In this document: one piece after another, positions 1 to 64,000 of the stretch
How the letters are laid out: each line of letters opens with the position of its first letter
How positions within the stretch are numbered: the first letter of the stretch is position 1
NCBI GenBank assembly: GCA_964187785.1
Contig: OZ076409.1
Span: 26,786,001-26,850,000, forward strand
Source: Amphiscolops sp. MND2022
Lineage: Eukaryota
Reading direction: 5' to 3'
DNA length: 64,000 bases
Program-made: the position numbers and the translations under genes
Notes under the pieces: generated by a model
What the model saw: the letters and a program-made list of their open reading frames with translations, nothing else
Databases searched by the model: none
Told to the model about the DNA's origin: nothing

Positions 1-960
1 TCTCTTGCTAGAAAACTATTGGACAACAACATCGTGCCTTGTTGAACGTTTGCAACATTCTAATTTGCGATGTTTATCAGTAAATTGACAAAAAACGCAT
101 GAAAACGGTGAAAATTGAGAAATTTTGAGTTTTGTTTCTTTTTCGGGGCCAATTTGAGATATTTTTCAATGAGAAAACTGCAATAAATTCTCTAGAAAAG
201 CCTACTGGACTAATACGTTTTCCTTGCTGACGCTTCTCAACATTCTAATCTACGAAGTCTATCGAAAATTTGACAAAAATGCATTTAAAAGTTTGAAAAA
301 TGGAAAGTTTTGGGTTTTTTTGTTATTTTTGGTATCAATTTGAGACCTTTTTCATTTGGAAAAAAGCAATTATCATTTCTGAAAAGCCTACCGGACAGCA
401 AATGCGTGCCATGTTGAGCGTTCTCAACATATTAATTAACGAAGTATGTCGAAAATTTGACAAAAATTGCTTAAAATCGTTAAAAATCAGAAAATTTTGG
501 AATTTTTGTCATTTTGGGGTCAATTTTCTGGTACAAAATCACATTTATCTCTTCATAGAAGACTATTGGAGAATGAATTCGTGCCCTGTTGAACGTTTTC
601 AACATTCTAATTCGCGGTGTCTCTCAAAAAAATGACAAAAATTGCATAAAAACGTTAAAATTATGAGAAATTTGGGAATTTTTGTCATTTTCGGGGTCAT
701 TTCGTCATTAAGGGGACCTTTTCGTCATTTTAAAAACTCCAAAAATCTCTACAATTACAAATCGCGCTAAGCTAAATTTATGTGAGTTGAATTCTATGGG
801 TAACACCCTTAAAGTTGAACATAAATAAACTCTTGGCAAATTTTGTAAAAAAAACCCGTTTGATTTAAATATTTTCCTTTTCCATATATGAAATATGGGC
901 GGAAAATAATTAAGAAAAAGTGCAAATTCGATGAAATATAAGCGAAATTTACAATTTCTT
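1..960. repeat. Degenerate ~180-bp tandem units (1-~700) followed by a repeat terminal segment (~740-960)
   Basis: A CAACATTCTAAT-type core recurs at ~52, 238, 426 and 600. The 740-915 segment is present in reverse complement at ~8050-8225. Confidence 0.7.
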
Positions 961-1329
961 ACTTTTGTAATTTGTTGCAAAAATTTCAAACAGATACTTT
1001 TGTAAACTAGATGAAATTCTGAGAAATTTTCCTAGCTGACATTTTTCGTATTCGTGACAGTTTTCAAGATATTTGGATTTGAAATTTGCAATTTTAGGAA
1101 ATTGGAGTTGCCAAAGTTTAGATCGCTACTGTAATGACATTCGCCTATCATTAACTCGTCATTGACTCTTTTGAGTTTGTATTAGTAATTTTCAAAAACA
1201 AAACTGAATTTTTGAACACCGAAGTACGCTAAGCATACAAGTAGTGTGTTGGAGCCTGTGGACACTCATTTTCACAAAAAACCGTAATATGTCCACAATT
1301 GCATTTAAAAAACGAGAATTGGGAAGAAA

Positions 1330-2060
1330 GAAAGTAGGCGAAAGTTAATTTCTCAATTTCGTGACTGGATGACAAAAAAGTTCTTACGCTTTGCTAAGTC
1401 GGTGCCTTTTTTCGGAAACTCATATCGTAGGTATCACATTTGCATCCGAATGGTCGAGCAAGGGTGGGCTTGAAACTGCAATTTCAACCCAACTAGCCTA
1501 ATTAACAAAAAATGTGATCCAATTTTTATGAATTTTGTCCTCTTTTAATGCAAAATTGTTAGCCATAATCATACCACACGACTAGAATGAAAAGATTTTT
1601 TTCAAGGTCCATTTTTGGCTGGCAGTTGCGAGTGATTCAAACCCTGTGGTCCACCGATAACTTCATCGACTCACCGAAATTTCTATCAGTGGGCAATGTT
1701 GGACATGAATAAAATCGCTACAGATGGACGCGCACATTGCAAAATGGTTGTTCAAAGGTGTTATGTCGACAAAAGCACGGAAACTCATCGAGTGCAAACT
1801 AAACGCAGTTCCCGAGTTGTTGAGGAATTCGCTCGCTTGGTAAACCGATATTCAACGTCTTTCGATTAATCCAGCAACAATATGTGAAACTTGTTGGAAC
1901 AGTTACATGGACGTGATGGAGTATTTCAAGGACAATTGGGCAAAAATTTCTGAAATTGTATTGGCTCATTTGAAACACTCCAATTTTTCTGTCGCACAAT
2001 AGTAGACATTACCTTGAAACTAGCGGTTGACCGCATATTTGAGTTCCTTGAGGTTTGGGA
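1330..2060 (+). pseudogene. Highly decayed hAT-like transposase remnant
   Basis: Interrupted plus-strand frames give LAVASDSNP, AHIAKWLFK and CETCWNSYMDVMEYFKDNWAKI. These resemble, in order, the hAT second-Asp motif, the CxxH region and the TRWNS motif. Many stops and frameshifts. Confidence 0.45.
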
Positions 2061-5000
2061 AATTGCTTGAATTCGCTTCAAAAGGTACCTGTATGCTCTC
2101 TAAAACTTCCTACTCTGAAAACCCGTTAATGAAAAGGCATGCGATAACTTTACTGAACTAGTTTAACGAGTTAAAATGCCAAAACATTTTTAACAGTTAA
2201 ATGTGATAGCCATTCTTTCGTCTATAAATCATGAAAATCTAAAGGAAAATTCAAACAACTTCTTAAGATCTCAGAACGTCCATTTCTATCTGGTCTCCGG
2301 TGGCCAATTGAGAAAAAAAACTGGCTCTCACAAAAAGTACAGTGAAAATGTTTCAAGGGAAATAAACTAAGAAGCAAATTAACACAATGGTTTGGCACAA
2401 TTTCGAGGGCCATCAAAAAATATGCAAGATAAACTTTTGCAAAATTGTTTCGAAATTTTTTTAAAGACAGGTCGTTTTCGCTTCATTTGAAGAATTTCCT
2501 TCGTAGAGCGCTTTATGTCTTTATAACGAAGTTCGTTCAGTAACTACAATTTGGTTGTCAATTCTTTTGAATTCATCAACCCTTGAAACTTCAAAAATTT
2601 CCAAAAAAAGTTCCGTAAAACCTTTAAAAAAAACGTTTTGCGCAATTAAAATCAAATAAAAACTTCAACGAGCACAACTCCTTCTCGGTCCATTAGAGCT
2701 AAATTTTTCCTGTTTCTCCATTGTTAAAAAGTTCGGTGATTTGTCGAAAGTGGGGTAACGAAGCATTCGAAACACGGTCAAAACCTGATTTTTCGACTTA
2801 TCGGAGGTTTTTGTTTTTTTTTTGTGTAGAAATCCTGCAGATTTTTTGAAGAAGCTTGTTGGTAGCTAATTGATTACGTCGTTGAACTCTCTGAACATCC
2901 TTTGTTGAAACAGTGGCGAGGGGACGTTCATTTGAATGTCACTATTTTCGGTGGCTATGCGAAAGAGACTATGTATGAATGTTTCTTTCTCTTTTTTGGC
3001 AATTAATTTTGGCATTCAAATTTTGCAACCAAAAATAATTTCCATCTTCTTTGCAATTCTCCGTTTGTTTGGGTTGTTCGTGCTCTGGAACCCTTGGGAT
3101 CTTCAACGGGTGAAGTTCATACTACTTCTTATTCAGTTGCTTCAAATTATTGTCCCTTGAAAACGCAACCTTTTTGGTGTAAGGGAGCTTTGGTATCCAA
3201 TTTTCTGGGGGAGTAGCAACCAAAAAGGAAATGCACACAGTCAGAAGATTGCATAAACATGGTTCGTCAACGGCGTTGATCTATTCTGAGCAATTACGAA
3301 AGGAAAGCGGTTAAACAAAGCATGCAAATGCAAGTATTGATTTTGTTTCAAACACTGATTTCGAAATTCGAATTTTTTGTTGCCACTTATGTTGCTATAG
3401 CGAAAATTGGTATTTAGTCTTGGTATTTACCATGAAATCACTAAATGGGTATAATTTTATCGGCCTTTCCTGATTTTCCGCAGAACATAAAAGAATCAAA
3501 ATACAGCAGCAATTTTAGGAATCTGATTATTAGATATCTATTTATGATGACTCCTATGAAATACACCATCGTTGTAGTTTTATCAATTTTAAGTATGATT
3601 GAATTCTGGTAACTGTATATTTAATGGTGGCATTATATGCTGGCATAATCTCTAATGCAATCGTGCTTTGCATTTCTGGCGGAGCTGCCAAAAAGTCGAA
3701 ATAACAAAATAACTGCAAAATGGGTCTAATCTACTTACAACAAATACTAAATAAGCAATGTCTTTTCCATTTGAAATGTTTGTGATGCAAATTCAATTAT
3801 TTTCTTCCCTTGAGAAATGACGAATTGAATTTTGAATACTAGGTGCTGAATTGAAATAAAAGTTGCAAGACTTCATTCTCGCTATCTCTTTGATGGCGAA
3901 TTTTTCATTAGGACGGGAAGAAAAGTTCTGAAATTGGGCCCGTATCTTGGATTAGATTCAATATGTGCAGTTTAATCTTACTGATGACGCTTACGCGAGA
4001 TATCCTTCTTCGAAGTCACAGCCAATCACAGCGTGAGCTCCTTTTGTTCAACTACATCTTCATAGTCTTTTTTGATCAAATCTCTGTGAACGGCAGGAAG
4101 TAAGGACAAATCCAGATAGATGGTTCTACCTACATACAATATCCAAAATCGATACTTCAACCTTTGCCTGTTCAGTTTAACCTTCGTTCAATTTCAAACA
4201 GCAAATAAACAAATGTTTTTCTGGTTTGATTTGTTAGACTAGGATAATTGGTAGTTTCTGTGGGAAAAAAGGTTATGCGCGTTCCATATTAAACCTAGGC
4301 GCACAAATTTGAGGAAGTTGTATAATCTGTAGAAATCATTTGTAGATCTCAAAAAAGGTTCCTAGTGACAGGAAGTTCAATTTTTCGCCATTAACTGCCA
4401 AATTTCATGGTAAAAAGCGTCTAATTTTTGCATCTCTACTGGAAAATTCATTCAGGATATTCAAACTACAAGTATTTTTGTGCATTCAAAAAACACGGGT
4501 TGACGATCCACCGCAAAATACCGGTGGTCACTTAGTGGCCACTTACATTACAGTTAGAATGTTGTATGCAGCGAACAAAAATTAAAATATCAAATTGTAG
4601 TCTCCCATATTATAGTGCAAACAAGCACTTAAAATGCCCAATATTCGCTTAAAAAAGCCTCGTATTTTTGGAAATTTCGAAGTAAATGTAGCTTCTACTT
4701 CTTACAATTTTATTCACTTCAGAAAATGTATACAAAAAATTGTCTTCCAGTGGTATTGAATAGAACGTTCGGTGAATTTGTTTTTGAAACAACTTCAAAG
4801 AATGAAACAGCTGCCAATTCACATGGAATAATGATTCAGTCATTTTCTCGTATTTTTAGGTTCTCACTTTCATCGCTTTAAAAAGTCTAATTTACAATAT
4901 TTTTCCAATTAGTCTTCTGCGAAGTCAATTAGCTCATACTTTGACCAACAATGACGCGGAAATGGTATTGCCATGAAAAGTCTACGTGGATTTTCTAACG

Positions 5001-6264
5001 AAGTTTCACTCAATCTTAGTCTAATAATCTATACAATATATTACTTGTATTTATAAGCATTTTTCAATTTGTCTAGCAGAGTGTAATTTGCTCACTTTCA
5101 CGAAATAGCTGTCAGGATATGAAATGCTTTCAATTTGAAAAACAAATTAGCATTCAAAAGTCACGATTGCTGCGGTAATTCTACTTGTAGGTAGCTGAAT
5201 AAAAGTATAATTTATAAGCAAAAGTACTAAAGCTTATACAAAAGTACAAGCTTATTAGCTGAATAAAGTATAAAATCAAAGAGTGTTCATGAATCCTTTT
5301 TGAAAATCATGAAAATGATGCAAATATAGAATCTTTGTAATTTTTTCGATTCTCTAAGTAGCAGTTATGTTGATAAGAGAAATAAGCAGGAATTCAACAA
5401 AAAAGCATCATTAGGGTAGTAGCTTTAAAAGAAGAAAAACGAATAACTCTAAAATGTCTCAGGGCTACATTGATAAGACAATTGTTACTCACAGCTCGCT
5501 CGCTTCAAACAGGGGCATCTAATTCGACAAAACGCCTCAAAGGGTTTCAATGGCTGAAAAATGGTCAATTATGTCAATTCTTTGTACAAAGTTCCTCCGC
5601 TTTCTAAAGGTTTTGCAGTCATTTTTGAGTGCTATTCATTTGCTGAGTGAATAACGTATAAGAAAAGTGACTTACTGACTAATTTATAATCTAACTAGCT
5701 GGCTATCCAGATGCCAGTTAATCGGAGACACTGCTGAAAAAAATAACAAAAACTGTAAAAGTACTAAAGCATTTAGAACAAGACGCCCGCTGTGCACCAG
5801 CATATTTTCCGCCTTCAATTGGCTAACAATAGAAACTCATTCAAAAATTTACCTCCTCTTTGGTCCCTTGGTCAAACGCAATTTACTTCTGATATAACGC
5901 CAATATTCGGATATAGCGCCGTTTTTCGAACCTCAGCTTCCTCCGTAGTAAAACACAATTAACTTTGGATATAACGTCAAAAGTTCAAATATAGCGTGCT
6001 GGGACAAATGGGAGCGCTTGTTTTCGAACCTCTGCCTCCTCCTTAGTAAAACGCAAAATTAAATACCATTAACTGAAATAGTCAAGTAGCTAAAATAGAC
6101 AAGTAATTAAATGAAGTGGATGGAGTGGATGGATAGAATTTGGGAAAAAACGCAACACAGATTATGATTTTCTTCCCCCATTATATGTAGGCGGAAAATA
6201 ACAATATTATTGGCAGACAAAGGAAGCCATAAAAATGATTTTTGGTGTTTTTAGTCGGTGCTTC

Positions 6265-6823
6265 ATGAAGTGAAACGCGACTATTATAGTGACTCTTTTT
6301 TTGACTGACCAAAATAGTTGATAAAAGTTCTACGAAATTTTGTGGTGCCAAATTGAAACATTTGGCTCAACGAACTGAACCAAAAAGGTTTTTTTATGTT
6401 TTTCTGGTAACATACAGTATCAGAAGATTCTAAATGGTCCCCCTTTTCAGACTTTTTTTGGCATTGTGAGACTTTTTTCGAAAAAAAAAAACATTTTTCC
6501 CCAAAGGGTCCCCCCTTCAATGTTTTGATCTTCTGCGACAAAATGGATGTTGAAAAGTCTCAAAGGGTCCCCCTTTCAGTTTTTTCGGCGTTGTTCGACT
6601 TTTTTTCGAGAAAAAAAAATATCATGAAAGGGTCCCCCATCAATTTTTAGATGTTTTGCAACGATGGATGTTAAAAATCCAAAAAGATCCCCCTTTTAGC
6701 GCGCCGGTTCCGTCGTATGGATTTTTCGTGAGTTTGATCCTTTGAGTTTTTTGACACTTTCGTGTCCTTTTGCTATTTTTGAGCCTTAGATATGGCGCCG
6801 ACTTATGCCGTTCCCGGCTTGTT
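6265..6823. repeat. Non-coding interspersed repeat with internal ~60-bp AAAGGGTCCCCC units and a terminal hairpin (possibly Helitron/Helentron-like)
   Basis: GGTCCCCC-type units recur between ~6436 and ~6695. The segment ends GCCG-TTCC-CGGC-TTGTT. Related sequence occurs near 33270-33340. Confidence 0.45.
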
Positions 6824-8039
6824 CATCTTTACACGCGAGTTTTCACGCGGCGCCACAAACTTTGCTGGTTTGATTGAGAAGCAGTTCTGGTTCTTAAAAG
6901 AAGCTGAGACCTCATCAATTTTACCGCCATTTTAATGCGAATAAACTTTAGTCGTTATAAATTTCAAAGGAGCGTCATTTTCAGCGCACAGTTCGACTAA
7001 CGGTGATTTCATAGGAAGCATACTTGAGATACTGAAGAGTGAAAACAAAGAGATCGAGACGGTCACAAGTAGAAATATTTCCAGTTTAATACTGTATTGT
7101 GATCCTTCAAACTTTTTCAAAGCAGGCTCCCGAAATTTCCCATGTTTTCTTTAAAAAACATCCTTGTACGCATGAAAGCAGCATGGAAAACTTCTCAGTA
7201 GATTTAACTAAGGTAATGCTCATATCAAAATGGATGAGGGTGAATAATTTGATACTTTTCTGCACATTTTTTGATTGGATTGAAGGTGACTTCGTTGGAA
7301 GGTTTGCAGTTTTTGGCTTTGATTTTTCGGCACAGGCACATTTTTCTTAATTTCAACCATATGCCCTCCAGATTAATTTATACAAATTGATATCTTTTGG
7401 CCTAAGATGAAGCAACAACAACTGAAACGATGTTTAAAACTTGTTTGTTATATTTGTCATTATCTTCCAATCTTCCATTATCCAATTGGCAATGAAACCT
7501 AACTCGCGCGACGTGTTAGCATTTTTAAAAGTCGTTGGTGCACGTTGCTCTGAAATGATTTAGCGACAACATATTTAAAGGTCTCCGCCGCAACTGCTAC
7601 ACTACGATACCTCCACATTTTAATTTTCAGAAACATTGACCTCTTGTTTTTTTTGACTTTTTTGGCACTTTCGCTCGAAAAAACTTACAAATTCTCTATT
7701 GAATTATTTCCAACTTTTATATTGAAACGTTCTAGTTGTTGTTTCGTCAAAACAGTAACAATTTTAGCGTTTTTGGGATATTTTGGGGCACTATTCCTTA
7801 GGCAGTTTTCTGAAAAACTTTATTTATTTCTAAAGAAATGGACGCGAAAAAATGTTCACGAGTGTATCAAACCGTTTAACGAGTATGTCATGTCTGCTTG
7901 TTGGTCCAAATACCCAAGTTTTTCGATCTTGACCTCAATGTGAGCGCCCTTCCATGAGTCTCGAGTCCTTTATCTAGCCTGAAATTCGGTATTCCGGATT
8001 TTTTTCACTCAAAAGTCAATATTAGCAAAAACAATTTTC

Positions 8040-9160
8040 CGCCGAAATTTTCTTTTTATTTTCCGCCCATAATTCATATGGGAAAGGAAAATATTTGAAT
8101 CAAACTGGTTTTTTTTACAAAATTTGCCAAGCACCAAATTTATATTTAACTTTAAGGGTGTTACCCATAGAATTCAACTCACGAATTTAGCTTCGTGCGA
8201 TATGTATTTGAGAAGATTTTTGGAGATTTAAGGAGTGACGAAAATGACCCCATAATGGCCCAAAATGACCCCAAAGATGACGAAGAACCTCAAATTTTCC
8301 AATTTCCAAGTGTTTATGCAATTCTTGTCAAAGTTCCGACAGACTTCGTGCATTGGAATGTCGAAGAGGGTCAGCAAGGAAAGAAGGTGTTGTCCAGTAT
8401 GTTTAGTGAAGAGATAAAAGCAACTTTTCAAATGAAAAAAGGTCTGGAACTAACATCGAAAAAGACAAAGGTTTCCGATTTGAACGTCTTTGTTCAACAT
8501 CTGTCAAACTATCGCTAGTTGCGATCGCTTTTGATGCAATTTCTGTAAAATTTCCGAGATATTTCGATATAAGTTGCAACACAATCAACAACGAAAAAAC
8601 GAGCTATGCAGTACAGGTTTTGAAGAGAACGTTGCAGCGTTTTGCTTCAAAACACTTCAAAACGATTCCAAACGAGGAGAAAATTTTCAACATTTTCAGG
8701 TTTTTATGCAACCTATGTGTACTCTTTGAATCTTTTTGGAATCAGAATGTTAGCAAACGTTCAACAAAGATTGAGTGCATAATCCAGTAGGCTTTAAAAG
8801 AAATATTTGCAGACTTCAGTGGGTAAATGTCTCAAAATTGTCCGCAAAATGTCGTAAATAATGAAAATTTTGCCGTCATTTTCTGTGAATGATTTTGAGA
8901 CTGGGAAATTTCGTTTTGATAAAAGCTTCGGAAAACTCCAGATGATGAAACTAGGTCAGCAGCACGTTTTTTAAAGAGAACTTTGCATATTTTTGGGCGA
9001 GAAGTTTCCTCAAAATGACTGAAAAAGGTAATAACTGAAAATTTTAAAACCTATTTTTACAACTTCAGGCAGCTTTTGTACACTTTTTGAGCTGATTCCT
9101 TGCATAAAAAGGTGTAAAAAAAACTCCACAACAACTAATCCCGGTTTCCAGTAGGCTCAA
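8040..9160. repeat. Inverted, more degenerate copy of the repeat at 1-960
   Basis: 8050-8225 is the reverse complement of ~740-915 (e.g. TAAGGGTGTTACCCATAGAATTCAACTCAC), followed by decayed inverted ~180-bp units. Confidence 0.6.
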
Positions 9161-9695
9161 AAATACCGCAAAATCCAAAAAGCCGAAAAAACACGTTTTT
9201 TACAAACAAATTAATCCCTGTTTTTTTTCAAACCGCGAAAGTTTTTATAGAATAGAACTTCCATTGACCTAAACAAGGAAACAATAGGGTAAACAAATCG
9301 CAATTTGGTTTTAAAAATGTTGAATGAAGTTCATTGAGTTTACAACAAAGGTGTCAAAATTTCCAAATTTTCTCAATTTTCGGCACCATAATTCCATTTC
9401 CGGATCATTTCCAAAAAAAAGTACTGCCATCAGTAAACCCACAGGTTCAGGACTGAAACGTGTAGCTACCGGTAGTGTTTCGAGAAGATATCAGACAAAT
9501 TTGTTTGCACAAGTTTCAAAACTTCACTTGAAACCGTAAATTTCGTCCTTATTTGTCATATACTTAATACTCAATGAGCTGCAAGCAAAATCACTATAAT
9601 CTATGATTAGATAGAATCCTCTGATATTGTACTCAATATATTTTTTTTGTGTTTTTTCACAGAATTCAACTGCAAAAAAGTTTTGAAAAGGTAAA

Positions 9696-11365
9696 TGTCG
9701 CATCCACCAAGATGCGATGGTTCCGTAGTGCAGCAGTGAAAAGGAACTCCTGAAGAGACTCAACAATAAAACATTTCAAACCTTTTAAAACTCATTTCAA
9801 TGGTATTTTCACATCGTCATGTAAATTATTTGTTTGCTTATATCGGTGAAGTTCTCTCTGGACTACTCCTTAAGTCCATAAATGATGCTTAACTTCTTTA
9901 AATCTTCTTCATAAACAACACATGTGCATAAAAATCACATAAGCATGATCAATCTACGATTTTTGATGTCACATTATGCGTCATCGTGCTACAATTAGGA
10001 TTGTGAATATACGGTGTTAAACGCTTTTCAAATATCAAAGATGAGTCATTGTACGTAAAATGGTTGTTTGAATATGCGTTATTATGCATCAAATGATTTT
10101 TCTGTATGCGTCATTGTACGTTTGAGTATACATTAAGATACGTTTTAAATTACTAGAGTATGCGGTAACATACCTTTTTATCAATTGTAACATGCATCAC
10201 TATACGGTACTACTAGTGCTGTATATGCATTAACATACGTTTATTGAAATATCATACGTATCGAATTGTGCCGTATATGCATTACTATCCGGATGTGAGG
10301 AAGATGCTCACGTGCGTTGTACGTCTTTGTGCGGTTCCAGGTCCACCGCATATGCGGGATTATGCGTTTTTCAGCAAAAGGTGTAGTTTTGAACGTCATG
10401 CAATTATACATCATTAGATAGCACTAGAGGTGTTTAATATACCATTTTACAGTATTTCTCTAGGGTCTTACAACCGATTAAACAAACGTATGTCATTATG
10501 GGAATGATATAAATAGAATTACGTGATTTGACGTTATCCTATTTTCGTGTTTTCCAGGACTACATGATACTTGTAAAAATGACTGTCATTCTTTTATATT
10601 TTGAAAAGGGGATTTCCTAAATGCAAGACACAATTGAAATAACCTCTCCAAAGTGCAGTTGTATCAATTTCTCCAGGCTCTTGCTAATACTATCAACATT
10701 TTCATTGCTTTCTCCAAGATTGGATTTTCCGTGCCGAGAACATAATTCAAATTCTTCCCCAGCAAACATAACTTGTTTTCTACTGAGTGAAATGGGAAAT
10801 AAGAGGAGTCGAAGATCAAGGAGATTAGCAACCCCATCTCCTGAGAGAGAAACGAGCGAAACTAGAGTTGACTCTCCAGGAACAGGTAATATAACTTTAA
10901 CTAATTCTAATCTAAATGTTCAAGAAAGTTTAGGTCGATTGAACTCGGAAAACCAACTAAGAGAACCCAGTCAGATTAGTGATGAGATACAAGTTTGGAC
11001 TCAGATTGTTGAGCGGAAAAATACTGAAAGAATAGAGAAAATGAGAGAAGAAATGGACAATAAACTAGAAGCAATTTTGAAGGAGATAAAACACAATAAG
11101 GGTGCTTCAATGACGACAAACCCAAGGTCTGATATAAATGAGATACAAGAACCACAACCATCGGGATCCAGGATAGATCCGCCTATAGGAGTTCACGCAT
11201 CTAATAGAGAAAATTCAGATTCTGAAAACGACGATTATCCTCTTAAAGCTTCTAAAACGAAGGATCCCAAACATCCTACTAAACCTTTGTTCCGAAGTGA
11301 ATCGGATATAGACATAAATATATATTCTGACGAAGAATCAGAAGCAGAAATAGAGGATTATCACA
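9696..11365 (+). repeat. 5' LTR (1670 bp)
   Basis: Runs TGTCGCATCC...GATTATCACA. Differs from 24821-26492 by roughly 11 substitutions and one 2-bp indel (counted by eye). TATAAA at 10508. Confidence 0.97.
9970..10300. promoter_or_regulatory. U3 array of bipartite YATGCG-N4-YRTRCG motifs with 32-33-bp phasing (repeated in the 3' LTR at ~25095-25430)
   Basis: Motif starts at 9975, 10008, 10040, 10073, 10105, then 10127, 10159, 10191, 10224. The regulatory role is inferred. Confidence 0.6.
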
Positions 11366-11383
11366 TGGTGACAGGAGCCAACC
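11366..11383 (+). other. Primer-binding site
   Basis: TGGTGACAGGAG... directly follows the LTR-terminal CA. It resembles tRNA-Leu-type PBSs; the identity of the tRNA is uncertain. Confidence 0.75.
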
Positions 11384-12466
11384 GACAGCTCCATAGACAA
11401 AGCTCACAGAAGCTAAACGACACATTAGGATCCCGCGCAGACCAAAACTCGTCAAATATGACACCGAAGCCTCTCGATCCAGTAAATCAGATTGCATTAG
11501 CAATCGAAAAATTGGCAAACAAAAATTCTCCACAGTCATTATTTCATCCTAAAAACACACTCACCTTCAATGGGAAAAATGAGAAAAATGAGAAATTCGA
11601 ATACTTTGAAGACTTATTCCACACAACACTTCGAATGCAACCAAACCTAACAGAGGAAATGAAAATCAACCATTTTCACGCACATCTAAGAGGTTTGGCT
11701 CTCAAAACATTCAAAAACATACAAAGAACCCCAAATACAATCTTAGATGATATTCTAAAGGTCTTCCGCAGAAAGTACGTCAAACCAGAGTCTAGCGCAT
11801 CTGCCAAGCATCGATTCAACAGACTCTCATTTGACCCAGAGAACCAAAAACTCCCGGATTTCCTGGAAGAACTCCAAGAAAGTGCCGATAAAGCGTTTGG
11901 GGACAACGCCCATCAAATGATAGAGAATCTACTCTACGCAAAAATGCCCCCACATCTCAAAAAGTCCATCAACCAAGCCTACCTCGAAAATGGAACATAC
12001 GATCAGATAGTTAAACATCTCGAAAGAGAGATGGAACTTAACCGTCTCGAAGCAGACGAACCCCTAGTTAAAACCCAAATGACCGCTACTAAAAAAGAAC
12101 AAAACACTGAGAAAACTAACAAAAAACCGAACGAAAAAACCAAAAAACAAACGCCTAAAACAGTACTGACAAAACACTCAAAAATAACCAATGCCGTTGT
12201 TGCAAAGAGGCAGGACACATGATGGCCGATTGCCCCAAACTAGCAAAACGACGAAAACTTGAAGAAGACCCGGATGCGGCAAAGTGTGAAAACTGCAACA
12301 CACCAGGTCACGAGGAAGAAAATTGCTACTTTGGCGCCAACATGGAAAATCGCTCACCTAAGTGGAATCTCACTGAAGCCCAAAAGAAAGTTATTGAAGA
12401 ATACAAACAAGCTCGAAAACCGATAAAACCAAAAATCGAACGCGCACAACAATCCACTTCGAAGGA

Positions 12467-12473
12467 TTTAAAC
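12467..12473 (+). other. -1 ribosomal frameshift slippery heptamer (T TTA AAC)
   Basis: The gag frame ends GAT TTA AAC TAG. The -1 frame TTT AAA CTA GAA TTG is the pol frame of ORF 12479-14236. Confidence 0.85.
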
Positions 12474-15400
12474 TAGAATTGCCACGCCTTTGCAAAAAAC
12501 CACTACAAAAATTAGGCCCTGCAGATGTCTGGCAGCATCAGCCGAGCCCAAAACCTACAAAAATCATAAACAATAAAAATGATTCAACAACACAAGAAAC
12601 TCAACCTGAAGATATATATGAACTCTTACATGACGCACCAGACAACTATTTTACACAACAACCAACTTGTCCCACAACTGACTTAACCCCAGAATCCCCA
12701 CAATCACCAAAAAATTATGTCCTAATTAAAACTTCTGGCAATGATGAAAAACAACCTCTTCTCAATGAAGACCTCACCAAACACATACAATTTCACAAGG
12801 AACGAAATTTGTCATATCTTCCGATCTCAACCTCCTTGACATTAAAACGAAAACGCCATATGTACTATATCCCAATGGACTTCGAAAAGCTTACACTTGA
12901 TGGTCTTATTGATACCGGAGCCCTTACAAGTGCGATCTCCGAACAAGATCTTAATAAAATAAAGTTGTTAGCAAATGAAGCACTTAAAGAAACTGGTCCC
13001 CCACCAAACTTCCAAATCATGGTGGCCAATGGACAACTAGAAGTTCCCATTGGTACGGTACTACTGGAATTCGAAGTGGCTGATTTCATGCTAAAAGAAA
13101 ATTTCATCATCATGAAAAATCTACCGAACCCACTGATAGGATTGTGCTTCCTCCGCAGAAACAATGCAATTTTTGATGTCAACCAAAGCATCTTAACATT
13201 TCCCTATCTGTCAATGCAACTTCAACCCGATACCCAAACAGCAATACGCCAAGCAACACCATTATTTGCCGAAAACACCTATACCTTACAACCAGGCGAA
13301 GCCCTTGCAATAGCAAGCAGAATGCCTCACCTAATGGACCATAATGCCACTGGCATAGTTACCCCATCACAACAATACGAAAATCATGATAGCATTTTCA
13401 TTACTGCATCACTCAGCACTGTTAACAACAATGCTATCGGTTATCAAATTATCAACTTTTCAGAATTACCCCATACAATCACAATGGATACCCATTTAGC
13501 AGATTTTAAGATACTAACCCCAGAGCAAATCAAGCATATACAACCAGTTGATCCAGCGTTACTATCGTTCATGATACAATACGAGGAAACAACTGAAGTC
13601 CACATAAATGAACTCCTTAAAGTACCACAACAACATTCAGACCAAGAAACATACTGGTTCCCTACATCTGAAGAACGAGGCGACCCTACAACATACACCC
13701 CAATTCAGCAACGTATATATAATGAACTTCTCGAACTCGAAGAACTCGAGAAACTAAACCCACATGATAGTGAAACCTCCAGAACAGCATTTCTCTCACA
13801 CTTTGATTGGTCTGACACAACACTCAGCTCAGATGAACGCAAAGCAATTGAAGAAATCCTCATTGAGTTTCACGATATTTTTGCCAGACATCGTTTTGAT
13901 ATTGGCATAAATCGTGAATTCAAAGTAAAACTCACACCCAACGATGACAGACCTGCTTATAGCCAAAGTCTACCGACTCCAATTAACCTCAAAGATGATA
14001 TCACTGTGGAACTCGCACTTCTACACAAGTATGGCATCATAACAACTCTACCCTTCTCAAAATACGCAAGCCCAATCTTTGCACAACGCAAACCTAACGG
14101 GCGACTCAGACTTCTAGTCGACCTACGAAAAATCAACAACTTAATCACAGAAGATTACGCCAACAACAACCACCCGGTAAGCACATTATCGGATGCAGCC
14201 CAACATATGGCGGGAAAAAACTTTTCTGTAAACTAGACTGCTCCCAGGCTTACCACTGCCTCCAAATGGCAGATTATCAGTCCATACAGATGCTCGCTTT
14301 TAACTTTGCAAGCAGAACATTCGCATACCGTAGGCTTGCCCAGGGTCTCAGCAGATCCCTTTCAGCATTTTCGAGTTTTATGAGAGACTACCTAGACAAA
14401 GCGATTAAAGCAGACCAATGTGCCCAATATGTCGATGACATAGGCATAGCAGCCAACGACACCAAACAGTTGTGTCTTAACATCAAAACAGTGTTTGAAT
14501 GCATCCGCAATGCAGGATTAAAACTCTCAATGTCTAAATGTCATTTCGGAGTCAAACAAGTCGACTTTCTGGGACGTACAATCACCCCAGATGGAGTCGC
14601 CCCACAATCCGACAAGGTTAAAGACTTCCTCTCAAAGCTTCGTTTTCCTAAATCAAAAAAGGCATTACAAAGGTATATCGGATTTTTGAATTATTACCGA
14701 AACTACATTCCTCGCCTTTCAGAACGTCTAACCCCGTTTTTTAAACTCCTCAAAGAAACTTCCAAGTTCTATGTACCAACAAATTTAGTCGACGACTTCA
14801 CAAGTTTAAACAAACTTCTCGAAAATTCCTGCCAACTGGCACTGAAACAACCACTAAAACACAAACAGCTCATAGTCATGTCTGATGCTAGTTTTACTGC
14901 TGCGGGCTATGCAATCATGACAGAAGATGACCCGAACCAGAAGTTACAATCCAAACGAAAAACCTATGCACCCATAGCGTTTGGATCCAAAACATTCAAT
15001 CCCACACAAACAAAGATGTCAATCTACGCAAAAGAATTCCTTTCCATATACTTCGCATTTGTGGAATTTGGACACCTCATGTGGGGCAACACCTTCCCGG
15101 TAATCGTGTTTATCGACAATCGCTCGGTAACCCGATTCTTTCAAACAAAAATGATTCCTCCAGCACTCTGGAACGCCTGCGATTACGTATTGCAATATAA
15201 TTTTGTCATTGCCCACGTTGCTGGTTCCTTGAATACTGCAGCAGATTTTTTATCCAGAACAGAAGTAAACCCAAAAGAAAAGCTAGAAATGACTATCCGC
15301 AATGACATCTACACAAAGGCAATAGAAGTCCACATCCAATCATCAGGTATCGTAGAAGAAGAACAAATCTACATTCTCCCCGATGATGAAATAGACGAGA

Positions 15401-17334
15401 ATCAACTATGGGAAGAAAAACAAAATGTACGTACACAAGCTCGAAATGAAACCCACAACGAACCAGAAAATGACATCTCTGAACTACAACATTTCCACAA
15501 ACCCACATCGGGTTTGATCTCGGTATCATCAGGATACTTCAGAGACAATGCAAGGATTCGCCTCGAACAAAATAATGACATTGTTCTCAGAAATCTCAGA
15601 GCGAAAATAGAGGGCGAACCCTTTGACGAAAACGATTTAGCATCTGACTATCGATACCACCACTATCTGCAAAACATAACACGGATTGAGATAAAAAAAG
15701 AAGTCCTTACCAGGAAATACTATACGGATACTGGAACAGTATCACATTACCAAATTCTCCTTCCGATTCAACTTGTAGACGAATTCCTCCAAGCCCTACA
15801 TGGTCATAATTCAAACCACCCAGGTATCACGAAAATGATACAAGAAGCAAGACAAAAATATTACTATCCTTGTATGGCAAAGTACATAAAAAAGTGGGTC
15901 AGTAACTGTCAAACCTGCATCCAAACCAAACGTATTAACAATGACCTCCTAAGGACAGAACTCCTTAATTGTCCAGAATGGGATCTAGGTCCGGAAGACA
16001 TCCTACAGATGGATATCCTACCAAACCTCCCTCCGAGCGGAGGATATGATCATATTATCACAGCCATAGATGTCTTCTCGAGGTATTTGTTCGCATATCC
16101 CGTAACTCGTATCACTGCAACAGCAGTATCAAGAGTCGTCATGGATATATTATGCAAACACACCTACCTACCAACGACAATAATCACGGATTTAGGAACC
16201 CAGTTCAACGCACAGGTGACTCAAGAAATTGCAGCAGTACTAGGAATTTAACTTAAACGTGCCACAATGAAACATGCCCAAACAATAGGACTCCTCGAGA
16301 GAACCCATGCCTCAGTGAAAACACATCTGAAAGCTGCAACAGGCGAATTCAGAAATAATTGGCATAAATATCTCCCATTGGCAGTCCTCAACCACAATAC
16401 AACATACCATGCATCACTCGGCTGTGAACCTTCACGAGTTTTCCATGGTAGAATACCACATAATATCCTCGACTACAAACTCGGATATAACCCTAACCCA
16501 CGATACCAACCACAGTCAGATGTGGCAGAAGAAATTCAAAAACGAATGAAAATCCTCTTGGATCAAACTAAGAAGAACATTATGCAATCGTATCTCAAAT
16601 ACAAGGCTTACTATGATCGAAAAGCCAAAGCAGCTCCGCTTGAAACGACGGACTATTGTTACATTCTTAACCCAAAAGCAGATACTCAAGCGACAAAAAT
16701 ACCATTCCGAGAATTCAGATGGTGTGGTCCATATAAAGTAGAAAAAGTACTCCCTAACAATAATTATATTGTCCGGAGACTTGGAACTAACAAAACGCAA
16801 TTACTACACAGGATCCGTTTACGGAAATTCACCCCGCAAGCCCCATTAGCAGACATTTTCGTTCGCGAAACTGATTGGCAAAAAGATGACCAAATGCCTA
16901 TAGCAAATGATGACCTATATGCCCAATCATGGAACACAAATTTTGGGTCTAACCCGTTCGAAGATGGTCCTTCAGAATTCACACAAGACACTGAAGACGT
17001 TGAATATACTCCAATTCAAACACCTGATGATAACCGCCCTCCCTCCCCAGGATCTTCAAAAAATAAGGAGGGGAGCCCAGTGGAACAGACCACTGAACCA
17101 AATCAAGATTACGACAACCATGAAAATGAAATACCACAACACATCAATGAAGATAATCAAAATACCCAAAAAACTTAAGAAAAACCAAATAGTACACCAG
17201 TTGACGATATCCCAAAAACCCCAGAAAATTCACAAAATACCCCATTGCAAGAAGAACCCATAAATACTCGTGGCGAAAAATATAACCTACGCCCCAACCC
17301 CAACCCAAACTTTTCACACTCGTACAGATACTAA
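12467..17334 (+). pseudogene. pol: Pol polyprotein (protease, RT, RNase H, integrase), disrupted
   Basis: LIDTGA protease; RLLVDLRKIN and YVDD RT; IVMSDAS RNase H; HHCC plus D-D-E integrase; terminal YNLRP. Lesions: a frameshift in the A-run at ~14215 and in-frame TAA codons at 16249 and 17176. Confidence 0.95.
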
Positions 17335-17547
17335 AAACAAATCACTGACAAATTTTCCTTTAAACTCGAGGACTTGAAACTCATAATACTATCCTCCTTG
17401 TCAGCATTCCAAAGAAATTGCAATAAATACATACAAACGAAGATAACGTAAATCAAGTTTATAAAACGAGTTAACAGAGTCTGAAAGTTCAAAATTGCAT
17501 CAATCCTTCTTTTCTCTGGTCTTCTTGACTTTTCCCTTCCTACCTTT

Positions 17548-20500
17548 TTATACTCCGGGCTCCATCAGTGTAGCAGGAGTCACTTTAATAGGCATTAGTT
17601 TGGGAGACAGCCCAGATCCAGGTGAACTAGTGGTGCTCGACGAATGACTTACACTGGGTGTAGTAGCTTCCAGAAATATAGGCAAACCTTCACTCAGCAG
17701 CACAGACCTCTTGTAAGCCGCCTCGAATTTCTCTAACATAGATGACATCCGGACCCCACTTCCACGCAAAAAACTCCAGATGGAAAACTTCTTGTCGTTG
17801 ATTAATTCACGTCCTCGCCCAAGCAATCGGAAGATTCTTCCCACCGATTTAGAGTCTCCATACAGACTAGAGACGTTAGGCACAGTGACATAAGATAACT
17901 GCAAGCTCCTAACCACTGATTCAAAGGCATCATGGTCAAATTTTAACTCTGGAATAGAAACCTCGAATTTGGCAGGGATTGTGATCACAGGCGGTAGACA
18001 CAAGCAAGCAACACGAAATACACGTGATAGCTCAGTCCGACTCTGCATCTCATAATGAGAACCTAAGTACAAAACCCAATCACATCGGGGGACATTGTCG
18101 TTAGCTCGTAATTTAGTAACAAAGGAGCGGTACTGGCTCACTGCCTTGGTCTTGTCCCCTGCTGAAATTACACCTGTAGAGACGAAGTAACTTGTAAGAT
18201 CCTCAATAGCAATGGTATAATTTTGTTCCGAACCATCCAGAATAACAGCATGGTCAAAACAAGAAAGTCCTCGAAGCAGTGTTGACTTTAAAATATCATG
18301 GGACAACAATATACTGCAAAATGACTTGCAGAAAGCCATGGATTGTTCAACAAATCGACTAGGACGAGGCAGCCGACTGGAGGTAACGAGATAGTGGAAA
18401 TCAGGATTAAGAGCAAACTCAGCTGGAGTTTTCAGAGGTAATTCAGTGCCCGACAAATCGATCTTCAAATATGAATCCCAATTCGAATTGTCTCCAAGGA
18501 AACTGTCCGGTAGCAAGTTTTGTAACTGACTATACACAAAGACGGTGAATTGGTTGAAAATCCTGAAACCTTGATTCATTTCTCCTTGTACCTCGGCGAA
18601 CGCGAAGTTGTCTGAAACAAACTTATGAATACAGCTATACAATTTTTAGCATGAAATATAGAAGTGTGTACACTTCACTATACCGTTCAAAAACTTCAAC
18701 TATGAGGTGTTACGCGAAAATCCTAGCTATTTACTCGGTATCCCCGCAAAAAATCTCAGAAATATATACCGCAAAATGCGAGATGTTGCCATTGTGTATA
18801 CGGTAATACACAAATTTTTTGTGATTCCATTCTCACAACGTTTCAAATTTGTTTATGCGCAACCATACGGAAAAGGCTAGTTCTTATGCGCCAATATGCG
18901 TGTTTTCCGTGTCATTCAACAAGCAATTACAATAGCATTATCACAAGACAATTAAGCGTCACCAAGCGAATTAGAGAAGAATGCATATACGTAGTTCTAC
19001 GGAACTCAAACCCTCACCATTCGTTAACATACGGAACTTGGAATCTGATTATGCGGCGCTGTGCGGAACTTGGAATCTGATTATGCGGCGCTGTGCGGAA
19101 CTTGGAATCTGATTATGCGGCGCTGTGCGGAACTTGGAATCTGATTATGCGGCGCTGTGCGGAATTTGTATTCTGGTTACGCAGTATTATCCGGAATTTG
19201 AATTCTATATATGCAGTACTACGCGGAATTCGAAATACAGTCGTACGCTACTATGCGGAATTCGAACTACAGTCGTACGCTACTATGCGGAATGAAATGG
19301 AGAGTATATAAAGTTGTGCAAAATTCAGATTTGAGCTGGACGGCGTAATGAAAGACATGACATGACGTATATGCGCTGAAGTACGGAATTTAGAAACCCG
19401 AGAGTGAAACATGTAGATCCCAATATGGAATTAAAAACCACACGTATTTGGGCTACGGAACTAACTTGCGACCTTCGCGACAGAGGAAGACTTTACGAAT
19501 AGATACCAGGGTTTACAAAACAAACAAGATAGTCTTAAATACAAATCATGGAAAGCATTTGAAAAATAAGAGGGAAATAAAAGTTCACTAACAGTGATCA
19601 ATGGCACATCAGATTACGAATAAACGCGCTAAGTACGCGGTGTCCAATCGGAAACACTCATCTAGGGAAGTAGGCTATAACACAAACGAAAAGTAACCTA
19701 TTTGGAAGACGTTTTTCGGAAGTGGGTGTGAAATTTCAACACTTACTTTTCTCATGTGAAATCGGTATTCCGGCATTCGTGACACCTGTGCCAGGTGGTC
19801 CTTGATTCTGTCCCAATTAGTGGAAAAACATTCAATCAAAGCAGATGCTTCAGCCAGGTTGTACTCCAGAGTTAATATGGACTGAAAAAAGAAATTGGTC
19901 AACGACACTCATGGCTTGTTTTGTGTTAGAAACTCGGAAGTAAAACACTACCTTGTGAAGGACAGGCAGTGAATGGACCCAATCCCGATCGAGTGCAGTG
20001 CGTAATTTTAGGAGCAGGTAATCGATAATTGTTCGGAAATCGTGACGCTCAATTATTTTGGCAGTTGGGGTAGCCAAACACTTTTCAAACTCAGCAGGAC
20101 TAAAGCTGTTGACAATGCTGGGTTTCGGATCACAATTCAGTACAGAGATTAAACAACTGCTAAGCTTCTCTTCCATATCAACCAAACAAATGCAATTGGG
20201 TGGAGACTCAAATAAACTCAAGAGAGAAGATATCAAGATGAGAATTTTCTTAGGGACTAGCACGCCCCGAGGACCTGTCCCAATACAAACTCGCTGGAAA
20301 ATGTTCCCAGACCAAAAGGATAAGAAGAGGAAAGAGTGGGTCGGGGATCGTTGCAGGACTAGCGAGTAATTTTCAGAAGAAGTAATGTGGGTAATGCAAT
20401 AACTGATGAGTCCACGGAACATATATACCAGCATTCCCTGAAACATAGGCTAGTGGTCAATTTTTGATCATAGTTAGAAGGGGTGAATGTGCAAAAGATG

Positions 20501-22237
20501 AGGTTTAGTTACTATATGTAAATTGCAAAATGTAGTAAATACTTACGAAGATTCGTGAGCTCTCCCAAATGAAGGGCTGGAAATCACTGGTCGTAGAAGT
20601 ATGTTGCAAAATCTCGTCGTGAATTCCGATTAGACTAGCAAGGGGTCCTCCATGTTTCAACCCAAATTCCAAAACCCGCAATTGAGCCAACACAATCTCG
20701 ACCGGACTGGAGTCACCTTTTATGTCTGGTAGCCTGTCTTGCCCCACAAGCAACCTTCGAGGACCAAGTTGGGGTGGTATTGGGTAAGTGTCCTTAGCTG
20801 TCCTTTTTGCTTCTTGTAAAGCAATACCTTGCAACTCTACCTCTTCACGGTCATAAAGGGCCAAACCTGGTGTTTCCATCCGGATTCTATGTTCTTTTAC
20901 GAGATGGGATTCTGTCTTGTAGTGCGATATCATTTCCAAGGGTCCTCGGCTCATTAGGGATAATTCAAGTTTGCACACCCTACACCACCATTTGTAAGGG
21001 GTTTTTTCTTTGTCAATCGGCCCAGTTGCAGAAAATTTCAATACTGGGTGTTTTCTGAACATACTTTCAGTCAAGCAATACCGAGGCCTTGGTCGCTTGG
21101 CTGGTCTCAGAGGATTTTCTTCGGGATCAAATTCGGTTGTGTTCCCCCGCTCAAGGGCGCCTCGATCGGTACTAGTTGGGCAATGTGGAGAGAGTTCTGT
21201 GCTGGGTCCAGGTGGATTTTCAACGACTGAGACAGTAAGACCGGGGGACAGAACGTTTTCCCCTGACAAGAATGATTGGGGAATGCGACTCAACACGTTG
21301 GTTAAAGCTATGACCTCATTTCGAGTAATGCTGATGCTGGCATTGGTCACTGGTGGTGAGGAAGTATTGAGCTCCGCCGACAAAGATTGAGGAGCTTGGA
21401 AAATCTCGTTTGTGTCCCCCATAAGAGTAGTTTGTCCCATCGGTAAATGGTCGCTGATAAATGAGTCAATTCGTTGATCCACAGGTAAGTACTGTGAAAA
21501 TCGGGGGGAATTAGTCCGTGATGAAATAGCAGCAGCAAGACTATCCATGAGTTGAGAAGTGAATGTATCCTGTAAGGCAGAAGTGGAAGCAATAGGAGGT
21601 GTAGCGCTTTGGGTTTCGTGAGGCTGTTCGCCCGCTTCAGGATTTTCCTCAGAATTTTCAGGAAGAACACTGCATTCTTGGGTTCCGAAGGGGTTCTGTG
21701 TGTCCACAACGGCTTCTTGTTCTACTCCTTCTTGTGCAGGGCGGACAAGAGTTGGAGGTGGGATGCTGTATACGGAAGGCTCAGACTGATTAGGCGAAAC
21801 AACTTGGAGGGGAGCATAAACCTTCTCAGGAGACGGCTGAGGCGATTTCTCCACGATCGCGAGTTTACCTAAAATGATTGGTTTATAAATCCAAACAGAC
21901 AAATTGAAATTTTTGACTTAGATCTGCTGTGGAAACCTTTTTACCGGACGCGGTGATTTGAATAGAAAAAGCGGAAGTCAAACTAATTTGAGACCGGAAG
22001 TAGAAATATTTCCAAGACAAAATTCTGATCTGAGTATTCTCTTGATCGCAAAATCGGTGAATTCATAGTCCGGCCAACTATGTTATTCTTAACAAATTCG
22101 AAACTGGAAGAAATGAACCAAGACAAAAGTTCAAACTCACCTGGAGAATCAGCTGTCGGGGACTTGTATCCCCAAGATCGGGTCCTCATTCTGGAAACGA
22201 ACTCCTGGGAAAGACTCCGTCCTCTATTGTCACTCAT
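17548..22237 (-). CDS. Antisense spliced accessory gene: hAT-transposase-derived protein with a BED-like zinc finger
   Basis: Predicted exons 22237-22141, 21868-20547, 20437-19952, 19881-19747, unresolved small exon(s) at ~19675-19465, and a last exon at ~18611-17548. The first three joins are phase-compatible GT-AG introns. Motifs: KWWCRVCK...SHYKTESH, and LLRGLSCFD...AVSQYRSF...ELSRVFRVACLCL. Confidence 0.72.
19000..19290. repeat. 32-bp minisatellite inside the predicted intron of the antisense gene
   Basis: Four perfect copies of CGGAACTTGGAATCTGATTATGCGGCGCTGTG (19032-19159), with in-phase degenerate units at 19000, 19160, 19192, 19224 and 19256. Confidence 0.95.
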
Positions 22238-22559
22238 GATGCTGAATTGGAAACCCTCAGTGATCTCCAATGACCCAATTAATAATTTAATGGAATGAGG
22301 TTTGGAGGACAAACTGAATAGACTAATAAAAGGACTAGAGTAGAATTTTATAAAAGTATAAATGTGTATTAAAACTGACAAAACCAATATAGGAAGGCGT
22401 GGCGATCTAAACGAAAGGCAAAGAGCAAATGCGCTCAGAAATTGTACTGGAATTGGTAGTACGCTCTAATATGATTGGCCAATTAGAATGTCAGTCACTT
22501 CTGCCAGAGTGTCCGATTACGTAATTGGCATATTAACAACACATGTGAAAGCAAAAGTA

Positions 22560-22980
22560 AATAGACCTGCGGTAATATACAAACTTACTACATACGCTAA
22601 TACGGTGATCTGCAAAATACCAGCATTCAATGTACAGCAACATGCGAACTTTGGATTGCAATTATGCGCAATTATGCGGATTCACAAATGGACAATATAC
22701 AGCAACATGCGGACTTTAGATTGCAATCACACGCAATTATGCGGATTCACAAATGGACAATATACAGCAACATACGTTTTTCAGATTACAACTATGCGTA
22801 ACTATGCGGATTTACGGATGAACAATATGCTGCAAAATGCGGATTTGCAGTTGCAATTATACGTAAATACACAAATTTACAGATGAGCAATATGCGGCTG
22901 CACATGTACTTGTGACTTACAAACATACGGCAATATGCGGAAATATGATTGTAGTCTATGCGTCAATATGCGGAATAAAG
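22560..22980. repeat. Degenerate 32-bp repeat array with a 64-bp higher-order period, between the divergent accessory genes
   Basis: TATGCG-CAAT-TATGCG units. The block GCAATTATGCGGATTCACAAATGGACAATATACAGCAACAT is duplicated 64 bp apart. Confidence 0.8.
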
Positions 22981-23835
22981 AGAAAAAGAGCACGTGCTGG
23001 TATGCAGTATGAAAGCGAAGAAGAATTGAATGACACGTAATCATTTGAGGAATTAAAACAAACAACTTCACTCTGACGATCGAATGAGTCATGGCCAGCA
23101 CGCGGTAGCATGCGGATCCTAGTATTGATGTATAAGCAGTCTTAAGTACTTTGGAAGAAAGAGATTGTGGGACGGCGTCCGAAGCAATATACACAGAGAT
23201 GCATATTAAAATGCATTGAGTCAACCCGAATGGATAGACCTCTACCAATCTACCTCGTTGTGAGAGGCTATCACAGGTACCTATCTTAAAAGTTTGTGCC
23301 TTTTCAAAACGCGGGACATCGAATGATATACTATGTCGCGATCATGTGATCTTTAAAAAAAAACTTGGTAAAACATTTAAACATTCATGCAATATGTTCA
23401 GCCTTGATATGAGTTTCATTGACGCTTCTAAATAAAATTATATTGAGCAGTTAATTCATTCATTTTTTGTGGCATCCTAGGTGAAGATATTTGTTTACAT
23501 CATATTTAAATGTAACTGAAACAAAACTAGAAAGATCAAAAGGAAACTGCCGTTGAAAGATATGACAAACGAAGTCACACTCATTTTGTTTATTTACATA
23601 TGTGGAAGAAACCAAAACCTAACCCCTCTTTCATACGGTGACCCGCCACCTACATCCCATATAAGGTGTTGCTAGACTCACGAAATCATGACACCCAATT
23701 TTTTGGCGGGGTTCCGTCTAAATCAAGTCAAACTGAAAAGAAGATTCACCATATGGTCTTTACAATTTCATAAATCAGTCGCCTTGTAAAACTTTTGAAA
23801 ACCTGAAAAGCTAAATAGTTCTCCGCAAATCAAAA

Positions 23836-24864
23836 ATGAACAAGCTTCAATTCGACATCGATGAAGACTCACTATACTCCCCTATCTCCCCTGATGTGGT
23901 GGACATCTCGAGCGGGTCAGAAGGTGAGTTCTCCATTGCCCCCGGAGACGTGACCCAACTCAACGATAGATTCCGTATAGACACAACTGGGAGCAATTTA
24001 ATGTCAGCATTTATGGGAGCGGCAACAGCCACTTTGTACCCTGATACAGAAATGTCGCCAAGACAGGACCCAGCAACGATCGCATCTGGAACTCAGTTGG
24101 AGAGAGAACTTATGGACCTAATTGAAGTCCCTCAGAACGGACTAATGGAATCTCCAGGTTCGTTTGAAGACAGCGAGTTTGAGGAGGGGAATCTCTTCCC
24201 ATGGACCATGGGCGTTGGCCCCGAAAGAACTACAAACAACTATGGTCGTCCCGCCGCAAGGGTCCTCCCTACTCTGAGGACAAATTCCAGCGACAGTGGG
24301 ATCTTACCCCGTCCAATCCCGATCTTTCCGCCAAATTACAGGCAAGAACAAACAGGCTTTCAACAACGAACAACAAGGGAGCCAATGGAACAAGAGGTAC
24401 GAAATAATACAATCCCACAACAAAGAACAACGCGAGAAAACTTCACAGGGTTTAATTTATCCCCAATGCTGTTCCCCCTCAACATTAGTGGATTAGACAG
24501 CGGAACTCAGCCTTTGGAACAGTTGATGCAACCCACTGTTCAACTGGGGTTTCCGTTCAACACGACCCACAGCACGAACTCACTCCTAATTCCGGCCCAA
24601 GAAAGACATAGCATCCGGTTGATACCCACTGTTATGGCCAACGTCGCAGGATATTGTGAACTCTGCGGAAAATGCTATGATCAAAGCGCTCTGGAGACTC
24701 TGGGAGAGTATCTGGTTGCAACGGAGTACGAGGGTGAAACAGTCAAGGAAAGGACAATCAGATCAAGGGCATTCATCCACGGGTTCGAAGCAGCATTGTT
24801 CCTTTTTAAAAATGCGGGACTGTCGCATCCACCAAGATGCGATGGTTCCGTAGTGCAGCAGTGA
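23836..24864 (+). CDS. Accessory sense ORF (342 aa) of unknown function: acidic, disordered N-terminus and a C-terminal CxxC helical domain
   Basis: Intact ORF with ATG in an AAAAATG context. It reads through the PPT and stops 44 nt inside the 3' LTR; AATAAA follows at 24890. Confidence 0.7.
   Translation: MNKLQFDIDEDSLYSPISPDVVDISSGSEGEFSIAPGDVTQLNDRFRIDTTGSNLMSAFMGAATATLYPDTEMSPRQDPATIASGTQLERELMDLIEVPQNGLMESPGSFEDSEFEEGNLFPWTMGVGPERTTNNYGRPAARVLPTLRTNSSDSGILPRPIPIFPPNYRQEQTGFQQRTTREPMEQEVRNNTIPQQRTTRENFTGFNLSPMLFPLNISGLDSGTQPLEQLMQPTVQLGFPFNTTHSTNSLLIPAQERHSIRLIPTVMANVAGYCELCGKCYDQSALETLGEYLVATEYEGETVKERTIRSRAFIHGFEAALFLFKNAGLSHPPRCDGSVVQQ
24808..24820 (+). other. Degenerate polypurine tract
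   Basis: AAAAATGCGGGAC lies immediately before the 3' LTR TG and overlaps the coding sequence of ORF 23836-24864. Confidence 0.5.
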
Positions 24865-26492
24865 AAAGGAACTCCTGAAGAGACTCAACAATAAAACATT
24901 TCAAACCTTTTAAAACTCATTTCAATGGTATTTTCACATCGTCATGTAAATTATTTGTTTGCTTATATCGGTGAAGTTCTCTCTGAACTACTCCTTAAGT
25001 CCATAAATGATGCTTAACTTCTTTAAACCTTCTTCATAAACAACACATGTGCATAAAAATCACATAAGCATGATCAATCTACGATTTTTGATGTCACATT
25101 ATGCGTCATCGTGCTACAATTAGGATTGTGAATATACGGTGTTAAACGCTTTTCAAATATCAAAGATGAGTCATTGTACGTAAAATGGTTGTTTGAATAT
25201 GCGTTATTATGCATCAAATGATTTTTCTGTATGCGTCATTATACGTTTGAGTATACATTAAGATACGTTTTAAATTACTAGAGTATGCGGTAACATACCT
25301 TTTTATCAATTGTAACATGCATCACTATACGGTACTACTAGTGCTGTATATGCATTAACATACGTTTTTATTGAAATATCATACGGATCGAATTGTGCCG
25401 TATATGCATTACTATCCGGATGTGAGGAAGATGCTCACGTGCGTTGTACGTCTTTGTGCGGTTCCAGGTCCACCGCATATGCGGGATTATGCGTTTTTCA
25501 GCAAAAGGTGTAGTTTTGAACGTCATGCAATTATACATCATTAGATAGCACTAGAGGTGTTTAATATACCATTTTACAGTATTTCTCTAGGGTCTTACGA
25601 CCGATTAAACAAACGTATGTCATTATGGGAATGATATAAATAGAATTACGTGATTTGACGTTATCCTATTTTTGTGTTTTCCAGGACTACATGATACTTG
25701 TAAAAATGACTGTCATTCTTTTATATTTTGAAAAGGGGATTTCCTAAATGCAAGACACAATTGAAATAACCTCTCCAAAGTGCAGTTGTATCAATTTCTC
25801 CAGGCTCTTGCTAATACTATCAACATTTTCATTGCTTTCTCCAAGATTGGATTTTCCGTGCCGAGAACATAATTCAAATTCTTCCCCAGCAAACATAACT
25901 TGTTTTCTACTGAGTGAAATGGGAAATAAGAGGAGTCGAAGATCAAGGAGATTAGCAACCCCATCTCCTGAGAGAGAAACGAGCGAAACTAGAGTTGACT
26001 CTCCAGGAACAGGTAATATAACTTTAACTAATTCTAACCTAAATGTTCAAGAAAGTTTAGGTGGATTGAACTCGGAAAACCAACTAAGAGAACCCAGTCA
26101 GATTAGTGATGAGATACAAGTTTGGACTCAGATTGTTGAGCGGAAAAATACTGAAAGAATAGAGAAAATGAGAGAAGAAATGGACAATAAACTAGAAGCA
26201 ATTTTGAAGGAGATAAAACACAATAAGGGTGCTTCAATGACGACAAACCCAAGGTCTGATATAAATGAGATACAAGAACCACAACCATCGGGATCCAGGA
26301 TAGATCCGCCTATAGGAGTTCACGCATGTAATAGAGAAAATTCAGATTCTGAAAACGACGATTATCCTCTTGAAGCTTCTAAAACGAAGGATCCCAAACA
26401 TCCTACTAAACCCTTGTTCCGAAGTGAATCGGATATAGACATAAATATATATTCTGACGAAGAATCAGAAGCAGAAATAGAGGATTATCACA
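24821..26492 (+). repeat. 3' LTR (1672 bp)
   Basis: Near-identical to 9696-11365 and followed by the TSD GTAAA. Confidence 0.97.
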
Positions 26493-26500
26493 GTAAATAG
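25919..26500 (+). CDS. LTR-encoded truncated Gag N-terminus (stop codon supplied by flanking host DNA)
   Basis: Copy of the gag 5' part (ORF 25748-26500). It runs past the LTR end through the TSD to TAG at 26498-26500. Expression is unknown. Confidence 0.45.
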   Translation: MGNKRSRRSRRLATPSPERETSETRVDSPGTGNITLTNSNLNVQESLGGLNSENQLREPSQISDEIQVWTQIVERKNTERIEKMREEMDNKLEAILKEIKHNKGASMTTNPRSDINEIQEPQPSGSRIDPPIGVHACNRENSDSENDDYPLEASKTKDPKHPTKPLFRSESDIDINIYSDEESEAEIEDYHSK

Positions 26501-27630
26501 CAATTGTATTTAGGGAAAAACAATAGTGTAAGAAAACTGAGCTTTCATGTGTGAAAAACGTAACTTGAGCTGCACTTTGCATTGTGATTTGGTTCATTTT
26601 TTTGCATTCATAAAGTTAGGGTTTTGAAAAACATACTGAGTGTTTTAAATAAAAGAAAACGCCTCAATTAGCAGATTATATTGACATTAACTTTGTGTAA
26701 AAATTTCGTATTAAAAGAAAATTCGACAATCTTTGTAAAGAAAACAAACTGATTTAAGACAGGGAAAGGAAGCAACAGGGAAGGACAGGGAAAACCTGTG
26801 TTCAAGTGAAAATAAATACCGTTCTCTTAATTCAAAACAGTCAAATCTCCTCAACGGATAAAAAAAGTACTATCAACAAAACAAAACCTTGAAATAACGT
26901 GTCAAATCTGAGAATAAATTGGCTGTCATGATGTCCCACGTAGTATTTCAGTAGTAAAGACAATCGATGGAAATTGAATCATGAATTTGCCTTTCTACTC
27001 GCAAAGCTTAACTAAATTGTAGAATATTTGTTGATTCGGTTTTCGAAAAACCTGGTTGGGTAGGAAAATTGAGAACATTCTGTTTTGGTCCAATTTTTTT
27101 AAACAGTGCTGTTTGAGAAAATTATTATTACAGTGACTGATTATTACAGTAACTACCTTTATTCAGCATGTCATGGAAGAGTCCACTTTTTGTTGAGTTT
27201 ACTCATTTTCGTTAGCGAATTCATACCGTCCTGGAGCAAGTCCAAAACGCATAAAGCGCGAAATTTACATGGCTAGATGGAACCTTTTGGGTGTTTTCGG
27301 CAGTCTGAGACTTGTGGTAGTTTTTTATCTCGCAAACATGCCTCTCGTTGGAGATTTTTGCCACAAACTGTGCGAGACATTCCTTACACTACAGTATTTA
27401 GTTAATAGAACTAGGTCATTTGCTACTTTAAACTTGATAGATTTGACTGCTACGTTATCAGTGCTGAAAAACTCGGTCTTCGTTTTGTTGTTGTTTGTGG
27501 TTTCAAGCTCTTTCCAATCATGGAATGTTTGAGAGCCGTGTGGTTTCCTTTCATGTATTTGCTTTCAAGTATATGGTTCCATAAATGAAATTATATGTAT
27601 TTTTTTGTTCTCTAGGCAATGTTGGACACT

Positions 27631-28449
27631 CCCAGGTTTTCGATCTTTGAGAATCGTGCAGATCTGCAGGATTTTTGCAGAACTTTGCAGATATGTGCAG
27701 ATTAGAAAAAAATGACCTAATCAGAAACACAATAAAAATCCCACAGCGATGTCAAACGAATAATAAAAAATATTTAAAATTGGAGAGAAGTCTCATTTAT
27801 GTCAAAATGATGAAACATTTTCCTGCAACAATCTGTACATATCTGTAGAGGTTGCAGATCTTTACAAAGCCAATCAATGACCAATAATATTCTATAACGT
27901 ATTCCGAGTTACCAGCAATTACTAAACTTACTCCAACAAACCATGTTCCCGAAACATTACTACAACAGCACTTTATCAACACATCTACCAACCCAGAAGG
28001 TTGTCACATGTCAAAAATTTCATCCGCCAAAACGAATTCAAAATGGCAAACGAGCCTCTCAAAGTTCAACAACCACTTCTGGAAAGTTCAAGTGAAATGG
28101 ATAAATTACGGTGTATAACCAATCCAGCACATTTTCTAGTCACCAAAATTACCCTGGTGGGAACAATTTTTCCTTCTCCAGAATTTTGAGCGAGTTTCAA
28201 CTGACTGAGCCTTGGTCTGCTAAAATACTTTATAAAGTTGTTGAAGAAGTCTAAAAATGCAGTATATGGGTTTCTTAGAAGCTGCCGAAAAACATATTTC
28301 TCCAAAAATCTTTAAGGAAAATCTGCACACTTCTGTAAAGTTTCGGCAGATCTGTATGGTTCTTCAAGATTCAGTGCAACGATCTTTGCAGAACCCAGCA
28401 GAAAGAATCCTGCATATCTACACAGATTTGCAAATGTTGAAAACCTGGG
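27631..28449. mobile_element. Degenerate non-autonomous TIR element (MITE-like)
   Basis: Termini CCCAGGTTTTC...GAAAACCTGGG with imperfect extended inverted arms rich in GCAGATCTGCAG motifs. No clear TSD. Confidence 0.55.
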
Positions 28450-29394
28450 CAACCATTCACTTGAGCGCTGTGAACCAATAGCTCGATATTTGAAAATACA
28501 AGGTTTTAATGACCTCAATTTTGTCTGATAATCAAAACAAAATGGACGTTAAATAGAATATCCAACTGATATTTCTGAGTTCTTGAAATGATACATGCTA
28601 GTCATACAAGCAAGTGTGAATTTAGCCCAATCCCAAAAGAACTAATTGGCCTAGGCCGATGAAAGTGACGGAACGTTCCAGGTAGCTATTCGCGGTTTTT
28701 GTCGCAAAAGTACAACTGATATTATATACGGACAACTGTTATAAGCGATGAATACGTTCATCATTCGGGTTAACGGATAGAATCATATTGAAGTCGTTCG
28801 ATATTAGCGCCGGTTATCAGTTCTTGGACTAGCATTAGTTGGGTGAGCATCAAGAAAGGATTCATCCGAACTTCAAATATCTTGGGCAACCGCAGATGAC
28901 CTCTTTGTGTTATTAGACAAAGATAAAAGCAGAGGAAAGTTTATTAAAATGCAGATATAAGCAAAATCGGCTGACTGGTTGAAAATTTTGGTGAACCATT
29001 TTCAAATTTTTCAATAAATTGAGTGCCTTAGTCGGAAAAAGAATACTAAATGGCATGCGAGAAACTGTTTGATGTTAACTTTGAATTAATTATTTCAAAT
29101 CGTTCCATAGAATAGCACTTAAAACTTGTATTATGACGATTTGGCATCAAAAACGCTTTGGAGTGTGTCATCAATATGGCGTACCACTTAAAGTTTTACG
29201 CAAATTCCGAGAAGCGCAATCTCAGCTGAAAAATTGAAGGAAATCATGGTTATCAAGAGTCTCATTTTATAACTTGTGCAAAATGCACATGCCATGGTCA
29301 AAGTGTGAAGCTTTCGATAATCAACAAAAAATTGCTCCAAAATGAAAGGTAACCAAGAATTTTCTGTTCTATTGAAGACGTCCTGGCGCATCAA

Positions 29395-29458
29395 TACAAC
29401 ATGCAAAACGTTGATGCACATGCAAAACGTTAATGCAACATGCAAAACGTTCATGCAA
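29395..29458. repeat. ~20-bp tandem repeat (3 copies), intronic
   Basis: ACATGCAAAACGTT(G/A/C)ATGCA x3. Confidence 0.8.
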
Positions 29459-29477
29459 CCTTCTTTAATGTACTAAC

Positions 29478-29699
29478 TTTGTTCATATTGCATACAGATA
29501 TAGATGGGAAAGTGAGGGTCCGTGTGTGTTCCATCTGGGTGACGACAGTGACTGGCCACTTGAAGAAGTCGACGAGAAGAGAGCAAGTCTGCCAAGTGAA
29601 GCCAGCTAGACAGAGTAGCACCAGAGTGATCCACAGGAAACGACGCAGGTCTGAACCCAGTTTGGCTGCACGTGCCACTCCGTGCACCATAGTACTTTC
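29478..29699 (-). CDS. DEG/ENaC (ASIC/degenerin-like) channel exon: HG motif, TM1 and FPxxxxCN motif
   Basis: ESTMVHGVARAAKLGSDLRRFLWITLVLLCLAGFTWQTCSLLVDFFKWPVTV...LTFPSISVCNMNK. Acceptor tgtgtag at 29700; donor gttagt at 29477. Confidence 0.92.
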
Positions 29700-30697
29700 C
29701 TACACACAAAAACAACACTAAAGGACAGTAAGAACAACATAAAATAATAGGAACTTCATATAAACAGTAAAGAGAATATCGAAAAATTACCGAAACTTGA
29801 AAACCTAAGATGGATGTATCAACTGAATGTTCTTATTGAGAAGTCAAAATGCAAGTGCAGTCTAATAAGCGTCAGAACGTATCTCTGCCAACGCTGAAAT
29901 ACTCTCTACAGTAAGAAAAACTTTGTACAGCTTCTAGTCTCTATTTCATTGAAAACCCGCAGTAATGTTGTCGGTGATTTTACAAAAAAAAGGAATTGTT
30001 TACGAGATTGCGTGTTCTGGCGCCAGAACACGCAATCTCGCAAACAATTCCTTTTTTTGTAAAATCTATGAATCTGTGAATTTCAGGCTGTTGACATGTA
30101 GCGCCATGAAACAAACAATGAACTGGAGTGGAACAAAACAGCCCATTTTAAGATGAGACAAAAGCGAGGAAGAAATTGGCCAAATATTGTTTGACTCACC
30201 CAGTGCTGAAAATGCATATTTTCGTCGAACAAACGGGGCTCTCTTAGGGTACTATGTTTTAAATGCCTACTTATGAGAAACACAGATTAATTTGTTGTGC
30301 CGATTTTTTTTAAATGAGAAATATTAATAGGCAGTTAAACAAAACTTTGGAACTGTAAGTCAATGCTCATGAAAATTGCATTTCAGAGTAGCTGCGGTTT
30401 ATTCCCTACACGATACAAGATGACTACACGATTTTTTTTCAATTCACCATTACACGATACACGATAAATTTGTAATACATGAATGCACAGCGCTCAATTT
30501 CAGTGGTGCGTACACGACAACACACTGATTATTCCTCGTAAAAATGCCAGAAAGCATGAAATTAATGCCGAAAGTTACAACGTACATGTACCTGCAATGC
30601 CGGTCTTTTTTGGCTCAGTAATGCCGAAAAAAGAACATTCTTGTCGTTTCTCGTGGAATCTACAAATTTTGTGTGTGAAGGTGGAATGTTTCCTAGC

Positions 30698-30874
30698 CTG
30701 GAAAAAAAGGCGAGATAGGGCAGTACAGTCGTCGGTGTCATCGACTTGCATAAGGCGTCTGAGGTGGCTCTCCTCTGCCTTGTCCAGCTGGTGCAGTTCG
30801 TCCAGCAGGAAGGGTTTCGTCTGAGGGGGCTGGATCCTCATGGCTGGCATGCCCTGTGCACCACTGCCAGACAA
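30698..30874 (-). CDS. Probable upstream exon of the DEG/ENaC gene (cytoplasmic N-terminus)
   Basis: GC-richer open frame after a ctgtag acceptor, phase 0. Ending it at ...LSRLFFQ recreates F-x6-HG with the next exon but requires a GC donor. Confidence 0.6.
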
Positions 30875-31262
30875 CTACAGAACAACCAACGTTGATAAAA
30901 ACGACAAGAGAAATAATCCAGAGGTACATTTATGATTGCTACATAGCTCGACGGGCAAAAATTACCTTTCTAGGGGATCAAAATGTACAAGTTGAGTTAC
31001 AATCGCTAAATAAATAATACATGTTTTTCTGGGTTTTTTTTCGAAGATAGCGTTCGAAGATGAGCATCATCTACATACTCTAACAAATTACGTTCATTAC
31101 TGCGACTAAGAAGAATAATTATATTCTACTCTAATACCTTTCTAAAAATTGAGAAGTTTATTGTGATTATTATGAAAATTAACTGAATCCGAAAGATTCA
31201 TGCTTAATTTTGGGATCAAATGATCAAGCAATGGGTAGAACAGTGTATTTAGAACATTTCAC

Positions 31263-31532
31263 TTTTACCGGCATCGGCTTGGGGCACAGTTCGTAGGCCG
31301 AGCTTCTAGATGAAGAGTTGTTGTTAATATTATTATTACTGCCGCTGTTGTTGTTGTTGTTGTTGCTGCTGCTGATGTTGTGTCTGAACTCCCCCTTGTT
31401 TTGACCCTTCTTGGGGGCGGTCAGGAGAGGGGGCGGTCTGGGTGGCATACTGCTGTGAGACCATTGAAAAGGATGTGATACGTTGTTGTTCACGGGTTCT
31501 CCACACCCAGTGAAGTTATAGCCCGGTTGTCT
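31263..31532 (-). CDS. Probable further upstream exon of the DEG/ENaC gene (Pro-rich, poly-Asn)
   Basis: ttttccag acceptor, phase 0; RQPGYNFTG...PPRPPP...NNNNNN...KPMP(VK). Two candidate phase-0 GT donors at 31268 and 31262. Confidence 0.5.
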
Positions 31533-33724
31533 CTGGAAAAATCTCTAGTTCGAAAATTTTGACATAGAGCTATATGCGGTTAAGAGGGAGAATTTTAAAC
31601 AATCAATTGCGACAAAATATACAAATGAATGATGGAGTGGACACAAGTTGACGAAATGAAAAATCCTGAAAAATTTGAAGACAAATTCATTTAAGTTTGA
31701 GAAGTAAGCTAAATCTTCTGAAATAGCAAAATAATTATCCTTGAAAGCGTCTCTTTCAAGCATAAAGATTATAATTACTGTCGCAAACATTCACGATTAA
31801 GGGTTTTAACCTTAATGATAAGTGCTTCCCATTAAAAGGTTATTTATTCGACCGGATAAAAAAGTTGGCTTTAATTCGAAAATTGTAAGATTTTTGGCAT
31901 TGCAGTGTTCAACAATATTCAACAAGTATAACTTTTTATTAATAATTTTTGGCTGATCAGTCAACAGAATACGTCTCGATCCATTTTTCACTAAATGAAG
32001 CAACTCGACGAATGAGCAAAATCGCCTGTATATTTTTTATGTTCCTCAAAAAAGTTTGCATTAGATTCTCAAGTGATTTTTCTAAAAACTGCGCGCAATT
32101 CTAAATTCCTCAAAGCCCACTGTAACTAACGCCAGTACGCCCAGCTATTTACCTCAACTAAACTCTCTACCAGAGGTGTGCCCACAGACAATGTTGCAAA
32201 TTATCAACAATTGTTTTCCACACGGGCGGAGTCTTTTGGGGGTGGGATTTGAGAAGGCTTTTAAGGTGCTTTTGGATCCTCTGTTTCAATAAGGGAGTGA
32301 AGATTTGGCTCCTACTTTCAAAAAATCCCTCCATTTTTTGTGTGCTTGTGGTGATGATTATGAAAACGGTGAAAAATTCACCATCGCATTGCCAATAATT
32401 TTGATATTAGGTAACCAAAAGACGTTTGTATGGGCAAATAACCCTACGTAAATAAAATTTAGGGAATCCCTAAATGCATTTGCAAATTACATCCAATGTA
32501 ACGTTTAACGCAAAACCTATAACCTGATAAGCTGCATAAAAATATAGTTATAACTTCATCGGCAGGACCAGTCAATATATCTTTTGTAACGGAACAAAAA
32601 CTTTCCCATAAAAGTTGGATGGTATCACATCATTCTCTGAGTGGGGTGGTTTACCAATGCTTAGCATGCAATGGCACTTGACACCAACTGACACCGGTAA
32701 AAGTCAAAACCTTTAAAAAAAATTTCCTGTAGTCCGGTAACAAACCATGTTCAATTGAGCTTATCAATACTAAGCAATTAACTTCCAGAAAAAAGTGAAA
32801 AATTTTGCGAATGCGTGTGACAATGGTTTAATATTGGTGTCGATTTTGTATTTTTACAGACCTCTAAAACAAACGAATTTTTCTTCAGCACTGAAAATTG
32901 TAACAATGCAAGTCAAAATGAATTCATCAAAGTTAACAATTTTGTTTTTACTGGAGTATTTATCTTCCCAATTTCAACTGAATAAAAACTGCTAATCTTT
33001 ATTTTTATTTTCTTAAGCAACAAAATATCTTGGTTTTAGTCGCGATTTTTAAAATTTCCTCAACCAGTTTCAACCATGAGTGTTTATAACTTGCAGGTTG
33101 GTTAACGGTGGCCATTTCTATAAGTATGGCCATTTCTATACTATGGCCTGGAGGCTAACGTGAATATCTCAAGGTGGTGATTGAGTTGCTATTCATGTAC
33201 TTGGGTTCAAATCACACGCTGGACGAAAGTTGTTTTATACTTGCAAAAGTAGAAGAAAAGTCCAGAGGGTTTTCCGGCACTATTTGACTCTTTTCGAATT
33301 TTTCTACCCGAAGGGACCCATTTGATTTTTGGCACTGTTCGACTTGAAGAAGAAAGTTGCGAAACATTTTTGAGGTTGTTCGTTAGGTAATTCGAATCTT
33401 CATAACCTCATAGGTTTTTTTGTCCAGTAGGACTGCTGAGCGTTTTCTTGATAACTGTGGAAAATATGCTTTAACTCTGCACGACTTTAAACGATTTTCC
33501 TTTTCACTCTAAAGGTTCACTGCTTTGGTGTTTTGATGTTTTGCTTGTACTCGGCGCTTTTTGTGCTGAAATAAGTTAGCTACGATATGGTCTTGAAGCT
33601 CGAGCATGAGAACTTTCACACCTTTTTGCTTAGAAAAACACTGAAGAAGGTGTTCACCAACAAAGTATGTTTAGTAACCAAACTTATTGTCGTTGAGCTC
33701 CATGAAAATTCATACTTCAAAAAC

Positions 33725-34904
33725 CATGTACAGGCAAAAGCGCCCCTGACAAAAGCGCCCTAGTCAAAACCGCCCCTGACAAAAGCGCCCCAGTCAAAAG
33801 CGCCCATTTTACACAGACAAAAGCGCCCCAGACAAAAGCGCCCCAACCAGATTCGTCTTGCGAATAATTGTAATGATTTCACACCTAATTTCTATTAACT
33901 GCACATAATTAATTGGCCGTACGCGTAGCCGGATATTACCGAGGGTGACAATTTCACACGTGTTTAAAAGCAGTCAACTTGTTAATTCAGAAGACGCTTT
34001 TCTGAGGCAAGCTGATTCATCTGTTAGGAAATTCATTGCAACTACCACCCAAATGGAAATCACCGCTCTTAAAAGCAATAAAAACCAAGACATTATGACC
34101 CACTGTGGGTATTGATACAGGAAAGCAAGGGACCTCAAAACGGTACGGAGTCATGGAGGTGTTTGAATTAAAACGGCCGGGGCCGAATTAACGTTGGCAA
34201 CGAGATCAAAAGTGTTAGTGAGCATTGCCAAGAGCCACAAACCGAAAAAGTAGAAGAGAAATTATTCCGTGCTGAACTTAAAACACGAGCAGTGTTAACC
34301 GAAGAAAAACCCAAGAGTGTTATTTTGGCAGCTCAGCGATTTCTTACCGTCGAGTCAGGACCGACCTTTTGAGATGAACTTTTGTTTTTTTGTTGTTGTT
34401 ATTGTGTCTTGTTGAAAAAAATTGACCAAAATTTCAAACTATCCCGTGCATGTCTAAAACTGTGCATGCTACAGCTCTGAGAATTTGTCACCATAAAGAG
34501 AGGTTTTTTAAATAAAAAATTCTTCTCTCCCACCCCAACCCGGAACCCTGATAACGGGGGGGGGGTGTTTCCGGGTCATCACATTGAATGAGACTTTTTC
34601 ATGAAAAATTTCCATGTTAGTTTCGAACTCGATGACTAATAGTCAACAACTAAAGTTTTGACCACTGAGCTATCCAGTCTTAATAGGATGAGTTTTGAAT
34701 TGACTTATAAAATGAGTCATTTGATTCAAACAATTTCATTACGTAATCGACATTTCAATAACGAGCATTGAACCAAGACACTTAATTAGTTCGTGAGACA
34801 AAATCAAGGCAATTAAATCCTGAGACGCATTCAATTGGGGCGCTTTTGACTTGGGCGCTTTTGACTGGGGCGCTTTTGTCTGGGGCGCTTTTGTCTAGGT
34901 AACC
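33725..34904 (+). mobile_element. Internally deleted Mutator-like (MULE) DNA transposon
   Basis: 9-bp TSD TTCAAAAAC (33716-33724 and 34905-34913). Inverted subterminal arrays of 15-bp CAAAAGCGCCCC units. Internal FLYWCH remnant. Confidence 0.8.
34053..34372 (+). pseudogene. FLYWCH zinc-finger N-terminus of a MULE transposase
   Basis: MEITALKSNKNQDIMTHCGY*YRKARDLK/GTESWRCLN*NGRGRI...SEHCQEP...AELKTRA, with stops and a frameshift. Confidence 0.7.
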
Positions 34905-36228
34905 TTCAAAAACGTGCGGACATTATCGCGACAATCTTGGAACATTTACAAATGGACATTTTTGGCTATTGATTGGGGATATACTGTAATTTGAAATAAT
35001 TACCATAATTTTTTTCTGAGAAATTGCTAAAGAGGCTGTTATTGTGTTTTCGATTGCTGTGACTCTTCATACCCACATAAATCGGTCCTAAAGAATATGC
35101 TACATAGATAATCATTCCGTTTCCGAACACTGTGTGTAGTAATACCTGAAAAAGTATACAGACGTTGTACAAAAGTAGCAATGATATGTCGAAAAAAGAA
35201 AGTAGTTTTGCTAATTTTCTGCATATAAAAGTTTTTTTTTCAATGAACTACTGTTACTCAATGGAAACGTCTCCTTTCAACGAAACTTTTCTAATTTTTT
35301 TTTCTCGAAAAAGCATACCAGATAACACGTCTTTGAAGTGTTTAGATGCTCGAACCCACCAAAATTTTCAAAAACTGTACAAAATTGCATTAACATTTTA
35401 TGAGTTAGAGCAGTTTGAAATTGTCAAGTTTTTATTCCTAAATTGATGCAGTTTTGCAACAAAACTATTCAAATTTCTAACATAAAAAAAACTTTTGGAT
35501 TGATAGTTTTTTCATATTGGTCCTTTTTGGATCATTTAACCCACGAAAATATTTGAAAAATACAAAACTTCAAAAAAAGGTGAGAAATAGGAAACTTCCG
35601 TTAATTTTCAGGTACTTTGGGGTCATTTTGAGACATTCATCGAAATCATTTTTTCAGATTTCTCACGAAAAAGCATACTGAATAGCTGGTTTCTTTGTCT
35701 TGGAACTTTTTTGATTTTTTATCTCAAGAACATATGTGAAAACTTCAAATAAAAACAAAAAAGTCCACAAATCTCTACAATAAGATATCGTACTCGTACG
35801 AAACGTTTTTGCCACTTGAATTGTTTGTGTGAATCCATTCAATTGGGGTATGAACTTAGATTCGGGAATCATTGAGAACGAATGGACTATTTCGTAATCT
35901 GACTTTCAGATAAGCATATATCGAATCTTCAGAAACGGACGAGACGTCATTACTTCTGTTGTGTGAAAGTTCCTTTGCTTCGAAAAATTTGCCGATTTGA
36001 AAGATATTATGAAACGTTTGTTGACAAATATTTGGCATTTGAAGAGCTCGAAAACGTTTAACCGTTCCGTTTTTTTGTTCACCTTGTTTTCTCTAATAAC
36101 ATGAATTCCACATTGAATACAAATGACGATAAACACTATTTTAAAATTTGTAAGTCAACAACTTTTTTCATTTAAAATTGTTTCAAGTCGGTGAACTTTA
36201 TGTACCGTCATGACATCGAGAATACGAT

Positions 36229-36610
36229 TAGGCCTAGTATTTTCTTGAATACACAATTTTTTTTACGCAATTACTCAATGTTTACCTTTTTATTCAATGA
36301 ATTGTTTTTATTTTCAATTTTTCACTCAAATTGAGTAAATTCTCTCTATTGCGTCTGATTGATGTTTACATTTAACAAAGAAATTGTTTGTTTTCAGGAT
36401 GAATTGTTTGATGAAGGGATTTTTAGCATCATTTTAGTTGTGTTATCTCTGTCTATAAGTCATACTATTGTGTTCTAAACACAGTCACACACAAACCAGC
36501 TATGCCAAAACAGCGAATACTCAATTTTTTAAAATGAATTTCATGTTTTTCAATACACAATTTATTACTCAAACTTATGTAGTTTTTTACTCAAGAAAAT
36601 CCTAGACCTA
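36229..36610. mobile_element. 382-bp hAT-type MITE
   Basis: Imperfect TIRs TAGGCCTAGTATTTTCTTGA / TCAAGAAAATCCTAGACCTA; perfect 8-bp TSD AATACGAT (36221-36228 and 36611-36618). Confidence 0.85.
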
Positions 36611-36773
36611 AATACGATGCATCTAGTGAAACCCAACCTACAGTGGTGTAGTGGTGTGAAGAAAGAATGTGACGTAGTTGCTCAGAATGCAAAGAATTCT
36701 CTAATCTGATTGGTTCACAAAGCCTCGCTGCTCAAATCTAATTGGTTTAACGAGCCTCAATCGCTCGCAAAAA

Positions 36774-39700
36774 TCAGTATTTTCAATATTTTACCGTCTT
36801 TCGGCGATAATTTTTACATGAACATTATACCAAAAAATTTTTCTGATTTTTCTCAATCCCATGATAGTTTTTGTTTGTAGAACTCACCAAGAAAACAAAA
36901 ATGGGAGCACTTTTCCGTTCAGTAAAATTGGAAATACATGTATTGAGATAGGAATTTCAGACTTACACTTGGTAAAACTCCCATCAATATACATTTTCCA
37001 AAAATATCCAAAATCAAATTTCATCTTTGTTTTCGAGATTTGAGTGTATCTGCAAGGCAAAATTTATCAAAAAATATTTATTGGATCACATATATTTTCT
37101 CAAAAATTAGCAATTTCAAATATTTTCTTCTCAAAATCACATGTTTCTATCTTCGGAAACAGTGATGGTTTAAATTTCGAACAAAAACCATGGTATTCAT
37201 AGCAAAAATTCAAGAATCTTTTGTTTTTACCAAATTGAACCATATCGAATAGTTTTGGAGATATGAGACTGTAAAATTAGCCTTTTTGAGCAGCCAGGTC
37301 GCATTTTTTCTTCACACAACTGTACAACAAACAACTACTGACAAGCAACTTCGAAAAGTTTGAAATTTAAAATTGAAAGTGAACCCGGAAAAAATACAAA
37401 ATTGATTGAGTCATAATCGTCAAACTTGGTTTTGATTACTCCTCAAAACTACTAATTTTGTAAAATTGAGAAATCGGGAATAACTGTATATCCATTGTGC
37501 AATTCAGCAATTTAATAAGATAGTACAAAAGGTTGAAATTTCAATATTTCACAATGATTATGCAGTTATTTCCTTAAGGACTAGATGTTATACCGACAAT
37601 ATCTGAGTCACACAGACCAATAAAGTTTGTATTACCTGTTGAGAGCCGTGATATGTTGCGCCTTGAGTTATCTCAGCGACCATATGTTTTTGTGCCAATA
37701 ACTGACAAAATTTACACGTAAAAATTCCATAAAATTCCAAAAAATTTAGCTCTTTCTACCTGTTCTAGATTCGTGCTATACATTCCTTTGGAAAAACTTT
37801 AGATCTATCCTTCCAGAAGTCTCCTAAGTAGCTCATTGATTTGTAATTTGAGCTCTATTGATATTCATACAAAACAAAGCTCTCTGAAAATAGAACCCAA
37901 GTTGCAAAAGACTCAATTTTATTGGCATTTCGACACTTTTAATTATCGGCACTTGTCAAAACGAGTTCATTTGTTTCGTTTAAATATGTATTTGAAAAAG
38001 TACAAATACAGATGCTATGAACCTCATTGCTTTGTTGTTGAAATCTGTGGAACTTACAAAATAGTTTTTGAAAAACTATTTTGTGAGTATAAATTTGAAA
38101 CATATGGCTTTGAGTATGACTTTGACTCTGATATGGAATATGACCAGGAAGTGTAAATTAGGATGCATACATTTCTTTAACCAAATGACCTTACACTGAG
38201 TTTTAATCTCAAACTTGGAAAACAGTTACCGAATAACAAGACAGAAACCTCTCAAATCGGTGCCCACGAAGAAAGCTCAATAAACGGCAAACTTTTCAAA
38301 ATTGTTAGCGATGAATTGTTTTCATAAAAAAACCGAATAATCTATGTGCCAAGAAAACCAAGTGAGGCCCTTTGAGCTCAAAAGTGTTTTTTTTTCAGCT
38401 TAAAATGTCAAAAAAAAACATAAAGGACAACCTTTTAATGAAATTGACAATGCCAAAATCTAGACAATTCCAAAAAGAACAAATGAGGAACAATTTGCCG
38501 TATTGTAGTTTTGTATATCATGTAAAAAAGAAAACTCAAAAGGAGGACTTTTCTGCTATCATTAGTACTCCGTAGATCTTAGGCTGACAATTGTAAAAGG
38601 TGTACGTTTCCGAATGAAAATTGTCATCACAAAATACTTGCCATTGTAAGAGTCGGGCACTTTTTCTTACAAAAAGCAGCGAATGGCAACGCATCAATTT
38701 GACGAACTTGAGATTTCTGCCAAGGAGATTTTTAAGGAATTTAGACTTTAAGGAAAACTTCCTGTTCGTGGTATACAGCCAGGTGTATTTTTCTGAACGA
38801 GCTCGAAACAATTGAAACTATAGTTTGTAGTAGGATTGCGATTCAATGGTTTTGAAATGTGAGAAAGACTATTGAAGGAGCCTAACTATTTGAAGAAGAA
38901 GCTATTCTCTTTGTAAACAAACACAATCTTTCTCAAAATCAAAACTAGAAAAAAGTTTGGTTTCACCTTAGATCAGTCGGACATTCCAAAAACTATTTTT
39001 TTCTGGAGAAGACATTTTTTACCGAACGAAAACTACCTCAACGAACCAGCAGTCTTTCAAAGAAGTAACAATGAGTTCGAAAACAGAATTCAGGAAAAAT
39101 ATAAAAGTGTATGCAGATATCATTAAAACTGAAAAGAACTAATCAGAAACAGCTAAGGTCGGTAGACGGCCTAAAGATCAAGATACACAGAAGATATTTT
39201 AAATCTACCCAGGTCCATTTTTGTGAGCGTTCAGAAAAATTTCACAGAGGCCAATAACATTCCAATTCTAGAAAGGATTCATCTTGACCGAAACATCGAA
39301 AAAAAACAAAAATAACTGAAAGAATAAAAAATCCGGTAAAAATTTGATTTTCGAAAAAAATATGTAGCGCATTGCCGAAACACTCAGGCTTGCAGAACGC
39401 TTTTTGTTTCCTAAAGACATCAGCAAACTAAATAAGGAAACTCATCGGTGATATGAAATATATTTTCCCGAAAAGTCGCACAGTACTGAAAAAACTTCAA
39501 AGAAGTGTCCCTTGGACAAAATCCAGCTTTTCAAATGGAACAAGTTTGACCAGCGGAAGATTCGAAACATTGAACTTCTCTTTCCCAGATCCTGTTTCCC
39601 GCCTCTCAGTATTTTCAATATTTTACCGTCTTTCGGCGATAATTTTTACATGAACATTTTACCAAAAAATTTTTCTGATTTTTCTCAATCCCATGATAGT

Positions 39701-42700
39701 TTTTGTTTGTAGAACTCACCAAGAAAACAAAAATGGGAGCACTTTTCCGTTCAGTAAAATTGGAAATACATGTATTGAGATAGGAATTTCAGACTTACAC
39801 TTGGTAAAACTCCCATCAATATACATTTTCCAAAAATATCCAAAATCAAATTTCATCTTTGTTTCCGAGAGATTTGAGTGTATCTGCAAGGCAAAATTTA
39901 TCAAAAAATATTTATTGGATCACTGATATTTTCTCAAAAATTAGCAATTTCAAATATTTTCTTCTCAAAATCACATGTTTCTATCTTCGGAAACAGTGAT
40001 GGTTTAATTTTCGAACAAAAACCATGGTATTCATAGCAAAAATTCAAGAATCTTTTGTTTTTACCAAATTGAACCATATCGAATAGTTTTGGAGATATGA
40101 GACTGTAAAATTAGCCTTTTTGAGCAGCCAGGTCGCATTCTTTCTTCACACAACTGTACAACAAACAAATGCTGACATGCAACTTCGAAAAGTTTGAAAT
40201 TTAAAATTTAAAGTGAACCCGGAAAAAATACAAAATTGATTGAGTCATAATCGTCAAACTTGGTTTTGATTACTCCTCAAAACTACTAATTTTGTAAAAT
40301 TGAGAAATCGGGAATAACTGTATATCCATTGTGCAATTCAGCAATTTAATAAGATAGTACAAAAGGTTGAAATTTCAGTATTTCACAATGATTATGCAGT
40401 TATTTCCTTAAGGACTAGATGTTATACCGACAATATCTGAGTCACACAGACCAATAAAGTTTGTATTACCCGTTGAGCGCCGTGATATGTTGCGCCTTGA
40501 GTTATCTCAGCGACCATATGTTTTTGTGCCAATAACGGACAAAATTTACACGTAAAAATTCCATAAAATTCCAAAAAATTTAGCTCTTTCTATCTGTTCT
40601 AGATTCGTGCTATACATTCCTTTGGAAAAACTTTAGATCTATCCTTCCAGAAGTCTCCTAAGTAGCTCATTGATTTGTAATTTGAGCTCTATTGATATTC
40701 ATACAAAACAAAGCTCTCTGAAAACAGAACCCAAGTTGCAAAAGACTCAATTTTATTGGCATTTCGACACTTTTAATTATCGGCACTTGTCAAAACGAGT
40801 TCATTTGTTTCGTTCAAATATGTATTTGAAAAAGTACAAATACAGATGCTATGAACCTCATTGCTTTGTTGTTGAAATCTGTGGAACTTACAAAATAGTT
40901 TTTGAAAAACTATTTTGTGAGTATAAATTTGAAACATATGGCTTTGAGTATGACTTTGACTCTGATATGGAATATGACCAGGAAGTGTAAATTAGGATGC
41001 ATACATTTCTTTAACCAAATGACCTTACACTGAGTTTTAATCTCAAACTTGGAAAACAGTTACCGAATAACAAGACAGAAACCTCTCAAATCGGTGCCCA
41101 CGCTGAAAGCTCAATAAACGGCAAACTTTTCAAAATTGTTAGCGATGAATTGTTTTCATAAAAAAAAACCGAATAATCTATGTGCCAAGAAAACCAAGTG
41201 AGGCCCTTTGAGCTCAAAAGGGTTTTTTTCAGCATAAAATGTCAAAAAAAAACATAGGAGAACCTTTTAATGAAATTGAAAATGCCAAAAAAACTAGACA
41301 ATGCCAAAAAAAAACAAATGAGGAACCATTTGCCGTATTGTAGTTTTGTATATCATGTAAAAAAGAAAACTCAAAAGGAGGACCTTTCGGCTATAATTAG
41401 TACTCCGTAGATCTTAGGCTGACAATTGTAAAAGGTGTACGTTTCAGAATAAAAATTGTCATCACAAAATATTTGCCATTGTAAGAGTCGGGCACTTTTT
41501 CTTACAAAAAGCAGCGAATGAAAACGCATCAAGTTGACGAACTTGAGATTTCTGCCAAGGAGAACTTTCCATTTAGATTTTAAGGAAAACTTCCTGTTCG
41601 TGGTATACAGCCAGGTGTATTTTTCTGAACGAGCTCGAAACAATTGAAACTATAGTTCGTAGTAGGATTGCGATTCAATGGTTTTGAAATGTGAGAAAGA
41701 CTATTGAAGGAGACTTACTATTTGAAGAAGAGGCTATTCTCTTTGTAAACAAACACAATCTTTCTCAAAATCAAAACTAGGAAAAAGTTTGGTTTCACCT
41801 TAGATCAGTCGGACATTCCAAAAACTATTTTTTTCTGGAGAAGACATTTTTTACCGAACGAAAACTACCTCAACGAACCAGCAGTCTTTCAAAGAAGTAA
41901 CAATGAGTTCGAAAACAGAATTCAGGAAAAATATAAAAGTGTATGCAGATATCATTAAAATTGAAAAGAACAAGTCAGAAACAGCTAAGGTCGGTAGACG
42001 GCCTAAAGATCAAGATACACAGAAGATATTTTAAATCTACCCAGGTCCAGTTTTGTGAGCGTTCAGAAAAATTTCACAGAGGCCAATAACATTCCAATTC
42101 TAGAAAGGATTCATCTTGACCGAAACATCGAAAAAAAAACAAATTAACTGAAAGAATAAAAAATCCGGTAAAAAATTGATTTTCGAAAAAAATATGTAGC
42201 GCATTGCCGAAACACTCAGGCTTGCAGAACGCTTTTTGTTTCCTAAAGACATTAGCAAACTAAATAAGAAAACTCTTCGGTGATATGAAATATATTTTCC
42301 CGAAAAGTTGCACAGTACTGAAAAAACTTCAAAGAAGTGTCCCTTGGACCAAATCCAGCTTTTCAAATGGAACAAGTTTGACCAGCGGAAGATTCGAAAC
42401 ATTGAACTTCTCTTTCCCAGCTCCTGTTTCCCGCCTCTCAGTATTTTCAATATTTTACCGTCTTTCGGCGATAATTTTTACATGAACATTTTACCAAAAA
42501 ATTTTTCTGATTTTTCTCAATCCCATGATAGTTTTTGTTTATAGAACTCACCAAGAAAACAAAAATGAGAGCACTTTTCCGTTCAGTAAAATTGGAAATA
42601 CATGTATTGAGATAGGAATTTCAGACTTACACTTGGTAAAACTCCCATCAATATACATTTTCCAAAAATATCCAAAATCAAATTTCATCTTTGTTTCCGA

Positions 42701-45271
42701 GAGATTTGAGTGTATCTGCAAGGCAAAATTTATCAAAAAATATTTATTGGATCACTGATATTTTCTCAAAAATTAGCAATTTCAAATATTTTCTTCTCAA
42801 AATCACATGTTTCTATCTTCGGAAACAGTGATGGTTTAAATTTCGAACAATAACCATGGTATTCATAGCAAAAATTCAAGAATCTTTTGTTTTTACCAAA
42901 TTGAACCATACCGAATAGTTTTGGAGATATGAGACTGTAAAATTAGCCTTTTTGAGCAGCCAGGTCGCATTCTTTCTTCACACAACTGTACAACAAACAA
43001 ATGCTGACATGCAACTTCGAAAAGTTTGAAATTTAAAATTTAAAGTGAACCCGGAAAAAATACAAAATTGATTGAGTCATAATCGTCAAACTTGGTTTTG
43101 ATTACTCCTCAAAACTACTAATTTTGTAAAATTGAGAAATCGGGAATAACTGTATATCCATTGTGCAATTCAGCAATTTAATAAGATAGTACAAAAGGTT
43201 GAAATTTCAATATTTCACAATGATTATGCAGTTATTTCCTTAAGGACTAGATGTTATACCGACAATATCTAAGTCACACAGACCAATAAAGTTTGTATTA
43301 CCCGTTGAGCGCCGTGATATGTTGCGCCTTGAGTTATCTCAGCGACCATATGTTTTGGTGCCAATAACTGACAAAATTTACACGTAAAAATTCCATAAAA
43401 TTCCAAAAAATTTAGCTCTTTCTACCTGTTCTAGATTCGTGCTATACATTCCTTTGGAAAAACTTTAGATCTATCCTTCCAGAAGTCTCCTAAGTAGCTC
43501 ATTGATTTGTAATTTGAGCTCTATTGATATTCATACAAAACAAAGCTCTCTGAAAATAGAACCCAAGTTGCAAAAGACTCAATTTTATTGGCATTTCGAC
43601 ACTTTTAATTATCGGCACTTGTCAAAACGAGTTCATTTGTTTCGTTTAAATATGTATTTGAAAAAAGTACAAATACAGATGCTATGAACCTCATTGCTTT
43701 GTTGTTGAAATCTGTGGAACTTACAAAATAGTTTTTGAAAAACTATTTTGTGAGTATAAATTTGAAACATATGGCTTTGAGTATGACTTTGACTCTGATA
43801 TGGAATATGACCAGGAAGTGTAAATTAGGATGCATACATTTCTTTAACCAAATGACCTTACACTGAGTTTTAATCTCAAACTTGGAAAACAGTTACCGAA
43901 TAACAAGACAGAAACCTCTCAAATCGGTGCCCACGCTGAAAGCTCAATAAACGGCAAACTTTTCAAAATTGTTAGCGATGAATTGTTTTCATAAAAAAAC
44001 CGAATAATCTATGTGCCAAGAAAACCAAGTGAGGCCCTTTGAGCTCAAAAGGGTTTTTTTCAGCTTAAAATGTCAAAAAAAACATAGGAGAACCTTTTAA
44101 TGAAATTGAAAATGCCAAAAAAACTAGACAATGCCAAAAAAAAACAAATGAGGAACCATTTGCCGTATTGTAGTTTTGTATATCATGTAAAAAAGAAAAC
44201 TCAAAAGGAGGACCTTTCGGCTATCATTAGTACTCCGTAGATCTTAGGCTGACAATTGTAAAAGGTGTACGTTTCAGAATGAAAATTGTCATCACAAAAT
44301 ACTTGCCATTGTAAGAGTCGGGCACTTTTTCTTACAAAAAGCAGCGAATGAAAACGCATCAAGTTGACGAACTTGAGATTTCTGCCAAGGAGAACTTTCC
44401 ATTTAGATTTTAAGGAAAACTTCCTGTTCGTGGTATACAGCCAGGTGTATTTTTCTGAACGAGCTCGAAACAATTGAAACTATAGTTCGTAGTAGGATTG
44501 CGATTCAATGGTTTTGAAATGTGAGAAAGACTATTGAAGGAGCCTTACTATTTGAAGAAGAGGCTATTCTCTTTGTAAACAAACACAATCTTTCTCAAAA
44601 TCAAAACTAGGAAAAAGTTTGGTTTCACCTTAGATCAGTCGGACATTCCAAAAACTATTTTTTTCTGGAGAAGACATTTTTTACCGAACGAAAACTACCT
44701 CAACGAACCAGCAGTCTTTCAAAGAAGTAACAATGAGTTCGAAAACAGAATTCAGGAAAAATATAAAAGTGTATGCAGATATCATTAAAATTGAAAAGAA
44801 CAAGTCAGAAACAGCTAAGGTCGGTAGACGGCCTAAAGATCAAGATACACAGAAGATATTTTAAATCTACCCAGGTCCAGTTTTGTGAGCGTTCAGAAAA
44901 ATTTCACAGAGGCCAATAACTTCCAATTCTAGAAAGGATTCATCTTGACCGAAACATCGAAAAAAAAACAAATTAACTGAAAGAATAAAAAATCCGGTAA
45001 AAATTTGATTTTCGAAAAAAATATGTAGCGCATTGCCGAAACACTCAGGTTTGCAGAACGCTTTTTGTTTCCTAAAGACATCAGCAAACTAAATAAGAAA
45101 ACTCTTCGGTGATATGAAATATATTTTCCCGAAAAGTCGCACAGTACTGAAAAAACTTCAAAGAAGTGTCCCTTGGACCAAATCCAGCTTTTCAAATGGA
45201 ACAAGTTTGACCAGCGGAGGATTCGAACCATTGAACTTCTATTTCCCAGCTCCTGTTTCCCGCCTCTCAGT
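36774..45271. repeat. Three head-to-tail copies of a ~2.83-kb non-coding unit
   Basis: Unit starts at 36774, 39606 and 42438; the array ends at ~45271. The same short ORFs recur in each copy, with scattered SNPs and indels. Confidence 0.95.
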
Positions 45272-45312
45272 GTCACCATGCACAGTACTATAACTACTAA
45301 GCCAATTGGCAA
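45205..45312 (-). other. tRNA-like Pol III promoter head (SINE-like)
   Basis: On the minus strand, an A-box-like TGGCTTAGTAGT and a B-box GGTTCGAATCC lie ~65 nt apart. No cloverleaf is evident. Confidence 0.4.
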
Positions 45313-46749
45313 GTTACGTGGTGGAAGATCCCGCGAATTTTCCGGAACTTCTAATTTTTATTCGACGCTTTTGTTAGGAAATGCAGACCATAGAAGTGCT
45401 TTCACTAAAGACCACCAGCGAACAGATTCTTTGCATCTGTAACACGCGTAAATTCGTTGTCAAAAATTTGGAAAAGAGACTTTTGGTCTTATCGGGTATC
45501 GCAATTCATTTAATATTGGGAAAGAGTTACTGGGGGATTTTGTAGCAATAAATGCGTGTTATTCTAGAACAACATTGTATGTCTATGACATTTCAACGCT
45601 TACGAACGCTTATGTTACAAGCATACATAATGTTTGAAACATGTCAGAGCATCGTAGATAATACAAATAGTTTTAGATTGTTTTTCTACAAAAGATGTCT
45701 TCTCATTTCATGACTCTGTCAAAGTTACGGCCTCGCCAACTCTAACTTTGTTTCATTTTCTCACTTCGTCGTTTGTCAAAAAGCCGATTGCGTATACAAC
45801 CTTCTACCGAACACAACATCAAAATTGATCTGATGATATTTCAATAATCCAAAAACACACGTTGAACAAGAGCCCAGTGCTTTTCAATTTTCTGAATGCG
45901 TCAGCTTATAAATTATTTGTTATTTAGATGTGTCAGTTTTGAATTGCTAAATTCTATGAACGTTTCTTAACTTCAGGATAAGAATGTTTATAGCAATTTT
46001 GATAGTCTCTAACATATACTAGCCTTTTAAACTGCCAACAGTAAAAGTGCTCAAAATAAAAGCTTAAAAAAGAATACGAATACGATAGAATATGAAAATA
46101 ACGTAAAGTTTGAACCGTTGTGACGTTCGAATTCAGTGCCCAAAGTAGAAGTTGAAATTGGGTTTCAAATAATGAAATTTCCTATGCCGTCTAAACTCTT
46201 CCAGGCAGCCCTGAAAGGTTTCATATTTTATTCACTAGTGTCTTAATTAATTTGATTAGAAGGGAGGAATAAAAGCGTGAACGAACAAACGGAAGTGTGG
46301 AAACTTAAATCATCTCAGCTGATGACAGATTTTTCATTATTCAGAGTTGTCGCTAAAATTATTTCCGCTAGCTTAATGGTTTCGATAAAACTTGATGACA
46401 TCGAAAAGTTCACGCAATACAATTTTGCTTCAAACAGGAATAAGTCAAACCGATCAATTGGTCAATTTTGTGGAACTAGAGGGGAAAACTTTCATTCCGT
46501 CGAATTCGTTTTTTCCCCGACATATCGATTTGATTGATACCAGGGGTGGCCCCAAATAAGGATTTCTCATTTTTATCACCTAAGTGGAAGTTATCACCTA
46601 AAAGCCAGCAATGAAATTTTATTTCCAACCAATAGTCAATAGTGTGACAAGCTTTAACAAGTAGCTTCAACAAACTTAACAGTATCTTGTTTTGCTTCTA
46701 CATTTTTCAACAACGTCCACGACGTCGGATGACATCTTTTTCCTATAAC

Positions 46750-48464
46750 TGTGAAATTTTTGATTCTTTGGCGTTTCAGAAAAAAACCCATCTTTTTTGC
46801 GCGAATCACAGGTTATAGATCGAACTAAATTTCAGACATTCCACAATGTGTAAATCAGTAAAAACAGCTGAAAAGGCGAATTTAGCGTATTTCGTTAATG
46901 ATTTTGGCAAACGGAATAATAGAAAGTGTGAACTCGATTGTTTGAGTAATATAGAATCGACGTCAACAACGAAATTGTTCGAATTAGCTAAGTTAGAATC
47001 GACTGCTTCGAACGAATTTTGCTAAGTCTTTATTTTGGACGGAAACAGAGATCTGAGGGAAAAAAGGCCACCCTCCCTTTTTGGGAAGGACTTATCCGAT
47101 CAAGCTGAAAATTGGCTTGCATTAACTAGAGGTGTTAACTCAACTTTCGACTCGGAGTACTCGACCTCGTACCTCCCCCCAGTCCCGAGCTATTAGCACC
47201 GGAAGTGACCCAGGTCCACCCCCTACGAACTCGTCGGCCAAGTACGGAAAAAGTCGAATTATACATAGAATTGATAGCCCATATGATATTAGGCCGTTTG
47301 CGCACATTTTCGGACACCCACGACGTGTGTAGGAGGAGTACGGACCCTAAGTAAATAAACCCCGAATGTTATGTAAATAGCCAGCGGACGACCCCAAGAT
47401 CATGAAACTTACCCAAGATGTTCACCTAGCGACCCTAAGTAATATACATGAAAGATACATTGATCGATCCACTACGCGCGGAGTAATGTTTGTTTAAGGC
47501 ATGCGGGACCGGACGCACGGGCCCGGCCGATAAATGACATTTGACCTTGGCTTGTAATATATCAAACGAACCGGAATAACGAATGTAGTTGATTGCGATT
47601 GTGAACGGATCAGTATTCATAACCCATGCGGGGGTAACCGCCTTAAGTAAACAAACAATACGCATAACATGTAACTCGGGACCCGTTGACCCTAGGATGT
47701 TATAACTTGGTATATAGCAAACTTGGATGAGAGCCAATAACTTCAAGGTCACCGATGGACCTCAAGGTCATTTTAGATGCAACCCCTGAGGAGATAGGAA
47801 AACGTACATTAAAACATGTAAATCAGCGTCTGTAAGTGATAATTTATGCAATTCAGTCAGGCGGAACGATTCGCGATGTATTTCACCTAGGATGATAGAA
47901 AAGTACCCCTTACGCGTAGAGAACATGTATACCATGTAGTTGAAGGTCATTGAGCAATTTCTTCGATATTAAAAAAATCTTGGGTGACTTGGATTATTAT
48001 TGAAATGTGGACTTCGATCAAGATGATGAAAGATTTATCGTTGGCGGCAAGGAATGTTTAGTCGAAGTATAATTAGACGCGTTCACTATGCCATAAAAGG
48101 AATAGTAAACATGAAGGTAAACTCATGCAGATTTAAGACGCCGACGCCCTGTATGTAACGAAAATGTCAAGTATGATAGAAAGTCAAGATGAGATGACCA
48201 GAAACACGTGCGAAGAACAAATATAACTGAGGCGGCATTAGAACATAATTGAATAGACAGAACCGAGTTAGAAGGCTGGGAGCAAGTTGAGTCTCGCGGA
48301 GACAAGATACTTCTTCGGATAAATACTCACGCTTCTCGACAACCGAGTTAGAGAGCTAGAATTCAGTTGAGCCTCTGGACGGGGGCAAGAGATTCGAACT
48401 GGCTGGAGTAACTGGTCGTCGTTAACTCCGGGAGTCAGTGACAGAAACTGTACAAGTCCGGGAC
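46750..48464 (+). repeat. LTR1, 3'-truncated by a 444-bp deletion that also removes the PBS and gag start
   Basis: The junction GGGAC|GCGAG joins the equivalents of 53197 and 53642, with AC microhomology. Confidence 0.9.
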
Positions 48465-50624
48465 GCGAGCAGCTTGAGTTTGCGATGCAGGCCGTTGGAA
48501 GAGCAGTGAAAGGCAATCAGAATCGAGTCTTCAATTACGGAACCATTCGACCAGATAGGTTTCCTTCGAGTTCGTTTGCCGATTGGGTTCAATGGAAGAC
48601 CCACTTTATCGCAGTGGCCGAAGCGAATAGGTGGACAGACCCAGAGGCTATCGGTGCACTGCCAGTGTGTTTGAGTGGACATGCCTTGGAAGAGTTTCAG
48701 GCAGCACCCCGGGAACTGAAGACTCAGGTAGTGAATCGACGGGCGCCTACTTTACGAGCACTCTTTGAGCACTTGGACCAAGTGATGGGAGTCACAAGAA
48801 ACGATAGAGCAGGGCGCAACGAATTCAAAAGTTTGGTTCAGAAGGAGAGCGAACCCTTGAGGGAGTTTGCACGTCGCGTTCGCAATTTGGGACTGCTGGT
48901 CTTTGGTCATCAGGAAGCAGATCAGCGAGACGAATTGTTCCGTGAACGTTTTTTAGATGGACTATCAGATTCAGACCTGCTAGGAGTTTTGCTACGAGAA
49001 CGAGCGCATGGATTTGTTGGTACTGTGGATAGAGCGGTGGAGTTGGAACTATTGCCAACTCAGCAAGAACTAGGCCGAGCACACGAGTTGTGTACGCCAG
49101 GCTTGCACAGGAGTCAGCTGTTGCAGCTGAAGATCGAACTGCAGTGACGGAGACGAAGCAGCAGTTGGATGAAAGGACTAGGGCATTGAGCAGTCTGACG
49201 AATATGGTGGGCCAATTTGTTTCTACAGTGGTCAGTGCCCGTCGATGCGATGTGTGCGGCGAAGATGGTCACCCTGCAGAAGTTTTTCGACTCATCAGGA
49301 ATACTTTAAACTTGTGAGGGCCGGGAGACCGTCACAAGAGAAAGTTTTCCCGGCCGCACCAGAAGCTACGTTATCGCAACAGCAAGCAGAAGACATTGTG
49401 AAAGCGGTAGCGTCAAGGATAGCTACACAAAAGGTTCGCCAAGAATGTACCAATGAGATTCCACGAAGCGAACAGATGAAAGTGGAAACAATTGGAGTGG
49501 CCCGAGAAGTACTGCCCAGCAACAACAGCGCTCAGCAGCTTGGTATCATTGCGATGCACGTGGACCAACTCCGAACAGTGCGTGAAGTGATGAAGACGAG
49601 AGGGCAAGAATTCGACAGCGCTTTGGGAGGTACGTCAAAGCTTGTGAGCTCTTTCGGAAAGATATACACCGCTGCCGACACAACTGACAATGGAATCGCT
49701 GCTAGCCTCGAAAACCCCATTGTTCCATGGTCCCAACCGAGTGGCAGCAATGCAGAAGGGAAGTATGCGCCCCAGGTAGCTGTGAGGACGTGTACTCCAG
49801 TGTAAGGTTGTTTCGAATTATTCGATCGAAGTCAAGTCAGAATCACTAGCGCCAAAATTTTGCAACGTGAAAAGAAGCTGAATGAAAAGAAAGTCGTCAA
49901 GCCACAAGCGCGACGAGGAGCTGGTGAGCATCAATTGTGTCACCCTGGGCAACCGTTGGGATTGGAGGCTCACCAACTTGACAAAGAAAAGCCGGAAGAG
50001 CTTGACAAACCGCATGAATTGTCCGAGGACGATGAAGCGATGATTGATGAGCTGTTGAAAGAACTGGAAGAGCTTGACAAACCGCATGAATTGTCCCAGG
50101 ACGATGAAGCGATGATTGATGCTCTGTTACACGAATTGGAACTCGAGATTGCGTTCCCAGCCAGAGAAGAACGAATAGAATTGACCGCCAAAATAGAAGA
50201 AAATGAACTCCGTGCGAACCCCGATGTGTCAGCCGAAAGTACCAGTGAGGACAATGCGGCCAGCAGCTCAGAAGCTACGATGGAAGCAGAAGGGAGGTGC
50301 GGGTCAAAACGCTCTCACTTGACTGGGCGTTTTCAGCGACCAAACAGTCTTATTACCGTTGAAGTAATCCACCAGCGCCCAACACTCTGCCACAGAAGGC
50401 GATTGTGGGTATCCCACAGAAAGCATGGTAGATGGAAACATGAGCGACAGCAGATGGGCTTACGTGGGCTCTGCTGGCCGACCCACCGAAAGCATGGCAG
50501 ATGGAAACCCGACGAAATGGTGATCCCCCCGCTGCCAATGCAACCGAGACCGGAAGGGACCCGACGCTGGAGCAGCCGAAGGAAGAGATCAAGGTGGAAG
50601 TCTGTAAATCGATGCAGTGTCTAA
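48465..50624 (+). pseudogene. Copy 1 of gag (5'-truncated) plus frameshift-linked ORF2
   Basis: Near-identical to 53642-55801; slippery site TTTAAAC at 49305. Confidence 0.8.
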
Positions 50625-51484
50625 CGAGGCAATACGATGCTGCGATGTATGTGAAACTCCACTAACCGAACACTTAAGTATCAATTTCGCCAAAACTGAT
50701 TTTTTTTAATCATTAAGGTTTCAATTTATCCTTTTTCGTGAAGTCAGTATACTTCTTGTTGTCCAGGCAAATCAAGGTTCCGCCGACCGTAGTTTTTTTT
50801 GCAAGACGATGAAATTGTATGTAATTTTTTTCGATGAGTAACCTTTCAGAGGCTGAACTTCGAGGATCCCAATTCTTGTGTTTATATTCACTTCAATGTA
50901 TCAAAACCAAACCCTGACCCTAACAGATTACATTTATGAAAGCGCCTATGAGCATACCCACACCCCCTCTCTCGCGACCCCTACCCTAGTGCTACTCTCC
51001 TTGTTGTTTTGTTAGGCGCGATAACTAGCCCCAAACAATCCAAACTTATCCTCGAACATTCAAATTAGGAACAGTAGAACTCGTCCTTTGCGCATTGCCA
51101 AAAGGAAAAGATGCAATAAATTATTTTAGTAGGTTATTAGGAATGAATTGTTTGATTTGCTGTGGGACTGGGCGGCCATGAGAACGCACCATGAAGACCA
51201 GGAATATGAGGATGTCCTCAGTCTACTAGACTATATGAGCGATTAATAAGGTTTGTTAATTTATAGTCGCTTTAACTGATGTCTAAATTGCCTACTTTAA
51301 TTTTTTTATTTGGATGTTACACTAGTTCATCATTATTGTTGATAAATATCCAGCGGAGCTATGGACGCTTTGATTAGCCCACCCTCATCTAACCCATAAT
51401 ATATGTGTAACCTTGATACCACGATTCAGCCAACGACAAGACCGCTACGTTTATTCGGGAGAATAAAAGTCCAGAAGGGAAGAG

Positions 51485-53495
51485 TGTGAAATTTTTGATT
51501 CTTTGTCGTTTCAGAAAAAAACCCATCATTTTTGCGCGAATCACAGGTTATAGATCGAACTAAATTTCAGACATTCCACAATGTGTAAATCAGTAAAAAC
51601 AGATGAAAAGGCGAATTTAGCGTATTTCGTTAATGATTTTGGCAAACGGAATAATAGAAAGAGTGAACTCGATTGTTTGAGTATAGAATCGACGTCAACA
51701 ACGAAATTGTTCTAATTAGCTAAGTTAGAATCGACTGCTTCGAACGAATTTTGCTAAGTCTTTATTTTGGACGGAAACAGAGATCTGAGGGAAAAAAGGC
51801 CACCCCCCCTTTTTGGAAAGGACTTATCCGATCAAGATGAAATTTGGCTTGCATAAACTAGAGGTGTTAACTCAACTTTCGACTCGGAGTACCCGACCTC
51901 GTACCTCCCCCCAGTCCCGAGCTATTAGCACCGGAAGTGACCCAGGTCCACCCCCCTACGAACTCGTCAGCCAAGCACGGAAAAAGTCGAATTATACATA
52001 GAATTGATAGCCCATATGATATTAGGCCGTTTGCGCACATTTTCGGACACCCACGACGCGTGTAGGAGGAGTACGGACCCTAAGTAAATAAACCCCGAAT
52101 GTTATGTAAATAGCCAACGGACGACCCCAAGATCATGAAACTTACCCAAGATGTTCACCTAGCGACCCTAAGTAATATACATGAAAGATACATTGATCGA
52201 TCCACTACGCGCGGAGTAATGTTTGTTTAAGGCACGCGGGACCGGACGCACGGGCTCGGCCGATAAATGACATTTGACCTTGGCTTGTAATATATCAAAC
52301 GAACCGGAATAACGAATGTAGTTGATTGCGATTGTGAACGAATCAGTATTCATAACCCATGCGGGGGTAACCGCCTTAAGTAAACAAACAATACGCATAA
52401 CATGTAACTCGGGAACCGTTGACCCTAGGATGTTATAACTTGGTATATAGCAAACTTGGATGAGAGCCAATAACTTCAAGGTCACCGATGGACCTCAAGG
52501 TCATTTTAGATGCAACCCCTGAGGAGATAGGAAAACGTACATTAAAACATGTAAATCAGCGTCTGTAAGTGATAATTTATGCAATTCAGTCAGGCGGAAC
52601 GATTCGCGATGTATTTCACCTAGGATGATAGAAAAGTACCCCTTACGCGTAGAGTACATGTAAACCATGTAGTTGAAGGTCATTGAGCAATTTCTTCGAT
52701 AATAAAAATATCTTGGGTGACGTGGATTATTATTGAAATGTGGACTTCGATCAAGATGATGAAATATTTATCGTTGGCGGCAAGGAATGTTTAGTCGAAG
52801 TATAATTAGACGCGTTCACTATGCCATAAAAGGAATAGTAAACTTGAAGGTAAACTCTTGCAGATTTAAGACGCCGACGCCCTGTATGTAACGAAAATGT
52901 CAAGTATGATAGAAAGTCAAGATGAGATGACCAGAAACACGTGCGACGAACAAATATAACTGAGGCGGCATTAGAACATAATTGAATAGACAGAACCGAG
53001 TTAGAAGGCTGGGAGCAAGTTGAGTCTCGCGGAGACAAGATACTTCTTCGGATAAATACTCGCGCTTCTCGACAACCGAGTTAGAGAGCTAGAATTCAGT
53101 TGAGCCTCTGGACGGGGGCAAGAGATTCGAACTGGCTGGAGTAACTGGTCGTCGTTAACTCCGGGAGTCAGTGACAGAAATTGTACAAGTCCGGGACTTG
53201 ACGATTGTTTGATTCAGTTGGCTGGATCGTGATATATAAATATTCGCTGAGAAATCAATTGGAAGATTGTTTTCATCGTGTTCTGTGATTTTATATCAAT
53301 TTCTTAACTCGATCATTCTAACCTACAGTCTCATTGCGAATATAGAGCCGATAGAGCAATTTGGAGAGAAACTAGTGTCAAGCTAGTCCTATGAGCAGAA
53401 GCAAGAACGAAACTTACTCACCAAAATCAAACCTTTCTGTTAAGAGTTGAGCCTTGGGTTTTTTCTCTCCGACCCCTCTGGCTAAATTTTTTACA
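51485..53495 (+). repeat. LTR2 (2011 bp), shared central LTR
   Basis: Preceded by the PPT and followed by an atypical PBS-position sequence, GTTGCGCATCTGGG. Confidence 0.93.
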
Positions 53496-53622
53496 GTTGC
53501 GCATCTGGGTGGGCTTTGCTTTGCTTTCTTTTACTGGTTACGTTTTACAACATTTGTTTCGAGTTCTGGATTCCAACTTGAACATATATTCGTAGAGTTG
53601 GATATTATACAAGGATTTCATT

Positions 53623-54494
53623 ATGGATCAAGACGCAAAACGCGAGCTGCTTGAGTTTGCGATGCAGGCCGTTGGAAGAGCAGTGAAAGGCAATCAGAAT
53701 CGAGTCTTCAATTACGGAACCATTCGACCAGATAGGTTTCCTTCGAGTTCGTTTGCCGATTGGGTTCAATGGAAGACCCACTTTATCGCAGTGGCCGAAG
53801 CGAATAGGTGGACAGACCCAGAGGCTATCGGTGCACTGCCAGTGTGTTTGAGTGGACATGCCTTGGAAGAGTTTCAGGCAGCACCCCGGGAACTGAAGAC
53901 TCAGGTAGTGAATCGACGGGCGCCTACTTTACGAGCACTCTTTGAGCACTTGGACCAAGTGATGGGAGTCACAAGAAACGATAGAGCAGGGCGCAACGAA
54001 TTCAAAAGTTTGGTTCAGAAGGAGAGCGAACCCTTGAGGGAGTTTGCACGTCGCGTTCGCAATTTGGGACTGCTGGTCTTTGGTCATCAGGAAGCAGATC
54101 AGCGAGACGAATTGTTCCGTGAACGTTTTTTAGATGGACTATCAGATTCAGACCTGCTAGGAGTTTTGCTACGAGAACGAGCGCATGGATTTGTTGGTAC
54201 TGTGGATAGAGCGGTGGAGTTGGAACTATTGCCAACTCAGCAAGAACTAGGCCGAGCACACGAGTTGTGTACGCCAGGCTTGCACAGGAGTCAGCTGTTG
54301 CAGCTGAAGATCGAACTGCAGTGACGGAGACGAAGCAGCAGTTGGATGAAAGGACTAGGGCATTGAGCAGTCTGACGAATATGGTGGGACAATTTGTTTC
54401 TACAGTGGTCAGTGCCCGTCGATGCGATGTGTGCGGCGAAGATGGTCACCCTGCAGAAGTTTTTCGACTCATCAGGAATCCTTTAAACTTGTGA
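53623..54494 (+). pseudogene. gag: Gag-like protein (frameshift at ~54226) with a degenerate zinc knuckle
   Basis: PDRF...DWVQWKTHFIAVAEANRW...LPVCLSGHALEEF...QKESEPLREFARRVRNL...RERFLDGL is typical retrotransposon capsid sequence; CDVCGEDGHPAEVF knuckle remnant. Confidence 0.85.
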
Positions 54495-55801
54495 GGGCCG
54501 GGAGACCGTCACAAGAGAAAGTATTCCCGGCCGCACCAGAAGCTACGTTATCGCAACAGCAAGCAGAAGACATTGTGAAAGCGGCAGCGTCAAGGATAGC
54601 TACACAAAAGGTTCGCCAAGAATGTACCAATGAGATTCCACGAAGCGAACAGATAAAAGTGGAAACAATTGGAGTGGCCCGAGAAGTACTGCCCAGCAAC
54701 AACAGCGCTCAGCAGCTTGGTATCATTGCGATGCACGTGGACCAACTCCGAACAGTGCGTGAAGTGATGAAGACGAGAGGGCAAGAATTCGACAGCGCTT
54801 TGGGAGGTACGTCAAAGCTTGTGAGCTCTTTCGGAAAGATATACACCGCTGCCGACACAACTGACAATGGAATCGCTGCTAGCCTCGAAAACCCCATTGT
54901 TCCATGGTCCCAACCGAGTGGCAGCAATGCAGAAGGGAAGTATGCGCCCCAGGTAGCTGTGAGGACGTGTACTCCAGTGTAAGGTTGTTTCGAATTATTC
55001 GATCGAAGTCAAGTCAGAATCACTAGCGCCAAAATTTTGCAACGTGAAAAGAAGCTGAATGAAAAGAAAGTCGTCAAGCCACAAGCGCGACGAGGAGCTG
55101 GTGAGCATCAATTGTGTCACCCTGGGCAACCGTTGGGATTGGAGGCTCACCAACTTGACAAAGAAAAGCCGGAAGAGCTTGACAAACCGCATGAATTGTC
55201 CGAGGACGATGAAGCGATGATTGATGAGCTGTTGAAAGAACTGGAAGAGCTTGACAAACCGCATGAATTGTCCCAGGACGATGAAGCGATGATTGATGCT
55301 CTGTTACACGAATTGGAACTCGAGATTGCGTTCCCAGCCAGAGAAGAACGAATAGAATTGACCGCCAAAATAGAAGAAAATGAACTCCGTGCGAACCCCG
55401 ATGTGTCAGCCGAAAGTACCAGTGAGGACAATGCGGCCAGCAGCTCAGAAGCTACGATGGAAGCAGAAGGGAGGTGCGGGTCAAAACGCTCTCACTTGAC
55501 TGGGCGTTTTCAGCGACCAAACAGTCTTATTACCGTTGAAGTAATCCACCAGCGCCCAACACTCTGCCACAGAAGGCGATTGTGGGTATCCCACAGAAAG
55601 CATGGTAGATGGAAACATGAGCGACAGCAGATGGGCTTACGTGGGCTCTGCTGGCCGACCCACCGAAAGCATGGCAGATGGAAACCCGACGAAATGGTGA
55701 TGCCCCCGCTGCCAATGCAACCGAGACCGGAAGGGACCCGACGCTGGAGCAGCCGAAGGAAGAGATCAAGGTGGAAGTCTGTAAATCGATGCAGTGTCTA
55801 A
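54482..55801 (+). pseudogene. ORF2 in the pol position, lacking recognisable PR/RT/RH/IN motifs; one in-frame TAA at 54980
   Basis: ORFs 54422-54982 and 55037-55801 are in the same frame, entered by -1 slippage at TTTAAAC 54482. Contains a duplicated acidic 20-aa unit and a twice-repeated HRKHGRWK. Confidence 0.6.
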
Positions 55802-56662
55802 CGAGGCAATACGATGCTGCGATGTATGTGAAACTCCACTAACCGAACACTTAAGTATCAATTTCGCCAAAACTGATTTTTTTTTAATCATTAAGGTTTC
55901 AAATTATCCTTTTTCGTGAAGTCAGTATACTTCTTGTTGTCCAGGCAAATCAAGGTTCCGCCGACCGTAGTTTTTTTTGCAAGACGATGAAATTGTATGT
56001 AATTTTTTTCGATGAGTAACCTTTCAGAGGCTGAACTTCGAGGATCCCAATTCTTGTGTTTATATTCACTTCAATGTATCAAAACCCAACCCTGACCCTA
56101 ACAGATTACATTTATGAAAGCGCATATGAACATGCCCACACCCCCTCTCTCGCGACCCCTACCCTAGTGCTACTCTCCTTGTTGTTTTGTTAGGCGCGAT
56201 AACTAGCCGCAAACAATCCAAACTTATTCTCGAACATTCAAATTAGGATCAGTAGAACTCGTCCTTTGCGCATTGCCAAAAAGAAAAGATGCAATAAATT
56301 ATTTTAATAGGTTAATAGGAATGAATTGTTTGATTTGCTGTGGGACTGGGCGGCCATGAGAACGCACCATGAAGACCAGGAATATGAGGATGTCCTCAGT
56401 CTACTAGACTATATGAGCGATTAATAAGGTTTGTTAATTTATAGTCGCTTTAACTGATGTCTAAATTGCCTACTTTAATTTTTTTATTTGAATGTTACAC
56501 TAGTTCATCATTATTGTAGATAAATATCCAGCGGAGCTATGGACGCTTTTATTAGCCCACCCTCATCTAACCCATAATATATGTGTAACCTTGATCCCAC
56601 GATTCAGCCAACGACAAGACCGCTACGTTTATTCGGGAGAATAAAAGTCCAGAAGGGAAGAG

Positions 56663-58673
56663 TGTGAAATTTTGGATTCTTTGGCGTTTCAAAAAAATAC
56701 CCATCATTTTTGCGCGAATCACAGGTTATAGATCGAACTAAATTTCAGACATTCCACAATGTGTAAATCAGTAAAAACAGCTGAAAAGGCGAGTTTAGCG
56801 TATTTCGTTAATGATTTTGGCAAACGGAATAATAGAAAGAGTGAACTCGATTGTTTGAGTATAGAATCGACGTCAACAACGAAATTGTTCTAATTAGCTA
56901 AGTTAGAATCGACTGCTTCGAACGAATTTTGCTAAGTCTTTATTTTGGACGGAAACAGAGATCTGAGGGAAAAAAGGCCACCCCCCCTTTTTGGAAAGGA
57001 CTTATCCGATCAAGATGAAATTTGGCTTGCATAAACTAGAGGTGTTAACTCAACTTTCGACTCGGAGTACCCGACCTCGTACCTCCCCCCAGTCCCGAGC
57101 TATTAGCACAGGAAGTGACCCAGGTCCACCCCCCTACGAACTCGTCAGCCAAGCACGGAAAAAGTCGAATTATACATAGAATTGATAGCCCATATGATAT
57201 TAGGCCGTTTGCGCACATTTTCGGACACCCACGACGCGTGTAGGAGGAGTACGGACCCTAAGTAAATAAACCCCGAATGTTATGTAAATAGCCAACGGAC
57301 GACCCCAAGATCATGAAACTTACCCAAGATGTTCACCTAGCGACCCTAAGTAATATACATGAAAGATACATTGATCAATCCACTACGCGCGGAGTAATGT
57401 TTGTTTAAGGCACGCGGGACCGGACGCACGGGCCCGGCCGATAAATGACATTTGACCTTGGCTTGTAATATATCAAACGAACCGGAATAACGAATGTAGT
57501 TGATTGCGATTGTGAACGGATCAGTATTCATAACCCATGCGGGGGTAACCGCCTTAAGTAAACAAACAATACGCATAACATGTAACTCGGGACCCGTTGA
57601 CCCTAGGATGTTATAACTTGGTATATAGCAAACTTGGATGAGAGCCAATAACTTCAAGGTCACCGATGGACCTCAAGGTCATTTTAGATGCAACCCCTGA
57701 GGAGATAGGAAAACGTACATTAAAACATGTAAATCAGCGTCTGTAAGTGATAATTTATGCAATTCAGTCAGGCGGAACGATTCGCGATGTATTTCACCTA
57801 GGATGATAGAAAAGTACCCCTTACGCGTAGAGAACATGTATACCATGTAGTTGAAGGTCATTGAGCAATTTCTTCGATATTAAAAAAATCTTGGGTGACT
57901 TGGATTATTATTGAAATGTGGACTTCGATCAAGATGATGAAAGATTTATCGTTGGCGGCAAGGAATGTTTAGTCGAAGTATAATTAGACGCGTTCACTAT
58001 GCCATAAAAGGAATAGTAAACATGAAGGTAAACTCATGCAGATTTAAGACGCCGACGCCCTGTATGTAACGAAAATGTCAAGTATGATAGAAAGTCAAGA
58101 TGAGATGACCAGAAACACGTGCGACGAACAAATATAATTGAGGCGGAATTAGAACATAATTGAATAGACAGAACCGAGTTAGAAGGCTGGGAGCAAGTTG
58201 AGTCTCGCGGAGACAAGATACTTCTTCGGATAAATACTCGCGCTTCTCGACAACCGAGTTAGAGAGCTAGAATTCAGTTGAGCCTCTGGACGGGGGCAAG
58301 AGATTCGAACTGGCTGGAGTAACTGGTCGTCGTTAACTCCGGGAGTCAGTGACAGAAATTGTACAAGTCCGGGACTTGACGATTGTTTGATTCAGTTGGC
58401 TGGATCGTGATATATAGATATTCGCTGAGAAATCAATTGGAAGATTGTTTTCATCGTGTTCTGTGATTTTATATCAATTTCTTAACTCGATTATTCTAAC
58501 CTACAGTCTCATTGCGAATATAGAGCCGATAGAGCAATTTGGAGAGAAACTAGTGTCAAGCTAGTCCTATGAGCAGAAGCAAGAACGAAACTTACTCACC
58601 AAAATCAAACCTTTCTGTTAAGAGTTGAGCCTTGGGTTTTTCCTCTCCGACCCCTCTGGCTAAATTTTTTACA
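56663..58673 (+). repeat. LTR3 (2011 bp)
   Basis: Preceded by the PPT, ends in CA, and is followed by the TSD ATAAC. Confidence 0.93.
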
Positions 58674-58712
58674 ATAACCAAAAATTTGGACCGACCATAA
58701 GAGTTGGCACAC

Positions 58713-58904
58713 GAGTAGTAAGTAGTTGTACGTGGCATTTTATGTGGGGGGTTGAGTGAGTAACCAAATATGGTCATAACGCAGACTCCAAAATGACGTC
58801 ATGATTGCGACACAATGATGTAACCGAATGCAAATGTTTTGTTGTTACCATATTTGATTACTCACTCAACCCCCCACATAAAATGCCAGGTACAACTACT
58901 ACTC
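58713..58904. mobile_element. ~190-bp palindromic MITE-like element
   Basis: ~60-bp inverted arms (AGTAGTTGTACGTGGCATTTTATGTGGGGGGTTGAGTGAGTAA and its complement); possible ACAC TSD. Confidence 0.65.
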
Positions 58905-59543
58905 ACACGATCTTGGAGAAAAACGAAATTGAAAAAAAAACACGTGGACGCCTGGAAAAACAGGATGTTTATACCCAAAACTTTTTGCGTCTGAAAAGTG
59001 GCTTTTCCTTACTTTGCAAGATTTTGCATTTTGGGGTTATCCGCGTAAAACAGTTTGAGAACGGCACGTTTCTCTTTTCCGAAAAATTTTTGTGAGCTGA
59101 AGGCACGTTACTGGAAGCAATTACATTATGTGTCTCCATAACATCAACCAAACAAATTGTAAATGTATCGTGTTTCTTGCGTCTGAACTGTTAGATTTAC
59201 CTATGTTATTAGCGTCTGCAAGCCTTGTCCAGAATTAGAACAATAGAACAATAAGGACAAAGGAAAAAATACCGGATGAAATCAGCCAGACTTGGCGGAT
59301 ATATTCAATGACAAGTGTAGGCACACCCAAGTGTCTCGGTTGAGACACGTGGAAACCTTTTCTAGCCTGGAGAATTTGTGGAACGATTAGCTCTGCGGTT
59401 TGGGTGTAGGTCTGGGTACACATATGTAACTCGCCTTCAATAATTTATCACAGAATACAAAAAATTGGCAAAAAAATAGTGTTTCGGGCTACAAAATTGC
59501 GTCAATTGTAACATTGTAACATGGGAAAACCGAAGACACTCAC

Positions 59544-59546
<3 letters not shown>

Positions 59547-59597
<51 letters not shown>
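59547..59597. repeat. (CT)n microsatellite
   Basis: About 25 CT units. Confidence 0.95.
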
Positions 59598-59601
<4 letters not shown>

Positions 59602-59914
59602 ACCTTTCACTTTTTAAGCCGCGGCGCTTAGTAAACCACCTGATCCCGCATCTCTGTTGGAGTGTTGAACTTATACTGGATGCCAAATTTCTTTTCTTCT
59701 TTTTGAATTCTTCGCTGCGACAATTTTTTGTACCATAGAACCTAGAATCGGTTCGTTTGCATAGAACTCGTCTTTTCTTCACGCTTAGTCGAAGACAGTT
59801 TCGCATTAGTAGTTTCTTCTTTAAGTATATTTAAAGAAGATACTCACTGGGCTCACGGTTGTGAGAAAGACATACGTAGAGTCTTATGCCTGTTAGAAGC
59901 CAGTCCACAGCATA

Positions 59915-60866
59915 GTGACTTTTTGACTTATTACCAAAGATTGACAAGGGTTGTCAAGCGACTCTCAAACCCAAAGACAATGGGCTTGCTTTTCGATGGA
60001 GCTCTTTGACAATGCATTGACAGTAGCTCAATTTTACAACCCAAGTCTTAGCAGCTCACTGAAAGAGAATAATTATAAGGGAGGCGGAAACTTCGTCGTC
60101 AGAAAATTCGTCGTCAAAAATTTCGTCGTATTGGTTAGAATAACAGCGTTCACCAAAAGGTATCATTTGAATTATTCAACTTTTTAATTATTAAAATGAG
60201 ATCTTAGGAACAAGTTTCATTTTGACACCCAAACTGAGTCAAAAAGTTAATTGCATTCAATCAACTCATCAGGACGCTTATTGAGCAATGGTCCTACAGT
60301 CCTACAGGTGGAACACAATTCAAGCTTGTTTCGGGGGAATTTTTTGCTTTTCGCCAGAAAATTATCAAAAATCTTCGTACTTCGTAATTTTTGCTTTAAG
60401 TGTCGAAACAACTTTGTGTTGAGGAATAAGAAACAAGGTGTATCTGGGGGGATAAGGTCTGAAACTTTTTCTCAAAACCATAAGTAAAAGTAGTAGTAAT
60501 CTACTACTTAAAAAACGATAGTAATAATTGCACAATTATCAACAATTATTAAGATTCAATGAAAAGGCGATTCCTAATAGATTGAAGAAAATGCGACGTT
60601 TCATAGAACGTAATCACAGACGACGAAATTTCTGACGACGAAATTTCCGACAACGAAATTTCCGACGGCGAAATTTCCGACGACGAAATTTCTGGTAAAC
60701 ACTTGTAATTGTGCTTTGTTAGTGAGCTGCTAATACTTGGGTTGTAAAATTAAGCTATTGTAAATGCATTTTCAAAGAGCTCCATCGGAAAGCAAGCCCG
60801 TTGTCTTTGGGTTTGAGAGTCGCTTGACAACCGTTGTCAATCTTTGGTTATAAGTCAAAAAGTCAC
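59915..60866. mobile_element. Foldback structure: ~165-bp outer inverted arms enclosing an inner element with inverted 15-bp GACGACGAAATTTC arrays
   Basis: 59915-60080 is the reverse complement of ~60702-60866. Inner arrays lie at 60090-60130 and 60620-60695. Confidence 0.75.
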
Positions 60867-61399
60867 CGAAAAGGAGTTGCGGGCTCGATATTGTAAAAAA
60901 TATCCGTTTATATTTGCGGGTATGCTCCATTGAAGTGACCCAGATTGATTGGAGGGTCGAATTTTGGAATGTACAAAACCAATTATCTATTGTTTTTTTG
61001 ACCGTTCCCATCAATCTGGGAGTCTATTTCTTTGAAAAGAAAAGTATTTTATATAAAGGATTCCTTTAGTTAGATTTCAGTGTTAAGGTAAAGGAAGCAT
61101 CGATTGAATTAAGGTAATTCAACAGATCAGCTTGAGTTGATGATAATTTGCGTGGAAGAAAGTTTTTCAAAAAAGTCCAAGTTGACGGAAATGTTCAATT
61201 ACTTTTTCCAGAAGTGTGAAAAAATTTTTTGTGAAGTTCGGAGTTGAATCTTTCTTGAGAATTGACTTCAAGCCACGTGAAATATTGAAATATTTTTTTG
61301 AGATGATCACTAACAGCCGGCCTCAATTTGCAAAGCAAAAAAAGTTTCCAAAGTGAAGATCGAAAAAAATGAAAAAAACTCAGTTTTCAGTTCCATCTT

Positions 61400-64000
61400 G
61401 ATCAACGAAAATTAAGGGTGCAAGTTGTACAGCTGGATATTCTTCTCACCCAGTTGAGTTTTGATTAGATATCTCTTGAATTGGGTTGAATCTTGAAACA
61501 GTGCCTTAATGACACGACCCAAAGGCCATAACTTTCTTCGAGTGTATTCTTTTAAAATCCAAACTAAGGTACCAGGTTTCAAATCTATGGTTTTAACTGT
61601 CCATTTCTTTCTAGGTGATGAAGTTGGGTAATATTCTTTCTGCAGTCGCTTCCATACGTGGTCAGCCAGTTGTTGGGCACATTTCTATTCTCGAGTCAAA
61701 GGTGTGCTATTCTCATTGTAAAATGTCAAAGAAATTTTGCCATGAGCTGTCCCCAAGAGAAAATGATTAGGAGTATGCGCTTCTATATTACGAACATTTG
61801 TGGAAATACTAGTCAGTGGACCTCAGTTCAAGAAACCTTCTATTTCACAAAGTAGTGTTGTAAAGGTGTCGTTTGTTAGGGTTTGGCAACCAAGGATGGA
61901 GTAAAATGCATCCTTGCATGGTCGGATCAAGCGTTCCCACAAACCCCCGAAATGCGGAGCCTGAGCAGTGTTTAGATGCCATTGTTTTCCTAAGTTGGTG
62001 AAAAAGTCATGTACTTGAGTCGAGTCGAAAATTTTTTGTAATTCCTTCTCAGCAGCAGTGAATTTCCTTCCTCCACCAGACACTAGTTGCGCGGGATAAC
62101 CGCGCCGAGAAAAGAAACGTTGCAGGGCGTTCATAGTTGCATTGCATGAAAGATCGACACACATTTCCAAATCAACCGCTCTTGTAGTCAGACATGTAAG
62201 TATTAGAGCGTATCGTTTGTTGTAGGTTGACTAAGATTCAGAGGCGAAGAGGCCAAACCAGTTTGTTGAAAAAAGAAAGGTTTTTCTGCTGGAAAGCGGA
62301 ATTCGGGTGGCGACATCTGTGGTAACTCCGCAGCTGCGTGTTGTCGACAACATTCGCGGCAACGTTTAAGCATTTTACGAATCTCATTTGTTATAGACAG
62401 ATTCGAAAACTCGTTCTGGAGCATGTTTCTTGTGTGCTGTAGAGGGCAATGACTATTGGTAACGTGTATTTGGCGTACAAACAATTTAACCACAAGATAT
62501 TTGCCATGTAAGATAATGGGATGTTTTTGGCAATAATCAAAGCCCGATTTCTGGAGTCGGCCTCCTGCTCGAATGAAACATCGGCCGAAAAGAAAGGACT
62601 CAATTGTGCTAAGCGACTGCTTTTTCCAACTGGTCGTTTGCTGGTTAGAGCTAGCATCTCGGGTTGGAAAGAGTCTTTTTGGGACTGAAGTAAGAGGTAC
62701 AGTTTTGCGTTTGAAATATCCTGTGGCTGAACGCAACATTGAGCAATCCCAGGCTGACTTGAGCCTTGCATCATACTGTTAGTGCTGGAGTCCAGCCAGA
62801 CATGCTGCTTGATAGCATGTGAGATGGGTGAGTTGCTCGAATCAATTATCGTCTCATCGTGATCAACACTTTCACGAAAGGACTTGAAAATGCGAACTGC
62901 ACGAGAACTGTTGCACTGACGGGAACTAGCTTCGTCCAATCTGAGAAAGTTTCGAAGTCAAGGATTGGTTTTACTGCTGTGAGCGCTGCTTTGCATTGTA
63001 ACTTTTTCAATTCCACTAAAACTGTGATTAACAGGCCGTCGATTTTCTGGTTGCTGGAGGAGTTGTGGGCCAGAGAACCATCTCCAGTCAGATGAGAAGT
63101 CCTTCAACGGCAAACCTCTGGTTTCGTCGTCCGAAGGGTTCAGTTCTCCATGGCAATGTCGCCATTGGCGAACGTTAGTGTTGTCTAAAATTTCGGCGAC
63201 ATGGTTAGCGACAATAATTCGCTGCCTTTTTTTGGAGTCACGAATCCATTGCAACACGGTGGTACTGTCCGTCCACAACACAAAGTCCGCAATAATTGGT
63301 GTTTGCTCGTTTTTAATGAACTTCGACAGTCGAGATCCAATAAGCGCAGCTTGGAGTTCAAGTTTGGTAGTTGTATGCAGTTTTAGAGGGACAACGCGTG
63401 CTTTTCCTAAGATATAGGAAGGTTTTGGAAATTGAAAAGCAGAAGAGTGGTAAACAAACTATGCTACTGCGGAAACTGCAGGAAAGGAAGCGTCACAGGA
63501 GACGTGGAGTGTTATCTCACTAATTTGACCCAGGATTGCATGTCGTGGAATAGCGATTGTTTTGGAGAATGATGGTATTTTAGAGATTAGATCGAAAAGT
63601 TCAGAAAGGATGTCTGAGGTTGAAACATCATCCCATTTGACACCTTTTCGCCAGAGCAGCTGCTGAATGATTCGGAGACGAATTGTTATGGGTGCAGCGA
63701 TACCCAGAGGATCTAAGATTGATTAAATTATATGTAATAGGTTTCACTGTGTCGAATTGATGGTCGTCAATTCTTTGAGTTTTAGAGGATCGAATAAAAG
63801 TGGGTCACTAGACAAGTCCCATATCACAACTAGAACACGTTGTTGCAACTTCTTTGATTGTATGTCGACGTGGGAAATTCTGCGGTGGGTCTCGGGAATT
63901 GAGTAAAATACATCTTGGGACGTGGTTGTCTATTTTGTTAAATGGAATCCACTTTTCAGCAGAATACAACAAAGAATCTGAAATGAAAGAGTCTGAAAAC
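61400..64000 (-). pseudogene. pol: Decayed BEL/Pao retrotransposon pol (RNase H, integrase, C-terminal domain); continues beyond the window
   Basis: LWTDSTTVLQWI...VANHVAEI...WRHCHGELNPSD, GGRLQKS...KHPIIL, RFFSRRGYP and APHFGGLWERLI motifs, with multiple stops and frameshifts. Confidence 0.9.

What the first reader, a model, noticed from the sequence alone, without database searches (positions are those of the whole stretch)
10792..11400. Gag starts inside the LTR with a myristoylation-plus-polybasic N-terminus and reads through the PBS
Seen: ~190 gag codons lie within the LTR, and the frame crosses the CA terminus and PBS (TAT CAC ATG GTG ACA GGA) without a break. The start MGNKRSRRSRR fits M-G-x-x-x-S followed by a basic patch. 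Known: this bipartite signal targets retroviral matrix proteins and Src to membranes, and gag normally begins after the PBS. Inference: an env-less element whose Gag may assemble or bud at membranes, raising the possibility of cell-to-cell transfer.
Basis: partly seen in the sequence, partly recalled or inferred. Interest (0 to 1): 0.72.

Follow-up and report, generated by a model that had tools for sequence, protein, structure and literature searches.

The report
Capsid gene starting inside terminal repeat
In a large group of jumping genes the first third of the capsid gene sits inside the repeated end of the element, and the positively charged start of the protein is kept across the group while the glycine needed for a fatty membrane anchor is found in only one branch, so spread between cells is not supported.

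Summary
Observation confirmed. A 16.8-kb Ty3/gypsy element (LTRs 9696-11365 and 24821-26492, 99.2% identical, TSD GTAAA) starts gag at ATG 10792. 191 codons lie in the LTR and the frame reads through the CA end and the PBS. The layout is clade-wide: 22 of 22 LTR-only ORFs of relatives diverge at the same point, and sister families show the same junction after codons 114-223. ATG 10621 is not supported. The myristoylation reading is only partly supported. In this family Gly2 is kept (95 of 97), but position 6 is Asn in 52 and Ser in 42. In sister families 0 of 105 basic N-termini have Gly2. The LTR-coded part models as a disordered basic tail plus one long helix (borderline trimer prediction), not as a matrix fold. 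That resembles LINE-1 ORF1p, where charge matters and myristate does not. No transmembrane env or fusogen ORF was found, so cell-to-cell transfer is unsupported. Precedent is Ty1; this scan noted smaller overlaps in microsporidian gypsy elements before. Verdict: an extreme, clade-wide variant of a known layout. A myristoyl anchor gained by this one family stays possible (about 0.27).

The parts
9696..11365 (+). 5' LTR, 1670 bp, TG...CA; last 574 nt are gag-coding
10508..10513 (+). TATAAA, candidate promoter box; start site of transcription unknown
   Evidence: function inferred
10621..10791 (+). in-frame 57-codon upstream extension from a weak-context ATG; not conserved, probably 5' UTR
10792..10848 (+). 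Gag start and conserved 19-residue N-terminal motif: Gly2, six K/R, Ser9, T/S-P and S-P sites
10969..11106 (+). LTR-coded long helix (Gag 60-105), predicted parallel trimeric coiled coil
11059..11064 (+). AATAAA inside gag codons 90-91; candidate poly(A) signal for the copy in the 3' LTR, untested
   Evidence: inference
11366..11377 (+). primer binding site read as Gag codons; first 9 nt complementary to a tRNA-Leu 3' end listed for beetle elements; the LTR's last A plus the PBS form ATG 11365
10792..12476 (+). gag (capsid, two zinc knuckles), frameshifted near 12165 in this copy; TTTAAAC slippery site at 12467-12473 before the stop
12398..17333 (+). pol, order PR-RT-RNaseH-IN, in the -1 frame to gag; broken in this copy
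17548..21917 (-). antisense accessory ORFs (17548-18645, 19850-20449, 20505-21917); the last has a BED-like C2H2 finger and an in-phase candidate intron to the middle one; no Pfam match; highest hydrophobic score 1.86 (19850-20449), just under the 1.9 cut-off
23815..24864 (+). sense accessory ORF (342 aa from ATG 23836) running across the weak purine tract into the 3' LTR; no Pfam match, no transmembrane segment
24821..26492 (+). 3' LTR, 1672 bp
25919..26500 (+). 3' LTR copy of the Gag N-terminal ORF (193 aa), running out of the LTR and ending in host DNA

Best explanation
An env-less Ty3/gypsy clade has the first 114-223 codons of gag inside the transcribed part of its LTR. Shown: the frame opens at ATG 10792 and crosses the LTR end and the PBS, so these are both cis-signals and codons, and relatives keep this layout. 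Predicted: the LTR-coded part is a disordered, strongly basic N-terminal tail, then one long helix that forms a parallel trimer, then an acidic linker to the capsid domain. Inferred: the tail works by charge, as a nuclear, chromatin or RNA-targeting signal probably tuned by neighbouring Ser/Thr-Pro phosphorylation in this family, as in LINE-1 ORF1p. Gly2 is a family trait and myristoylation is absent or incidental. The element replicates inside the cell. Inferred consequence: every 3' or solo LTR holds a promoter, an ATG and the tail-plus-coil module without capsid, which could act as a dominant-negative fragment or fuse to host DNA.
For: Junction: 22 of 22 LTR-only ORFs continue after the LTR with a residue that can be coded by an A-starting codon (1 of 23 rows dropped as a Pol false hit, 2 begin MV and may be broken internal copies). 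In sister families the residue before MVTG is Asp 105, His 9, Ala 1, with no junction found in 5 of 120. P0448 is an LTR-only ORF of a Pro2 family ending at the same junction. Charge kept without Gly: 3-6 K/R in residues 2-13 in all 13 representatives examined, while the Gly pattern occurs in only 3, all this family. MG starts form one clade, support 100/99. AF2: residues 1-59 low confidence and without secondary structure, helix 60-105 mostly at pLDDT 69-88. Trimer score 0.32 against best control 0.01, pLDDT 70-72, runs agree in at least 80% of contacts; the mark was reached by 21 of 30 solved pairs and 0 of 23 single chains. L1 ORF1p has a 51-residue disordered basic NTR with two S-P sites before a trimeric coil; G2R was tolerated and a strong myristoylation signal abolished activity, though that construct was poorly expressed (PMC5940361, passages).
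Against: 92 of 97 family N-termini fit the relaxed myristoylation pattern, and position 6 moves almost only between allowed residues. Gly2 and Asn3 stay fixed while residues 20-59 drift to 53% identity. The trimer pass sits exactly on the mark, used 3 copies (off calibration) and no alignment; on eukaryote proteins only 1 of 7 with no solved relative passed. The AF2 model is poor overall (mean pLDDT 42.7). S/T-P sites are absent from 7 of the 10 sister representatives. No RNA, no DNA of relatives and no host genome were available, so the start of transcription, dN/dS and expression are untested. A basic patch can also bind membranes without myristate.
Confidence: 0.6

Rival explanations
1. Family-specific gain of a myristoyl-plus-basic anchor. 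This family placed Gly2-Asn3 and Ser/Asn6 on the ancestral basic patch. Gag is myristoylated and assembles at membranes, multivalently through the trimeric coil, with Ser9 and the T/S-P sites as an electrostatic switch. Release in vesicles is possible; transfer between cells would need a further, unseen fusion step.
For: Gly2 95 of 97, Asn3 96 of 97, position 6 Ser, Asn or Thr in 95 of 97, Ser9 97 of 97. 92 of 97 fit G-{EDRKHPFYW}-x(2)-[STAGCN]-{P} (pattern from PMC1885993, passage). The window copy has Ser6. Six basic residues follow directly. Env-less LTR elements can move between cells (10.1101/2025.03.14.642691, passages).
Against: Only 43 of 97 fit MGxxxS/T; over 70% of high-confidence predicted kinetoplastid substrates have Ser at 6. 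Arg7, Arg8, Ser9, Pro15 and Ser16 are as fixed as Gly2, so Gly2 does not stand out; its first base is also the favoured +4 G. 0 of 105 sister basic N-termini have Gly2. No matrix fold. The known env-less transfer relies on a myristoylated transmembrane sORF2, and no such ORF was found among 53 ATG ORFs of 40 aa or more. A similar MG-basic start in L1 ORF1p proved to work by charge.
Confidence: 0.27
2. Capsid Gag starts at ATG 11365, made by the LTR end and the PBS. The LTR frame is a separate or optional extension, and its conserved ends reflect DNA or RNA signals rather than protein function.
For: The junction Met is nearly invariant (83 of 84) and has +4 G. Replacements in the LTR part are only slightly more conservative than neutral: mean BLOSUM 0.00 and -0.13 in the two largest bins against about -0.26 expected. 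Some sister ORFs are called from MVTG.
Against: The junction Met is forced by the LTR-end and PBS bases. Its -3 base is C. The LTR frame stays open and in phase through 367 recurrent replacement states and through indels in 81 of 83 variants (biased, since variants were found as ORFs). A basic start recurs in sister families. Purine content steps from 0.44 to 0.61 at 10792.
Confidence: 0.08
3. Translation starts at ATG 10621, giving a 57-residue, mildly hydrophobic extension that buries Gly59 and rules out myristoylation.
For: The frame is open from 10621 in both LTRs and this ATG lies downstream of the TATA box.
Against: Context is weak (-3 T, +4 C) against -3 G, +4 G at 10792. Only 12 of 134 family proteins carry upstream residues and none resembles the window extension (best cases 14 and 15 of 200 shuffles score as high); gene-caller choice of start may bias this. 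Composition is non-coding-like. Peak hydrophobicity 1.61 is below the transmembrane cut-off.
Confidence: 0.05

Closest known systems
Ty1 of Saccharomyces cerevisiae (Ty1/copia)
   Same: GAG opens inside the LTR and the PBS lies in coding sequence: 53-nt 5' UTR, PBS after nt 88-94 (PMC7969010, passages). Env-less.
   Different: The Ty1 overlap is about a dozen codons; here it is 191, and 114-223 in sisters, carrying a whole basic-tail-plus-coil module. Different superfamily. Ty1's restriction factor p22 comes from a subgenomic mRNA and holds the RNA-binding region (PMC4551931, abstract); the LTR-only fragment here is N-terminal.
LINE-1 ORF1p N-terminus (functional analogue, not a homologue)
   Same: MG-basic start, about 50-60 disordered residues with Ser/Thr-Pro sites, then a trimeric coiled coil; charge required, myristoylation signal not helpful (PMC5940361, passages).
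   Different: Non-LTR element with RRM and CTD after the coil; here a retroviral-type capsid and zinc knuckles follow. The trimer here is only predicted. Homology was not tested.
Ty3/gypsy (Metaviridae), Ty3-G as nearest solved structure
   Same: PR-RT-RH-IN order, best PDB hit Ty3-G Gag-Pol at E 1.3e-30, weak Ty3_capsid and Retrotrans_gag hits.
   Different: A deep, unnamed radiation: the nearest named protein is 27% identical over half of the Pol query. Gag starts in the LTR.
Orthoretroviral matrix (HIV-1, MLV) and Src myristoyl-basic anchors
   Same: Gly2 followed by a basic cluster.
   Different: No globular matrix fold predicted, Ser6 not fixed, no Env, Gly2 absent from sister families. 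The matrix and Src features are recalled; MLV myristoylation was seen in PMC5035971 passages.
Drosophila MDG1-group elements with sORF2/FAST fusogens
   Different: There the myristoylation motif is on a separate small transmembrane protein upstream of gag; none was found here.
Plant Retand elements
   Same: Long pol-to-3'LTR region with antisense ORFs and tandem repeats (PMC11963269, abstract; repeat array 18968-19255).
   Different: No TRP28 or other Pfam match here; unrelated lineage by inference.

Membership tests
Ty3/gypsy LTR retrotransposon | Paired TG...CA LTRs with target-site duplication | tested here: met
Ty3/gypsy LTR retrotransposon | Pol order PR-RT-RNaseH-IN and RT closest to Ty3 | tested here: met
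Ty3/gypsy LTR retrotransposon | tRNA primer binding site next to the 5' LTR | tested here: inconclusive
   TGG start at 11366; 9 of 12 nt match a listed tRNA-Leu end; host tRNAs unavailable
Ty3/gypsy LTR retrotransposon | Polypurine tract before the 3' LTR | tested here: inconclusive
   only a short A-rich run, inside an ORF
Ty1-type gag-in-LTR layout | gag ATG within the LTR and PBS within coding sequence | tested here: met
Myristoyl-plus-basic membrane anchor (retroviral MA, Src) | Gly2 conserved | tested here: met
   95 of 97 within the family; 0 of 105 in sister families
Myristoyl-plus-basic membrane anchor (retroviral MA, Src) | Ser/Thr at position 6 conserved | tested here: not met
   43 of 97 fit MGxxxS/T; 92 of 97 fit the relaxed pattern
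Myristoyl-plus-basic membrane anchor (retroviral MA, Src) | Basic cluster after Gly2 | tested here: met
   6 K/R in the first 11 residues
Myristoyl-plus-basic membrane anchor (retroviral MA, Src) | Globular helical matrix domain | tested here: not met
   disordered 1-59 and a single helix 60-105, in a low-confidence model
Myristoyl-plus-basic membrane anchor (retroviral MA, Src) | Actual myristoylation and membrane localisation | not testable with these tools
   needs labelling and imaging
Infectious env-carrying or sORF2/FAST-carrying elements | Env or small myristoylated transmembrane fusogen ORF | tested here: not met
   no Pfam match in 7 accessory ORFs; 1 of 53 ORFs above the hydrophobicity cut-off, antisense within pol and without the motif; spliced or decayed forms not excluded
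LINE-1 ORF1p-like N-terminal module (works-like only) | Basic disordered N-terminus followed by a trimeric coiled coil | tested here: inconclusive
   predicted only; borderline trimer pass

The most novel reading that the evidence does not exclude
One family of an env-less Ty3/gypsy clade turned an LTR-encoded basic tail into a true myristoyl-plus-basic anchor, independently of retroviral matrix. Its trimerising Gag assembles and buds at membranes and passes genomes between cells, and each solo LTR can donate a promoter, a start codon and a membrane-targeting trimerisation module to whatever host DNA follows.
Probability: 0.1. Interest if true: 0.8.

Novelty: new variant of a known kind. Interest (0 to 1): 0.47.

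Why it matters
The LTR here is a protein-coding unit: about 190 codons are duplicated at every insertion and must serve at once as R/U5, integration end and primer site. This forces a minus-strand strong-stop DNA of at least 574 nt, and each 3' or solo LTR leaves an open frame running into host DNA. Such frames were seen as predicted proteins in relatives; they are candidates for dominant-negative Gag fragments and for new fusion genes. The clade also offers a natural comparison of Gly2 against Pro2, Val2, Ser2 and Ala2 families on the same basic patch, which makes the question of when a Gag N-terminus becomes a membrane anchor directly testable. LTR annotation that treats LTRs as non-coding will truncate these Gags.

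Tried and rejected
No host genome is held. No sequencing run was listed, which says nothing about expression. No DNA relatives were found in viral, metagenome or prokaryote contigs, so no dN/dS was possible. No tRNA gene lies in the window. The fold search of the low-confidence Gag model gave no match at E <= 0.001. The single-sequence fold of the antisense ORF 17548-18579 was uninformative (pLDDT 35.6). Atlas searches of two antisense ORFs gave leads only, with scores 0.79-0.85. A candidate 48-nt in-frame mini-intron at 10886-10933 was considered: lowest-GC window of gag, with conserved G32, N33, L47 and G48. No precise deletion was seen in 132 family proteins, so it was not adopted. P0224 starts MG, but from an internal Met, and was not counted as a start. 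P0301 (GNKRK after a Val) is a single decayed copy and was not counted. P0460 was left out of the tree because it matched too little of the capsid. The script failed midway; its later part was replaced by the calculation. Paper searches showed no Ty3/gypsy Gag with a long LTR overlap and no myristoylated Ty3/gypsy Gag; only listings were seen for most hits and subscription journals are not covered. Search 35, on a recalled guess at the host lineage, gave nothing useful, and the host stays unidentified. The Tf1 NLS paper is not held; its title was seen in reference lists, and the N-terminal position of that NLS is recalled. PMC12992720 and PMC5408684 had no passage on myristoylation. The sequence and place look-ups among earlier findings were blank. 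bioRxiv supplements were not consulted; the sORF2 candidate table there could bear on the fusogen comparison.

Full report
Anatomy. The finding lies in a 16.8-kb LTR element at 9696-26492. Its LTRs (1670 and 1672 bp) match at 1659 of 1672 positions, run TGT...ACA and are flanked by GTAAA on both sides. Pol has the Ty3/gypsy order PR-RT-RNaseH-IN and its best solved relative is Ty3-G (E 1.3e-30). A TTTAAAC heptamer precedes the gag stop, with pol in the -1 frame. This copy is young but defective, with frameshifts near 12165 and 14215 and stops at 16251 and 17178. About 7.5 kb between pol and the 3' LTR hold antisense ORFs and one sense ORF without Pfam matches.

Observation. ATG 10792 leaves 191.3 codons inside the LTR. 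That frame has no stop, against 19 and 24 in the other frames. The last A of the LTR and the first bases of the PBS form the Met of H-M-V-T-G. The first 9 nt of the PBS complement a tRNA-Leu end listed in PMC13524379 (supplement rows); the host tRNA could not be checked.

The layout is shared. The Gag query found 2886 proteins, of which the best 120 were examined. Among all fetched proteins, 23 held the LTR part but not the capsid and continued differently after the junction. One was a Pol false hit and was dropped; in the other 22 the next residue can always be coded by an A-starting codon, as the LTR's terminal CA requires (2 of them may be broken internal copies). A profile search of 50%-identity representatives (best 150 of 1894) and a search with a sister alignment (best 120 of 2703) showed families 48-69% identical in the capsid with the same junction. 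The residue before MVTG is Asp in 105, His in 9 and Ala in 1, with no junction found in 5. In 13 representatives it falls after codons 114-223. P0448 is an LTR-only ORF of a Pro2 family that ends at this point.

Which start. ATG 10792 has G at -3 and +4; ATG 10621 has T and C. Purine content rises from 0.44 to 0.61 at 10792. Only 12 of 134 family proteins have upstream residues, and none resembles the window's 57-residue extension; the gene caller's choice of start can bias this count. In 74 diverged variants (of 83 full-length), median identity to the window is 0.89 for residues 1-19, 0.53 for 20-59, 0.67 for 60-105, 0.59 for 106-187 and 0.93 for the capsid. The frame survives 367 recurrent replacement states and indels in 81 of 83 variants, but the variants were found as ORFs, so this is biased. 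Replacements are only slightly more conservative than neutral.

Myristoylation. Of the 120 best hits, 97 carry the N-terminal motif: Gly2 in 95, Asn3 in 96, position 6 Asn in 52 and Ser in 42, Arg8 and Ser9 in 97. 43 fit MGxxxS/T and 92 fit the relaxed PROSITE pattern (pattern from PMC1885993, passage). Gly2 is no more fixed than its neighbours. Beyond the family it disappears: 105 of 120 sister proteins have a basic N-terminus, 96 with Pro2, 9 with Val2 and none with Gly2. Further single representatives have Ser, Ala or Pro at position 2. On a capsid tree the MG starts form one clade (100/99, midpoint-rooted, 31 rows). What the whole clade keeps is the charge: 3-6 K/R in residues 2-13 of all 13 representatives.

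What the LTR encodes. AF2 gives low-confidence coil for residues 1-59, one helix at 60-105 and disorder up to the capsid, in a model with mean pLDDT 42.7. Three copies of residues 54-108 reach 0.32 against a best control of 0.01, with pLDDT 70-72, runs agreeing in at least 80% of contacts and in-register parallel contacts. The mark was reached by 21 of 30 solved pairs and 0 of 23 single chains, but the score sits on the mark, three copies are off calibration, and only 1 of 7 eukaryote proteins without a solved relative passed. This is not a matrix domain. It matches the plan of LINE-1 ORF1p: an MG-basic start, a 51-residue disordered region with two S-P sites, and a trimeric coil. In that protein G2R was tolerated and a strong myristoylation signal gave a poorly expressed, inactive protein; the authors conclude that charge matters (PMC5940361, passages). 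They leave nuclear, chromatin, RNA and membrane roles open, and so must I. Tf1 Gag enters the nucleus (PMC5035971 and PMC5909446, passages); that its NLS is N-terminal is recalled.

Transfer. Env-less elements can cross cells, but the known case uses a small myristoylated transmembrane protein (10.1101/2025.03.14.642691, passages). Of 53 ATG ORFs of 40 aa or more in this element, one passes the hydrophobicity cut-off; it lies antisense inside pol and lacks the motif. An antisense accessory ORF comes close (1.86) and also lacks the motif. Nothing supports a fusion step, though spliced or decayed forms are not excluded.

Mechanism, committed. Shown: start in the LTR, read-through of the LTR end and PBS, clade-wide layout, conserved charge, Gly2 confined to one family. 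Predicted: disordered tail and trimeric coil. Inferred: charge-based nuclear, chromatin or RNA targeting with intracellular replication (0.60); a family-specific myristoyl anchor (0.27), of which budding with transfer is about 0.10; a start at 11365 (0.08); a start at 10621 (0.05). Inferred consequences: R-U5 of at least 574 nt, and a tail-plus-coil fragment from every 3' or solo LTR (here 25919-26500).

Novelty. Gag starting in the LTR with a coding PBS is known from Ty1 (53-nt UTR, PBS after nt 88-94; PMC7969010, passages). Two unchecked notes of this scan describe overlaps of tens of codons in microsporidian elements. The scale here, a whole structural module in the LTR across a large radiation, did not appear in searches, which cover open-licence papers only. 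I rate it a new variant of a known kind, interest 0.47.

Noticed in passing
window 17548-21917 (-): Antisense accessory gene, probably spliced: GTAAGT donor at 20546, CTAAC at 20477, in-phase acceptors ending at 20450 and 20438. It has a BED-like C2H2 finger (atlas lead 0.81), and there is a weak lead to hAT-derived proteins for 17548-18645 (0.84).
   Followed up: partly
window 23815-24864 (+): Sense accessory ORF whose last 14 codons lie in the start of the 3' LTR, so both LTR ends are coding; AATAAA follows shortly after its stop (9765 in the 5' LTR).
   Followed up: partly
window 10886-10933 (+): 48-nt, 21% GC stretch in gag bounded by CAG|GTAAT and TTAG, at residues conserved in an otherwise variable region; no spliced-out variant among 132 proteins.
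   Followed up: partly
window 12467-12476 (+): TTTAAAC slippery heptamer directly before the gag stop, with pol in the -1 frame.
   Followed up: no
window about 17280-17333 (+): The integrase tail ends in a YNLRP-type motif, present in 55 of 120 Pol relatives; it resembles the foamy-virus chromatin-binding motif (recalled).
   Followed up: partly
window 18968-19290 and 22628-22974: 32-bp tandem array and a degenerate repeat in the accessory region.
   Followed up: no
window 46750-58673: Tandem array of about 5-kb units with three 1.7-kb repeats that start TGTG but do not end in CA, and a broken gag-like ORF at 48485 (weak PNMA hit, E 0.042).
   Followed up: partly
window 36774-45271: Three tandem 2.83-kb units, 97-98% identical.
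   Followed up: no
window 59915-60866, 33731-34899 and 544-918/8048-8418: Inverted-repeat pairs suggesting foldback or DNA-transposon remnants.
   Followed up: no
window 62203-62739 (-): Integrase zinc-binding fragment of another LTR element.
   Followed up: no
P0356, P0367: Two sister Pol proteins carry PF00692, recalled as dUTPase.
   Followed up: no

Follow-up and report, generated by a model that had tools for sequence, protein, structure and literature searches.

A decayed Ty3/Gypsy element of Amphiscolops sp. with a conserved accessory module and recurrent TATGCGG motif clusters

Overview

We analysed a stretch of 64,000 nucleotides of the Amphiscolops sp. MND2022 assembly (GCA_964187785.1, contig OZ076409.1, positions 26,786,001 to 26,850,000; hereafter the window) and found a single Ty3/Gypsy element of 16.8 kb at window positions 9696-26492. 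The reading that we favour on balance is that this copy represents one decayed member of a large and old clade of animal 'complex' Ty3/Gypsy elements with an accessory module and three control regions. Such a clade would carry an integral 7.5-kb accessory module (a five-exon finger gene, the exon A and the sense ORF E), and its control regions would lie in U3 ahead of the TATA box, between the two antisense blocks, and in the divergent spacer that separates the finger gene from ORF E. In this respect the element is like a small 'complex' retroelement equipped with control regions of its own.

Structure of the element

The 5' LTR (9696-11365, + strand) and the 3' LTR (24821-26492, + strand) begin with TG and end with CA, and differ over 1672 bp by 11 mismatches and one gap (99.2% identity). 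An identical 5-base target-site duplication, GTAAA, abuts both outer LTR ends (left copy 9691-9695; right copy 26493-26497). The putative TATA box of the LTR promoter (TATAAATA, 10508-10515, + strand) was kept in five out of the six other aligned LTR sequences, including the 78%-identical one of the relative L015; the exceptions among the aligned LTRs were one single-base change and one loss through a 14-bp deletion. The position of the primer-binding site, read from the sequence, is 11366-11383 (+ strand), which begins with TGG right after the 5' LTR.

Gag-pol (10792-17178, + strand; gag, CCHC knuckle, protease, RT, RNase H and integrase) probably starts at an ATG within the LTR. Its Pfam domains were arranged in Gypsy order on the + strand, with matches to RVT_1, RNase H, Integrase_H2C2, rve and Integrase_p58_C, and weak matches to Retrotrans_gag, zf-CCHC and aspartic protease. 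The flanking duplications, the LTR identity and the domain order all confirmed the sequence-only reading of this DNA as one 16.8-kb element with gag-pol bounded by a target-site duplication. The copy is decayed: gag-pol is broken at four places (three frame changes and one in-frame stop) and two accessory genes are truncated. A BEL/Pao protease fragment in the window marks the host as an animal.

Conservation of the accessory module

The cargo DNA recurred at at least 21 other places of the genome with 97-69% identity, and the seven loci of the same genome that spanned it were all colinear, each flanked by pol at one end and by the LTR at the other. In 7 out of 7 relatives whose gag-pol was 79-84% identical, the coding units A, B, C and E had homologues in the same order and orientation, with protein identities of 37-60% and most of them without stops; these copies and relatives are the best candidates of each genome search, as examined. 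Since the module was present in all copies examined, it is a trait of the element's own family and not a chance insertion.

We compared the coding sequences with those of two relatives (L014 and L015) and obtained dN/dS values of 0.08-0.09 for A, 0.08-0.09 for B, 0.05-0.07 for E and 0.05-0.06 for the integrase. ORF C, which corresponds to exon 2 of the finger gene, gave 0.05 in its C-terminal half and 0.20-0.23 in its N-terminal half, and two non-conserved control ORFs, which contained stops, gave 0.43-0.60. These results support the view that the cargo is part of the element and evolves under purifying selection. A one-off nested insertion and a neutrally evolving cargo, both considered from the outset, were refuted: the other copies examined retained the region 17400-24800, and the dN/dS of the cargo was below 1 (about 0.05-0.2), like that of the integrase. 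Together with the conservation of the arrays described below, the retained cargo and its dN/dS keep a built-in regulatory module among the viable readings.

The antisense finger gene

The finger gene lies on the - strand and comprises exon 1 (22141-22237; ATG at 22237, 32 codons plus one base, donor phase 1), exon 2 (20547-21868; its N-terminal half evolves fast and is followed by a basic patch, the finger and then helices), exon 3 (19952-20437; 162 codons, dN/dS 0.08-0.2), exon 4 (19747-19881; 45 codons) and the last exon, exon 5 (19588-19674), which sum to 2124 nt or 708 codons. The relatives have their stop at 19590-19588, and the studied copy has a premature stop at 19611-19609. The predicted splice sites were assigned by comparison among copies alone: all four introns had conserved GT..AG borders with matching phases and indel-rich, variable interiors, and the exons were conserved, in agreement with the antisense spliced zinc-finger gene that had been proposed from the sequence. 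On the genomic (+) RNA these sequences do not count as introns, which is why they outlast retrotransposition.

The predicted product, of about 700 aa, has one C2H2-like zinc finger with the spacing C-x2-C-x16-H-x5-H-x4-H, located in exon 2, as well as a basic patch and an N-terminal half that is disordered. The finger region was among the best-conserved accessory stretches (64-74%, compared to about 40% for the whole protein), and its nearest solved folds were RNA-binding fingers of the U1/matrin type (TUT4, Z 5.2; TUT1, Z 4.2; SF3a-type, about 4), all of them weak. A 7-bp site is long for a single finger to recognise.

Intron 1 contains a strongly conserved non-coding block (21900-22100) with 81-83% identity to L014 and L015, which were 92% identical to each other, and its reading frames (ORF D) carry stops. 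A conserved palindromic CCAAT element (22472-22484), which may act as a core promoter element, adjoins the start of the antisense gene between exon 1 and the motif cluster Z3.

Exon A and the sense ORF E

The antisense coding exon A (17551-18611, - strand; 353 codons, dN/dS 0.08-0.09) begins at a conserved phase-1 acceptor and encodes an all-helical protein of about 350-380 aa; in the studied copy its stop comes 17 codons earlier than in the relatives. On comparative grounds, exon A is probably joined to exon 1 of the finger gene by alternative splicing, which would give 1158 nt or 386 codons. The antisense cargo had originally been read as one spliced finger gene; the splicing of that gene held, but the block 17551-18611 proved to be a separate exon or protein and not a continuation of the finger-gene frame.

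The divergent sense ORF noted earlier, ORF E (23836-24864, + strand; 342 aa, with the final 14 codons inside the 3' LTR), is real and conserved; its N-terminus is acidic and rich in serine, and its C-terminal domain is conserved. The TATA-like sequence CCATATAAGG (23657-23666, + strand), about 170 bp upstream of ORF E and identical in all four aligned sequences, is its putative internal promoter. Pfam gave no match in any of the seven cargo ORFs scanned (17.3-24.8 kb).

Relationship to hAT and BED-finger proteins

The cargo had been tentatively interpreted as a captured dead hAT/BED DNA transposase, an idea that our searches did not support. None of the members of the three protein families matched zf-BED or Dimer_Tnp_hAT at E<=1 (0/46, 0/38 and 0/46; 0/130 overall), profile searches of PDB sequences gave 0 matches at E<=1, and hhalign against six hAT transposases of the same genome, in which true hAT dimerisation domains number at least 150, returned probabilities of 0.1% and 0.3%. 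The matches that speak for a hAT/BED capture were fold matches in the noise range (the ZBED1 BED domain, Foldseek E 1.3; ZBED2, E 2.1; protein A and the Hermes transposase, Z 4.8, rmsd 7.3, 177 residues aligned) and a single positive among the 30 remote relatives, which passed the zf-BED cut-off with 22.0 vs 20.6 bits. With the module found in every copy and relative examined and with dN/dS of about 0.05-0.2, we regard it as very improbable that the cargo is a nested insertion of a single copy or a dead hAT/BED transposase that was captured recently and evolves neutrally. The accessory proteins share with hAT/BED-finger proteins the C-x2-C...H...H finger after aromatic residues, as well as the one zf-BED relative, and may have an ancient origin from a BED-finger protein; unlike hAT transposases, they lack a hAT dimerisation domain, and a transposase core could not be detected in them.

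Motif clusters

We found the motif in a U3 cluster of TATGCG/TATACG sites upstream of the TATA box (9950-10380, + strand), which the 3' LTR carries in its own copy (25075-25507), and in two internal clusters: Z2 (18750-19300, + strand; with 4.6 tandem 32-bp units), which separates the two antisense coding blocks, and Z3 (22540-22990, + strand; with 3.6 tandem 65-bp units), between the finger gene start and ORF E. ATRCG occurred on the + strand 11 times in the 5' U3, 14 times in Z2, 17 times in Z3 and 12 times in the 3' U3. The remainder of the element predicts about 0.46-0.6 per zone (Poisson 1e-12 to 1e-21), and mononucleotide shuffles (2000 per zone) gave no more than 5. The corresponding counts on the - strand were 3, 0, 0 and 2, and the clusters of the relatives had 9-18 sites on the + strand and 0-5 on the - strand. 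Enhancer sites are not usually confined so strictly to the + strand, and the motif could instead have a role on single-stranded nucleic acid.

The sites were spaced at 10, 22-23, 32-33 and 42-43 bp, and in the U3 cluster also at 65 bp, with a period of 10.9-11.0 (Rayleigh R 0.82, n=41) in the studied element and of 10.9-11.3 bp (R 0.71-0.83) in three independent sets (n=41, 120 and 203). TRF units indicated a strand-specific motif unit of 32-33 bp with paired direct TATGCGG half-sites 10 bp apart. The tandem units turn over (67-97% match between units), and turnover by tandem duplication means that part of the periodicity and strand bias does not come from selection. The motif was found at the same three places in 6 out of 6 aligned copies and in 7 out of 7 relatives, whose U3 also has a cluster, though their cargo DNA mostly no longer aligned. 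A remote lineage (L047), with an E protein 32% identical, had no TATGCG cluster in the homologous gap and had four TATGAT sites instead, spaced 10/23/9 bp. Of the earlier description of three arrays of one phased motif, the motif and its phasing were upheld, with one correction: one of the three is the U3 array and is thus present twice in the element.

Possible roles of the arrays

In the reading that we favour, the arrays would be regulatory: their TATGCGG half-sites, one helical turn apart, would be iterated double-stranded DNA sites for one sequence-specific factor, which would couple the LTR promoter to the putative internal promoters of the accessory genes, with exon A reached through the predicted splice from exon 1. 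A host factor comes close to an even chance as the binder, an element-encoded protein has roughly one chance in three and something else is rather unlikely. Among element-encoded binders the finger protein would be the first candidate; a host factor fits at least as well, since the same motif occurs in lineages whose accessory proteins are 40-59% identical.

It is possible, and we hold it tentatively, that, as first proposed from the sequence, the finger protein of the element, alone or with the acidic ORF E protein, binds the TATGCGG arrays and either trans-activates the LTR and the internal promoters, like the foamy-virus Tas protein acting on the LTR and an internal promoter, or counters silencing, like VANC on the arrays of VANDAL. 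Consistent with this, three orphan accessory proteins under strong purifying selection lie beside the arrays, the finger gene starts 60-500 bp from Z3, the conserved finger region accompanies an unchanged motif across lineages, a basic patch precedes the finger and the N-terminus of ORF E is acidic (both read from the sequence), and one remote relative passes the zf-BED cut-off; the diverged E protein and TATGAT sites of L047 give a hint of co-divergence at a single locus. However, Pfam, PDB profile searches and the protein atlas assigned no DNA-binding family to any of the three accessory proteins, and the fold neighbours of the finger, all weak, are RNA-binding. The motif is also identical where the accessory proteins have diverged, whereas VANC motifs are reported to diverge with their protein (PMC5735166).

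Alternatively, the arrays could be docking sites for a host chromatin protein, as a boundary, insulator or tether and not a classical enhancer, with the accessory proteins unrelated to them and serving, for example, RNA export, particle assembly or the countering of host defence. The arrays lie exactly at transcription-unit borders (U3, A/finger gene and finger gene/E), deeply diverged lineages in one host genome share the motif without change, and its helical phasing suits co-operative binding on one face of the duplex. We consider this unlikely: we identified no host factor with a TATGCGG motif, the U3 array directly upstream of the TATA box suits an enhancer equally well, and if exon 1 does splice to A, Z2 falls inside an intron and marks no border.

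Finally, the motif could act on single-stranded nucleic acid, as sites of an RNA-binding finger or of Gag for the export, packaging or protection of unspliced RNA, which seems more unlikely still. The genomic (+) RNA contains all three clusters (Z2, Z3 and the 3' U3), the strand bias is near-absolute (14:0 and 17:0 internally, and similarly skewed in the relatives), the best, weak fold neighbours of the finger bind RNA, and Cer1 of C. elegans is reported to have an element protein required for genomic RNA export (PMC10309623). On the other hand, a period of 10.9-11.3 nt with half-sites one turn apart is a duplex DNA prediction with no obvious meaning for RNA, head-to-tail duplication also yields strand bias, and Rfam detected no known RNA family within the element.

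Comparison with known systems

We found no description of a comparable animal element in the literature. Among complex retroviruses, HTLV-1 has the antisense spliced gene HBZ, and the foamy-virus Tas transactivates both the LTR and an internal promoter. The studied element is similar in having accessory genes beyond gag-pol, one of them antisense and spliced, probable internal promoters, and one cis motif that recurs in the LTR and in the interior. It differs from those viruses in that neither an env-like ORF nor any relationship to them by sequence or fold was found, its pol is in Gypsy order in an invertebrate-style element, and its self-regulation is only putative. The gypsy element of Drosophila carries about a dozen regularly spaced Su(Hw) sites in its 5' untranslated region, an insulator bound by a host protein. 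Regularly spaced sites inside a Gypsy-type element, with one putative factor, are common to both, but we found three arrays (the U3 and two internal ones) instead of a single one, with a different motif.

In Arabidopsis, VANDAL transposons are reported to have an anti-silencing accessory protein, VANC, alongside short-motif arrays in their own non-coding DNA (PMC5735166, PMC10398659); the studied element likewise combines accessory proteins of its own with such arrays. VANDAL is a plant DNA transposon in which motif and protein co-diverge between families, unlike the motif described here, which is unchanged at 40-59% protein identity.

Among published systems, the Retand/Grande group of plants comes closest: Retand, Tat and Grande Ty3-Gypsy elements have additional antisense ORFs (PMC11963269), including the Grande 'gene23', cited with the Steinbauerova 2011 survey in PMC8220671 and PMC6431247. 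Both groups have a long region from pol to the 3' LTR, conserved antisense ORFs suspected to be regulators, tandem-repeat arrays within that region, and proteins without relatives outside the elements (PMC11963269). The studied element differs in its animal host, in the absence of TRP28/Transposase_28 or any other Pfam domain from its accessory proteins, in its two antisense products plus a sense ORF, and in the bipartite motif common to the U3 and two internal sites, which the consulted parts of PMC11963269 do not report for Retand. The parallel with HTLV is also drawn there for Retand (PMC11963269).

Structure and state of the element

The element (9696–26492) is bounded by direct repeats of 1672 bp at 9696–11365 and 24821–26492, which share 99.2% identity, with 11 mismatches and one gap. 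The ends of these LTRs are TG..CA, and GTAAA abuts the element on either side as a target-site duplication (TSD). On the plus strand we found Pfam domains in Gypsy order, namely RVT_1 (1.4e-18), RNase H (RT_RNaseH, 1.8e-13), Integrase_H2C2 (1.1e-15), rve (5.3e-10) and Integrase_p58_C; gag, a CCHC knuckle and an aspartic protease gave weak Pfam matches 5' of RVT_1, all of them under their cut-offs. Both the direct TG..CA LTRs with a TSD and the domain order protease-RT-RNase H-integrase are those of Ty3/Gypsy elements. The sequence-only reading had described a Gypsy element here, and the LTR pair, the GTAAA flanks and the order of the Pfam domains agree with that description.

An open frame of 248 codons runs through R/U5 of both LTRs (10621–11365 and 25748–26492) into gag. 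A conserved ATG at 10792, about 280 bp past the TATA box, starts a Met-Gly-x-x-x-Ser sequence of myristoylation type, and therefore gag probably starts inside the LTR; in relatives, stops were found 5' of this ATG. The Rfam scan of 9600–26600 matched no RNA family. Many copies of the family exist, some closer and others more distant, and the one in the window has decayed. Its polyprotein is broken four times (three frame changes and one in-frame stop), two of its accessory products are truncated shortly before the end (that of the finger gene, and protein A), and its LTRs diverge by 0.8%.

Fragments of another retroelement, with broken frames, were observed on the minus strand at 61823–63458, with matches to Peptidase_A17 (3.3e-7) and Integrase_H2C2 (8e-5, under cut-off). 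The Peptidase_A17 match, at 62961–63458, is a Pao-type protease fragment. To our knowledge BEL/Pao elements are confined to animals, and from these two points together the host is an animal.

Conservation of the cargo across the family

We searched the region between pol and the 3' LTR (17400–24800) against the organism's own 1.07-Gb assembly. Cargo DNA was found at no fewer than 21 further genomic places, with identity from 97% down to 69%; the counts refer to copies examined, each genome search having scored its best candidates only. All seven loci that span the whole stretch (L002–L006, L014 and L015) were colinear with the window, in the order integrase, cargo, 3' LTR. We also examined the 10 kb downstream of seven other gag-pol copies that are 79–84% identical to that of the window. 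The cargo DNA of these distant relatives was for the most part unalignable with the window, and translated searches recovered homologues of the antisense coding exon A, of exons 3 and 2 of the antisense finger gene (B and C) and of the sense ORF E in 7 out of 7, with order and orientation kept. The corresponding HSPs had 37–60% identity across most of each protein and were stop-free in most cases. The cargo is thus present in all seven spanning loci and all seven distant relatives, and it is not a one-off nested insertion.

One of the spanning loci, L006 (C5:63822875-63832874), had mosaic identity to window 15900–25900: it was 94–99% identical over 17300–22100 and 89–98% over 23500–24500, and only 52–75% over 22100–23500 and 67–77% over 24500–25700; in this last range one bin, at the LTR junction, is conserved at 89%. 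On the alignment, this looks like recombination between subfamilies.

The dN/dS values were taken from the window against L014 and L015, both about 74% identical to it. They were 0.08–0.09 for A and likewise for B, 0.05 for the C-terminal half of C, 0.20–0.23 for its N-terminal half and 0.05–0.07 for ORF E; the integrase, measured in the same way, gave 0.05–0.06. Neutral evolution of the cargo is ruled out by these values (0.05–0.23 across A, B, C and E against 0.05–0.06 for the integrase). Two non-conserved ORFs with stops, D and F, gave 0.43 and 0.60, respectively. Two plus-strand ORFs opposite true exons had low dN/dS only by virtue of the bases that they have in common with the exons, and contained stops in relatives. 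As genes we rejected D (21983–22465, minus), F (22877–23341, minus), G (22470–22886, plus) and H (18727–19080, plus), which are non-conserved and have stops in relatives; D nevertheless overlaps exon 1 of the finger gene in part.

Structure of the accessory genes

The exon model comes from minus-strand alignments of the relatives and is a prediction from these. In this model the finger gene has five exons, all on the minus strand: exon 1 (22237–22141) begins with an ATG and has a phase 1 donor, followed by exon 2 (21868–20547), exon 3 (20437–19952), exon 4 (19881–19747), which ends in phase 0, and exon 5, from 19674. At every exon border GT or AG is conserved and the phases agree, and the intron interiors are rich in indels and substitutions. 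Exons 1–5 total 708 codons in the relatives; exon 5 of the window has a premature stop, 7 codons ahead of theirs.

Block A (18611–17551, minus) is preceded by a conserved branch point, pyrimidine tract and CAG acceptor in phase 1, and it stops 17 codons short of A in the relatives. Its first in-frame ATG is not conserved, and therefore an upstream exon is required. Splicing from exon 4 to A was rejected, as the phases disagree (0 against 1). Exon 1 has a donor of the right phase (1), and joined to A it gives exactly 386 codons; from this fit we infer that exon 1 would be spliced alternatively to A, with a single antisense promoter serving both products. Introns in antisense genes survive in a retroelement because the plus-strand genomic RNA does not splice them, an established line of reasoning. 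Within intron 1, the stretch 21900–22100 is the best-conserved non-coding part of the cargo (92% between L014 and L015). CTTCCG occurs in it twice, and the stretch could act as a control element within the intron or be an exon that was overlooked. Finally, conservation sets in at the start of ORF E (23836), which ends 44 bases inside the 3' LTR.

Accessory proteins and the transposase proposal

Protein A, the finger protein and E are orphan proteins. Each has about 90–100 relatives in a large protein collection, all from ENA assemblies, unnamed and Pfam-free. A profile of the finger family gave 376 matches among 1.84 billion representatives, and among the 150 matches listed all were exon-sized, save one protein of 646 aa. 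One remote match, P0364, reaches no more than 35% identity with any sequence of the organism's own genome, and therefore the family is present in other species. The own genome yielded 7500 first-look candidates of the finger family and at least 135 scored places, and gene finders could mistake such exons for host genes.

In the finger protein, the N-terminal half evolves fast and is probably disordered; a basic patch and an invariant C-x2-C-x16-H-x5-H-x4-H are also present. AlphaFold modelled its finger-bearing part (exons 3–5 being outside the model) with a mean pLDDT of 69.2 and with residues 70–170 confident. In Foldseek against PDB this model had no match at E ≤ 0.001, and the rows above that threshold included the BED domains of ZBED1 (E 1.3) and ZBED2 (E 2.1). 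The wide structural search with VIA placed U1/matrin-type RNA-binding fingers at the top (TUT4, Z 5.2; TUT1, 4.2; SF3a-type, about 4). Protein A was modelled as all-helical, with a mean pLDDT of 68.6 and residues 12–206 confident, and gave nothing in Foldseek against PDB at E ≤ 0.001. Its top VIA match had Z 4.9, and the hAT transposase Hermes came second (Z 4.8, rmsd 7.3, 177 residues), in the noise range; the likeness of the predicted fold to Hermes may be taken as a lead, and not as a finding. The VIA values, up to 5.2 for the finger and 4.9 for A, lie within the range that the tool rates uninformative, and confidence in the two models is middling. PDB profile searches with A and the finger protein had 0 matches at E ≤ 1. 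The N-terminus of ORF E is acidic and serine-rich, and two cysteines are invariant in the conserved C-terminal domain. ORF E could be assigned to no family and to no relative of solved structure, the PDB profile search giving only two BolA2 rows at E 0.47–0.48, which we took as chance. The protein atlas gave no usable match for A or E.

The sequence-only reading had proposed that the element may have captured a dead DNA transposase, which would now serve as a trans-activator or anti-silencing factor on the element's own arrays. At E ≤ 1, zf-BED and Dimer_Tnp_hAT were absent from all members of the three protein alignments (0/46, 0/38 and 0/46), and the Dimer_Tnp_hAT model had at least 150 good matches elsewhere in the own genome. 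We also aligned six hAT transposase ORFs of the own genome (496–697 aa) as a profile, against which the hhalign probability of protein A was 0.1% and that of the finger protein 0.3%. The zf-BED gathering score of 20.6 bits was exceeded by one out of 30 remote representatives, again P0364, with 22.0 bits. The finger may thus be BED-like in origin; of a transposase body there was no sign in the profile comparisons and fold searches of the finger protein and A, and the capture of a dead transposase found no support in the three families.

Composition and conservation of the motif arrays

On its plus strand, the element is strongly enriched in TATGCG(G): 21 out of 29 plus-strand ATGCGG sites of the window fall in the element, against 2 out of 8 on the minus strand. 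The shorter ATRCG occurs in three clusters, one in the LTR and two at internal sites. We counted 11 plus-strand and 3 minus-strand sites in the U3 of the 5' LTR, 14 and 0 in Z2 (18750–19300), 17 and 0 in Z3 (22540–22990), and 12 and 2 in the U3 of the 3' LTR; the remainder of the element would predict about 0.5–0.6 sites in each zone. The spacings were 10, 22–23, 32–33 and 42–43 bp, and the Rayleigh scan gave a best period of 10.9–11.3 bp with R 0.71–0.83 (n=41 in the window, n=120 in L014 and L015, n=203 in the seven distant relatives). Tandem Repeats Finder returned units of 32–33 bp, or doubled units of 65–68 bp. A unit consists of two direct half-sites, separated by one helical turn, and a variable spacer after them, with 67–97% identity between units. 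These distances, one turn within a half-site pair and three turns between units, favour binding to a single face of duplex DNA; for the strict orientation, either head-to-tail duplication or a role on RNA could be responsible.

The motif, its three places and its spacing were identical in 6/6 aligned copies and 7/7 distant relatives, although the array zones themselves are only 47–72% identical between subfamilies and unalignable in the distant relatives. It was unchanged in all 13 copies and relatives across a range of 40–97% protein identity. In L047, a single locus seen in one 3.5-kb piece (C1:84622000-84625500) whose E protein is 32% identical, the gap before the E homologue has no TATGCG cluster; the same gap (about 1590–1650) has four TATGAT sites at 10, 23 and 9 bp, with a CCAAT element nearby. 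In VANC-like systems motif and protein diverge together between related families; the TATGAT variant may hint at such co-divergence, but one locus is a slender basis. CpG is hardly depleted (observed/expected 0.94 for the window, 0.86 for the element), and therefore the CpG-bearing motif is not eroding as it would under heavy germline methylation.

Surroundings of the arrays and candidates for the binding factor

A TATA box (10508–10515), conserved between subfamilies, follows the end of the U3 cluster at a distance of about 130 bp. Z3 sits between ORF E and a conserved palindromic CCAAT element (22472–22484) adjoining exon 1 of the finger gene; a palindromic CACGTG (E-box, 22991–22996) at the end of Z3 is kept in 4/4 aligned sequences, and a conserved TATA-like CCATATAAGG lies 170 bp before the ATG of E. 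Z2 is flanked by the finger gene's end on one side and A's acceptor on the other. By their position, the arrays may be shared upstream control modules of the LTR and of internal promoters, or else boundaries between transcription units. A plus-strand TATA-like box just after Z2 (19303–19312) was rejected as a promoter, being not conserved in L014 or L015. The sigma-70 promoter and terminator scan of 22000–24000 uses a bacterial model and is uninformative for the element.

That a host factor binds the arrays is, in our judgement, close to an even prospect: the motif is constant across lineages whose accessory proteins are 40–59% identical, and a lone finger whose fold neighbours bind RNA makes a weak candidate for recognising 7 bp of DNA. 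Most LTR enhancers rely on host proteins, and so does the Su(Hw) array of Drosophila gypsy. Binding by a protein of the element is a possibility that we hold tentatively. Conserved, nuclear-looking accessory proteins adjoin the arrays, the finger region is 64–74% conserved and so among the best-kept accessory stretches, and there are precedents in foamy viruses, HTLV and VANDAL. Anything other than these two appears improbable. The fullest form of the element-protein reading is rather doubtful, namely that an animal Gypsy clade resembles a complex retrovirus with a circuit of its own, in which internal promoters would express the finger protein together with an acidic partner, and these would bind the iterated bipartite TATGCGG sites in U3 and in both internal regions. 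If true, it would be a self-activating or anti-silencing loop, free of host enhancers, across thousands of related genomic copies.

Comparison with known elements

Animal LTR retrotransposons are usually seen as gag-pol machines, with or without env, that use borrowed host transcription factors. In this family, three orphan proteins (one of them from a spliced antisense gene) and arrays at three sites outlast the alignability of the intervening DNA, so that what selection acts on is a layer of regulation or counter-defence; for animal Gypsy elements such a layer is undescribed, as far as the literature was searched. That search turned up no LTR element of an animal in which shared arrays are combined with accessory genes both antisense and spliced, most subscription journals and Repbase Reports lying outside its scope.

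Among published elements, the plant Retand/Tat/Grande group comes nearest (PMC11963269). By that description, the Retand type and our element are alike in a long region between pol and the 3' LTR, antisense ORFs and tandem arrays. They differ in that the Retand type has a plant host and an antisense ORF with TRP28, whereas our element has an animal host and a cargo without any Pfam match. Compared with the group, our element has two antisense products plus a sense ORF, and one bipartite motif common to U3 and two internal sites. According to a review on giant transposons (PMC6431247), which also treats the planarian Burro elements, ORFs downstream of pol are now and then taken up by LTR elements; the term 'antisense' is absent from its text. 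A defined 33-bp unit and three candidate proteins make the present family a tractable case for asking whether non-retroviral retrotransposons evolve their own trans-acting regulators, a question already raised for the plant Retand/Grande elements and unanswered there too.

Repeated ORFs elsewhere in the window

Three plus-strand ORFs (258/242, 207 and 272 aa) occur twice, at 48371–50624 and 53596–55801, about 5.2 kb apart. Pfam had no match in any of the three, and the set represents either a duplication in tandem or a further repeat present in two copies.

Follow-up and report, generated by a model that had tools for sequence, protein, structure and literature searches.

The retrotransposon and its genes

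The window, which is the whole 64,000-nucleotide stretch of Amphiscolops sp. MND2022 DNA that was analysed, contains a Ty3/Gypsy LTR retrotransposon. The assignment to Ty3/Gypsy is based on LTRs bounded by TG...CA, a 5 bp target duplication (GTAAA), a primer-binding site that starts at 11366 with TGG, and a gag gene followed by the PR-RT-RNase H-integrase order (Pfam, in a broken copy). The LTR pair is 99.2% identical. Both gag and pol are frameshifted in the present copy, with an in-frame stop at 16249-16251. The element also contains an antisense gene, a sense ORF and tandem arrays of a short bipartite motif, laid out as follows.

9696..26492, + strand: Ty3/Gypsy LTR retrotransposon, 16,797 bp, with paired LTRs; ends and target duplication read off the sequence
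9696..11365, + strand: 5′ LTR (TG...CA), with the U3 array, a TATA-like box at 10508 and the gag start
9975..10410, + strand: array 1 (U3, the oldest), about 12 bipartite units; assigned to U3 by reference to the TATA-like box
10621..17178, + strand: gag and PR-RT-RNase H-integrase, from ORFs and Pfam
17548..18611, − strand: antisense exon 6, predicted helical region, 186 homologue clusters
18612..19592, − strand: intron 5, 981 nt, containing array 2; splice sites read from the sequence, exon borders backed by homologues
18701..19385, + strand: array 2 (intron 5), near-perfect 32-bp core at 19032-19179, degenerate flanks
19593..19674, − strand: antisense exon 5, 82 nt, with an in-frame stop at 19611-19609 in the present copy
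19747..19881, − strand: antisense exon 4, from splice reading and homologues
19952..20437, − strand: antisense exon 3, predicted RNase H-like core without the first catalytic Asp
20547..21868, − strand: antisense exon 2, low-complexity N-terminus and then a zinc finger
about 20993-20904, − strand: zinc finger C-x2-C-x16-H-x5-H (exon 2)
22141..22237, − strand: putative antisense exon 1, ATG at 22237 and TATA-like box at about 22352; placed by splice signals and phase only
22566..23115, + strand: array 3 (divergent intergenic region), core 22631-23007
23836..24864, + strand: sense ORF, 342 aa, extending 44 nt into the 3′ LTR
24821..26492, + strand: 3′ LTR, from LTR pairing
25100..25540, + strand: copy of array 1 in the 3′ LTR (fourth array copy)

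No DNA loci related to the element were found in the metagenome contigs, viral contigs and prokaryote genomes that were searched. A bacterial locus that matched the array pattern was a single three-unit array in its genome and was judged coincidental.

The antisense protein

The antisense gene is read as six exons. A five-exon model was out of frame, and the sixth exon was revealed by homologues. A search for longer, full-length homologues of the protein gave none. The gene accompanies sister copies of the element: among the matches listed, and with contigs paired by their length alone, an exon-3 homologue was present on 14 of 15 contigs that carry the sense ORF and on 9 of 13 other pol contigs. 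In three read-through homologues (3 of 179 screened proteins) intron 5 is just 22-41 codons or so, too short for an array, and the intron array is therefore not universal.

The zinc finger is better conserved than its surroundings, with 77% identity over residues 36-73 against 53% elsewhere (43 homologues), and its CCHH residues are intact in 37 of the 43. A feature-level lead (Atlas, score 0.85) points to Spin-doc/BED fingers, without a Pfam BED match. A homodimer prediction for the finger and adjacent region, in which the alignment was not used, scored 0.01 and counts neither way.

The remainder of the protein is predicted to have the fold and domain order of a hAT transposase. The model of exon 3 (pLDDT 65) has an RNase H-like core preceded by a long helix, as in hAT transposases. 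Its first-ranked structure among 48,161 chains was Hermes 153-263, with a modest Z of 6.8 that is tied within 1 Z unit with integrase cores (rmsd 3.5, 101 residues aligned). For exon 6 (pLDDT 82), ranked with VIA-align, Hermes 368-609 was also first among 48,161 chains, again at a modest Z (4.8, rmsd 8.0, 181 residues aligned). The next-ranked chains, small helical bundles, aligned over at most 116 residues (43-87), none of them near 181, yet their Z was tied within 1 unit. The two exons, folded separately, thus match Hermes in colinear order, 153-263 and then 368-609. Foldseek returned no match at E ≤ 0.001 for either exon, and the matches listed for exon 6 did not include Hermes. Pfam and PDB profile searches gave no hAT or BED family match. 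A hAT identity had been proposed ahead of both structure searches.

Asp at both predicted catalytic positions, the ends of strands 1 and 4 as placed from secondary structure, is present in none of 55 family members. The Glu position was not located, and a catalytic DDE triad was not recovered. The absence of the Asp pair from all 55 members indicates a protein that is conserved without apparent catalysis, and the predicted identity of the antisense product is a hAT-type transposase that is catalytically dead. No hAT TIRs were found around the gene, only three scattered 12-mer inverted near-matches between its flanks.

The phased arrays

The original prediction described two YATGCG-like hexamers 10 bp apart, repeated every 32-33 bp in three arrays. 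The half-site is better described as YRTRCG, with an A two bases 5′ of each half. The strict form, YRTRCR-N4-YRTRCG, has 25 matches against 0.3 expected in the 64-kb window, all on the + strand and all within the arrays of the element. They lie in U3 of both LTRs, in the antisense-gene intron 5 and between the divergent genes. A looser form occurs 32 times on the + strand and twice on the − strand. The motif was not found in the 47 kb of the window beyond the element, and within the element it is restricted to non-coding parts. One array precedes the LTR TATA-like box, another lies upstream of the antisense gene, and the third is within that gene's intron.

The half-site pairs of array 1 begin at 9975, 10008, 10040, 10073 and 10105, in agreement with the earlier coordinates, and their 32/33 bp spacing is broken by intervals of 22, 52 and 42 bp. 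In array 2 the pairs recur every 32 bp over 19050-19274. The fading on both sides of this array was correctly noted earlier, while its extent, given as 19000-19290, is revised to about 18700-19385. Spacings of 32 and 33 bp alternate between the pairs of array 3 (22631-22991), which is thus a 65-bp higher-order repeat of 32+33 units.

The periodicity held against shuffled controls. In every array, half-sites paired at 10 bp, and likewise at 32/33 bp, more often than in any of 5000 dinucleotide shuffles. When an equal number of half-sites was scattered randomly, no trial out of 20000 reached the 32/33-bp pair count of any array, and the 10-bp pair count was reached in 5, 0 and 0 trials out of 20000; the shuffle and placement figures are optimistic, as the pattern was picked after the sequence had been viewed. 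As a cross-check, matrices were built from two arrays at a time; the array left out gave 13.4, 15.9 and 6.5 hits/kb, the background 0.14-0.21/kb. The half-sites follow a phase of 10.7-10.9 bp (R 0.62-0.77, null 95th percentile 0.50-0.55).

It had also been claimed that the spacers diverged while the motif persisted. This is correct for U3, where conservation is 0.69 in half-sites and 0.35 in spacers (2 of 200000 column permutations). The intergenic units (357 of 200000) and the pooled arrays (0 of 200000) agree with it, whereas the intron units (19787 of 200000) and recent tandem copies do not. The young repeat cores have no excess in three lag tests (Fisher p 0.33-0.46) or in a fourth (0.086); p is 0.032 for intron lag 128 and 0.006 for U3. 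Taken together, the phase statistics, the conservation of motif over spacer in the old array and the simulations of neutral decay described below support selected, helically phased sites. The further claim that a multimeric protein binds them remains putative.

Candidate binders and alternative explanations

The element itself encodes a candidate binder of the arrays, which the original prediction had not named. The arrays are likely to be landing sites for this zinc-finger protein. There is, in our estimate, about an even chance that a captured, catalytically dead hAT-like protein binds them and regulates its own retrotransposon in the manner of plant VANC or TnpA. Two fingers of one oligomer would read both half-sites, one helical turn apart, and additional subunits would occupy the next pair three turns further along the same DNA face. 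Occupancy may keep the LTR and the divergent promoter open, through activation or anti-silencing, and the protein would then feed back on its own gene. Local tandem duplication would renew the arrays, with the spacers drifting afterwards.

A host factor is the main rival to a self-encoded binder. The arrays would then be enhancers for a transcription factor or insulator protein of the host, GCM-like or other, that binds direct repeats, and the transposase-like protein would have another role, such as integration targeting. LTR enhancers with multimerised host-factor sites are commonplace, selection on the motif leaves the identity of the binder open, and some relatives retain the gene with a short intron 5. 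The GCM-type site suggested earlier is a poor fit: ATGCGG occurs 17 times in the arrays, but the octamer published for GCM, ATGCGGGT (PMC2441803, source available in part), is essentially missing, with ATGCGGG found once across the three arrays. The absence of the motif from the rest of the window also argues against a host factor, and the strict 10 + 22/23 geometry would be unusual for a monomeric one. On balance a host factor is rather unlikely, though it has a real share of the probability. The methylation sensitivity that was proposed alongside it is unsupported. The CpG observed/expected ratio of 0.94 in the window suggests little DNA methylation, and decay of the motif CG is lopsided (CA 12, TG 2), unlike methyl-C deamination.

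The arrays may instead be neutral minisatellites, one ancestral unit copied to three places, in which motif and phase persist through ancestry and half-site slippage. All arrays share one orientation, and slippage between half-sites would by itself yield breaks of 22 and 42 bp. The arrays were previously called otherwise dissimilar, which slightly overstates the case, since identity between arrays is 0.33-0.39 in the columns outside the half-sites and 0.27 when these are permuted (3, 7 and 36 of 2000 permutations); this weak similarity, like the even decay in the young cores, favours a neutral origin. Nor do the variants of sister copies avoid the half-sites: two of the four distinct intergenic-array changes among four sister copies fall within half-sites, where about 37% are expected, so this comparison of motif and spacer lends no support to selection. 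Against such an origin, neutral decay with motif re-anchoring produced the 0.34 gap between half-sites and spacers in 0 of 1500 runs at each of 7 rates, and the C of the motif is retained in 58 of 62 half-sites amid variable neighbours. Neutral minisatellites are thus considered improbable.

A similarly low probability is given to DNA mechanics, by which alternating pyrimidine-purine hexamers at the helical period would position or exclude nucleosomes without a specific reader. The 10.7-10.9 bp period is suited to this, and transitions that preserve YR alternation make up 69 of the 79 deviations from TATGCG, compared with 8 of 11 differences between the LTRs and roughly half at most in other duplications. 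However, the arrays have strong strand polarity with T and C near-invariant, and bending should have no need of a two-on, one-off pattern.

It is quite improbable that the motif acts in the genomic RNA, in export, packaging or localisation. The arrays share the + strand, so that the full-length transcript would contain all three, and Cer1 is reported to encode an RNA-export protein (PMC10309623). However, the folding of the three arrays is ordinary (z −0.97, −0.23 and +0.99), an Rfam search gave no match, and a 10.7-base phase would be without purpose in single-stranded RNA. Least probable is binding by the product of the 342-aa sense ORF, whether unaided or together with the transposase-like protein: the ORF adjoins array 3, is retained in the 20 members of its cluster and has an acidic, activator-like N-terminus, a P/Q/S/T-rich middle and a CxxC close to the C-terminus, but a Pfam search gave no match, and so no known DNA-binding domain, and no significant resemblance to the finger was seen (E 0.28).

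Comparison with known systems

The proposed self-encoded binder has its closest counterparts among DNA transposons; the comparisons below draw on the available portions of the cited sources. VANC, the protein of the VANDAL elements (Arabidopsis MuDR), binds motifs that lie in non-coding tandem repeats (PMC5735166). As in VANDAL, there is an extra element-encoded protein, a short motif in non-coding tandem repeats and arrays renewed by duplication (PMC5735166, PMC10398659). The present carrier differs in being a Gypsy element rather than a MuDR DNA transposon; its protein is predicted to be hAT-like, its motif is bipartite and phased, and CpG is not depleted; its finger is conserved across subfamilies rather than diverging, and binding and anti-silencing are only proposed here. 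Spm TnpA and the AtMu1 transposase, both sequence-specific activators, resemble the proposed case as transposase-derived regulators of their own element in which catalysis is lost or bypassed, but they stay in their own DNA-transposon family or move to the host, whereas here the regulator would be the cargo of a retrotransposon, an element of another class (bioRxiv 10.64898/2026.08.24.746577).

The BED fingers of Hermes bind subterminal repeats cooperatively and require exact phasing (PMC10368747). The predicted order of finger, RNase H core, helical insertion and C-terminal part is that of Hermes (PMC10368747; PDB 8EDG), and both systems have phased short repeats for several fingers, with reading by fingers proposed in the present case. 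Unlike Hermes, the element has no catalytic Asp pair or TIRs, its motif is different, and its sites lie at promoters and in an intron instead of at transposon ends. The Hermes target is a quasi-palindrome of AAGT, whereas the half-sites here are direct repeats.

Retand (Tat), a plant Gypsy element, also has a long region from pol to the 3′ LTR, an antisense, possibly DNA-binding gene and tandem arrays (PMC11963269). Its TRP28 domain (PF04195) was not found in three large antisense ORFs of the present element (Pfam, E ≤ 0.1). The Retand arrays are described as family-specific, variable and of unknown function, without a shared phased motif, and the same source, in its available part, gives no established function for the antisense genes and tandem arrays of large Gypsy elements (PMC11963269). 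In the literature searched, a self-encoded sequence-specific regulator with repeat-array targets was found only for plant DNA transposons. No relevant report of a hAT-derived gene carried by an LTR element was found in that literature, which covered few subscription papers or repeat databases, and an earlier annotation may exist.

Because the element combines a candidate protein with a defined target of 16 bp and a precise geometry, the question can be put to the test. A broader history is put forward tentatively, at somewhat short of an even chance. A Gypsy lineage may have captured a hAT transposase, retained it in catalytically dead form in many subfamilies and recreated the transposase's phased subterminal-repeat code de novo in the LTR, the intron and the divergent promoter. 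The outcome would be a private, self-amplifying transcription or anti-silencing circuit that operates without DNA methylation. If true, one class of mobile element would here have domesticated an enzyme belonging to another.

Element structure

The arrays lie in a Gypsy LTR retrotransposon flanked by the target duplication GTAAA, with LTRs that are bounded by TG...CA and are 99.2% identical; its gag, protease, RT, RNase H and integrase follow the Gypsy order (Pfam). In the present copy both gag and pol are frameshifted, and integrase contains a stop. The region from pol to the 3′ LTR holds an antisense gene with introns and, divergent from it, a sense ORF. The antisense gene is predicted from splice signals, phase and homologues to have six exons, about 1,060 codons in total; this copy has a single in-frame stop. 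The host is a eukaryote having spliceosomal introns and is probably an animal.

Features of the element (window coordinates)
9696-26492, Gypsy LTR retrotransposon, 16,797 bp (LTR pair, ends, target duplication)
22237-22141, minus strand, antisense gene exon 1
21868-20547, minus strand, antisense gene exon 2
20437-19952, minus strand, antisense gene exon 3
19881-19747, minus strand, antisense gene exon 4
19674-19593, minus strand, antisense gene exon 5, with the in-frame stop
18611-17548, minus strand, antisense gene exon 6

The gag frame begins within the 1.67-kb LTR and continues across the primer-binding site (10621-11365, 25748-26492), which leaves a 250-codon gag stub in the 3′ LTR. The final codons of the sense ORF also fall within the LTR.

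Elsewhere in the window, 46750-58375 is a tandem non-autonomous LTR element, with three 1.7-kb LTR-like repeats and a 5-kb internal region, present twice, that lacks pol and has a weak PNMA/gag-like ORF. A 2.83-kb unit is present three times in tandem, about 98% identical, at 36774-45271. Two small MITE-like elements (33731-34899, 59915-60866) have inverted termini of 15-bp subrepeats, and BEL/Pao fragments with Peptidase_A17 and an integrase zinc-binding domain occupy 61823-63458 (minus strand).

Phased motif arrays

The original prediction of one phased bipartite motif in three arrays is upheld. Counts of pairs 10 and 32/33 bp apart exceed all 5000 shuffles in each array. The arrays are located about 140 bp 5′ of the TATA-like box of the LTR (U3), upstream of the antisense gene (intergenic) and within it (intron 5). 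Over the 64 kb the motif YRTRCR-N4-YRTRCG is matched 25 times where 0.30 would be expected, always on the plus strand and within the arrays. Because the pattern was picked after looking at the sequence, a matrix was trained on two arrays and the third scanned, giving 13.4, 15.9 and 6.5 hits/kb against a background of 0.14-0.21/kb. In every array the best period of half-site (hexamer) starts (10.7, 10.8 and 10.9 bp) stands above the null; register breaks in U3 measure 22, 52 and 42 bp. After removal of two perfect duplicates from the intron, 31 in-register units remain; in these, 58 of 62 half-sites retain the C, an A stands two bases upstream of each half-site, and transitions account for 69 of 79 departures from the motif.

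A TATATAAA box on the plus strand (19305-19312), immediately past the intron array core, is a possible internal promoter opposing the antisense gene. An acidobacterial intergenic region (L001, 7966-8081) contains three TATGCRTCATTATGCG units placed every 32/33 bp, their spacers diverged. These nearly equal the U3 unit, and that genome has no second array of the kind; the resemblance is probably coincidence.

Probable selection and possible shared ancestry of the arrays

The arrays are of unequal age. The intron array has a near-perfect 32-bp core and the intergenic array a 65-bp higher-order repeat, while Tandem Repeats Finder did not detect the phased units of U3. The claim that the motif persists as spacers diverge stands for U3, where identity between units is 0.69 in half-sites and 0.35 in other columns (2 of 200000 permutations). 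It fails in the intron units taken alone, where the half-site excess is not significant (19787 of 200000), and in young repeat copies, which decay evenly without such an excess. Four sister copies, compared via a spurious ORF, lend it no support, two of four distinct changes in the intergenic array falling in half-sites. Non-motif columns are slightly similar among arrays (0.33-0.39 versus 0.27), so the arrays may share an ancestral unit or a longer motif. The motif is very probably under selection.

Alternative readings of the arrays

Binding by a host factor is unlikely, though the strongest of the alternatives. The GCM-type site first proposed fits poorly: the GCM octamer, given as ATGCGGGT in part of PMC2441803, is nearly absent, and a factor other than GCM is possible. 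The suggested methylation sensitivity is likewise unlikely, with CpG o/e at 0.94 and CG decaying 12 times to CA and twice to TG, a skew that could alternatively reflect the G-to-A bias of reverse transcription. It is improbable that the arrays are a neutral minisatellite; under neutral decay with re-anchoring, the U3 half-site/spacer gap was reached in 0 of 1500 simulations at each of seven rates. Action through DNA mechanics has an equally low probability. An RNA-level signal is marginally less probable again, array folding being unremarkable, and the sense ORF product is the least probable binder.

The antisense gene and its family

The fold predicted for exon 3 resembles RNase H in topology, and comparison with 48,161 chains puts the Hermes hAT transposase at the top (Z 6.8, residues 153-263). 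Hermes also ranks first for exon 6 (Z 4.8, residues 368-609), as the sole row covering the whole model; both scores are modest and other rows tie. Sequence profiles and Foldseek gave no significant match to the protein, and the hAT-like assignment is based on the colinearity of the two first ranks and on hAT having been the guess stated before the searches. The protein is not classed with the active hAT transposases. In each of the 55 aligned sequences, at least one of the two predicted catalytic positions lacks Asp. The exon 2 finger (C-x2-C-x16-H-x5-H) is 77% identical across 43 homologues, while the remainder is 53% identical. P0121 and P0125, distant exon 6 homologues (23-25% identity), seem to extend upstream without an intron there and are possible free transposase relatives or donors.

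The family comprises 186 clusters at 50% identity. Among the contigs listed, matched by their length, an exon-3 homologue occurs on 14 of 15 that have the sense ORF and on 9 of 13 others with pol, as shared contigs rather than proven adjacency, and some of these homologues are just 66-67% identical. The antisense gene is therefore a long-standing cargo of this Gypsy lineage, rather than a one-off insertion. Intron 5 is short in three homologues that read through it, so the intron array is subfamily-specific. The parts consulted of reports on giant Gypsy elements (PMC6431247) and rotifer ORF3s (PMC5408684) contain no comparable cargo. Among the papers listed by the literature searches, none was relevant to a hAT-derived gene carried by an LTR element. 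The same layout is found in Retand elements, although these carry TRP28 (PMC11963269, in part).

Proposed mechanism

The antisense-gene protein is a plausible candidate binder that the initial reading missed, and the chances that it binds the arrays are put at about even. Passages of PMC10368747 describe Hermes as an octamer in which BED fingers bind cooperatively to short subterminal repeats, with exact phasing needed. A dead hAT-like oligomer could recognise half-sites separated by one turn and pairs separated by three. VANC binds motifs within tandem repeats of non-coding regions (parts of PMC5735166 and PMC10398659), and TnpA or AtMu1 offers a further parallel for activation or anti-silencing (bioRxiv 10.64898/2026.08.24.746577, in part). 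The system of this element would work similarly to VANC or TnpA but is a member of neither. The direction of any regulatory effect is a guess. Occupancy of the arrays may lead to activation or anti-silencing with feedback, as with VANC, TnpA and AtMu1.

Follow-up and report, generated by a model that had tools for sequence, protein, structure and literature searches.

Why does a gene with features of a hAT transposase lie on the opposite strand of a retrotransposon, and what could its product do there? The window analyzed here, a stretch of 64,000 nucleotides from Amphiscolops sp. MND2022 (contig OZ076409.1), contains such a gene, which we call the cargo gene and which a first-pass annotation had described as resembling a catalytically dead hAT transposase with a preserved DNA-binding finger. 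Our main reading, to which we assign a probability of roughly 0.5, is that this antisense gene derives from a hAT5-like transposase and is likely unable to cut, and that its product likely binds phased YATRCG arrays of its carrier, promoting or protecting transcription of the element.

The carrier is a complete Ty3/Gypsy LTR retrotransposon that occupies 9696-26492 of the window, with the cargo gene antisense behind the integrase. It is delimited by paired TG...CA LTRs and a 5-bp target-site duplication, within the range of 4-6 bp set for such duplications, and a domain scan gave the Ty3/Gypsy order of gag, protease, RT, RNase H and integrase, with gag matching Retrotrans_gag at E 0.004, under the Pfam cut-off. 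Its parts are as follows.

9691-9695, no strand: left copy of the target-site duplication, GTAAA, 5 bp, read directly
9696-11365, plus strand: 5' LTR, TG...CA, compared with 24821-26492; contains the first part of gag
10621-12222, plus strand: gag frame, beginning within the 5' LTR; frame break near 12200
11366-11379, plus strand: primer-binding-site-like stretch TGGTGACAGGAGCC, with an identical start in 10/10 sampled copies
12398-17178, plus strand: pol (protease, RT, RNase H, integrase); frame break near 14200, stop at 16249-16251
23836-24864, plus strand: second accessory ORF, in sense orientation, ending inside the 3' LTR
24821-26492, plus strand: 3' LTR, 99.2% identical to the 5' LTR over 1672 columns; YATRCG array at 25100-25493
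26493-26497, no strand: right copy of the target-site duplication, 5 bp

The second accessory ORF gave no Pfam match and contains no transmembrane-like stretch. All ten of the other carrier copies that were sampled have LTR pairs of 98.8-99.95% identity and 5-bp duplications; the carrier family is large and young, and a first look at the genome returned about 6000 cargo candidates.

The cargo gene itself runs from 22237 to 17500 on the minus strand, with 1077 codons in six exons separated by five GT-AG introns, so that the span of 17500-21010 proposed at first was too short.

22141-22237, minus strand: exon 1 with the start codon; conserved WGYKSP-type motif in 16/20 other loci searched
20547-21868, minus strand: exon 2, low-complexity N-terminus, zinc finger and helical region
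20904-20990, minus strand: C-x2-C-x16-H-x5-H zinc finger (KWWCRVC...SHYKTESH), inside exon 2
19952-20437, minus strand: exon 3, RNase H-like core, holding YSLVLQRS and LFLSFW
19747-19881, minus strand: exon 4, insertion domain
19593-19674, minus strand: exon 5, with a private stop at 19609-19611
18612-19592, minus strand: last intron, 981 bp; YATRCG array at 18797-19375 on the plus strand, 32-bp tandem repeats included
17500-18611, minus strand: exon 6, end of the insertion domain, hAT C-terminal region, Ser-rich linker and basic tail

The motifs quoted in the first-pass annotation (the finger, YSLVLQRS, LFLSFW, LRGLSCFD, AVSQYRSF and ELSRVFRVACLCL) are all present, the last three in the final exon. 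The exon structure is common to the cargo subfamilies; automatic exon parsing gave no result for 8/21 loci, which were excluded from the splice-site and intron counts, and a search for a small hidden exon in the 272-bp first intron found none. Exon 6 contains, besides its natural stop at 17500-17502, a TAA at 17548-17550 that had been suspected to be recent, and it is indeed private to the window copy, as 10/10 of the nearest copies read on into the basic tail. This tail lies in frame past the TAA, as had been noted, and was found in the near and distant cargo homologs viewed. The first reading overlooked that exon 5 has a private stop as well, at 19609-19611, where 77/77 other pattern-matching locus records, some representing the same copy twice, have a sense codon. 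The window copy would be a dead allele that relies on sister copies in trans.

The suggested hAT origin is borne out by structure and profile comparisons. For the predicted structure of the finger plus core, with a pLDDT of mostly 83-94 across the RNase H-like core, the top four Foldseek rows were Hermes transposase (best E 1e-3), and in VIA-align the Hermes row (Z 6.2, rmsd 3.7, 112 aligned) was tied with other RNase H-like folds. In profile-profile comparison with a hAT5-like family, the last cargo exon matched over 221 columns (probability 96.6%, E 6.5e-10) and the cargo protein end to end over 580 columns (probability 96%, E 3.7e-9; reversed control E 0.17), which includes homology of the helical insertion domain and the C-terminal region to hAT; the finger aligned to the hAT5-like finger at E 8e-4 with a probability of 24%, and the core exon alone did not match (E 0.12). 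An HMM of the hAT5-like family recognized 41/41 spliced cargo copies (E 9e-11 to 3e-4; best reversed E 7.9) and 106 of the 142 last-exon homologs at E <1e-3, compared with 0/142 for reversed sequences. The reference family itself belongs to hAT in profile comparison (probability 95%, E 4e-8; link to Hermes E 1e-26). Taken together, these comparisons and the structure model support descent of the cargo gene from a hAT5-like transposase, with collinear homology from the zinc finger to the C-terminal region.

Kinship to ZBED or Ac-type proteins, as suggested earlier, found no profile match: the Ac-type hAT profile gave E 0.31 against E 4e-9 for hAT5-like, and cargo profiles did not score above reversed controls with the Ac-type frames of the genome. 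The hAT5-like profile is the closest in a comparison that did not include Buster, Tip100 and Blackjack, so that a closer group is possible. The hAT5-like elements of the same genome are only remotely related to the cargo (best E 2e-5, deep profile, 1090 frames); the nearest of these families has 12-bp inverted ends and 5-bp duplications in 3/4 elements with both ends found. Such 5-bp target duplications are described as the defining mark of hAT5 (PMC9004415); the nearest hAT group makes these rather than the 8-bp duplications looked for at first.

Several searches remained silent. Pfam scans of the cargo exons and alignments returned nothing relevant; Dimer_Tnp_hAT matched 0/14 and 0/27 cargo proteins, and as it also matched 0/15 intact hAT5-like transposases, this model does not cover the group. 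The zf-BED model did not match the cargo itself, and one hAT5-like protein was weakly positive. With the cargo as query, HMM searches against PDB sequences gave nothing under E 0.1, and the hAT5-like profile likewise did not reach Hermes by HMM. The structure model of the last exon was poor (pLDDT 56) and had no Foldseek match, only generic helical bundles. Longer database homologs of this exon were not found, nor were loci of distant homologs in metagenome scans, nor P0246 in the genome at E 1e-40 (100/7276 candidates scored). PF14291 and PF18658 had no match in the genome, but the controls were equally silent. The FAM200/DUF4371 hAT families, which appeared as Atlas leads only (scores 0.75-0.86), were set aside.

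Has the protein retained the residues required for cutting? The residue registers were taken from the profile alignment and strand positions, as hmmalign does not cover the catalytic columns.

20351-20353, minus strand: putative position of the first catalytic Asp, Gln in the window copy
20177-20179 (Asp) and 20171-20173 (Glu), minus strand: candidate positions of the second catalytic Asp, in two putative registers
17974-17976, minus strand: Pro codon, in alignment with the catalytic Glu of hAT5-like transposases

At the first position Asp occurs in 0/42 copies, and columns 27-31 contain none either. The catalytic Glu column, which corresponds to an ERxFS-type motif, has Pro in 40/45 copies and Glu in 0/45, with Glu in 2-6/45 in the neighboring columns; no ERxFS follows LRGLSCFD, AVSQYRSF and ELSRVFRVACLCL in the last exon, as first reported. 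The proposed catalytic loss is therefore supported at the first Asp and the Glu, but the second Asp, which is present in 10/42 or 19/42 copies depending on the register, is not callable as lost. The zinc-finger ligands are kept in 38, 38, 36 and 36 of 39 copies, in agreement with the claim of a preserved DNA-binding finger. On the basis of these alignments and the model, the cargo protein has likely lost its cutting activity. It was also seen that the RNase H-like core and the insertion domain are conserved whole, beyond the needs of a simple DNA binder.

A competing explanation would be an ordinary nested hAT insertion that hitch-hikes and decays, as the two stops of the window copy might suggest, but both are private to this copy. 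In 20/20 loci of the near clade the cargo has RT and integrase next to it, coded on the other strand, in 20/20 loci of the distant clade it has RT or integrase as a neighbor, and place and strand of the cargo are constant in 40/40 sampled copies. Across three cargo regions, the median dN/dS stays well under 1: pairs at dS 0.5-1, which compare subfamilies, give 0.03-0.08, and those at dS 1-2 give 0.03-0.21. Neither inverted ends nor a target duplication surround the gene, as had been stated; the sole inverted match has 10-11 bp, and only 2-3/8 flanking bases agree. An intact DDE triad with terminal inverted repeats, named beforehand as the refuting case, is absent, since the putative first Asp and Glu positions are replaced and no such repeats flank the gene. 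A nested insertion, which we consider extremely improbable, is refuted by the constant position and the dN/dS values: the cargo is an antisense accessory gene that a Ty3/Gypsy lineage has conserved under purifying selection.

Between the two clades the cargo proteins differ by 58% and pol by 15%, and within the near clade cargo and pol distances are uncorrelated (rho -0.01, 16 copies). The cargo cassette (17250-24350) has been exchanged between backbones with LTRs only 79% alike. Because cassettes were swapped in this way, no tight pairing of cargo and LTR exists beyond a common motif. We infer one ancient capture of the transposase gene.

This common motif, YATRCG, forms strand-biased arrays with spacings of 10/23/33 bp at three kinds of site: ahead of the TATA box in the LTR, within the long intron of the cargo gene, and upstream of that gene. 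In addition to the intron and 3' LTR arrays given above, these are:

9975-10366, plus strand: YATRCG array in the 5' LTR, ending about 145 bp before the TATA box at 10508
22591-22972, plus strand: third YATRCG array, flanked by the cargo start and the sense ORF

With a motif picked from the window element itself, the plus strand of this element contains 55 occurrences compared with 9.5 expected and a maximum of 18 over 100 resamplings. In 13/13 near-clade copies the motif count of the long intron is above the highest of 200 resamplings, and in 8/8 near-clade LTRs the array ends 80-200 bp upstream of the TATA box. Motif pairs lie on multiples of about 10.7 bp in 87-93% of cases, compared with 32% for random placement; this phasing could also stem from old tandem repeats with no selection involved. 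The arrays repeat with a period of 33 bp in the near clade and of 39-40 bp in the distant clade. In the distant clade, two sampled LTRs have only 3-4 motifs, and the counted stretch of the cargo intron is free of them in 3/20 cases. No conserved TATA box follows the intron array, and the ends of the hAT5-like elements of the genome have no YATRCG cluster.

According to our main reading, the dead transposase would recognize the element's own arrays via its preserved finger, nuclear oligomers would read several motifs along one helix face, and binding would result in activation or anti-silencing of element transcription. There are precedents: hAT finger-plus-dimer domains have repeatedly been turned into CGG/CGC binders (PMC8097297), element-encoded regulators target tandem repeats (PMC5735166), and transposases can be sequence-specific activators that were co-opted with loss of catalytic residues (10.64898/2026.08.24.746577). 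More tentatively, and with clearly less than even odds, the whole transposase may have been tamed into a Tat/Tax-like trans-activator, with the arrays as subterminal repeats rebuilt in the LTR enhancer and around the cargo gene itself, and the protein-plus-array cassette, traded between backbones, may have helped the expansion to thousands of copies. The wholly conserved core and insertion domain, the choice of the motif from this very element, the possible origin of its phasing in old repeats, the sparse distant-clade arrays, the loose pairing of cargo and LTR, the missing match of the core exon alone and the tied Hermes row weigh against the main reading. The observed/expected CpG ratio of about 1.0 in the flanks does not indicate a VANC-like anti-silencing through DNA methylation.

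The preservation of the entire transposase scaffold by selection, the basic tail in near and distant homologs and the presence of arrays in both LTRs would also suit a role in integration, in which the dead transposase binds the cDNA arrays, forms transpososome-like oligomers, and anchors the pre-integration complex on chromatin or imports it into the nucleus. The arrays, however, lie at least 280 bp inside the LTR, directly before the TATA box, and at two internal sites, the insertions show ordinary 5-bp duplications, and the absent correlation between cargo and pol distances argues against a co-adapted contact with the integrase, so that we regard this role as rather unlikely.

Arrays before LTR TATA boxes are usual sites of host factors. 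They could accordingly be host-factor enhancers, with the cargo acting otherwise, for example by RNA binding through a matrin-like finger or by countering small-RNA silencing via host partners; the modeled finger region aligned to the zinc-finger region of TUT4 (Z 5.2, row 35), and one cargo member had a weak zf-met match (E 0.75). But the cargo finger aligns to that of hAT5-like proteins, and hAT-protein fingers are of the DNA-binding type (PMC8097297); moreover, of the three array sites, the two located within or next to the cargo gene move with the swapped cassette. We hold this explanation to be unlikely. Still less probable is a dominant-negative decoy against the hAT5-like transposons of the genome, or another host-beneficial passenger. 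Such transposons are present, but they are remote homologs whose ends have no YATRCG cluster, and selection acts across thousands of mobile copies and not at a single host locus.

Hosts are known to have domesticated transposases, and so, in plants, have DNA transposons themselves. Compared with hAT5-type transposases and Hermes, the cargo shares collinear homology and an RNase H-like core, whereas its first Asp and Glu are replaced, the CxxH and RW motifs are unrecognizable, inverted ends are absent, about 280 low-complexity N-terminal residues are added, and it resides in an LTR retrotransposon. Its position and orientation are those of the antisense ORFs between pol and the 3' LTR of the plant Gypsy elements Retand, Grande and RIRE2 (TRP28, PF04195; PMC11963269), which are likewise present in nearly all copies, have tandem arrays nearby and are proposed DNA-binding regulators. 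Unlike TRP28, the cargo does not match PF04195 in a Pfam scan and, as a hAT derivative of full length, has five introns, which the main text of PMC11963269 does not mention for the plant ORFs; the carrier is not a plant-lineage element, as far as the scanned motifs show. VANC (PMC5735166) and Spm TnpA similarly combine an accessory protein with repeated motifs in non-coding parts, and transposase-derived factors (10.64898/2026.08.24.746577, whose main text does not mention LTRs) share the transposase origin and the loss of catalysis, but all of these work in DNA transposons or host genes, whereas the carrier of this putative regulator is a retrotransposon. The CGGBP and ZBED host genes have also kept a hAT finger for sequence-specific binding, often of CGG/CGC motifs (PMC8097297), as the cargo presumably has for its own motif, but they are single-copy genes, with CGGBP cut to the N-terminal domains, whereas the cargo retains its full length and owes its many copies to a retrotransposon.

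No such case was described in the literature searched, which comprised titles and abstract openings with few subscription journals and without Repbase reports. The cargo provides a concrete origin for one unexplained Gypsy antisense ORF, and a candidate protein together with a candidate motif of defined spacing makes the proposed regulatory role of such ORFs directly testable. It appears that a class II enzyme has here been domesticated by a class I element, which retained it with its introns through deep divergence; these introns probably survived because the gene is antisense to the packaged RNA.

The cargo gene, which we take here as the hAT-like transposase-derived antisense gene between pol and the 3' LTR of its carrier, is enclosed in a complete LTR retrotransposon with a GTAAA target duplication on both sides and an LTR pair of 99.2% identity. 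The Pfam domains of this element follow on the plus strand in the order gag, protease, RT, RNase H and integrase, as in Ty3/Gypsy elements, and pol is interrupted in the window copy. The gag frame starts inside the LTR and continues across the primer-binding site, and therefore each LTR holds about 190-250 gag codons. By comparison of copies, the cargo gene has six exons separated by five GT-AG introns, with 1077 codons when spliced.

9696-26492, plus strand, complete LTR retrotransposon enclosing the cargo gene
9696-11365, plus strand, 5' LTR, TG start and CA end
24821-26492, plus strand, 3' LTR, TG start and CA end
10621-11365 and 25748-26492, plus strand, gag parts within the LTRs
22237-22141, 21868-20547 and 20437-19952, minus strand, cargo exons 1-3
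19881-19747, 19674-19593 and 18611-17500, minus strand, cargo exons 4-6
23836-24864, plus (sense) strand, second accessory ORF, stopping inside the 3' LTR

The four downstream junctions are repeated, with one damaged acceptor, in 13 of 21 loci, a count limited to those whose exons parsed automatically, and the first exon was located in 16 of the 20 other loci. A search of the 272-bp first intron of the window copy showed no further exon. The window copy is interrupted at codons 702 and 1062 by stops that are private to it among the copies compared; this bears out the recent stop proposed by the first-pass annotation and adds a second lesion to it. A basic tail is found at the C-terminal end of the near-clade proteins viewed (the near clade being the copies close to that of the window). 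In 19/21 near-clade loci the first intron contains a 13-bp motif of the AGYTGGCCDGRCT type (22067-22079), and in 18/21 it has ACTTCCG boxes, one or two per locus (21960-22000); together these suggest a putative promoter element. At one locus, L044, the cargo gene is partly duplicated in tandem within a single element. The second accessory ORF has a C-x2-C motif close to its end, no Pfam match and a hydropathy peak of 1.0, and is recognisable in 5 of 20 loci of the distant clade, a diverged cargo subfamily, at 33-40% identity over the N-terminus.

The cargo protein has no relevant match in sequence libraries (Pfam, HMM searches), and its origin was approached through structure and in-genome profiles. 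In the copy modelled, L107, an intron that stays in frame joins finger and core into a single natural frame. The model, built from 47 input sequences at a mean pLDDT of 70.7, runs helix, three strands, helix, strand, helix, strand, which is the RNase H order. In Foldseek, the first four hits are chains of the Hermes transposase (best E 1e-3), in line with the hAT assignment made earlier by motif recognition. VIA-align superposes model residues 203-322 on Hermes 143-264 (Z 6.2, rmsd 3.7, 112 aligned), a score tied with those of integrases and actin-like folds. The last-exon model was poor and gave no structural match.

Two hAT groups of the same genome were compared as profiles, and the frames of one, the Ac-type set, did not match the cargo. 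A short motif pattern of another hAT group matched 13 genome sites, and the frame from one of these pulled out 15 long transposases, here called hAT5-like, all of which carry D, D, CxxH and E. This family matches the Ac-type set (probability 95%, E 4e-8), one member of which matches Hermes at E 1e-26; by profile, the reference family is hAT. Both ends were found in 4 of 11 hAT5-like loci, with 12-bp inverted ends and, in three of the four, the 5-bp duplications that are described as a mark of hAT5 (PMC9004415); these four (L208, L210, L211 and L217) are internally deleted to 1.4-1.7 kb. Against the hAT5-like profile, the cargo last exon reaches a probability of 96.6% (E 6.5e-10), the finger E 8e-4, and the joined exons a probability of 96.1% (E 3.7e-9, 580 columns); for comparison, the reversed profile gives E 0.17 and the Ac-type set E 0.31. 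The core exon on its own does not match (E 0.12).

In the hAT5-like HGNAxVExGFS motif, the Glu corresponds, in a gap-free stretch of the alignment, to a cargo column in which 40 of 45 copies have Pro and no copy has Glu. The position of the first catalytic Asp maps to the end of strand 1 and is occupied by Asp in 0/42 copies; this register depends on where the strand lies and on an alignment segment of low confidence. As two of three catalytic positions are thus replaced family-wide, the cargo transposase has likely lost its cutting activity. The earlier description as catalytically dead is supported at these two positions, and for the second Asp it depends on the register (Asp in 10/42 or 19/42). 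The DNA-binding finger is kept as had been proposed, its zinc ligands being retained in 38, 38, 36 and 36 of 39 copies, and the gene flanks indeed show neither inverted ends nor a duplication. Five very distant last-exon homologs (P0246, P0256, P0280, P0233 and P0193; 20-24% identity to P0071) mostly have the basic tail, and none has the hAT Glu motif.

First-look searches with the last exon and finger region gave about 6000-6500 candidates, of which 106-150 were scored per search, so that these figures are not copy numbers. RT and integrase adjoin the cargo on the opposite strand in 20/20 near-clade loci, and one or the other does in 20/20 distant-clade loci (19 each). Each of the ten copies whose ends were traced proved to be full length. 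Identity within their LTR pairs is 98.8-99.95%, and 5-bp duplications can be read once 1-3 bases that extend the match by chance are trimmed off. Where dS is 0.5-1 (1, 4 and 6 pairs), cargo-region dN/dS medians are 0.037-0.084, and where it is 1-2 they are 0.03-0.21; silent sites are saturated in most pairs, yet 35-80% of residues are retained. Stop codons interrupt 3-4 of 39-45 segments of the cargo and 8 of 32-38 of pol. The fixed neighbourhood, the low dN/dS and the few stops together exclude a decaying passenger.

Between about 17250 and 24350, most bins of 300 bp show 92-99% identity of the window to the loci L031 and L033; the bin with the repeat falls to 87-88%, and a single bin of L033 to 72%. 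Outside this cassette, identity is just 71-92%, and it is 75-90% for the LTRs and pol. Pol and cargo distances are uncorrelated among 16 near-clade copies (rho -0.01); in four pairs pol is close and the cargo distant, and in two pairs it is the other way round. The cassette holds two of the three arrays of the candidate motif YATRCG.

This motif occurs 55 times on the plus strand of the window element (9.5 expected; minus strand 12), 50 of these in the LTRs, the long cargo intron and 22560-23000; it was chosen from the same element in which it was then counted, which counts against reading it as a target. The long intron exceeds 200 resamplings in 13/13 near-clade copies, and the LTR array ends 80-200 bp upstream of the TATA box in 8/8 near-clade LTRs. 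Pair distances from LTRs (6 copies), introns (8) and upstream regions (11) peak at 10, 22-23, 32-33, 42-43, 54-56 and 64-66 bp, so that 87-93% of pairs are in helical phase versus 32% at random (maximum 45% in 1000 trials). In the LTRs viewed, the bases flanking the core are variable. Also counting against a target reading, such phasing can arise from tandem-repeat ancestry. In the distant clade (L130-L149), a different intron, after the core exon, is long and repeat-bearing, with 39-40-bp units of one TATGCGG each and a period out of phase by the same test (11%), and the two LTRs sampled have only 3-4 YATRCG each.

We think, at a probability of about 0.5, that the cargo protein is a trans-acting regulator of the element that raises or protects its transcription via the phased motifs. 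The antisense transcript would be spliced and translated, and the nuclear protein would form oligomers through the transposase scaffold, much as hAT proteins are described to oligomerise on subterminal repeats (PMC8097297). These oligomers would bind the phased motifs, both those ahead of the LTR promoter and those in or beside their own gene, and binding would raise or protect transcription. From what is known of retrotransposition, the introns would survive because in the packaged sense RNA they stand in reverse orientation. A role as an integration aid may be considered, but we regard it as improbable, and a little more so the possibility that the arrays serve a host factor while the cargo has another role. 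A methylation-erasing role like that of VANC is unsupported, since CpG is not depleted in the element flanks.

The observation of the first-pass annotation is real. Plant Retand elements are described with antisense ORFs and tandem arrays between pol and the 3' LTR, alike in position and arrays but with a different domain (PMC11963269), and transposase-derived regulators are reported from DNA transposons and hosts (PMC5735166, 10.64898/2026.08.24.746577, PMC8097297). None of the captured accessory domains of plant elements named in passages of PMC13547354 comes from a hAT transposase residing in an LTR retrotransposon, and the titles and abstract openings searched described no case of such a capture.

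Elsewhere in the window, a 2.83-kb unit stands in three tandem copies of about 98% identity (36774-45271). A further tandem arrangement (46750-58673) combines a 1.7-kb repeat, three times, with two 5-kb units that hold ORFs with 72-bp internal repeats, and at 33732-34902 and 59915-60866 lie two small elements whose inverted ends are repetitive.

Follow-up and report, generated by a model that had tools for sequence, protein, structure and literature searches.

A multi-exon antisense gene, probably spliced and with transposase-like predicted folds, in a Ty3/gypsy LTR retrotransposon

The window, by which we mean the whole 64,000-nucleotide stretch of Amphiscolops DNA analysed here, carries on its plus strand a complete Ty3/gypsy LTR retrotransposon of 16,797 bp (9696..26492), with TG...CA ends and a GTAAA target-site duplication on both sides. 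The 5' LTR (9696..11365, plus strand) includes the initial ∼745 nt of the gag frame and is followed by a primer-binding-site-like sequence (11366..11381, plus) that begins with TGG and has the same letters in 11/11 elements, while the 3' LTR (24821..26492, plus) matches its 5' counterpart with 99.22% identity over 1,672 columns. The gag-protease-RT-RNaseH-integrase region (10621..17178, plus) is split over four frames in this copy. Pfam matches were obtained for pol (RVT_1 1.4e-18, RT_RNaseH 1.8e-13, Integrase_H2C2 1.1e-15, rve 5.3e-10), and those for gag and protease fell under the cut-off; with these sub-threshold matches the domain order is gag-PR-RT-RH-INT. Two LTRs, TG...CA termini and a 5-bp target duplication are all present, and an earlier note that placed the feature studied here inside an LTR retrotransposon was correct. 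The 10 flanked copies are likewise all complete LTR elements, of 16.1-16.9 kb, with LTR identities of 98.8-99.9% and 5-bp target duplications, and gag and pol are unbroken in six of them.

Between pol and the 3' LTR lies an antisense gene of six exons, five GT-AG introns and ∼1,077 codons, whose family has at least 150 matches in the host genome when exon 3 is used as the query. All of its parts are on the minus strand. Exon 1 (22141..22237, 97 nt) has an ATG start and a phase-1 donor, and is followed by intron 1 (21869..22140, 272 nt, phase 1, GT..AG; donor retained in 41/43 copies, acceptor in 35/38). Exon 2 (20547..21868, 1,322 nt) encodes a variable low-complexity N-terminal part, a basic KRPRPR stretch, a CxxC..HxxxxH finger and a helical bundle. 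Intron 2 (20438..20546, 109 nt, phase 0; donor 45/50, acceptor 46/50) leads to exon 3 (19952..20437, 486 nt), which is predicted to form an RNase H-like core but in which catalytic acids are not conserved, and intron 3 (19882..19951, 70 nt, phase 0; donor 47/50, acceptor 48/49) to exon 4 (19747..19881, 135 nt). The last two introns are intron 4 (19675..19746, 72 nt; donor 47/49, acceptor 48/49) and intron 5 (18612..19592, 981 nt; donor 47/49, acceptor 48/50), the latter containing a 32-nt tandem repeat at 18968-19255. Exon 6 (17500..18611) encodes a helical domain with a Ser-rich and then basic C-terminal tail.

The earlier note had given introns 22140-21869, 20546-20438 and 19951-19882 and the donor at 19746, and these coordinates, lengths and phases all agree with ours, as does its description of a multi-exon antisense gene of ∼1000 aa, which is conserved in 50 other copies. 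It had left the path from 19746 to 18611 unresolved and counted four junctions; the donor stands, but there are five introns, an 82-nt exon having been missed. Joining the donor at 19746 directly to the acceptor at 18612 is ruled out, since the former is in phase 0 and the latter in phase 1. The newly found exon 5 (19593..19674), which emerged from aligning copies, enters in phase 0 and leaves in phase 1, and thereby settles the reading phase into exon 6. The lesion suspected in this interval is real: there is an in-frame stop in exon 5 at 19611-19609, where the frame is open in 48/49 other placed copies. A second premature stop, at 17550-17548 in exon 6, is what had been taken for the end of the gene; the family-type stop is at 17502-17500, and in 36/50 other copies exon 6 has a length of 364-370 codons, equivalent to an end at 17500 in the window. 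With two premature stops and a broken gag-pol, the window copy is dead. Many copies of the antisense gene are similarly broken. ORF-based annotation overlooks multi-exon antisense genes of this kind.

Conservation of the splice sites among family copies, proposed in the earlier note as a check, was found: GT/AG dinucleotides are retained at 452/477 placed sites in 50 other copies, the most distant of them at 55% protein identity, and at 74/77 placed sites in ten further copies. This retention is far above chance expectation. The copies were collected through the antisense gene itself, so that elements without it are outside these counts. Intron lengths drift among copies (71-150, 59-84 and 555-1,080 nt), whereas exons 3-5 are mostly constant at 486, 135 and 82 nt. 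A strict test of all exons was passed by 14/50 copies, a further 12 being only partly testable. Purifying selection acts on every exon tested: median dN/dS is 0.027-0.115 per exon region (on the 8-34 of 153 pairs with measurable dS), with 0.037 for exon 5, and it is still far below 1 between families, where synonymous sites are near-saturated. Variation per codon position follows 3>1>2 in the minus frame. From this conservation we infer that the gene is likely spliced on the minus strand. The open frames and GT/AG sites might instead be side effects of some conserved RNA element or frame on the sense strand, a view for which conserved blocks within intron 1 could be cited, but the codon-position pattern and the phase-matched boundaries fit the minus frame only and sense frames in the region are no longer than 124-130 codons; we give this reading almost no credence.

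At many loci the introns are found within complete insertions that have target duplications (10/10 of the flanked copies), and they thus outlast retrotransposition. We are close to certain of the reason, which is that the reverse-transcribed genomic RNA would be the opposite strand, on which the introns are hidden from the spliceosome. This orientation argument gains from the distribution of splice motifs in seven related elements, where the GTDAGT donor motif is rarer than expected on the sense strand, that of the genomic RNA (18 observed vs 29.4 expected), and commoner on the antisense strand (54 vs 34.2); the TTTYAG acceptor motif is also enriched on the sense strand (42 vs 28.9). The suggestion that orientation lets the gene travel intact holds for the introns, but not for the window copy with its two stops and broken gag-pol. 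A 660-codon open frame, the single long open one among 150 exon 3 matches, was considered as an intronless processed copy and rejected, intron 2 still being there, in frame and stop-free; P0180 was dismissed on the same ground, intron 2 likewise being retained in frame without a stop.

Upstream of the gene, a region at 22397..22478 (minus strand) that holds CCAAT boxes together with a conserved CGCCACGC block is a candidate promoter. CCAATY occurs within 400 nt of the antisense start in 42/44 copies and the CGCCACGC block in 25/44, and the region would likely drive the gene as its own internal promoter. Directly beyond the antisense stop is a conserved motif (17422..17430; GTATTTA on the minus strand, AATAAA on the plus), found in 31/36 copies against 0/36 in a control stretch, which might mark the 3' end of either transcript. 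A second accessory ORF (23815..24864, plus strand, 349 codons) with a C-terminal CxxC stands head-to-head with the antisense gene and extends into the 3' LTR; it is 345-373 codons long in 10/10 flanked copies, and a Pfam search with the ORF of the window element gave no match.

Which kind of protein does the gene encode? The C, H, H pattern in exon 2 is near-invariant among copies, and we take the CxxC..HxxxxH motif as a putative BED-like zinc finger, presumably at the N-terminal place where hAT and MULE transposases carry theirs; exon 2 members gave no match to Pfam zf-BED, and the model of that region is of low confidence. The idea of a hAT relationship predates the structure predictions. 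The exon 2-3 model has an RNase H topology and aligns with Hermes residues 84-394 (Z 5.9, rmsd 8.6, 199 aligned) and with ISCth4 (Z 6.4, rmsd 6.5, 138 aligned), and the exon 6 model aligns with Hermes residues 368-609 (Z 5.5, rmsd 6.4, 168 aligned), Hermes being its sole match with Z≥5 among 48,161 chains. Mean pLDDT is moderate (60 for the exon 2-3 model, 65 for exon 6), and prediction is poor in the zinc-finger region. The two models thus match Hermes collinearly, though weakly. On its predicted fold the protein would have a zinc-finger motif, a helical bundle, an RNase H core and a large helical domain, arranged as in Hermes (hAT) and ISCth4 (Mutator/IS256). Unlike these transposases, the present protein has no conserved catalytic acids, CxxH or detectable sequence similarity. 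A conserved DDE triad is absent at the expected positions, which were placed by analogy rather than by residue-level superposition (D+E ≤0.14 near strand 1, 0.26 where strand 4 ends and ≤0.24 in the C-terminal motif region), and no CxxH motif follows strand 5.

Relevant Pfam matches were absent from the exon 2 and exon 6 members alike, the PF05699 dimerisation domain was absent by Pfam search, and the PDB searched by sequence held no match below E=1. The exon 6 and exon 3 queries had no usable match in the ESM Atlas, 491 pattern matches in JGI metagenomes yielded 0 confirmed, and the viral fold library gave nothing at E≤0.001. A search of 4,654 candidates with lengths of 619-2,000 aa showed no fused longer homologue of exon 6, which is weak evidence, and DUF4371 searched against the genome itself gave 0 matches, as did its positive control. 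A likeness of exon 5 to the N-terminal part of P0132 and P0144, noted by eye, was dropped, the HMM score being nil.

We consider it probable that the gene originated from an intron-bearing insertion-domain DDE transposon (hAT/Mutator) that inserted backwards, lost catalysis and kept its zinc finger and protein-binding surfaces. A real spliced gene could also go back to a host gene that was captured, or to some RNase H-fold protein of other ancestry, the likeness to Hermes being one of common folds. All fold Z-scores are indeed below 8, a level common by chance according to the tool; the exon 3 match ties with integrases and sugar kinases; hhalign profile-profile comparison with 15 hAT frames of the same genome shows no relation (probability ≤0.14); and Foldseek returned nothing at E≤0.001 for either model. 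Against this, independent models of non-overlapping exons both find Hermes, collinearly, and exon 3 aligns longest with insertion-domain transposases (Hermes 164, P element 153, ISCth4 148, vs ∼80 for integrases); the presumed hAT/MULE-like placing of the finger points the same way. We regard the captured-gene origin as unlikely, if worth keeping in view. That the cassette is a nested DNA transposon still active, or a passenger retained by hitch-hiking alone, is largely refuted and in our estimate very improbable: the transposase-like fold and the many broken copies, that of the window among them, would suit it, but position and orientation are constant in 59/61 loci (integrase is on the opposite strand in 51/51 loci and then in 8/10 of a second set), the catalytic acids are unconserved and dN/dS is low between families. 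Unlike hAT/Mutator transposons, moreover, the cassette is retrotransposon-borne, and no inverted pair ≥40 nt flanks it among the 10 pairs listed.

The cassette also has a history partly separate from that of pol. Integrase DNA is >95% identical while exon 6 is <80% identical in 32/89 pairs, and the reverse, exon 6 >95% with integrase <88%, holds in 21/76 pairs; trees of integrase and cassette disagree at strongly supported branches, and the window copy has a switch point near 16.7-17.2 kb. We read these comparisons as showing that the antisense cassette has been traded between pol backbones through recombination. The earlier note had mentioned neither this swapping nor the likely transposase origin. 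The U3 tiles of the window copy are 73-83% identical to both parents; its cassette is thus unlinked to one LTR type, which argues against strict LTR-specific transactivation. A product acting in trans, as this one would, makes the cassette exchangeable like a retroviral env module.

On balance, and with somewhat better than even confidence, we favour as the explanation of the whole a six-exon antisense gene whose transcript would start at an internal promoter of its own and then be spliced, giving a DDE-transposase-like nuclear protein, catalytically dead, that would regulate its own element. As for its job, there is about an even chance that it binds DNA in the nucleus, thereby raising transcription of the element, protecting it from silencing or steering integration. 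Rather than regulate chromatin, the product might take part in the life cycle of the element as a structural or enzymatic partner, by bringing the pre-integration complex into the nucleus, acting as a cofactor of integrase or exporting RNA. Basic stretches in exon 2 and the C-terminus and strong purifying selection accord with such a partner, and comparable roles are proposed for plant antisense ORFs in a review (PMC7264820); the free exchange of the cassette between integrase variants speaks against it, weakly, since the integrase proteins are mostly 89-99% identical. We think this rather improbable.

Antisense extra genes are already known from Grande, Retand, Boty (brtn) and, as spliced hbz, HTLV-1. 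The brtn gene (Zhao et al. 2011) is said to be small and to have a spliced intron, and we know of no cassette swapping for it. Carried by Boty-like Ty3/gypsy elements in Botrytis cinerea and Sclerotinia, brtn is, as here, antisense, family-specific and between pol and the 3' LTR; its element differs in being a fungal chromovirus. Plant aORF-3R, for example maize Grande gene23, rice RIRE2 and Retand TRP28/PF04195, are in the accessible parts of two accounts (PMC7264820, PMC11963269) likewise antisense, between pol and the 3' LTR and in most copies, with tandem repeats in the same region, and gene23 has its own upstream promoter and a nuclear product. Those parts describe no introns, give no support to a nested-TE origin and report no similarity to other TEs, in contrast to the five introns, ∼1,077 codons and transposase-pointing predicted fold found here; the present gene has no Pfam match to TRP28/Transposase_28 (PF04195). 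HTLV-1 hbz and HTLV-2/3/4 aph are also spliced minus-strand genes inside a reverse-transcribing element, and the hbz product is a nuclear regulator of its own element's transcription (PMC10186651). According to the same source, hbz is driven by the 3' LTR and encodes a 31-kDa bZIP protein, whereas here the candidate promoter is internal, ∼2.3 kb from the LTR, the start codon lies 2.6 kb away from the 3' LTR and is separated from it by another ORF, the product is ∼4x larger and no bZIP is matched in Pfam; the gene is not of the hbz type. VANC of VANDAL and the plant mobile domain (Gypsy, MULE) are lineage-specific accessory proteins like this one (PMC13547354, PMC5418596). We found no sequence relation to either. 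The antisense gene, like such accessory factors, evolves faster than the core enzymes (pN ∼0.25 vs 0.04 for integrase). The gene stands apart from the known antisense genes by its size, its five introns, its likely descent from a transposase and its swapping, and in the freely available literature searched no animal gypsy element is described as having an antisense gene with several introns or of transposase origin.

The review cited above treats it as open where the antisense extra genes of LTR retrotransposons come from and what they do, and urges a search for spliced antisense transcripts (PMC7264820). This family gives a candidate origin, a nested DNA transposon, and is a case in which five introns together with 3.2 kb of coding sequence endure repeated retrotransposition. 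Its natural recombinants, with the same pol and very different cassettes, make function readable by comparison. We put forward tentatively, as the less likely outcome, that an LTR element took in a whole intron-bearing transposase gene backwards and disarmed it, and that it now serves as a DNA-binding module which can be exchanged and which helps in anti-silencing or targeting. If true, a class I element would have domesticated a class II enzyme, and its lineages would trade it as retroviral env is traded.

The three minus-strand introns that the earlier note had read within the LTR retrotransposon (22140 to 21869, 20546 to 20438 and 19951 to 19882), and a fourth donor at 19746, were confirmed at those positions. 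Joining this donor directly to the last acceptor, near 18611, is ruled out, as the donor is in phase 0 and the acceptor in phase 1. An alignment of 17 natural copies reveals a conserved block of 82 nt at 19674-19593, flanked by AG and GTTAGT; as an exon, it is entered in phase 0 and left in phase 1, and thus closes the gap. The antisense gene accordingly has six exons of 97, 1,322, 486, 135, 82 and 1,112 nt, which add up to 3,234 nt, or 1,077 codons and a stop. The lesion that the note had suspected between 19746 and ~18611 is an in-frame stop at 19611-19609, within the 82-nt exon, and a further premature stop at 17550-17548 lies 16 codons short of the family-type end.

At L071, an own-genome locus (G000:C1:91163500-91173400), and in P0180, a protein-search relative, intron 2 is in frame and free of stops, so that exons 2 and 3 form a single frame of 660-718 codons, while L062, L080 and L036, also own-genome loci, have part of the gene internally duplicated. 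Intron 1 (21869-22140) holds blocks that are kept between families just 75-80% alike elsewhere; they may represent a regulatory or RNA element, on one strand or the other. Two tandem repeats, one in intron 5 (18968-19255, seven copies of a 32-nt unit) and one upstream of the gene (22628-22887, four copies of a 65-nt unit), are both rich in a GCGGA..TATGCG-like word, and the element's own protein may bind there.

Searches of the 1.07-Gb genome, whose match counts are lower bounds, returned at least 73 DNA matches, at least 115 matches to exon 6 (115/115 scored; identity 55-100%) and at least 150 to exon 3 (150/150). In 50 copies picked across the exon 6 identity range of 55-100%, with boundaries projected from protein alignments, GT/AG is kept at 452 of the 477 sites that could be placed (23 of 500 could not), which bears out the conservation that the note had proposed as a check; at 11 of the 25 sites that fail, the dinucleotide is present but shifted by one base. 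Ten further copies have GT/AG at 74 of 77 sites. Introns 1 to 5 of the 50 copies measure 257-300, 71-150, 59-84, 68-74 and 555-1,080 nt, and all three length classes occur. A strict test demanding the start, ten sites and open exons was passed by 14 of the 50, with 12 not fully testable. Among 18 copies (153 pairs), median dN/dS, taken over pairs with measurable dS above 0.1 as most others were saturated, was 0.027 for the end of exon 2 (11 of the 153 pairs), 0.059 for exon 3 (15 pairs), 0.115 for exon 4 (34), 0.037 for exon 5 (22), 0.054 for exon 6 (8) and 0.020 for integrase (63). Minus-frame third codon positions are the most variable in these copies.

The host element has direct repeats at 9696-11365 and 24821-26492 that on self-comparison of the window are LTRs, 99.22% identical across 1,672 columns, with TG...CA ends, GTAAA on both sides and a primer-binding-like site starting TGG at 11366. 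Pfam places reverse transcriptase, RNase H and integrase over cut-off in Ty3/gypsy order, with weak gag and protease matches. All ten copies examined with their flanks are elements of 16.1-16.9 kb with LTR identities of 98.8-99.9% and 5-bp target duplications; gag and pol are unbroken in six, four of which also pass the strict six-exon test. The claim that the gene travels intact thus stands in that introns are present in all ten complete, target-duplicated insertions, but fails for the window copy, which carries two stops and a gag-pol split into four frames. At 51/51 loci, and at 8/10 further ones, integrase is encoded downstream in the opposite orientation; of the two exceptions, one retains the element's second ORF and the other has an internal duplication.

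The gag frame (10621-11381) begins within the LTR, where ~745 nt of it lie, and continues through the primer-binding site; since the same is seen in 10/10 flanked copies, every 3' LTR and solo LTR has a gag N-terminal frame. The second accessory ORF (23815-24864, plus strand), conserved and head-to-head with the antisense gene, carries an acidic N-motif that is likewise conserved and, at its C-terminus, a CxxC domain terminating within the 3' LTR; it has no Pfam match.

In the interval from pol to the 3' LTR of seven elements, GTDAGT donor motifs number 18 on the sense strand, where 29.4 would be expected, and 54 on the antisense strand, where the expectation is 34.2; acceptor motifs exceed expectation on both strands (sense 42 against 28.9, antisense 68 against 53.8). 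This strand bias is supporting rather than independent evidence, because the copies are related. We infer from the sequence that the antisense gene is spliced. CCAATY lies less than 400 nt from the antisense start in 42 of 44 copies, which suggests an internal promoter. A motif at 17422-17430, directly past both pol and the antisense stop, is kept in 31/36 copies and reads AATAAA on the sense strand in 23/36; it may terminate either the antisense mRNA or a short mRNA for gag-pol.

Gag-pol tiles of the window element (11696-16696) are 96-99% identical to one family, against only ~66-75% for the antisense region, which is 91-98% identical to a different family, against 79-89% for the tiles. The comparison covered 42 of 51 copies, nine being excluded because their integrase stretches were short or because of duplication. 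Of 89 pairs whose integrase is over 95% identical, 32 fall below 80% in exon 6; exon 6 exceeds 95% in 76 pairs, of which 21 have integrase under 88%. Each of four integrase groups is found with two or three distinct cassette groups, and branches with strong support disagree between the two trees. Judged by these relationships, the cassette has been swapped between pol backbones, likely by template switching between co-packaged RNAs. The window's combination is found at seven loci, so the recombinant has spread since the exchange.

Pfam, PDB sequence search and Atlas gave no assignment for the antisense protein. Searching 1.84 billion proteins with an exon 6 profile gave 296 matches at E≤0.001; the ten clusters checked are unnamed environmental records, and identity in the aligned subset falls to 16%. 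A hAT-like look had been remarked before folding. Of 48,161 chains compared with the exon 6 model (pLDDT 64.9), Hermes alone reached Z≥5, with a Z of 5.5 and an rmsd of 6.4 over 168 aligned positions (residues 368-609). A second model, of a natural stretch spanning the exon 2 end and exon 3 (pLDDT 59.9, core 80-94), has RNase H topology; its match to Hermes (Z 5.5, 164 aligned, 141-394) ties with those to integrases and to kinases, and re-alignment gave ISCth4 at Z 6.4 and Hermes at Z 5.9 over 199 residues (84-394). The matches of the two halves are thus collinear on a single transposase. Counting against such an origin, every fold Z-score for both models is below 8; Foldseek found nothing at E≤0.001 for either, and hhalign against 15 hAT frames from the same genome gave no match. 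On balance the models lead us to favour, with some reserve, descent from a DNA transposase of hAT or Mutator type. There are no conserved acidic residues at the expected catalytic positions, placed by analogy with Hermes, and if the origin holds the protein is likely catalytically dead.

Elsewhere in the window, a 2.83-kb unit is present in three tandem copies at 97-98% identity (36774-45271). A GC-richer region (46750-58673) with three 1.7-kb LTR-like repeats, two 5-kb units that separate or follow these repeats and a weak PNMA (gag-like) match (E=0.056) is likely a tandem non-autonomous LTR element. Fragments of Pao/BEL, mostly animal elements, lie at 62203-63458 on the minus strand (Peptidase_A17, E=3.3e-07, and an integrase zinc domain), and their peptidase match points to an animal genome. 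MITE-like elements with long terminal inverted repeats lie at 59915-60866 and 33748-34899.

The antisense gene of Boty is said, in work by Zhao from 2011, to have an intron. Our literature search found no animal case of a large multi-intron, transposase-like or exchanged antisense cassette. Plant elements and Boty are known to carry antisense ORFs in the interval from pol to the 3' LTR (PMC7264820, PMC11963269, PMC8220671, PMC8365987, PMC4227169), and deltaretroviruses to have spliced antisense genes (PMC10186651); accessory and anti-silencing factors of transposable elements are treated in PMC13547354 and PMC5418596. Our conclusion is that the antisense cassette is a real and well-supported feature of a general kind already known, and that three aspects of it are new: its size and number of introns, its likely descent from a DNA transposase, and its exchange between backbones.

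Follow-up and report, generated by a model that had tools for sequence, protein, structure and literature searches.

The double LTR-retrotransposon insertion in the window (the entire 64-kb stretch of DNA analysed here) is best explained, with moderate confidence, by a pol-less Ty3/Gypsy family that carries an ancestral -1 frameshift signal, and whose intact members would make a 290-aa Gag together with a minor Gag-X fusion, in which X consists of a predicted disordered tether, acidic helices and a basic tail. Non-autonomous elements are usually viewed as gag-only or decaying, whereas this family kept the gag-pol switch. The sequence-only reading had proposed a non-autonomous element producing Gag and Gag-X, possibly to parasitise or interfere with the particles of a helper. 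This proposal is partly supported, at the level of the family, which is pol-less and has kept the -1 ORF open, but not for the two copies in the window, both of which are dead.

Structure of the tandem insertion

The insertion (46750-58673) has the order LTR-internal-LTR-internal-LTR, and its outer ends are flanked by the 5-bp target-site duplication ATAAC. Its features, in window coordinates, are as follows.

46745-46749, plus strand: target-site duplication ATAAC, left copy (5 bp)
46750-48464, plus strand: LTR 1, 3' end gone through a 445-bp deletion extending into gag
48464-49317, plus strand: copy 1 gag remnant, start deleted, internal frameshift lesion as in copy 2
49305-50624, plus strand: ORF2 of copy 1 with its slip site and stem, stop codon at 49803-49805
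51473-51484, plus strand: copy 1 polypurine tract
51485-53495, plus strand: LTR 2, 2011 bp, TG...CA, common to both tandem copies
53498-53513, plus strand: candidate primer-binding site, by position
53623-54494, plus strand: copy 2 gag, with capsid-like part, lesion at ~54213-54231, damaged zinc knuckle and end ...PLNL-stop
54482-54488, plus strand: slippery heptamer T TTA AAC
54496-54532, plus strand: predicted stimulatory hairpin, arms 54496-54503 and 54525-54532
54482-55801, plus strand: ORF2 (X), 439 codons in the -1 frame, interrupted by a stop at 54980-54982
55100-55145 (limits approximate), no strand assigned: short inversion within ORF2, frame remains open
55171-55318, plus strand: acidic helix pair, including a 72-nt duplication in the window's subfamily
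55570-55798, plus strand: basic Trp/Arg tail
56651-56662, plus strand: copy 2 polypurine tract
56663-58673, plus strand: LTR 3, 2011 bp
58674-58678, plus strand: target-site duplication ATAAC, right copy (5 bp)

The direct 2011-bp LTRs with TG...CA ends, the 5-bp target-site duplication and the polypurine tract before the 3' LTR (a 12-nt purine run precedes both LTR 2 and LTR 3) are those of an LTR retrotransposon of ~7.2 kb. The plus-strand ORFs of at least 100 aa in the internal region of 3167 bp are pieces of gag and ORF2 only, and no PR, RT, RNase H or IN was found between the LTRs, which excludes the element from the autonomous class. The gag stop lies 2169 nt upstream of the 3' LTR and the ORF2 stop 862 nt upstream of it. 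ORF2 was also considered as a bridge to env, which was rejected because the plus strand downstream of it contains no ORF of at least 100 aa. The sequence at 53498-53513 presumably resembles the primer sites of the Ser/Leu type, and no tRNA gene was found in the 64-kb window.

The two copies are 99% identical (23 differences in 3023 columns), lie within one target duplication, and have three lesions in common, namely the gag frameshift, the damaged knuckle and one ORF2 stop; they are therefore one dead element that was duplicated. Copy 1 additionally lacks the 445 bp comprising the LTR end, the leader and the start of gag. Neither copy is able to make Gag or Gag-X. A three-LTR tandem is described in PMC13570524 as the commonest tandem form among non-autonomous elements of sugar beet. 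The tandem is not fully accounted for by a simple unequal exchange involving both LTRs of a single element, given the 13 private sites in LTR 2, where such sites form a block. The copies (53640-56662 and 48463-51484) also diverge unevenly, with 16 differences at 861 positions in the non-coding 3' part versus 7 at 2161 in the coding part (p 5e-5), though both are dead; gene conversion or allelic exchange may be the source.

The frame from the gag ATG at 53623 stops at 54322-54324, and the knuckle and slip site are in a different frame. Both copies have the frameshift lesion at ~54213-54231, which the sequence-only reading had overlooked, and the last ligand of the knuckle is missing.

The proposed signal was confirmed as the heptamer TTTAAAC (54482-54488) followed, after a spacer of 7 nt, by a GC-rich 8-bp stem with the arms GGCCGGGA (54496-54503) and TCCCGGCC (54525-54532). 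The hairpin of copy 2 was calculated at -23.7 kcal/mol (z -3.29), and 0 of 200 shuffles were equally stable; for copy 1, z was -2.51 and 3 of 200 shuffles were equally stable. The same layout is present in copy 1 at 49305, as had been claimed, but it is not separate evidence, since copy 1 is a tandem duplicate with 99% identity and identical lesions. A slippery heptamer with a perfect 8-bp stem was found for 9 of 522 heptamers on the plus strand of the whole window and for 8 of 523 on the minus strand, and with these 17 occurrences the pattern by itself proves little. Judged from sequence, the signal at 54482 is real by its position, stability and conservation, and not by the pattern alone. 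It has the features of a programmed -1 signal, namely an XXXYYYZ heptamer read in the zero frame, a structure that follows after 5-9 nt, and conservation across relatives (in the DNA of two related loci, L004 and L006, and in family proteins by read-back). No convincing pseudoknot was found at the signal, and an Rfam scan of 51400-58700 gave no match. The heptamer U_UUA_AAC is ranked among the most shift-prone ones in PMC5009743.

Origin of the signal and of gag

The junctions of relatives were sought by a DNA pattern scan, which returned 8 loci. Two of these, L004 and L006, were true gag junctions, and the other six had no tblastn match to the family. In both L004 and L006 the heptamer, the 7-nt spacer and the 8-bp arms are as in the window, while the loop differs. 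The -1 frame of L004 encodes a protease (E 9e-6) and, beyond one stop, an RT (E 1e-35), for which the closest solved structure is Ty3 RT (E 5e-62). Because this pol-bearing relative enters protease and RT through the same signal, the signal is the ordinary Ty3/Gypsy gag-pol junction, inherited by the pol-less family and not special to it. The canonical junction shares with the window the heptamer, the spacer length, the arms and a homologous gag; its shifted frame contains protease and RT, whereas here it contains X. The unusual part is what comes after the signal, not the signal itself. Pol was reported in the -1 frame in 28 of 51 animal elements (PMC5009743). No relatives of the L004 RT were found in viral or genome contigs.

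Within the family, 52 stored proteins contain the junction, and 35 of the 38 that extend to the slip site read FKL. The 3' stem arm reads PA in 48 of the 52, and the loop occurs in 10 forms. This conservation was read back from proteins of a redundant set, in which 29 of the 52 junctions are of one loop type, and for the 5' arm it is circular, because the pattern used for selection included this arm. Both arms of the stem are identical, without covariation, and no compensatory changes were seen. The protein P0126, which is ~40% identical to the window ORF2, has the knuckle and ORF2 in one frame at this junction, which we attribute, from its sequence, to a lesion or a sequencing slip. Together with several whole gags and ORF2s from contigs equal in size, P0126 suggests that gag and ORF2 are adjacent in sister elements as well. 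Another protein, P0170, joins mid-gag straight to mid-ORF2, skipping the knuckle and slip site, and is apparently an in-frame internal deletion copy.

The gag, with a Ty3-type capsid and a CCHC knuckle, is classed by homology as Ty3/Gypsy (Metaviridae) by descent. In the ESM Atlas it matched PNMA, Retrotrans_gag, Ty3_capsid and zf-CCHC clusters at 0.92-0.96, and the family gag showed 33% identity to that of L006 (E 2e-46), the sister contig of which, L004, has the Ty3-like RT. Pfam gave a weak match for the window gag (PNMA, E 0.047) and none for the protein P0067, and the gag fold model (pLDDT 40.3) was too poor for use. The family clusters number 84, 37 and 10 members, and the truncated gag of the window falls in the largest. 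Among the 15 members listed of this cluster, seven are 290-aa gags with a whole CCHC knuckle, six of which end in PLNL. Searches by peptide patterns detected no gag relatives in viral contigs or JGI metagenomes.

In the closest long gag relatives (P0057-P0065 and P0119), Gag and protease share a single frame with a Macro-like domain, which scored just below the cut-off in Pfam (E 2e-4 to 0.02), and the frame contains no RT; one cluster of such proteins has 87 members. When an autonomous partner was sought among long proteins with a related protease, a single match was obtained, P0119, which is without RT.

Sequence and constraint of the shifted frame

The -1 frame of ~440 codons that had been described was borne out: it has 439 codons and one stop (54980-54982), whereas the stops number 20 and 24 in the two remaining plus frames and 7-12 in those of the minus strand. 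Likewise, the reported absence of PR, RT and IN agrees with Pfam, which was blank for both pieces of ORF2 at E<=1. ORF2 homologs formed 55 clusters with 38-90% identity, all unnamed ENA proteins without Pfam domains, and 30 of the 55 are at least 375 aa long; the sample favours whole ORFs, since the search took proteins of 241-769 aa only. The sequence-only reading had staked itself on ORF2 being conserved as an ORF in other copies, and it is open across subfamilies. For example, 206 of the 401 residues aligned between P0083 and P0039 are different; at 0.066 stops per replacement, ~13 stops should have arisen in the absence of selection, yet both proteins are whole. The family frame of 410-470 codons is open over ~50% protein divergence. 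No match to ORF2 was found in PDB sequences (best E 0.16) or in the ESM Atlas (best 0.77).

The AlphaFold model of ORF2 had a pLDDT of 41.7, with confident helices near residues 22-38 and 215-256 only, and X is predicted to be mostly disordered. In each of the six members profiled, the charge is neutral at first, then strongly acidic and finally strongly basic. The acidic repeat noticed earlier corresponds to a 72-nt repeat, and the basic Trp-rich tail is as described. The acidic helix pair, which is the main confidently predicted structure, is also the only region of ORF2 with conservative substitutions: 62% of 45 shared variants are conservative versus ~33% for neutral change (p 8e-5). The conservative fraction was 0.26 in the middle part, 0.20 after the helices and 0.28 in the tail, against the same ~0.33. 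As controls, linkers of the Gag-protease-Macro proteins gave 0.24-0.25, distant gag pairs 0.32-0.35, and closer gag, protease and Macro pairs 0.45-0.55; the test is blunt, as distant gag pairs reach just 0.32-0.35. By this measure, no protein-level constraint is seen over most of ORF2, which drifts as if neutral yet is stop-free, a behaviour that the sequence-only reading had not anticipated.

The frame also withstands rearrangement. Within the inversion at 55100-55145, the minus strand reads a motif that 57 stored family proteins have on the plus strand, and the inverted segment was seen in 6 proteins in addition to the window's own, with the frame open. The end point of the tail differs among members, the ORF2 ends shifting in frame within the same short zone. 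The acidic and basic module was further found fused in frame, without a frameshift, to an unrelated gag (P0048, P0104), and the basic tail motif recurs at the end of the Gag-protease-Macro protein P0119 (pairwise E 2e-4). P0048, P0103 and P0104 combine a distant gag family and a different spacer with the same acidic-helix and basic-tail module.

Role of Gag-X and competing explanations

Gag-Pol enters Ty3/Gypsy particles by its Gag part. On the explanation we favour, ribosomes would shift -1 at TTTAAAC in intact members and yield Gag and the minor Gag-X, which would co-assemble through its Gag part into the slot normally occupied by Gag-Pol, while the enzymes would be supplied in trans by some autonomous element. 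Selection would hold the frame stop-free, allowing the acidic helices and the basic tail to be produced, and the middle of X would be a spacer of nearly irrelevant sequence. The task of the module may be, as a speculative guess, to keep RNA or the Pol of the helper in the particle. An extension of this model, doubtful at present, is that the frameshift has become a cargo port: the mobile parasite would have exchanged its enzymes for a swappable acidic/basic module, common to unrelated gags of one genome and dosed at Gag-Pol stoichiometry, in order to capture the Pol or RNA of a helper.

The main rival to the Gag-X tether reading, which we regard as unlikely, is that a few shifted ribosomes sweep the region past the gag stop and so protect the genomic RNA from NMD, the X protein being a by-product. 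Low-level readthrough and -1 frameshifting have been reported to protect reporters from NMD (PMC6277124, PMC5360307), and several properties of the family would fit: the 2169 nt between the gag stop and the 3' LTR, the neutral drift of most of X with its tolerated inversion and in-frame indels, and the ORF2 ends that vary in frame but cluster in one short zone. However, such protection would not call for conservative change in the acidic helices or for the fusion of the module without a frameshift to another gag (P0048, P0104), and a long 3' region would persist even with the shift, since ORF2 ends 862 nt short of the LTR. Two other readings fit less well. One of them, a dominant-negative restriction factor in which Gag-X poisons the particles of an autonomous family to the benefit of the host or the element, is very unlikely. 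A cargo fused to Gag would be expected to co-assemble, and the domesticated PNMA3 and PNMA5 are described as retaining a -1 shift into a disordered non-pol frame (PMC5009743, PMC11299033); but the family has LTRs, a target-site duplication and many dispersed members (the clusters of 84, 37 and 10), and thus behaves as a mobile parasite in need of a helper rather than as a fixed host gene.

The other reading takes ORF2 as a functionless remnant of pol: after a large deletion, its first third would remain in eroded form (transframe helix, inactive protease, pre-RT helix and beginning of RT), open through past selection and biased sampling. We consider this functionless-relic reading unlikely. 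It draws on the first ORF2 helix, for which 7 of 12 comparisons gave the highest score at the helix that follows the knuckle in a Gag-protease relative (the anchor was chosen by eye), and which gave profile E values of 0.16-0.42 against the segment between knuckle and protease of such a relative. Some ORF2 windows, in addition, had best matches to held-out pols that lay roughly in order along the protease, the pre-RT part and the beginning of RT (E 0.09-0.34), and against an RT-start profile the tail scored above each of 40 column shuffles, although the region was picked after an earlier result and column shuffles are too lenient, as a non-collinear match beat them too. With block shuffles, the real score was equalled in 35 of 60 and 39 of 60 runs, and no ORF2 window beat its own shuffles against a database with six pols; the pol profiles contained just 4-7 sequences. 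A HMMER profile search of 1.84 billion proteins gave 64 matches, none longer than 415 aa, and 21 of those newly found were scanned with Pfam and contained no domain. A DTG/DSG motif is absent from the 112 family proteins, one of which has a YxDD-like word. By-eye matches to a protease site, a pre-RT helix and an RT start (E 0.04-0.6) did not beat the controls and were rejected as proof of pol. The alignment to decayed pol that the sequence-only reading had named as contrary evidence thus appeared as weak ordered matches, and these did not beat the stricter block-shuffle and HMMER controls. Moreover, a functionless frame would not survive whole across 50% divergence. Pol ancestry for parts of X, which would be compatible with the Gag-X explanation, is a tentative possibility short of even; partial pol ancestry leaves the intact frame unexplained.

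Gag-bearing non-autonomous families are already known from the accounts of TR-GAG and Athila. The TR-GAG elements of plants are described as non-autonomous LTR elements with gag, without enzymes and with signs of mobility (PMC4350172). Like the window element, they have LTRs and have kept gag without the enzymes; as described there, they have a single ORF and are shorter than 4 kb, whereas the window element has ~7.2 kb and a second ORF of 439 codons behind a -1 signal, which sets it apart from this class. In Arabidopsis, pol-less Athila comprises whole Ty3/Gypsy families with intact ORFs, purifying selection, mobilisation in trans and recombination between families (PMC2410132), and resembles the window family in that an entire Ty3/Gypsy family is without pol. 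Its second ORF is env-like, and the available part of the same source describes no frameshift into it, while X has no recognisable family and stands in the frame and place of pol. In PNMA3 and PNMA5, a gag derived from Ty3/Gypsy is followed by a conserved -1 shift, and the frame entered in this way is disordered, evolves fast and resembles no known protein (PMC5009743, PMC10516033, PMC11299033); here, too, gag is followed by a -1 signal, which leads into a frame predicted to be disordered and without a known domain. According to these accounts PNMA3 and PNMA5 are immobile single host genes with GGGAAAC and, in PNMA3, a pseudoknot, whereas the window family is multi-copy and mobile and carries TTTAAAC with a hairpin; with its LTRs, target-site duplication and many copies, it is not a single fixed locus without LTRs of the PNMA type. 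For the second frames of PNMA3 and PNMA5, which are still unexplained, it offers a counterpart that is mobile. Among the papers returned by the literature searches (repeat databases lay outside them), none describes in its title or abstract a mobile element that lacks pol but retains a -1 shift into some other ORF. In this natural element, selection for translation can be told apart from selection on the sequence, and it becomes possible to test in what way elements without pol obtain their enzymes in trans and whether frameshifting itself shields retroelement RNA against decay.

The window as a whole is eukaryotic and repeat-rich, with ~35-40% GC. An unrelated full Gypsy gag-pol (PR, RT, RNase H, IN) lies in pieces at 10621-17178, and near 24800-26500 there is another copy, which is truncated. 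The resemblance between the pre-RT helix of this gag-pol and the acidic helix of ORF2 is by eye only (E 0.37). Minus-strand ORFs of 349-470 aa were found at 17548-18645, 20505-21917 and 23815-24864, Pfam being blank for the two scanned. A BEL/Pao remnant (Peptidase_A17, E 4e-7), which suggests that the host is an animal, occupies 61823-63458 on the minus strand. The intervals 18968-19255, 33731-34899, 59915-60866 and 58721-58900 contain a 32-nt tandem array together with several inverted-repeat elements, whose arms measure 165 nt in one case, and a unit of ~2.83 kb is present at 36774-45220 in three tandem copies which are 97-99% alike.
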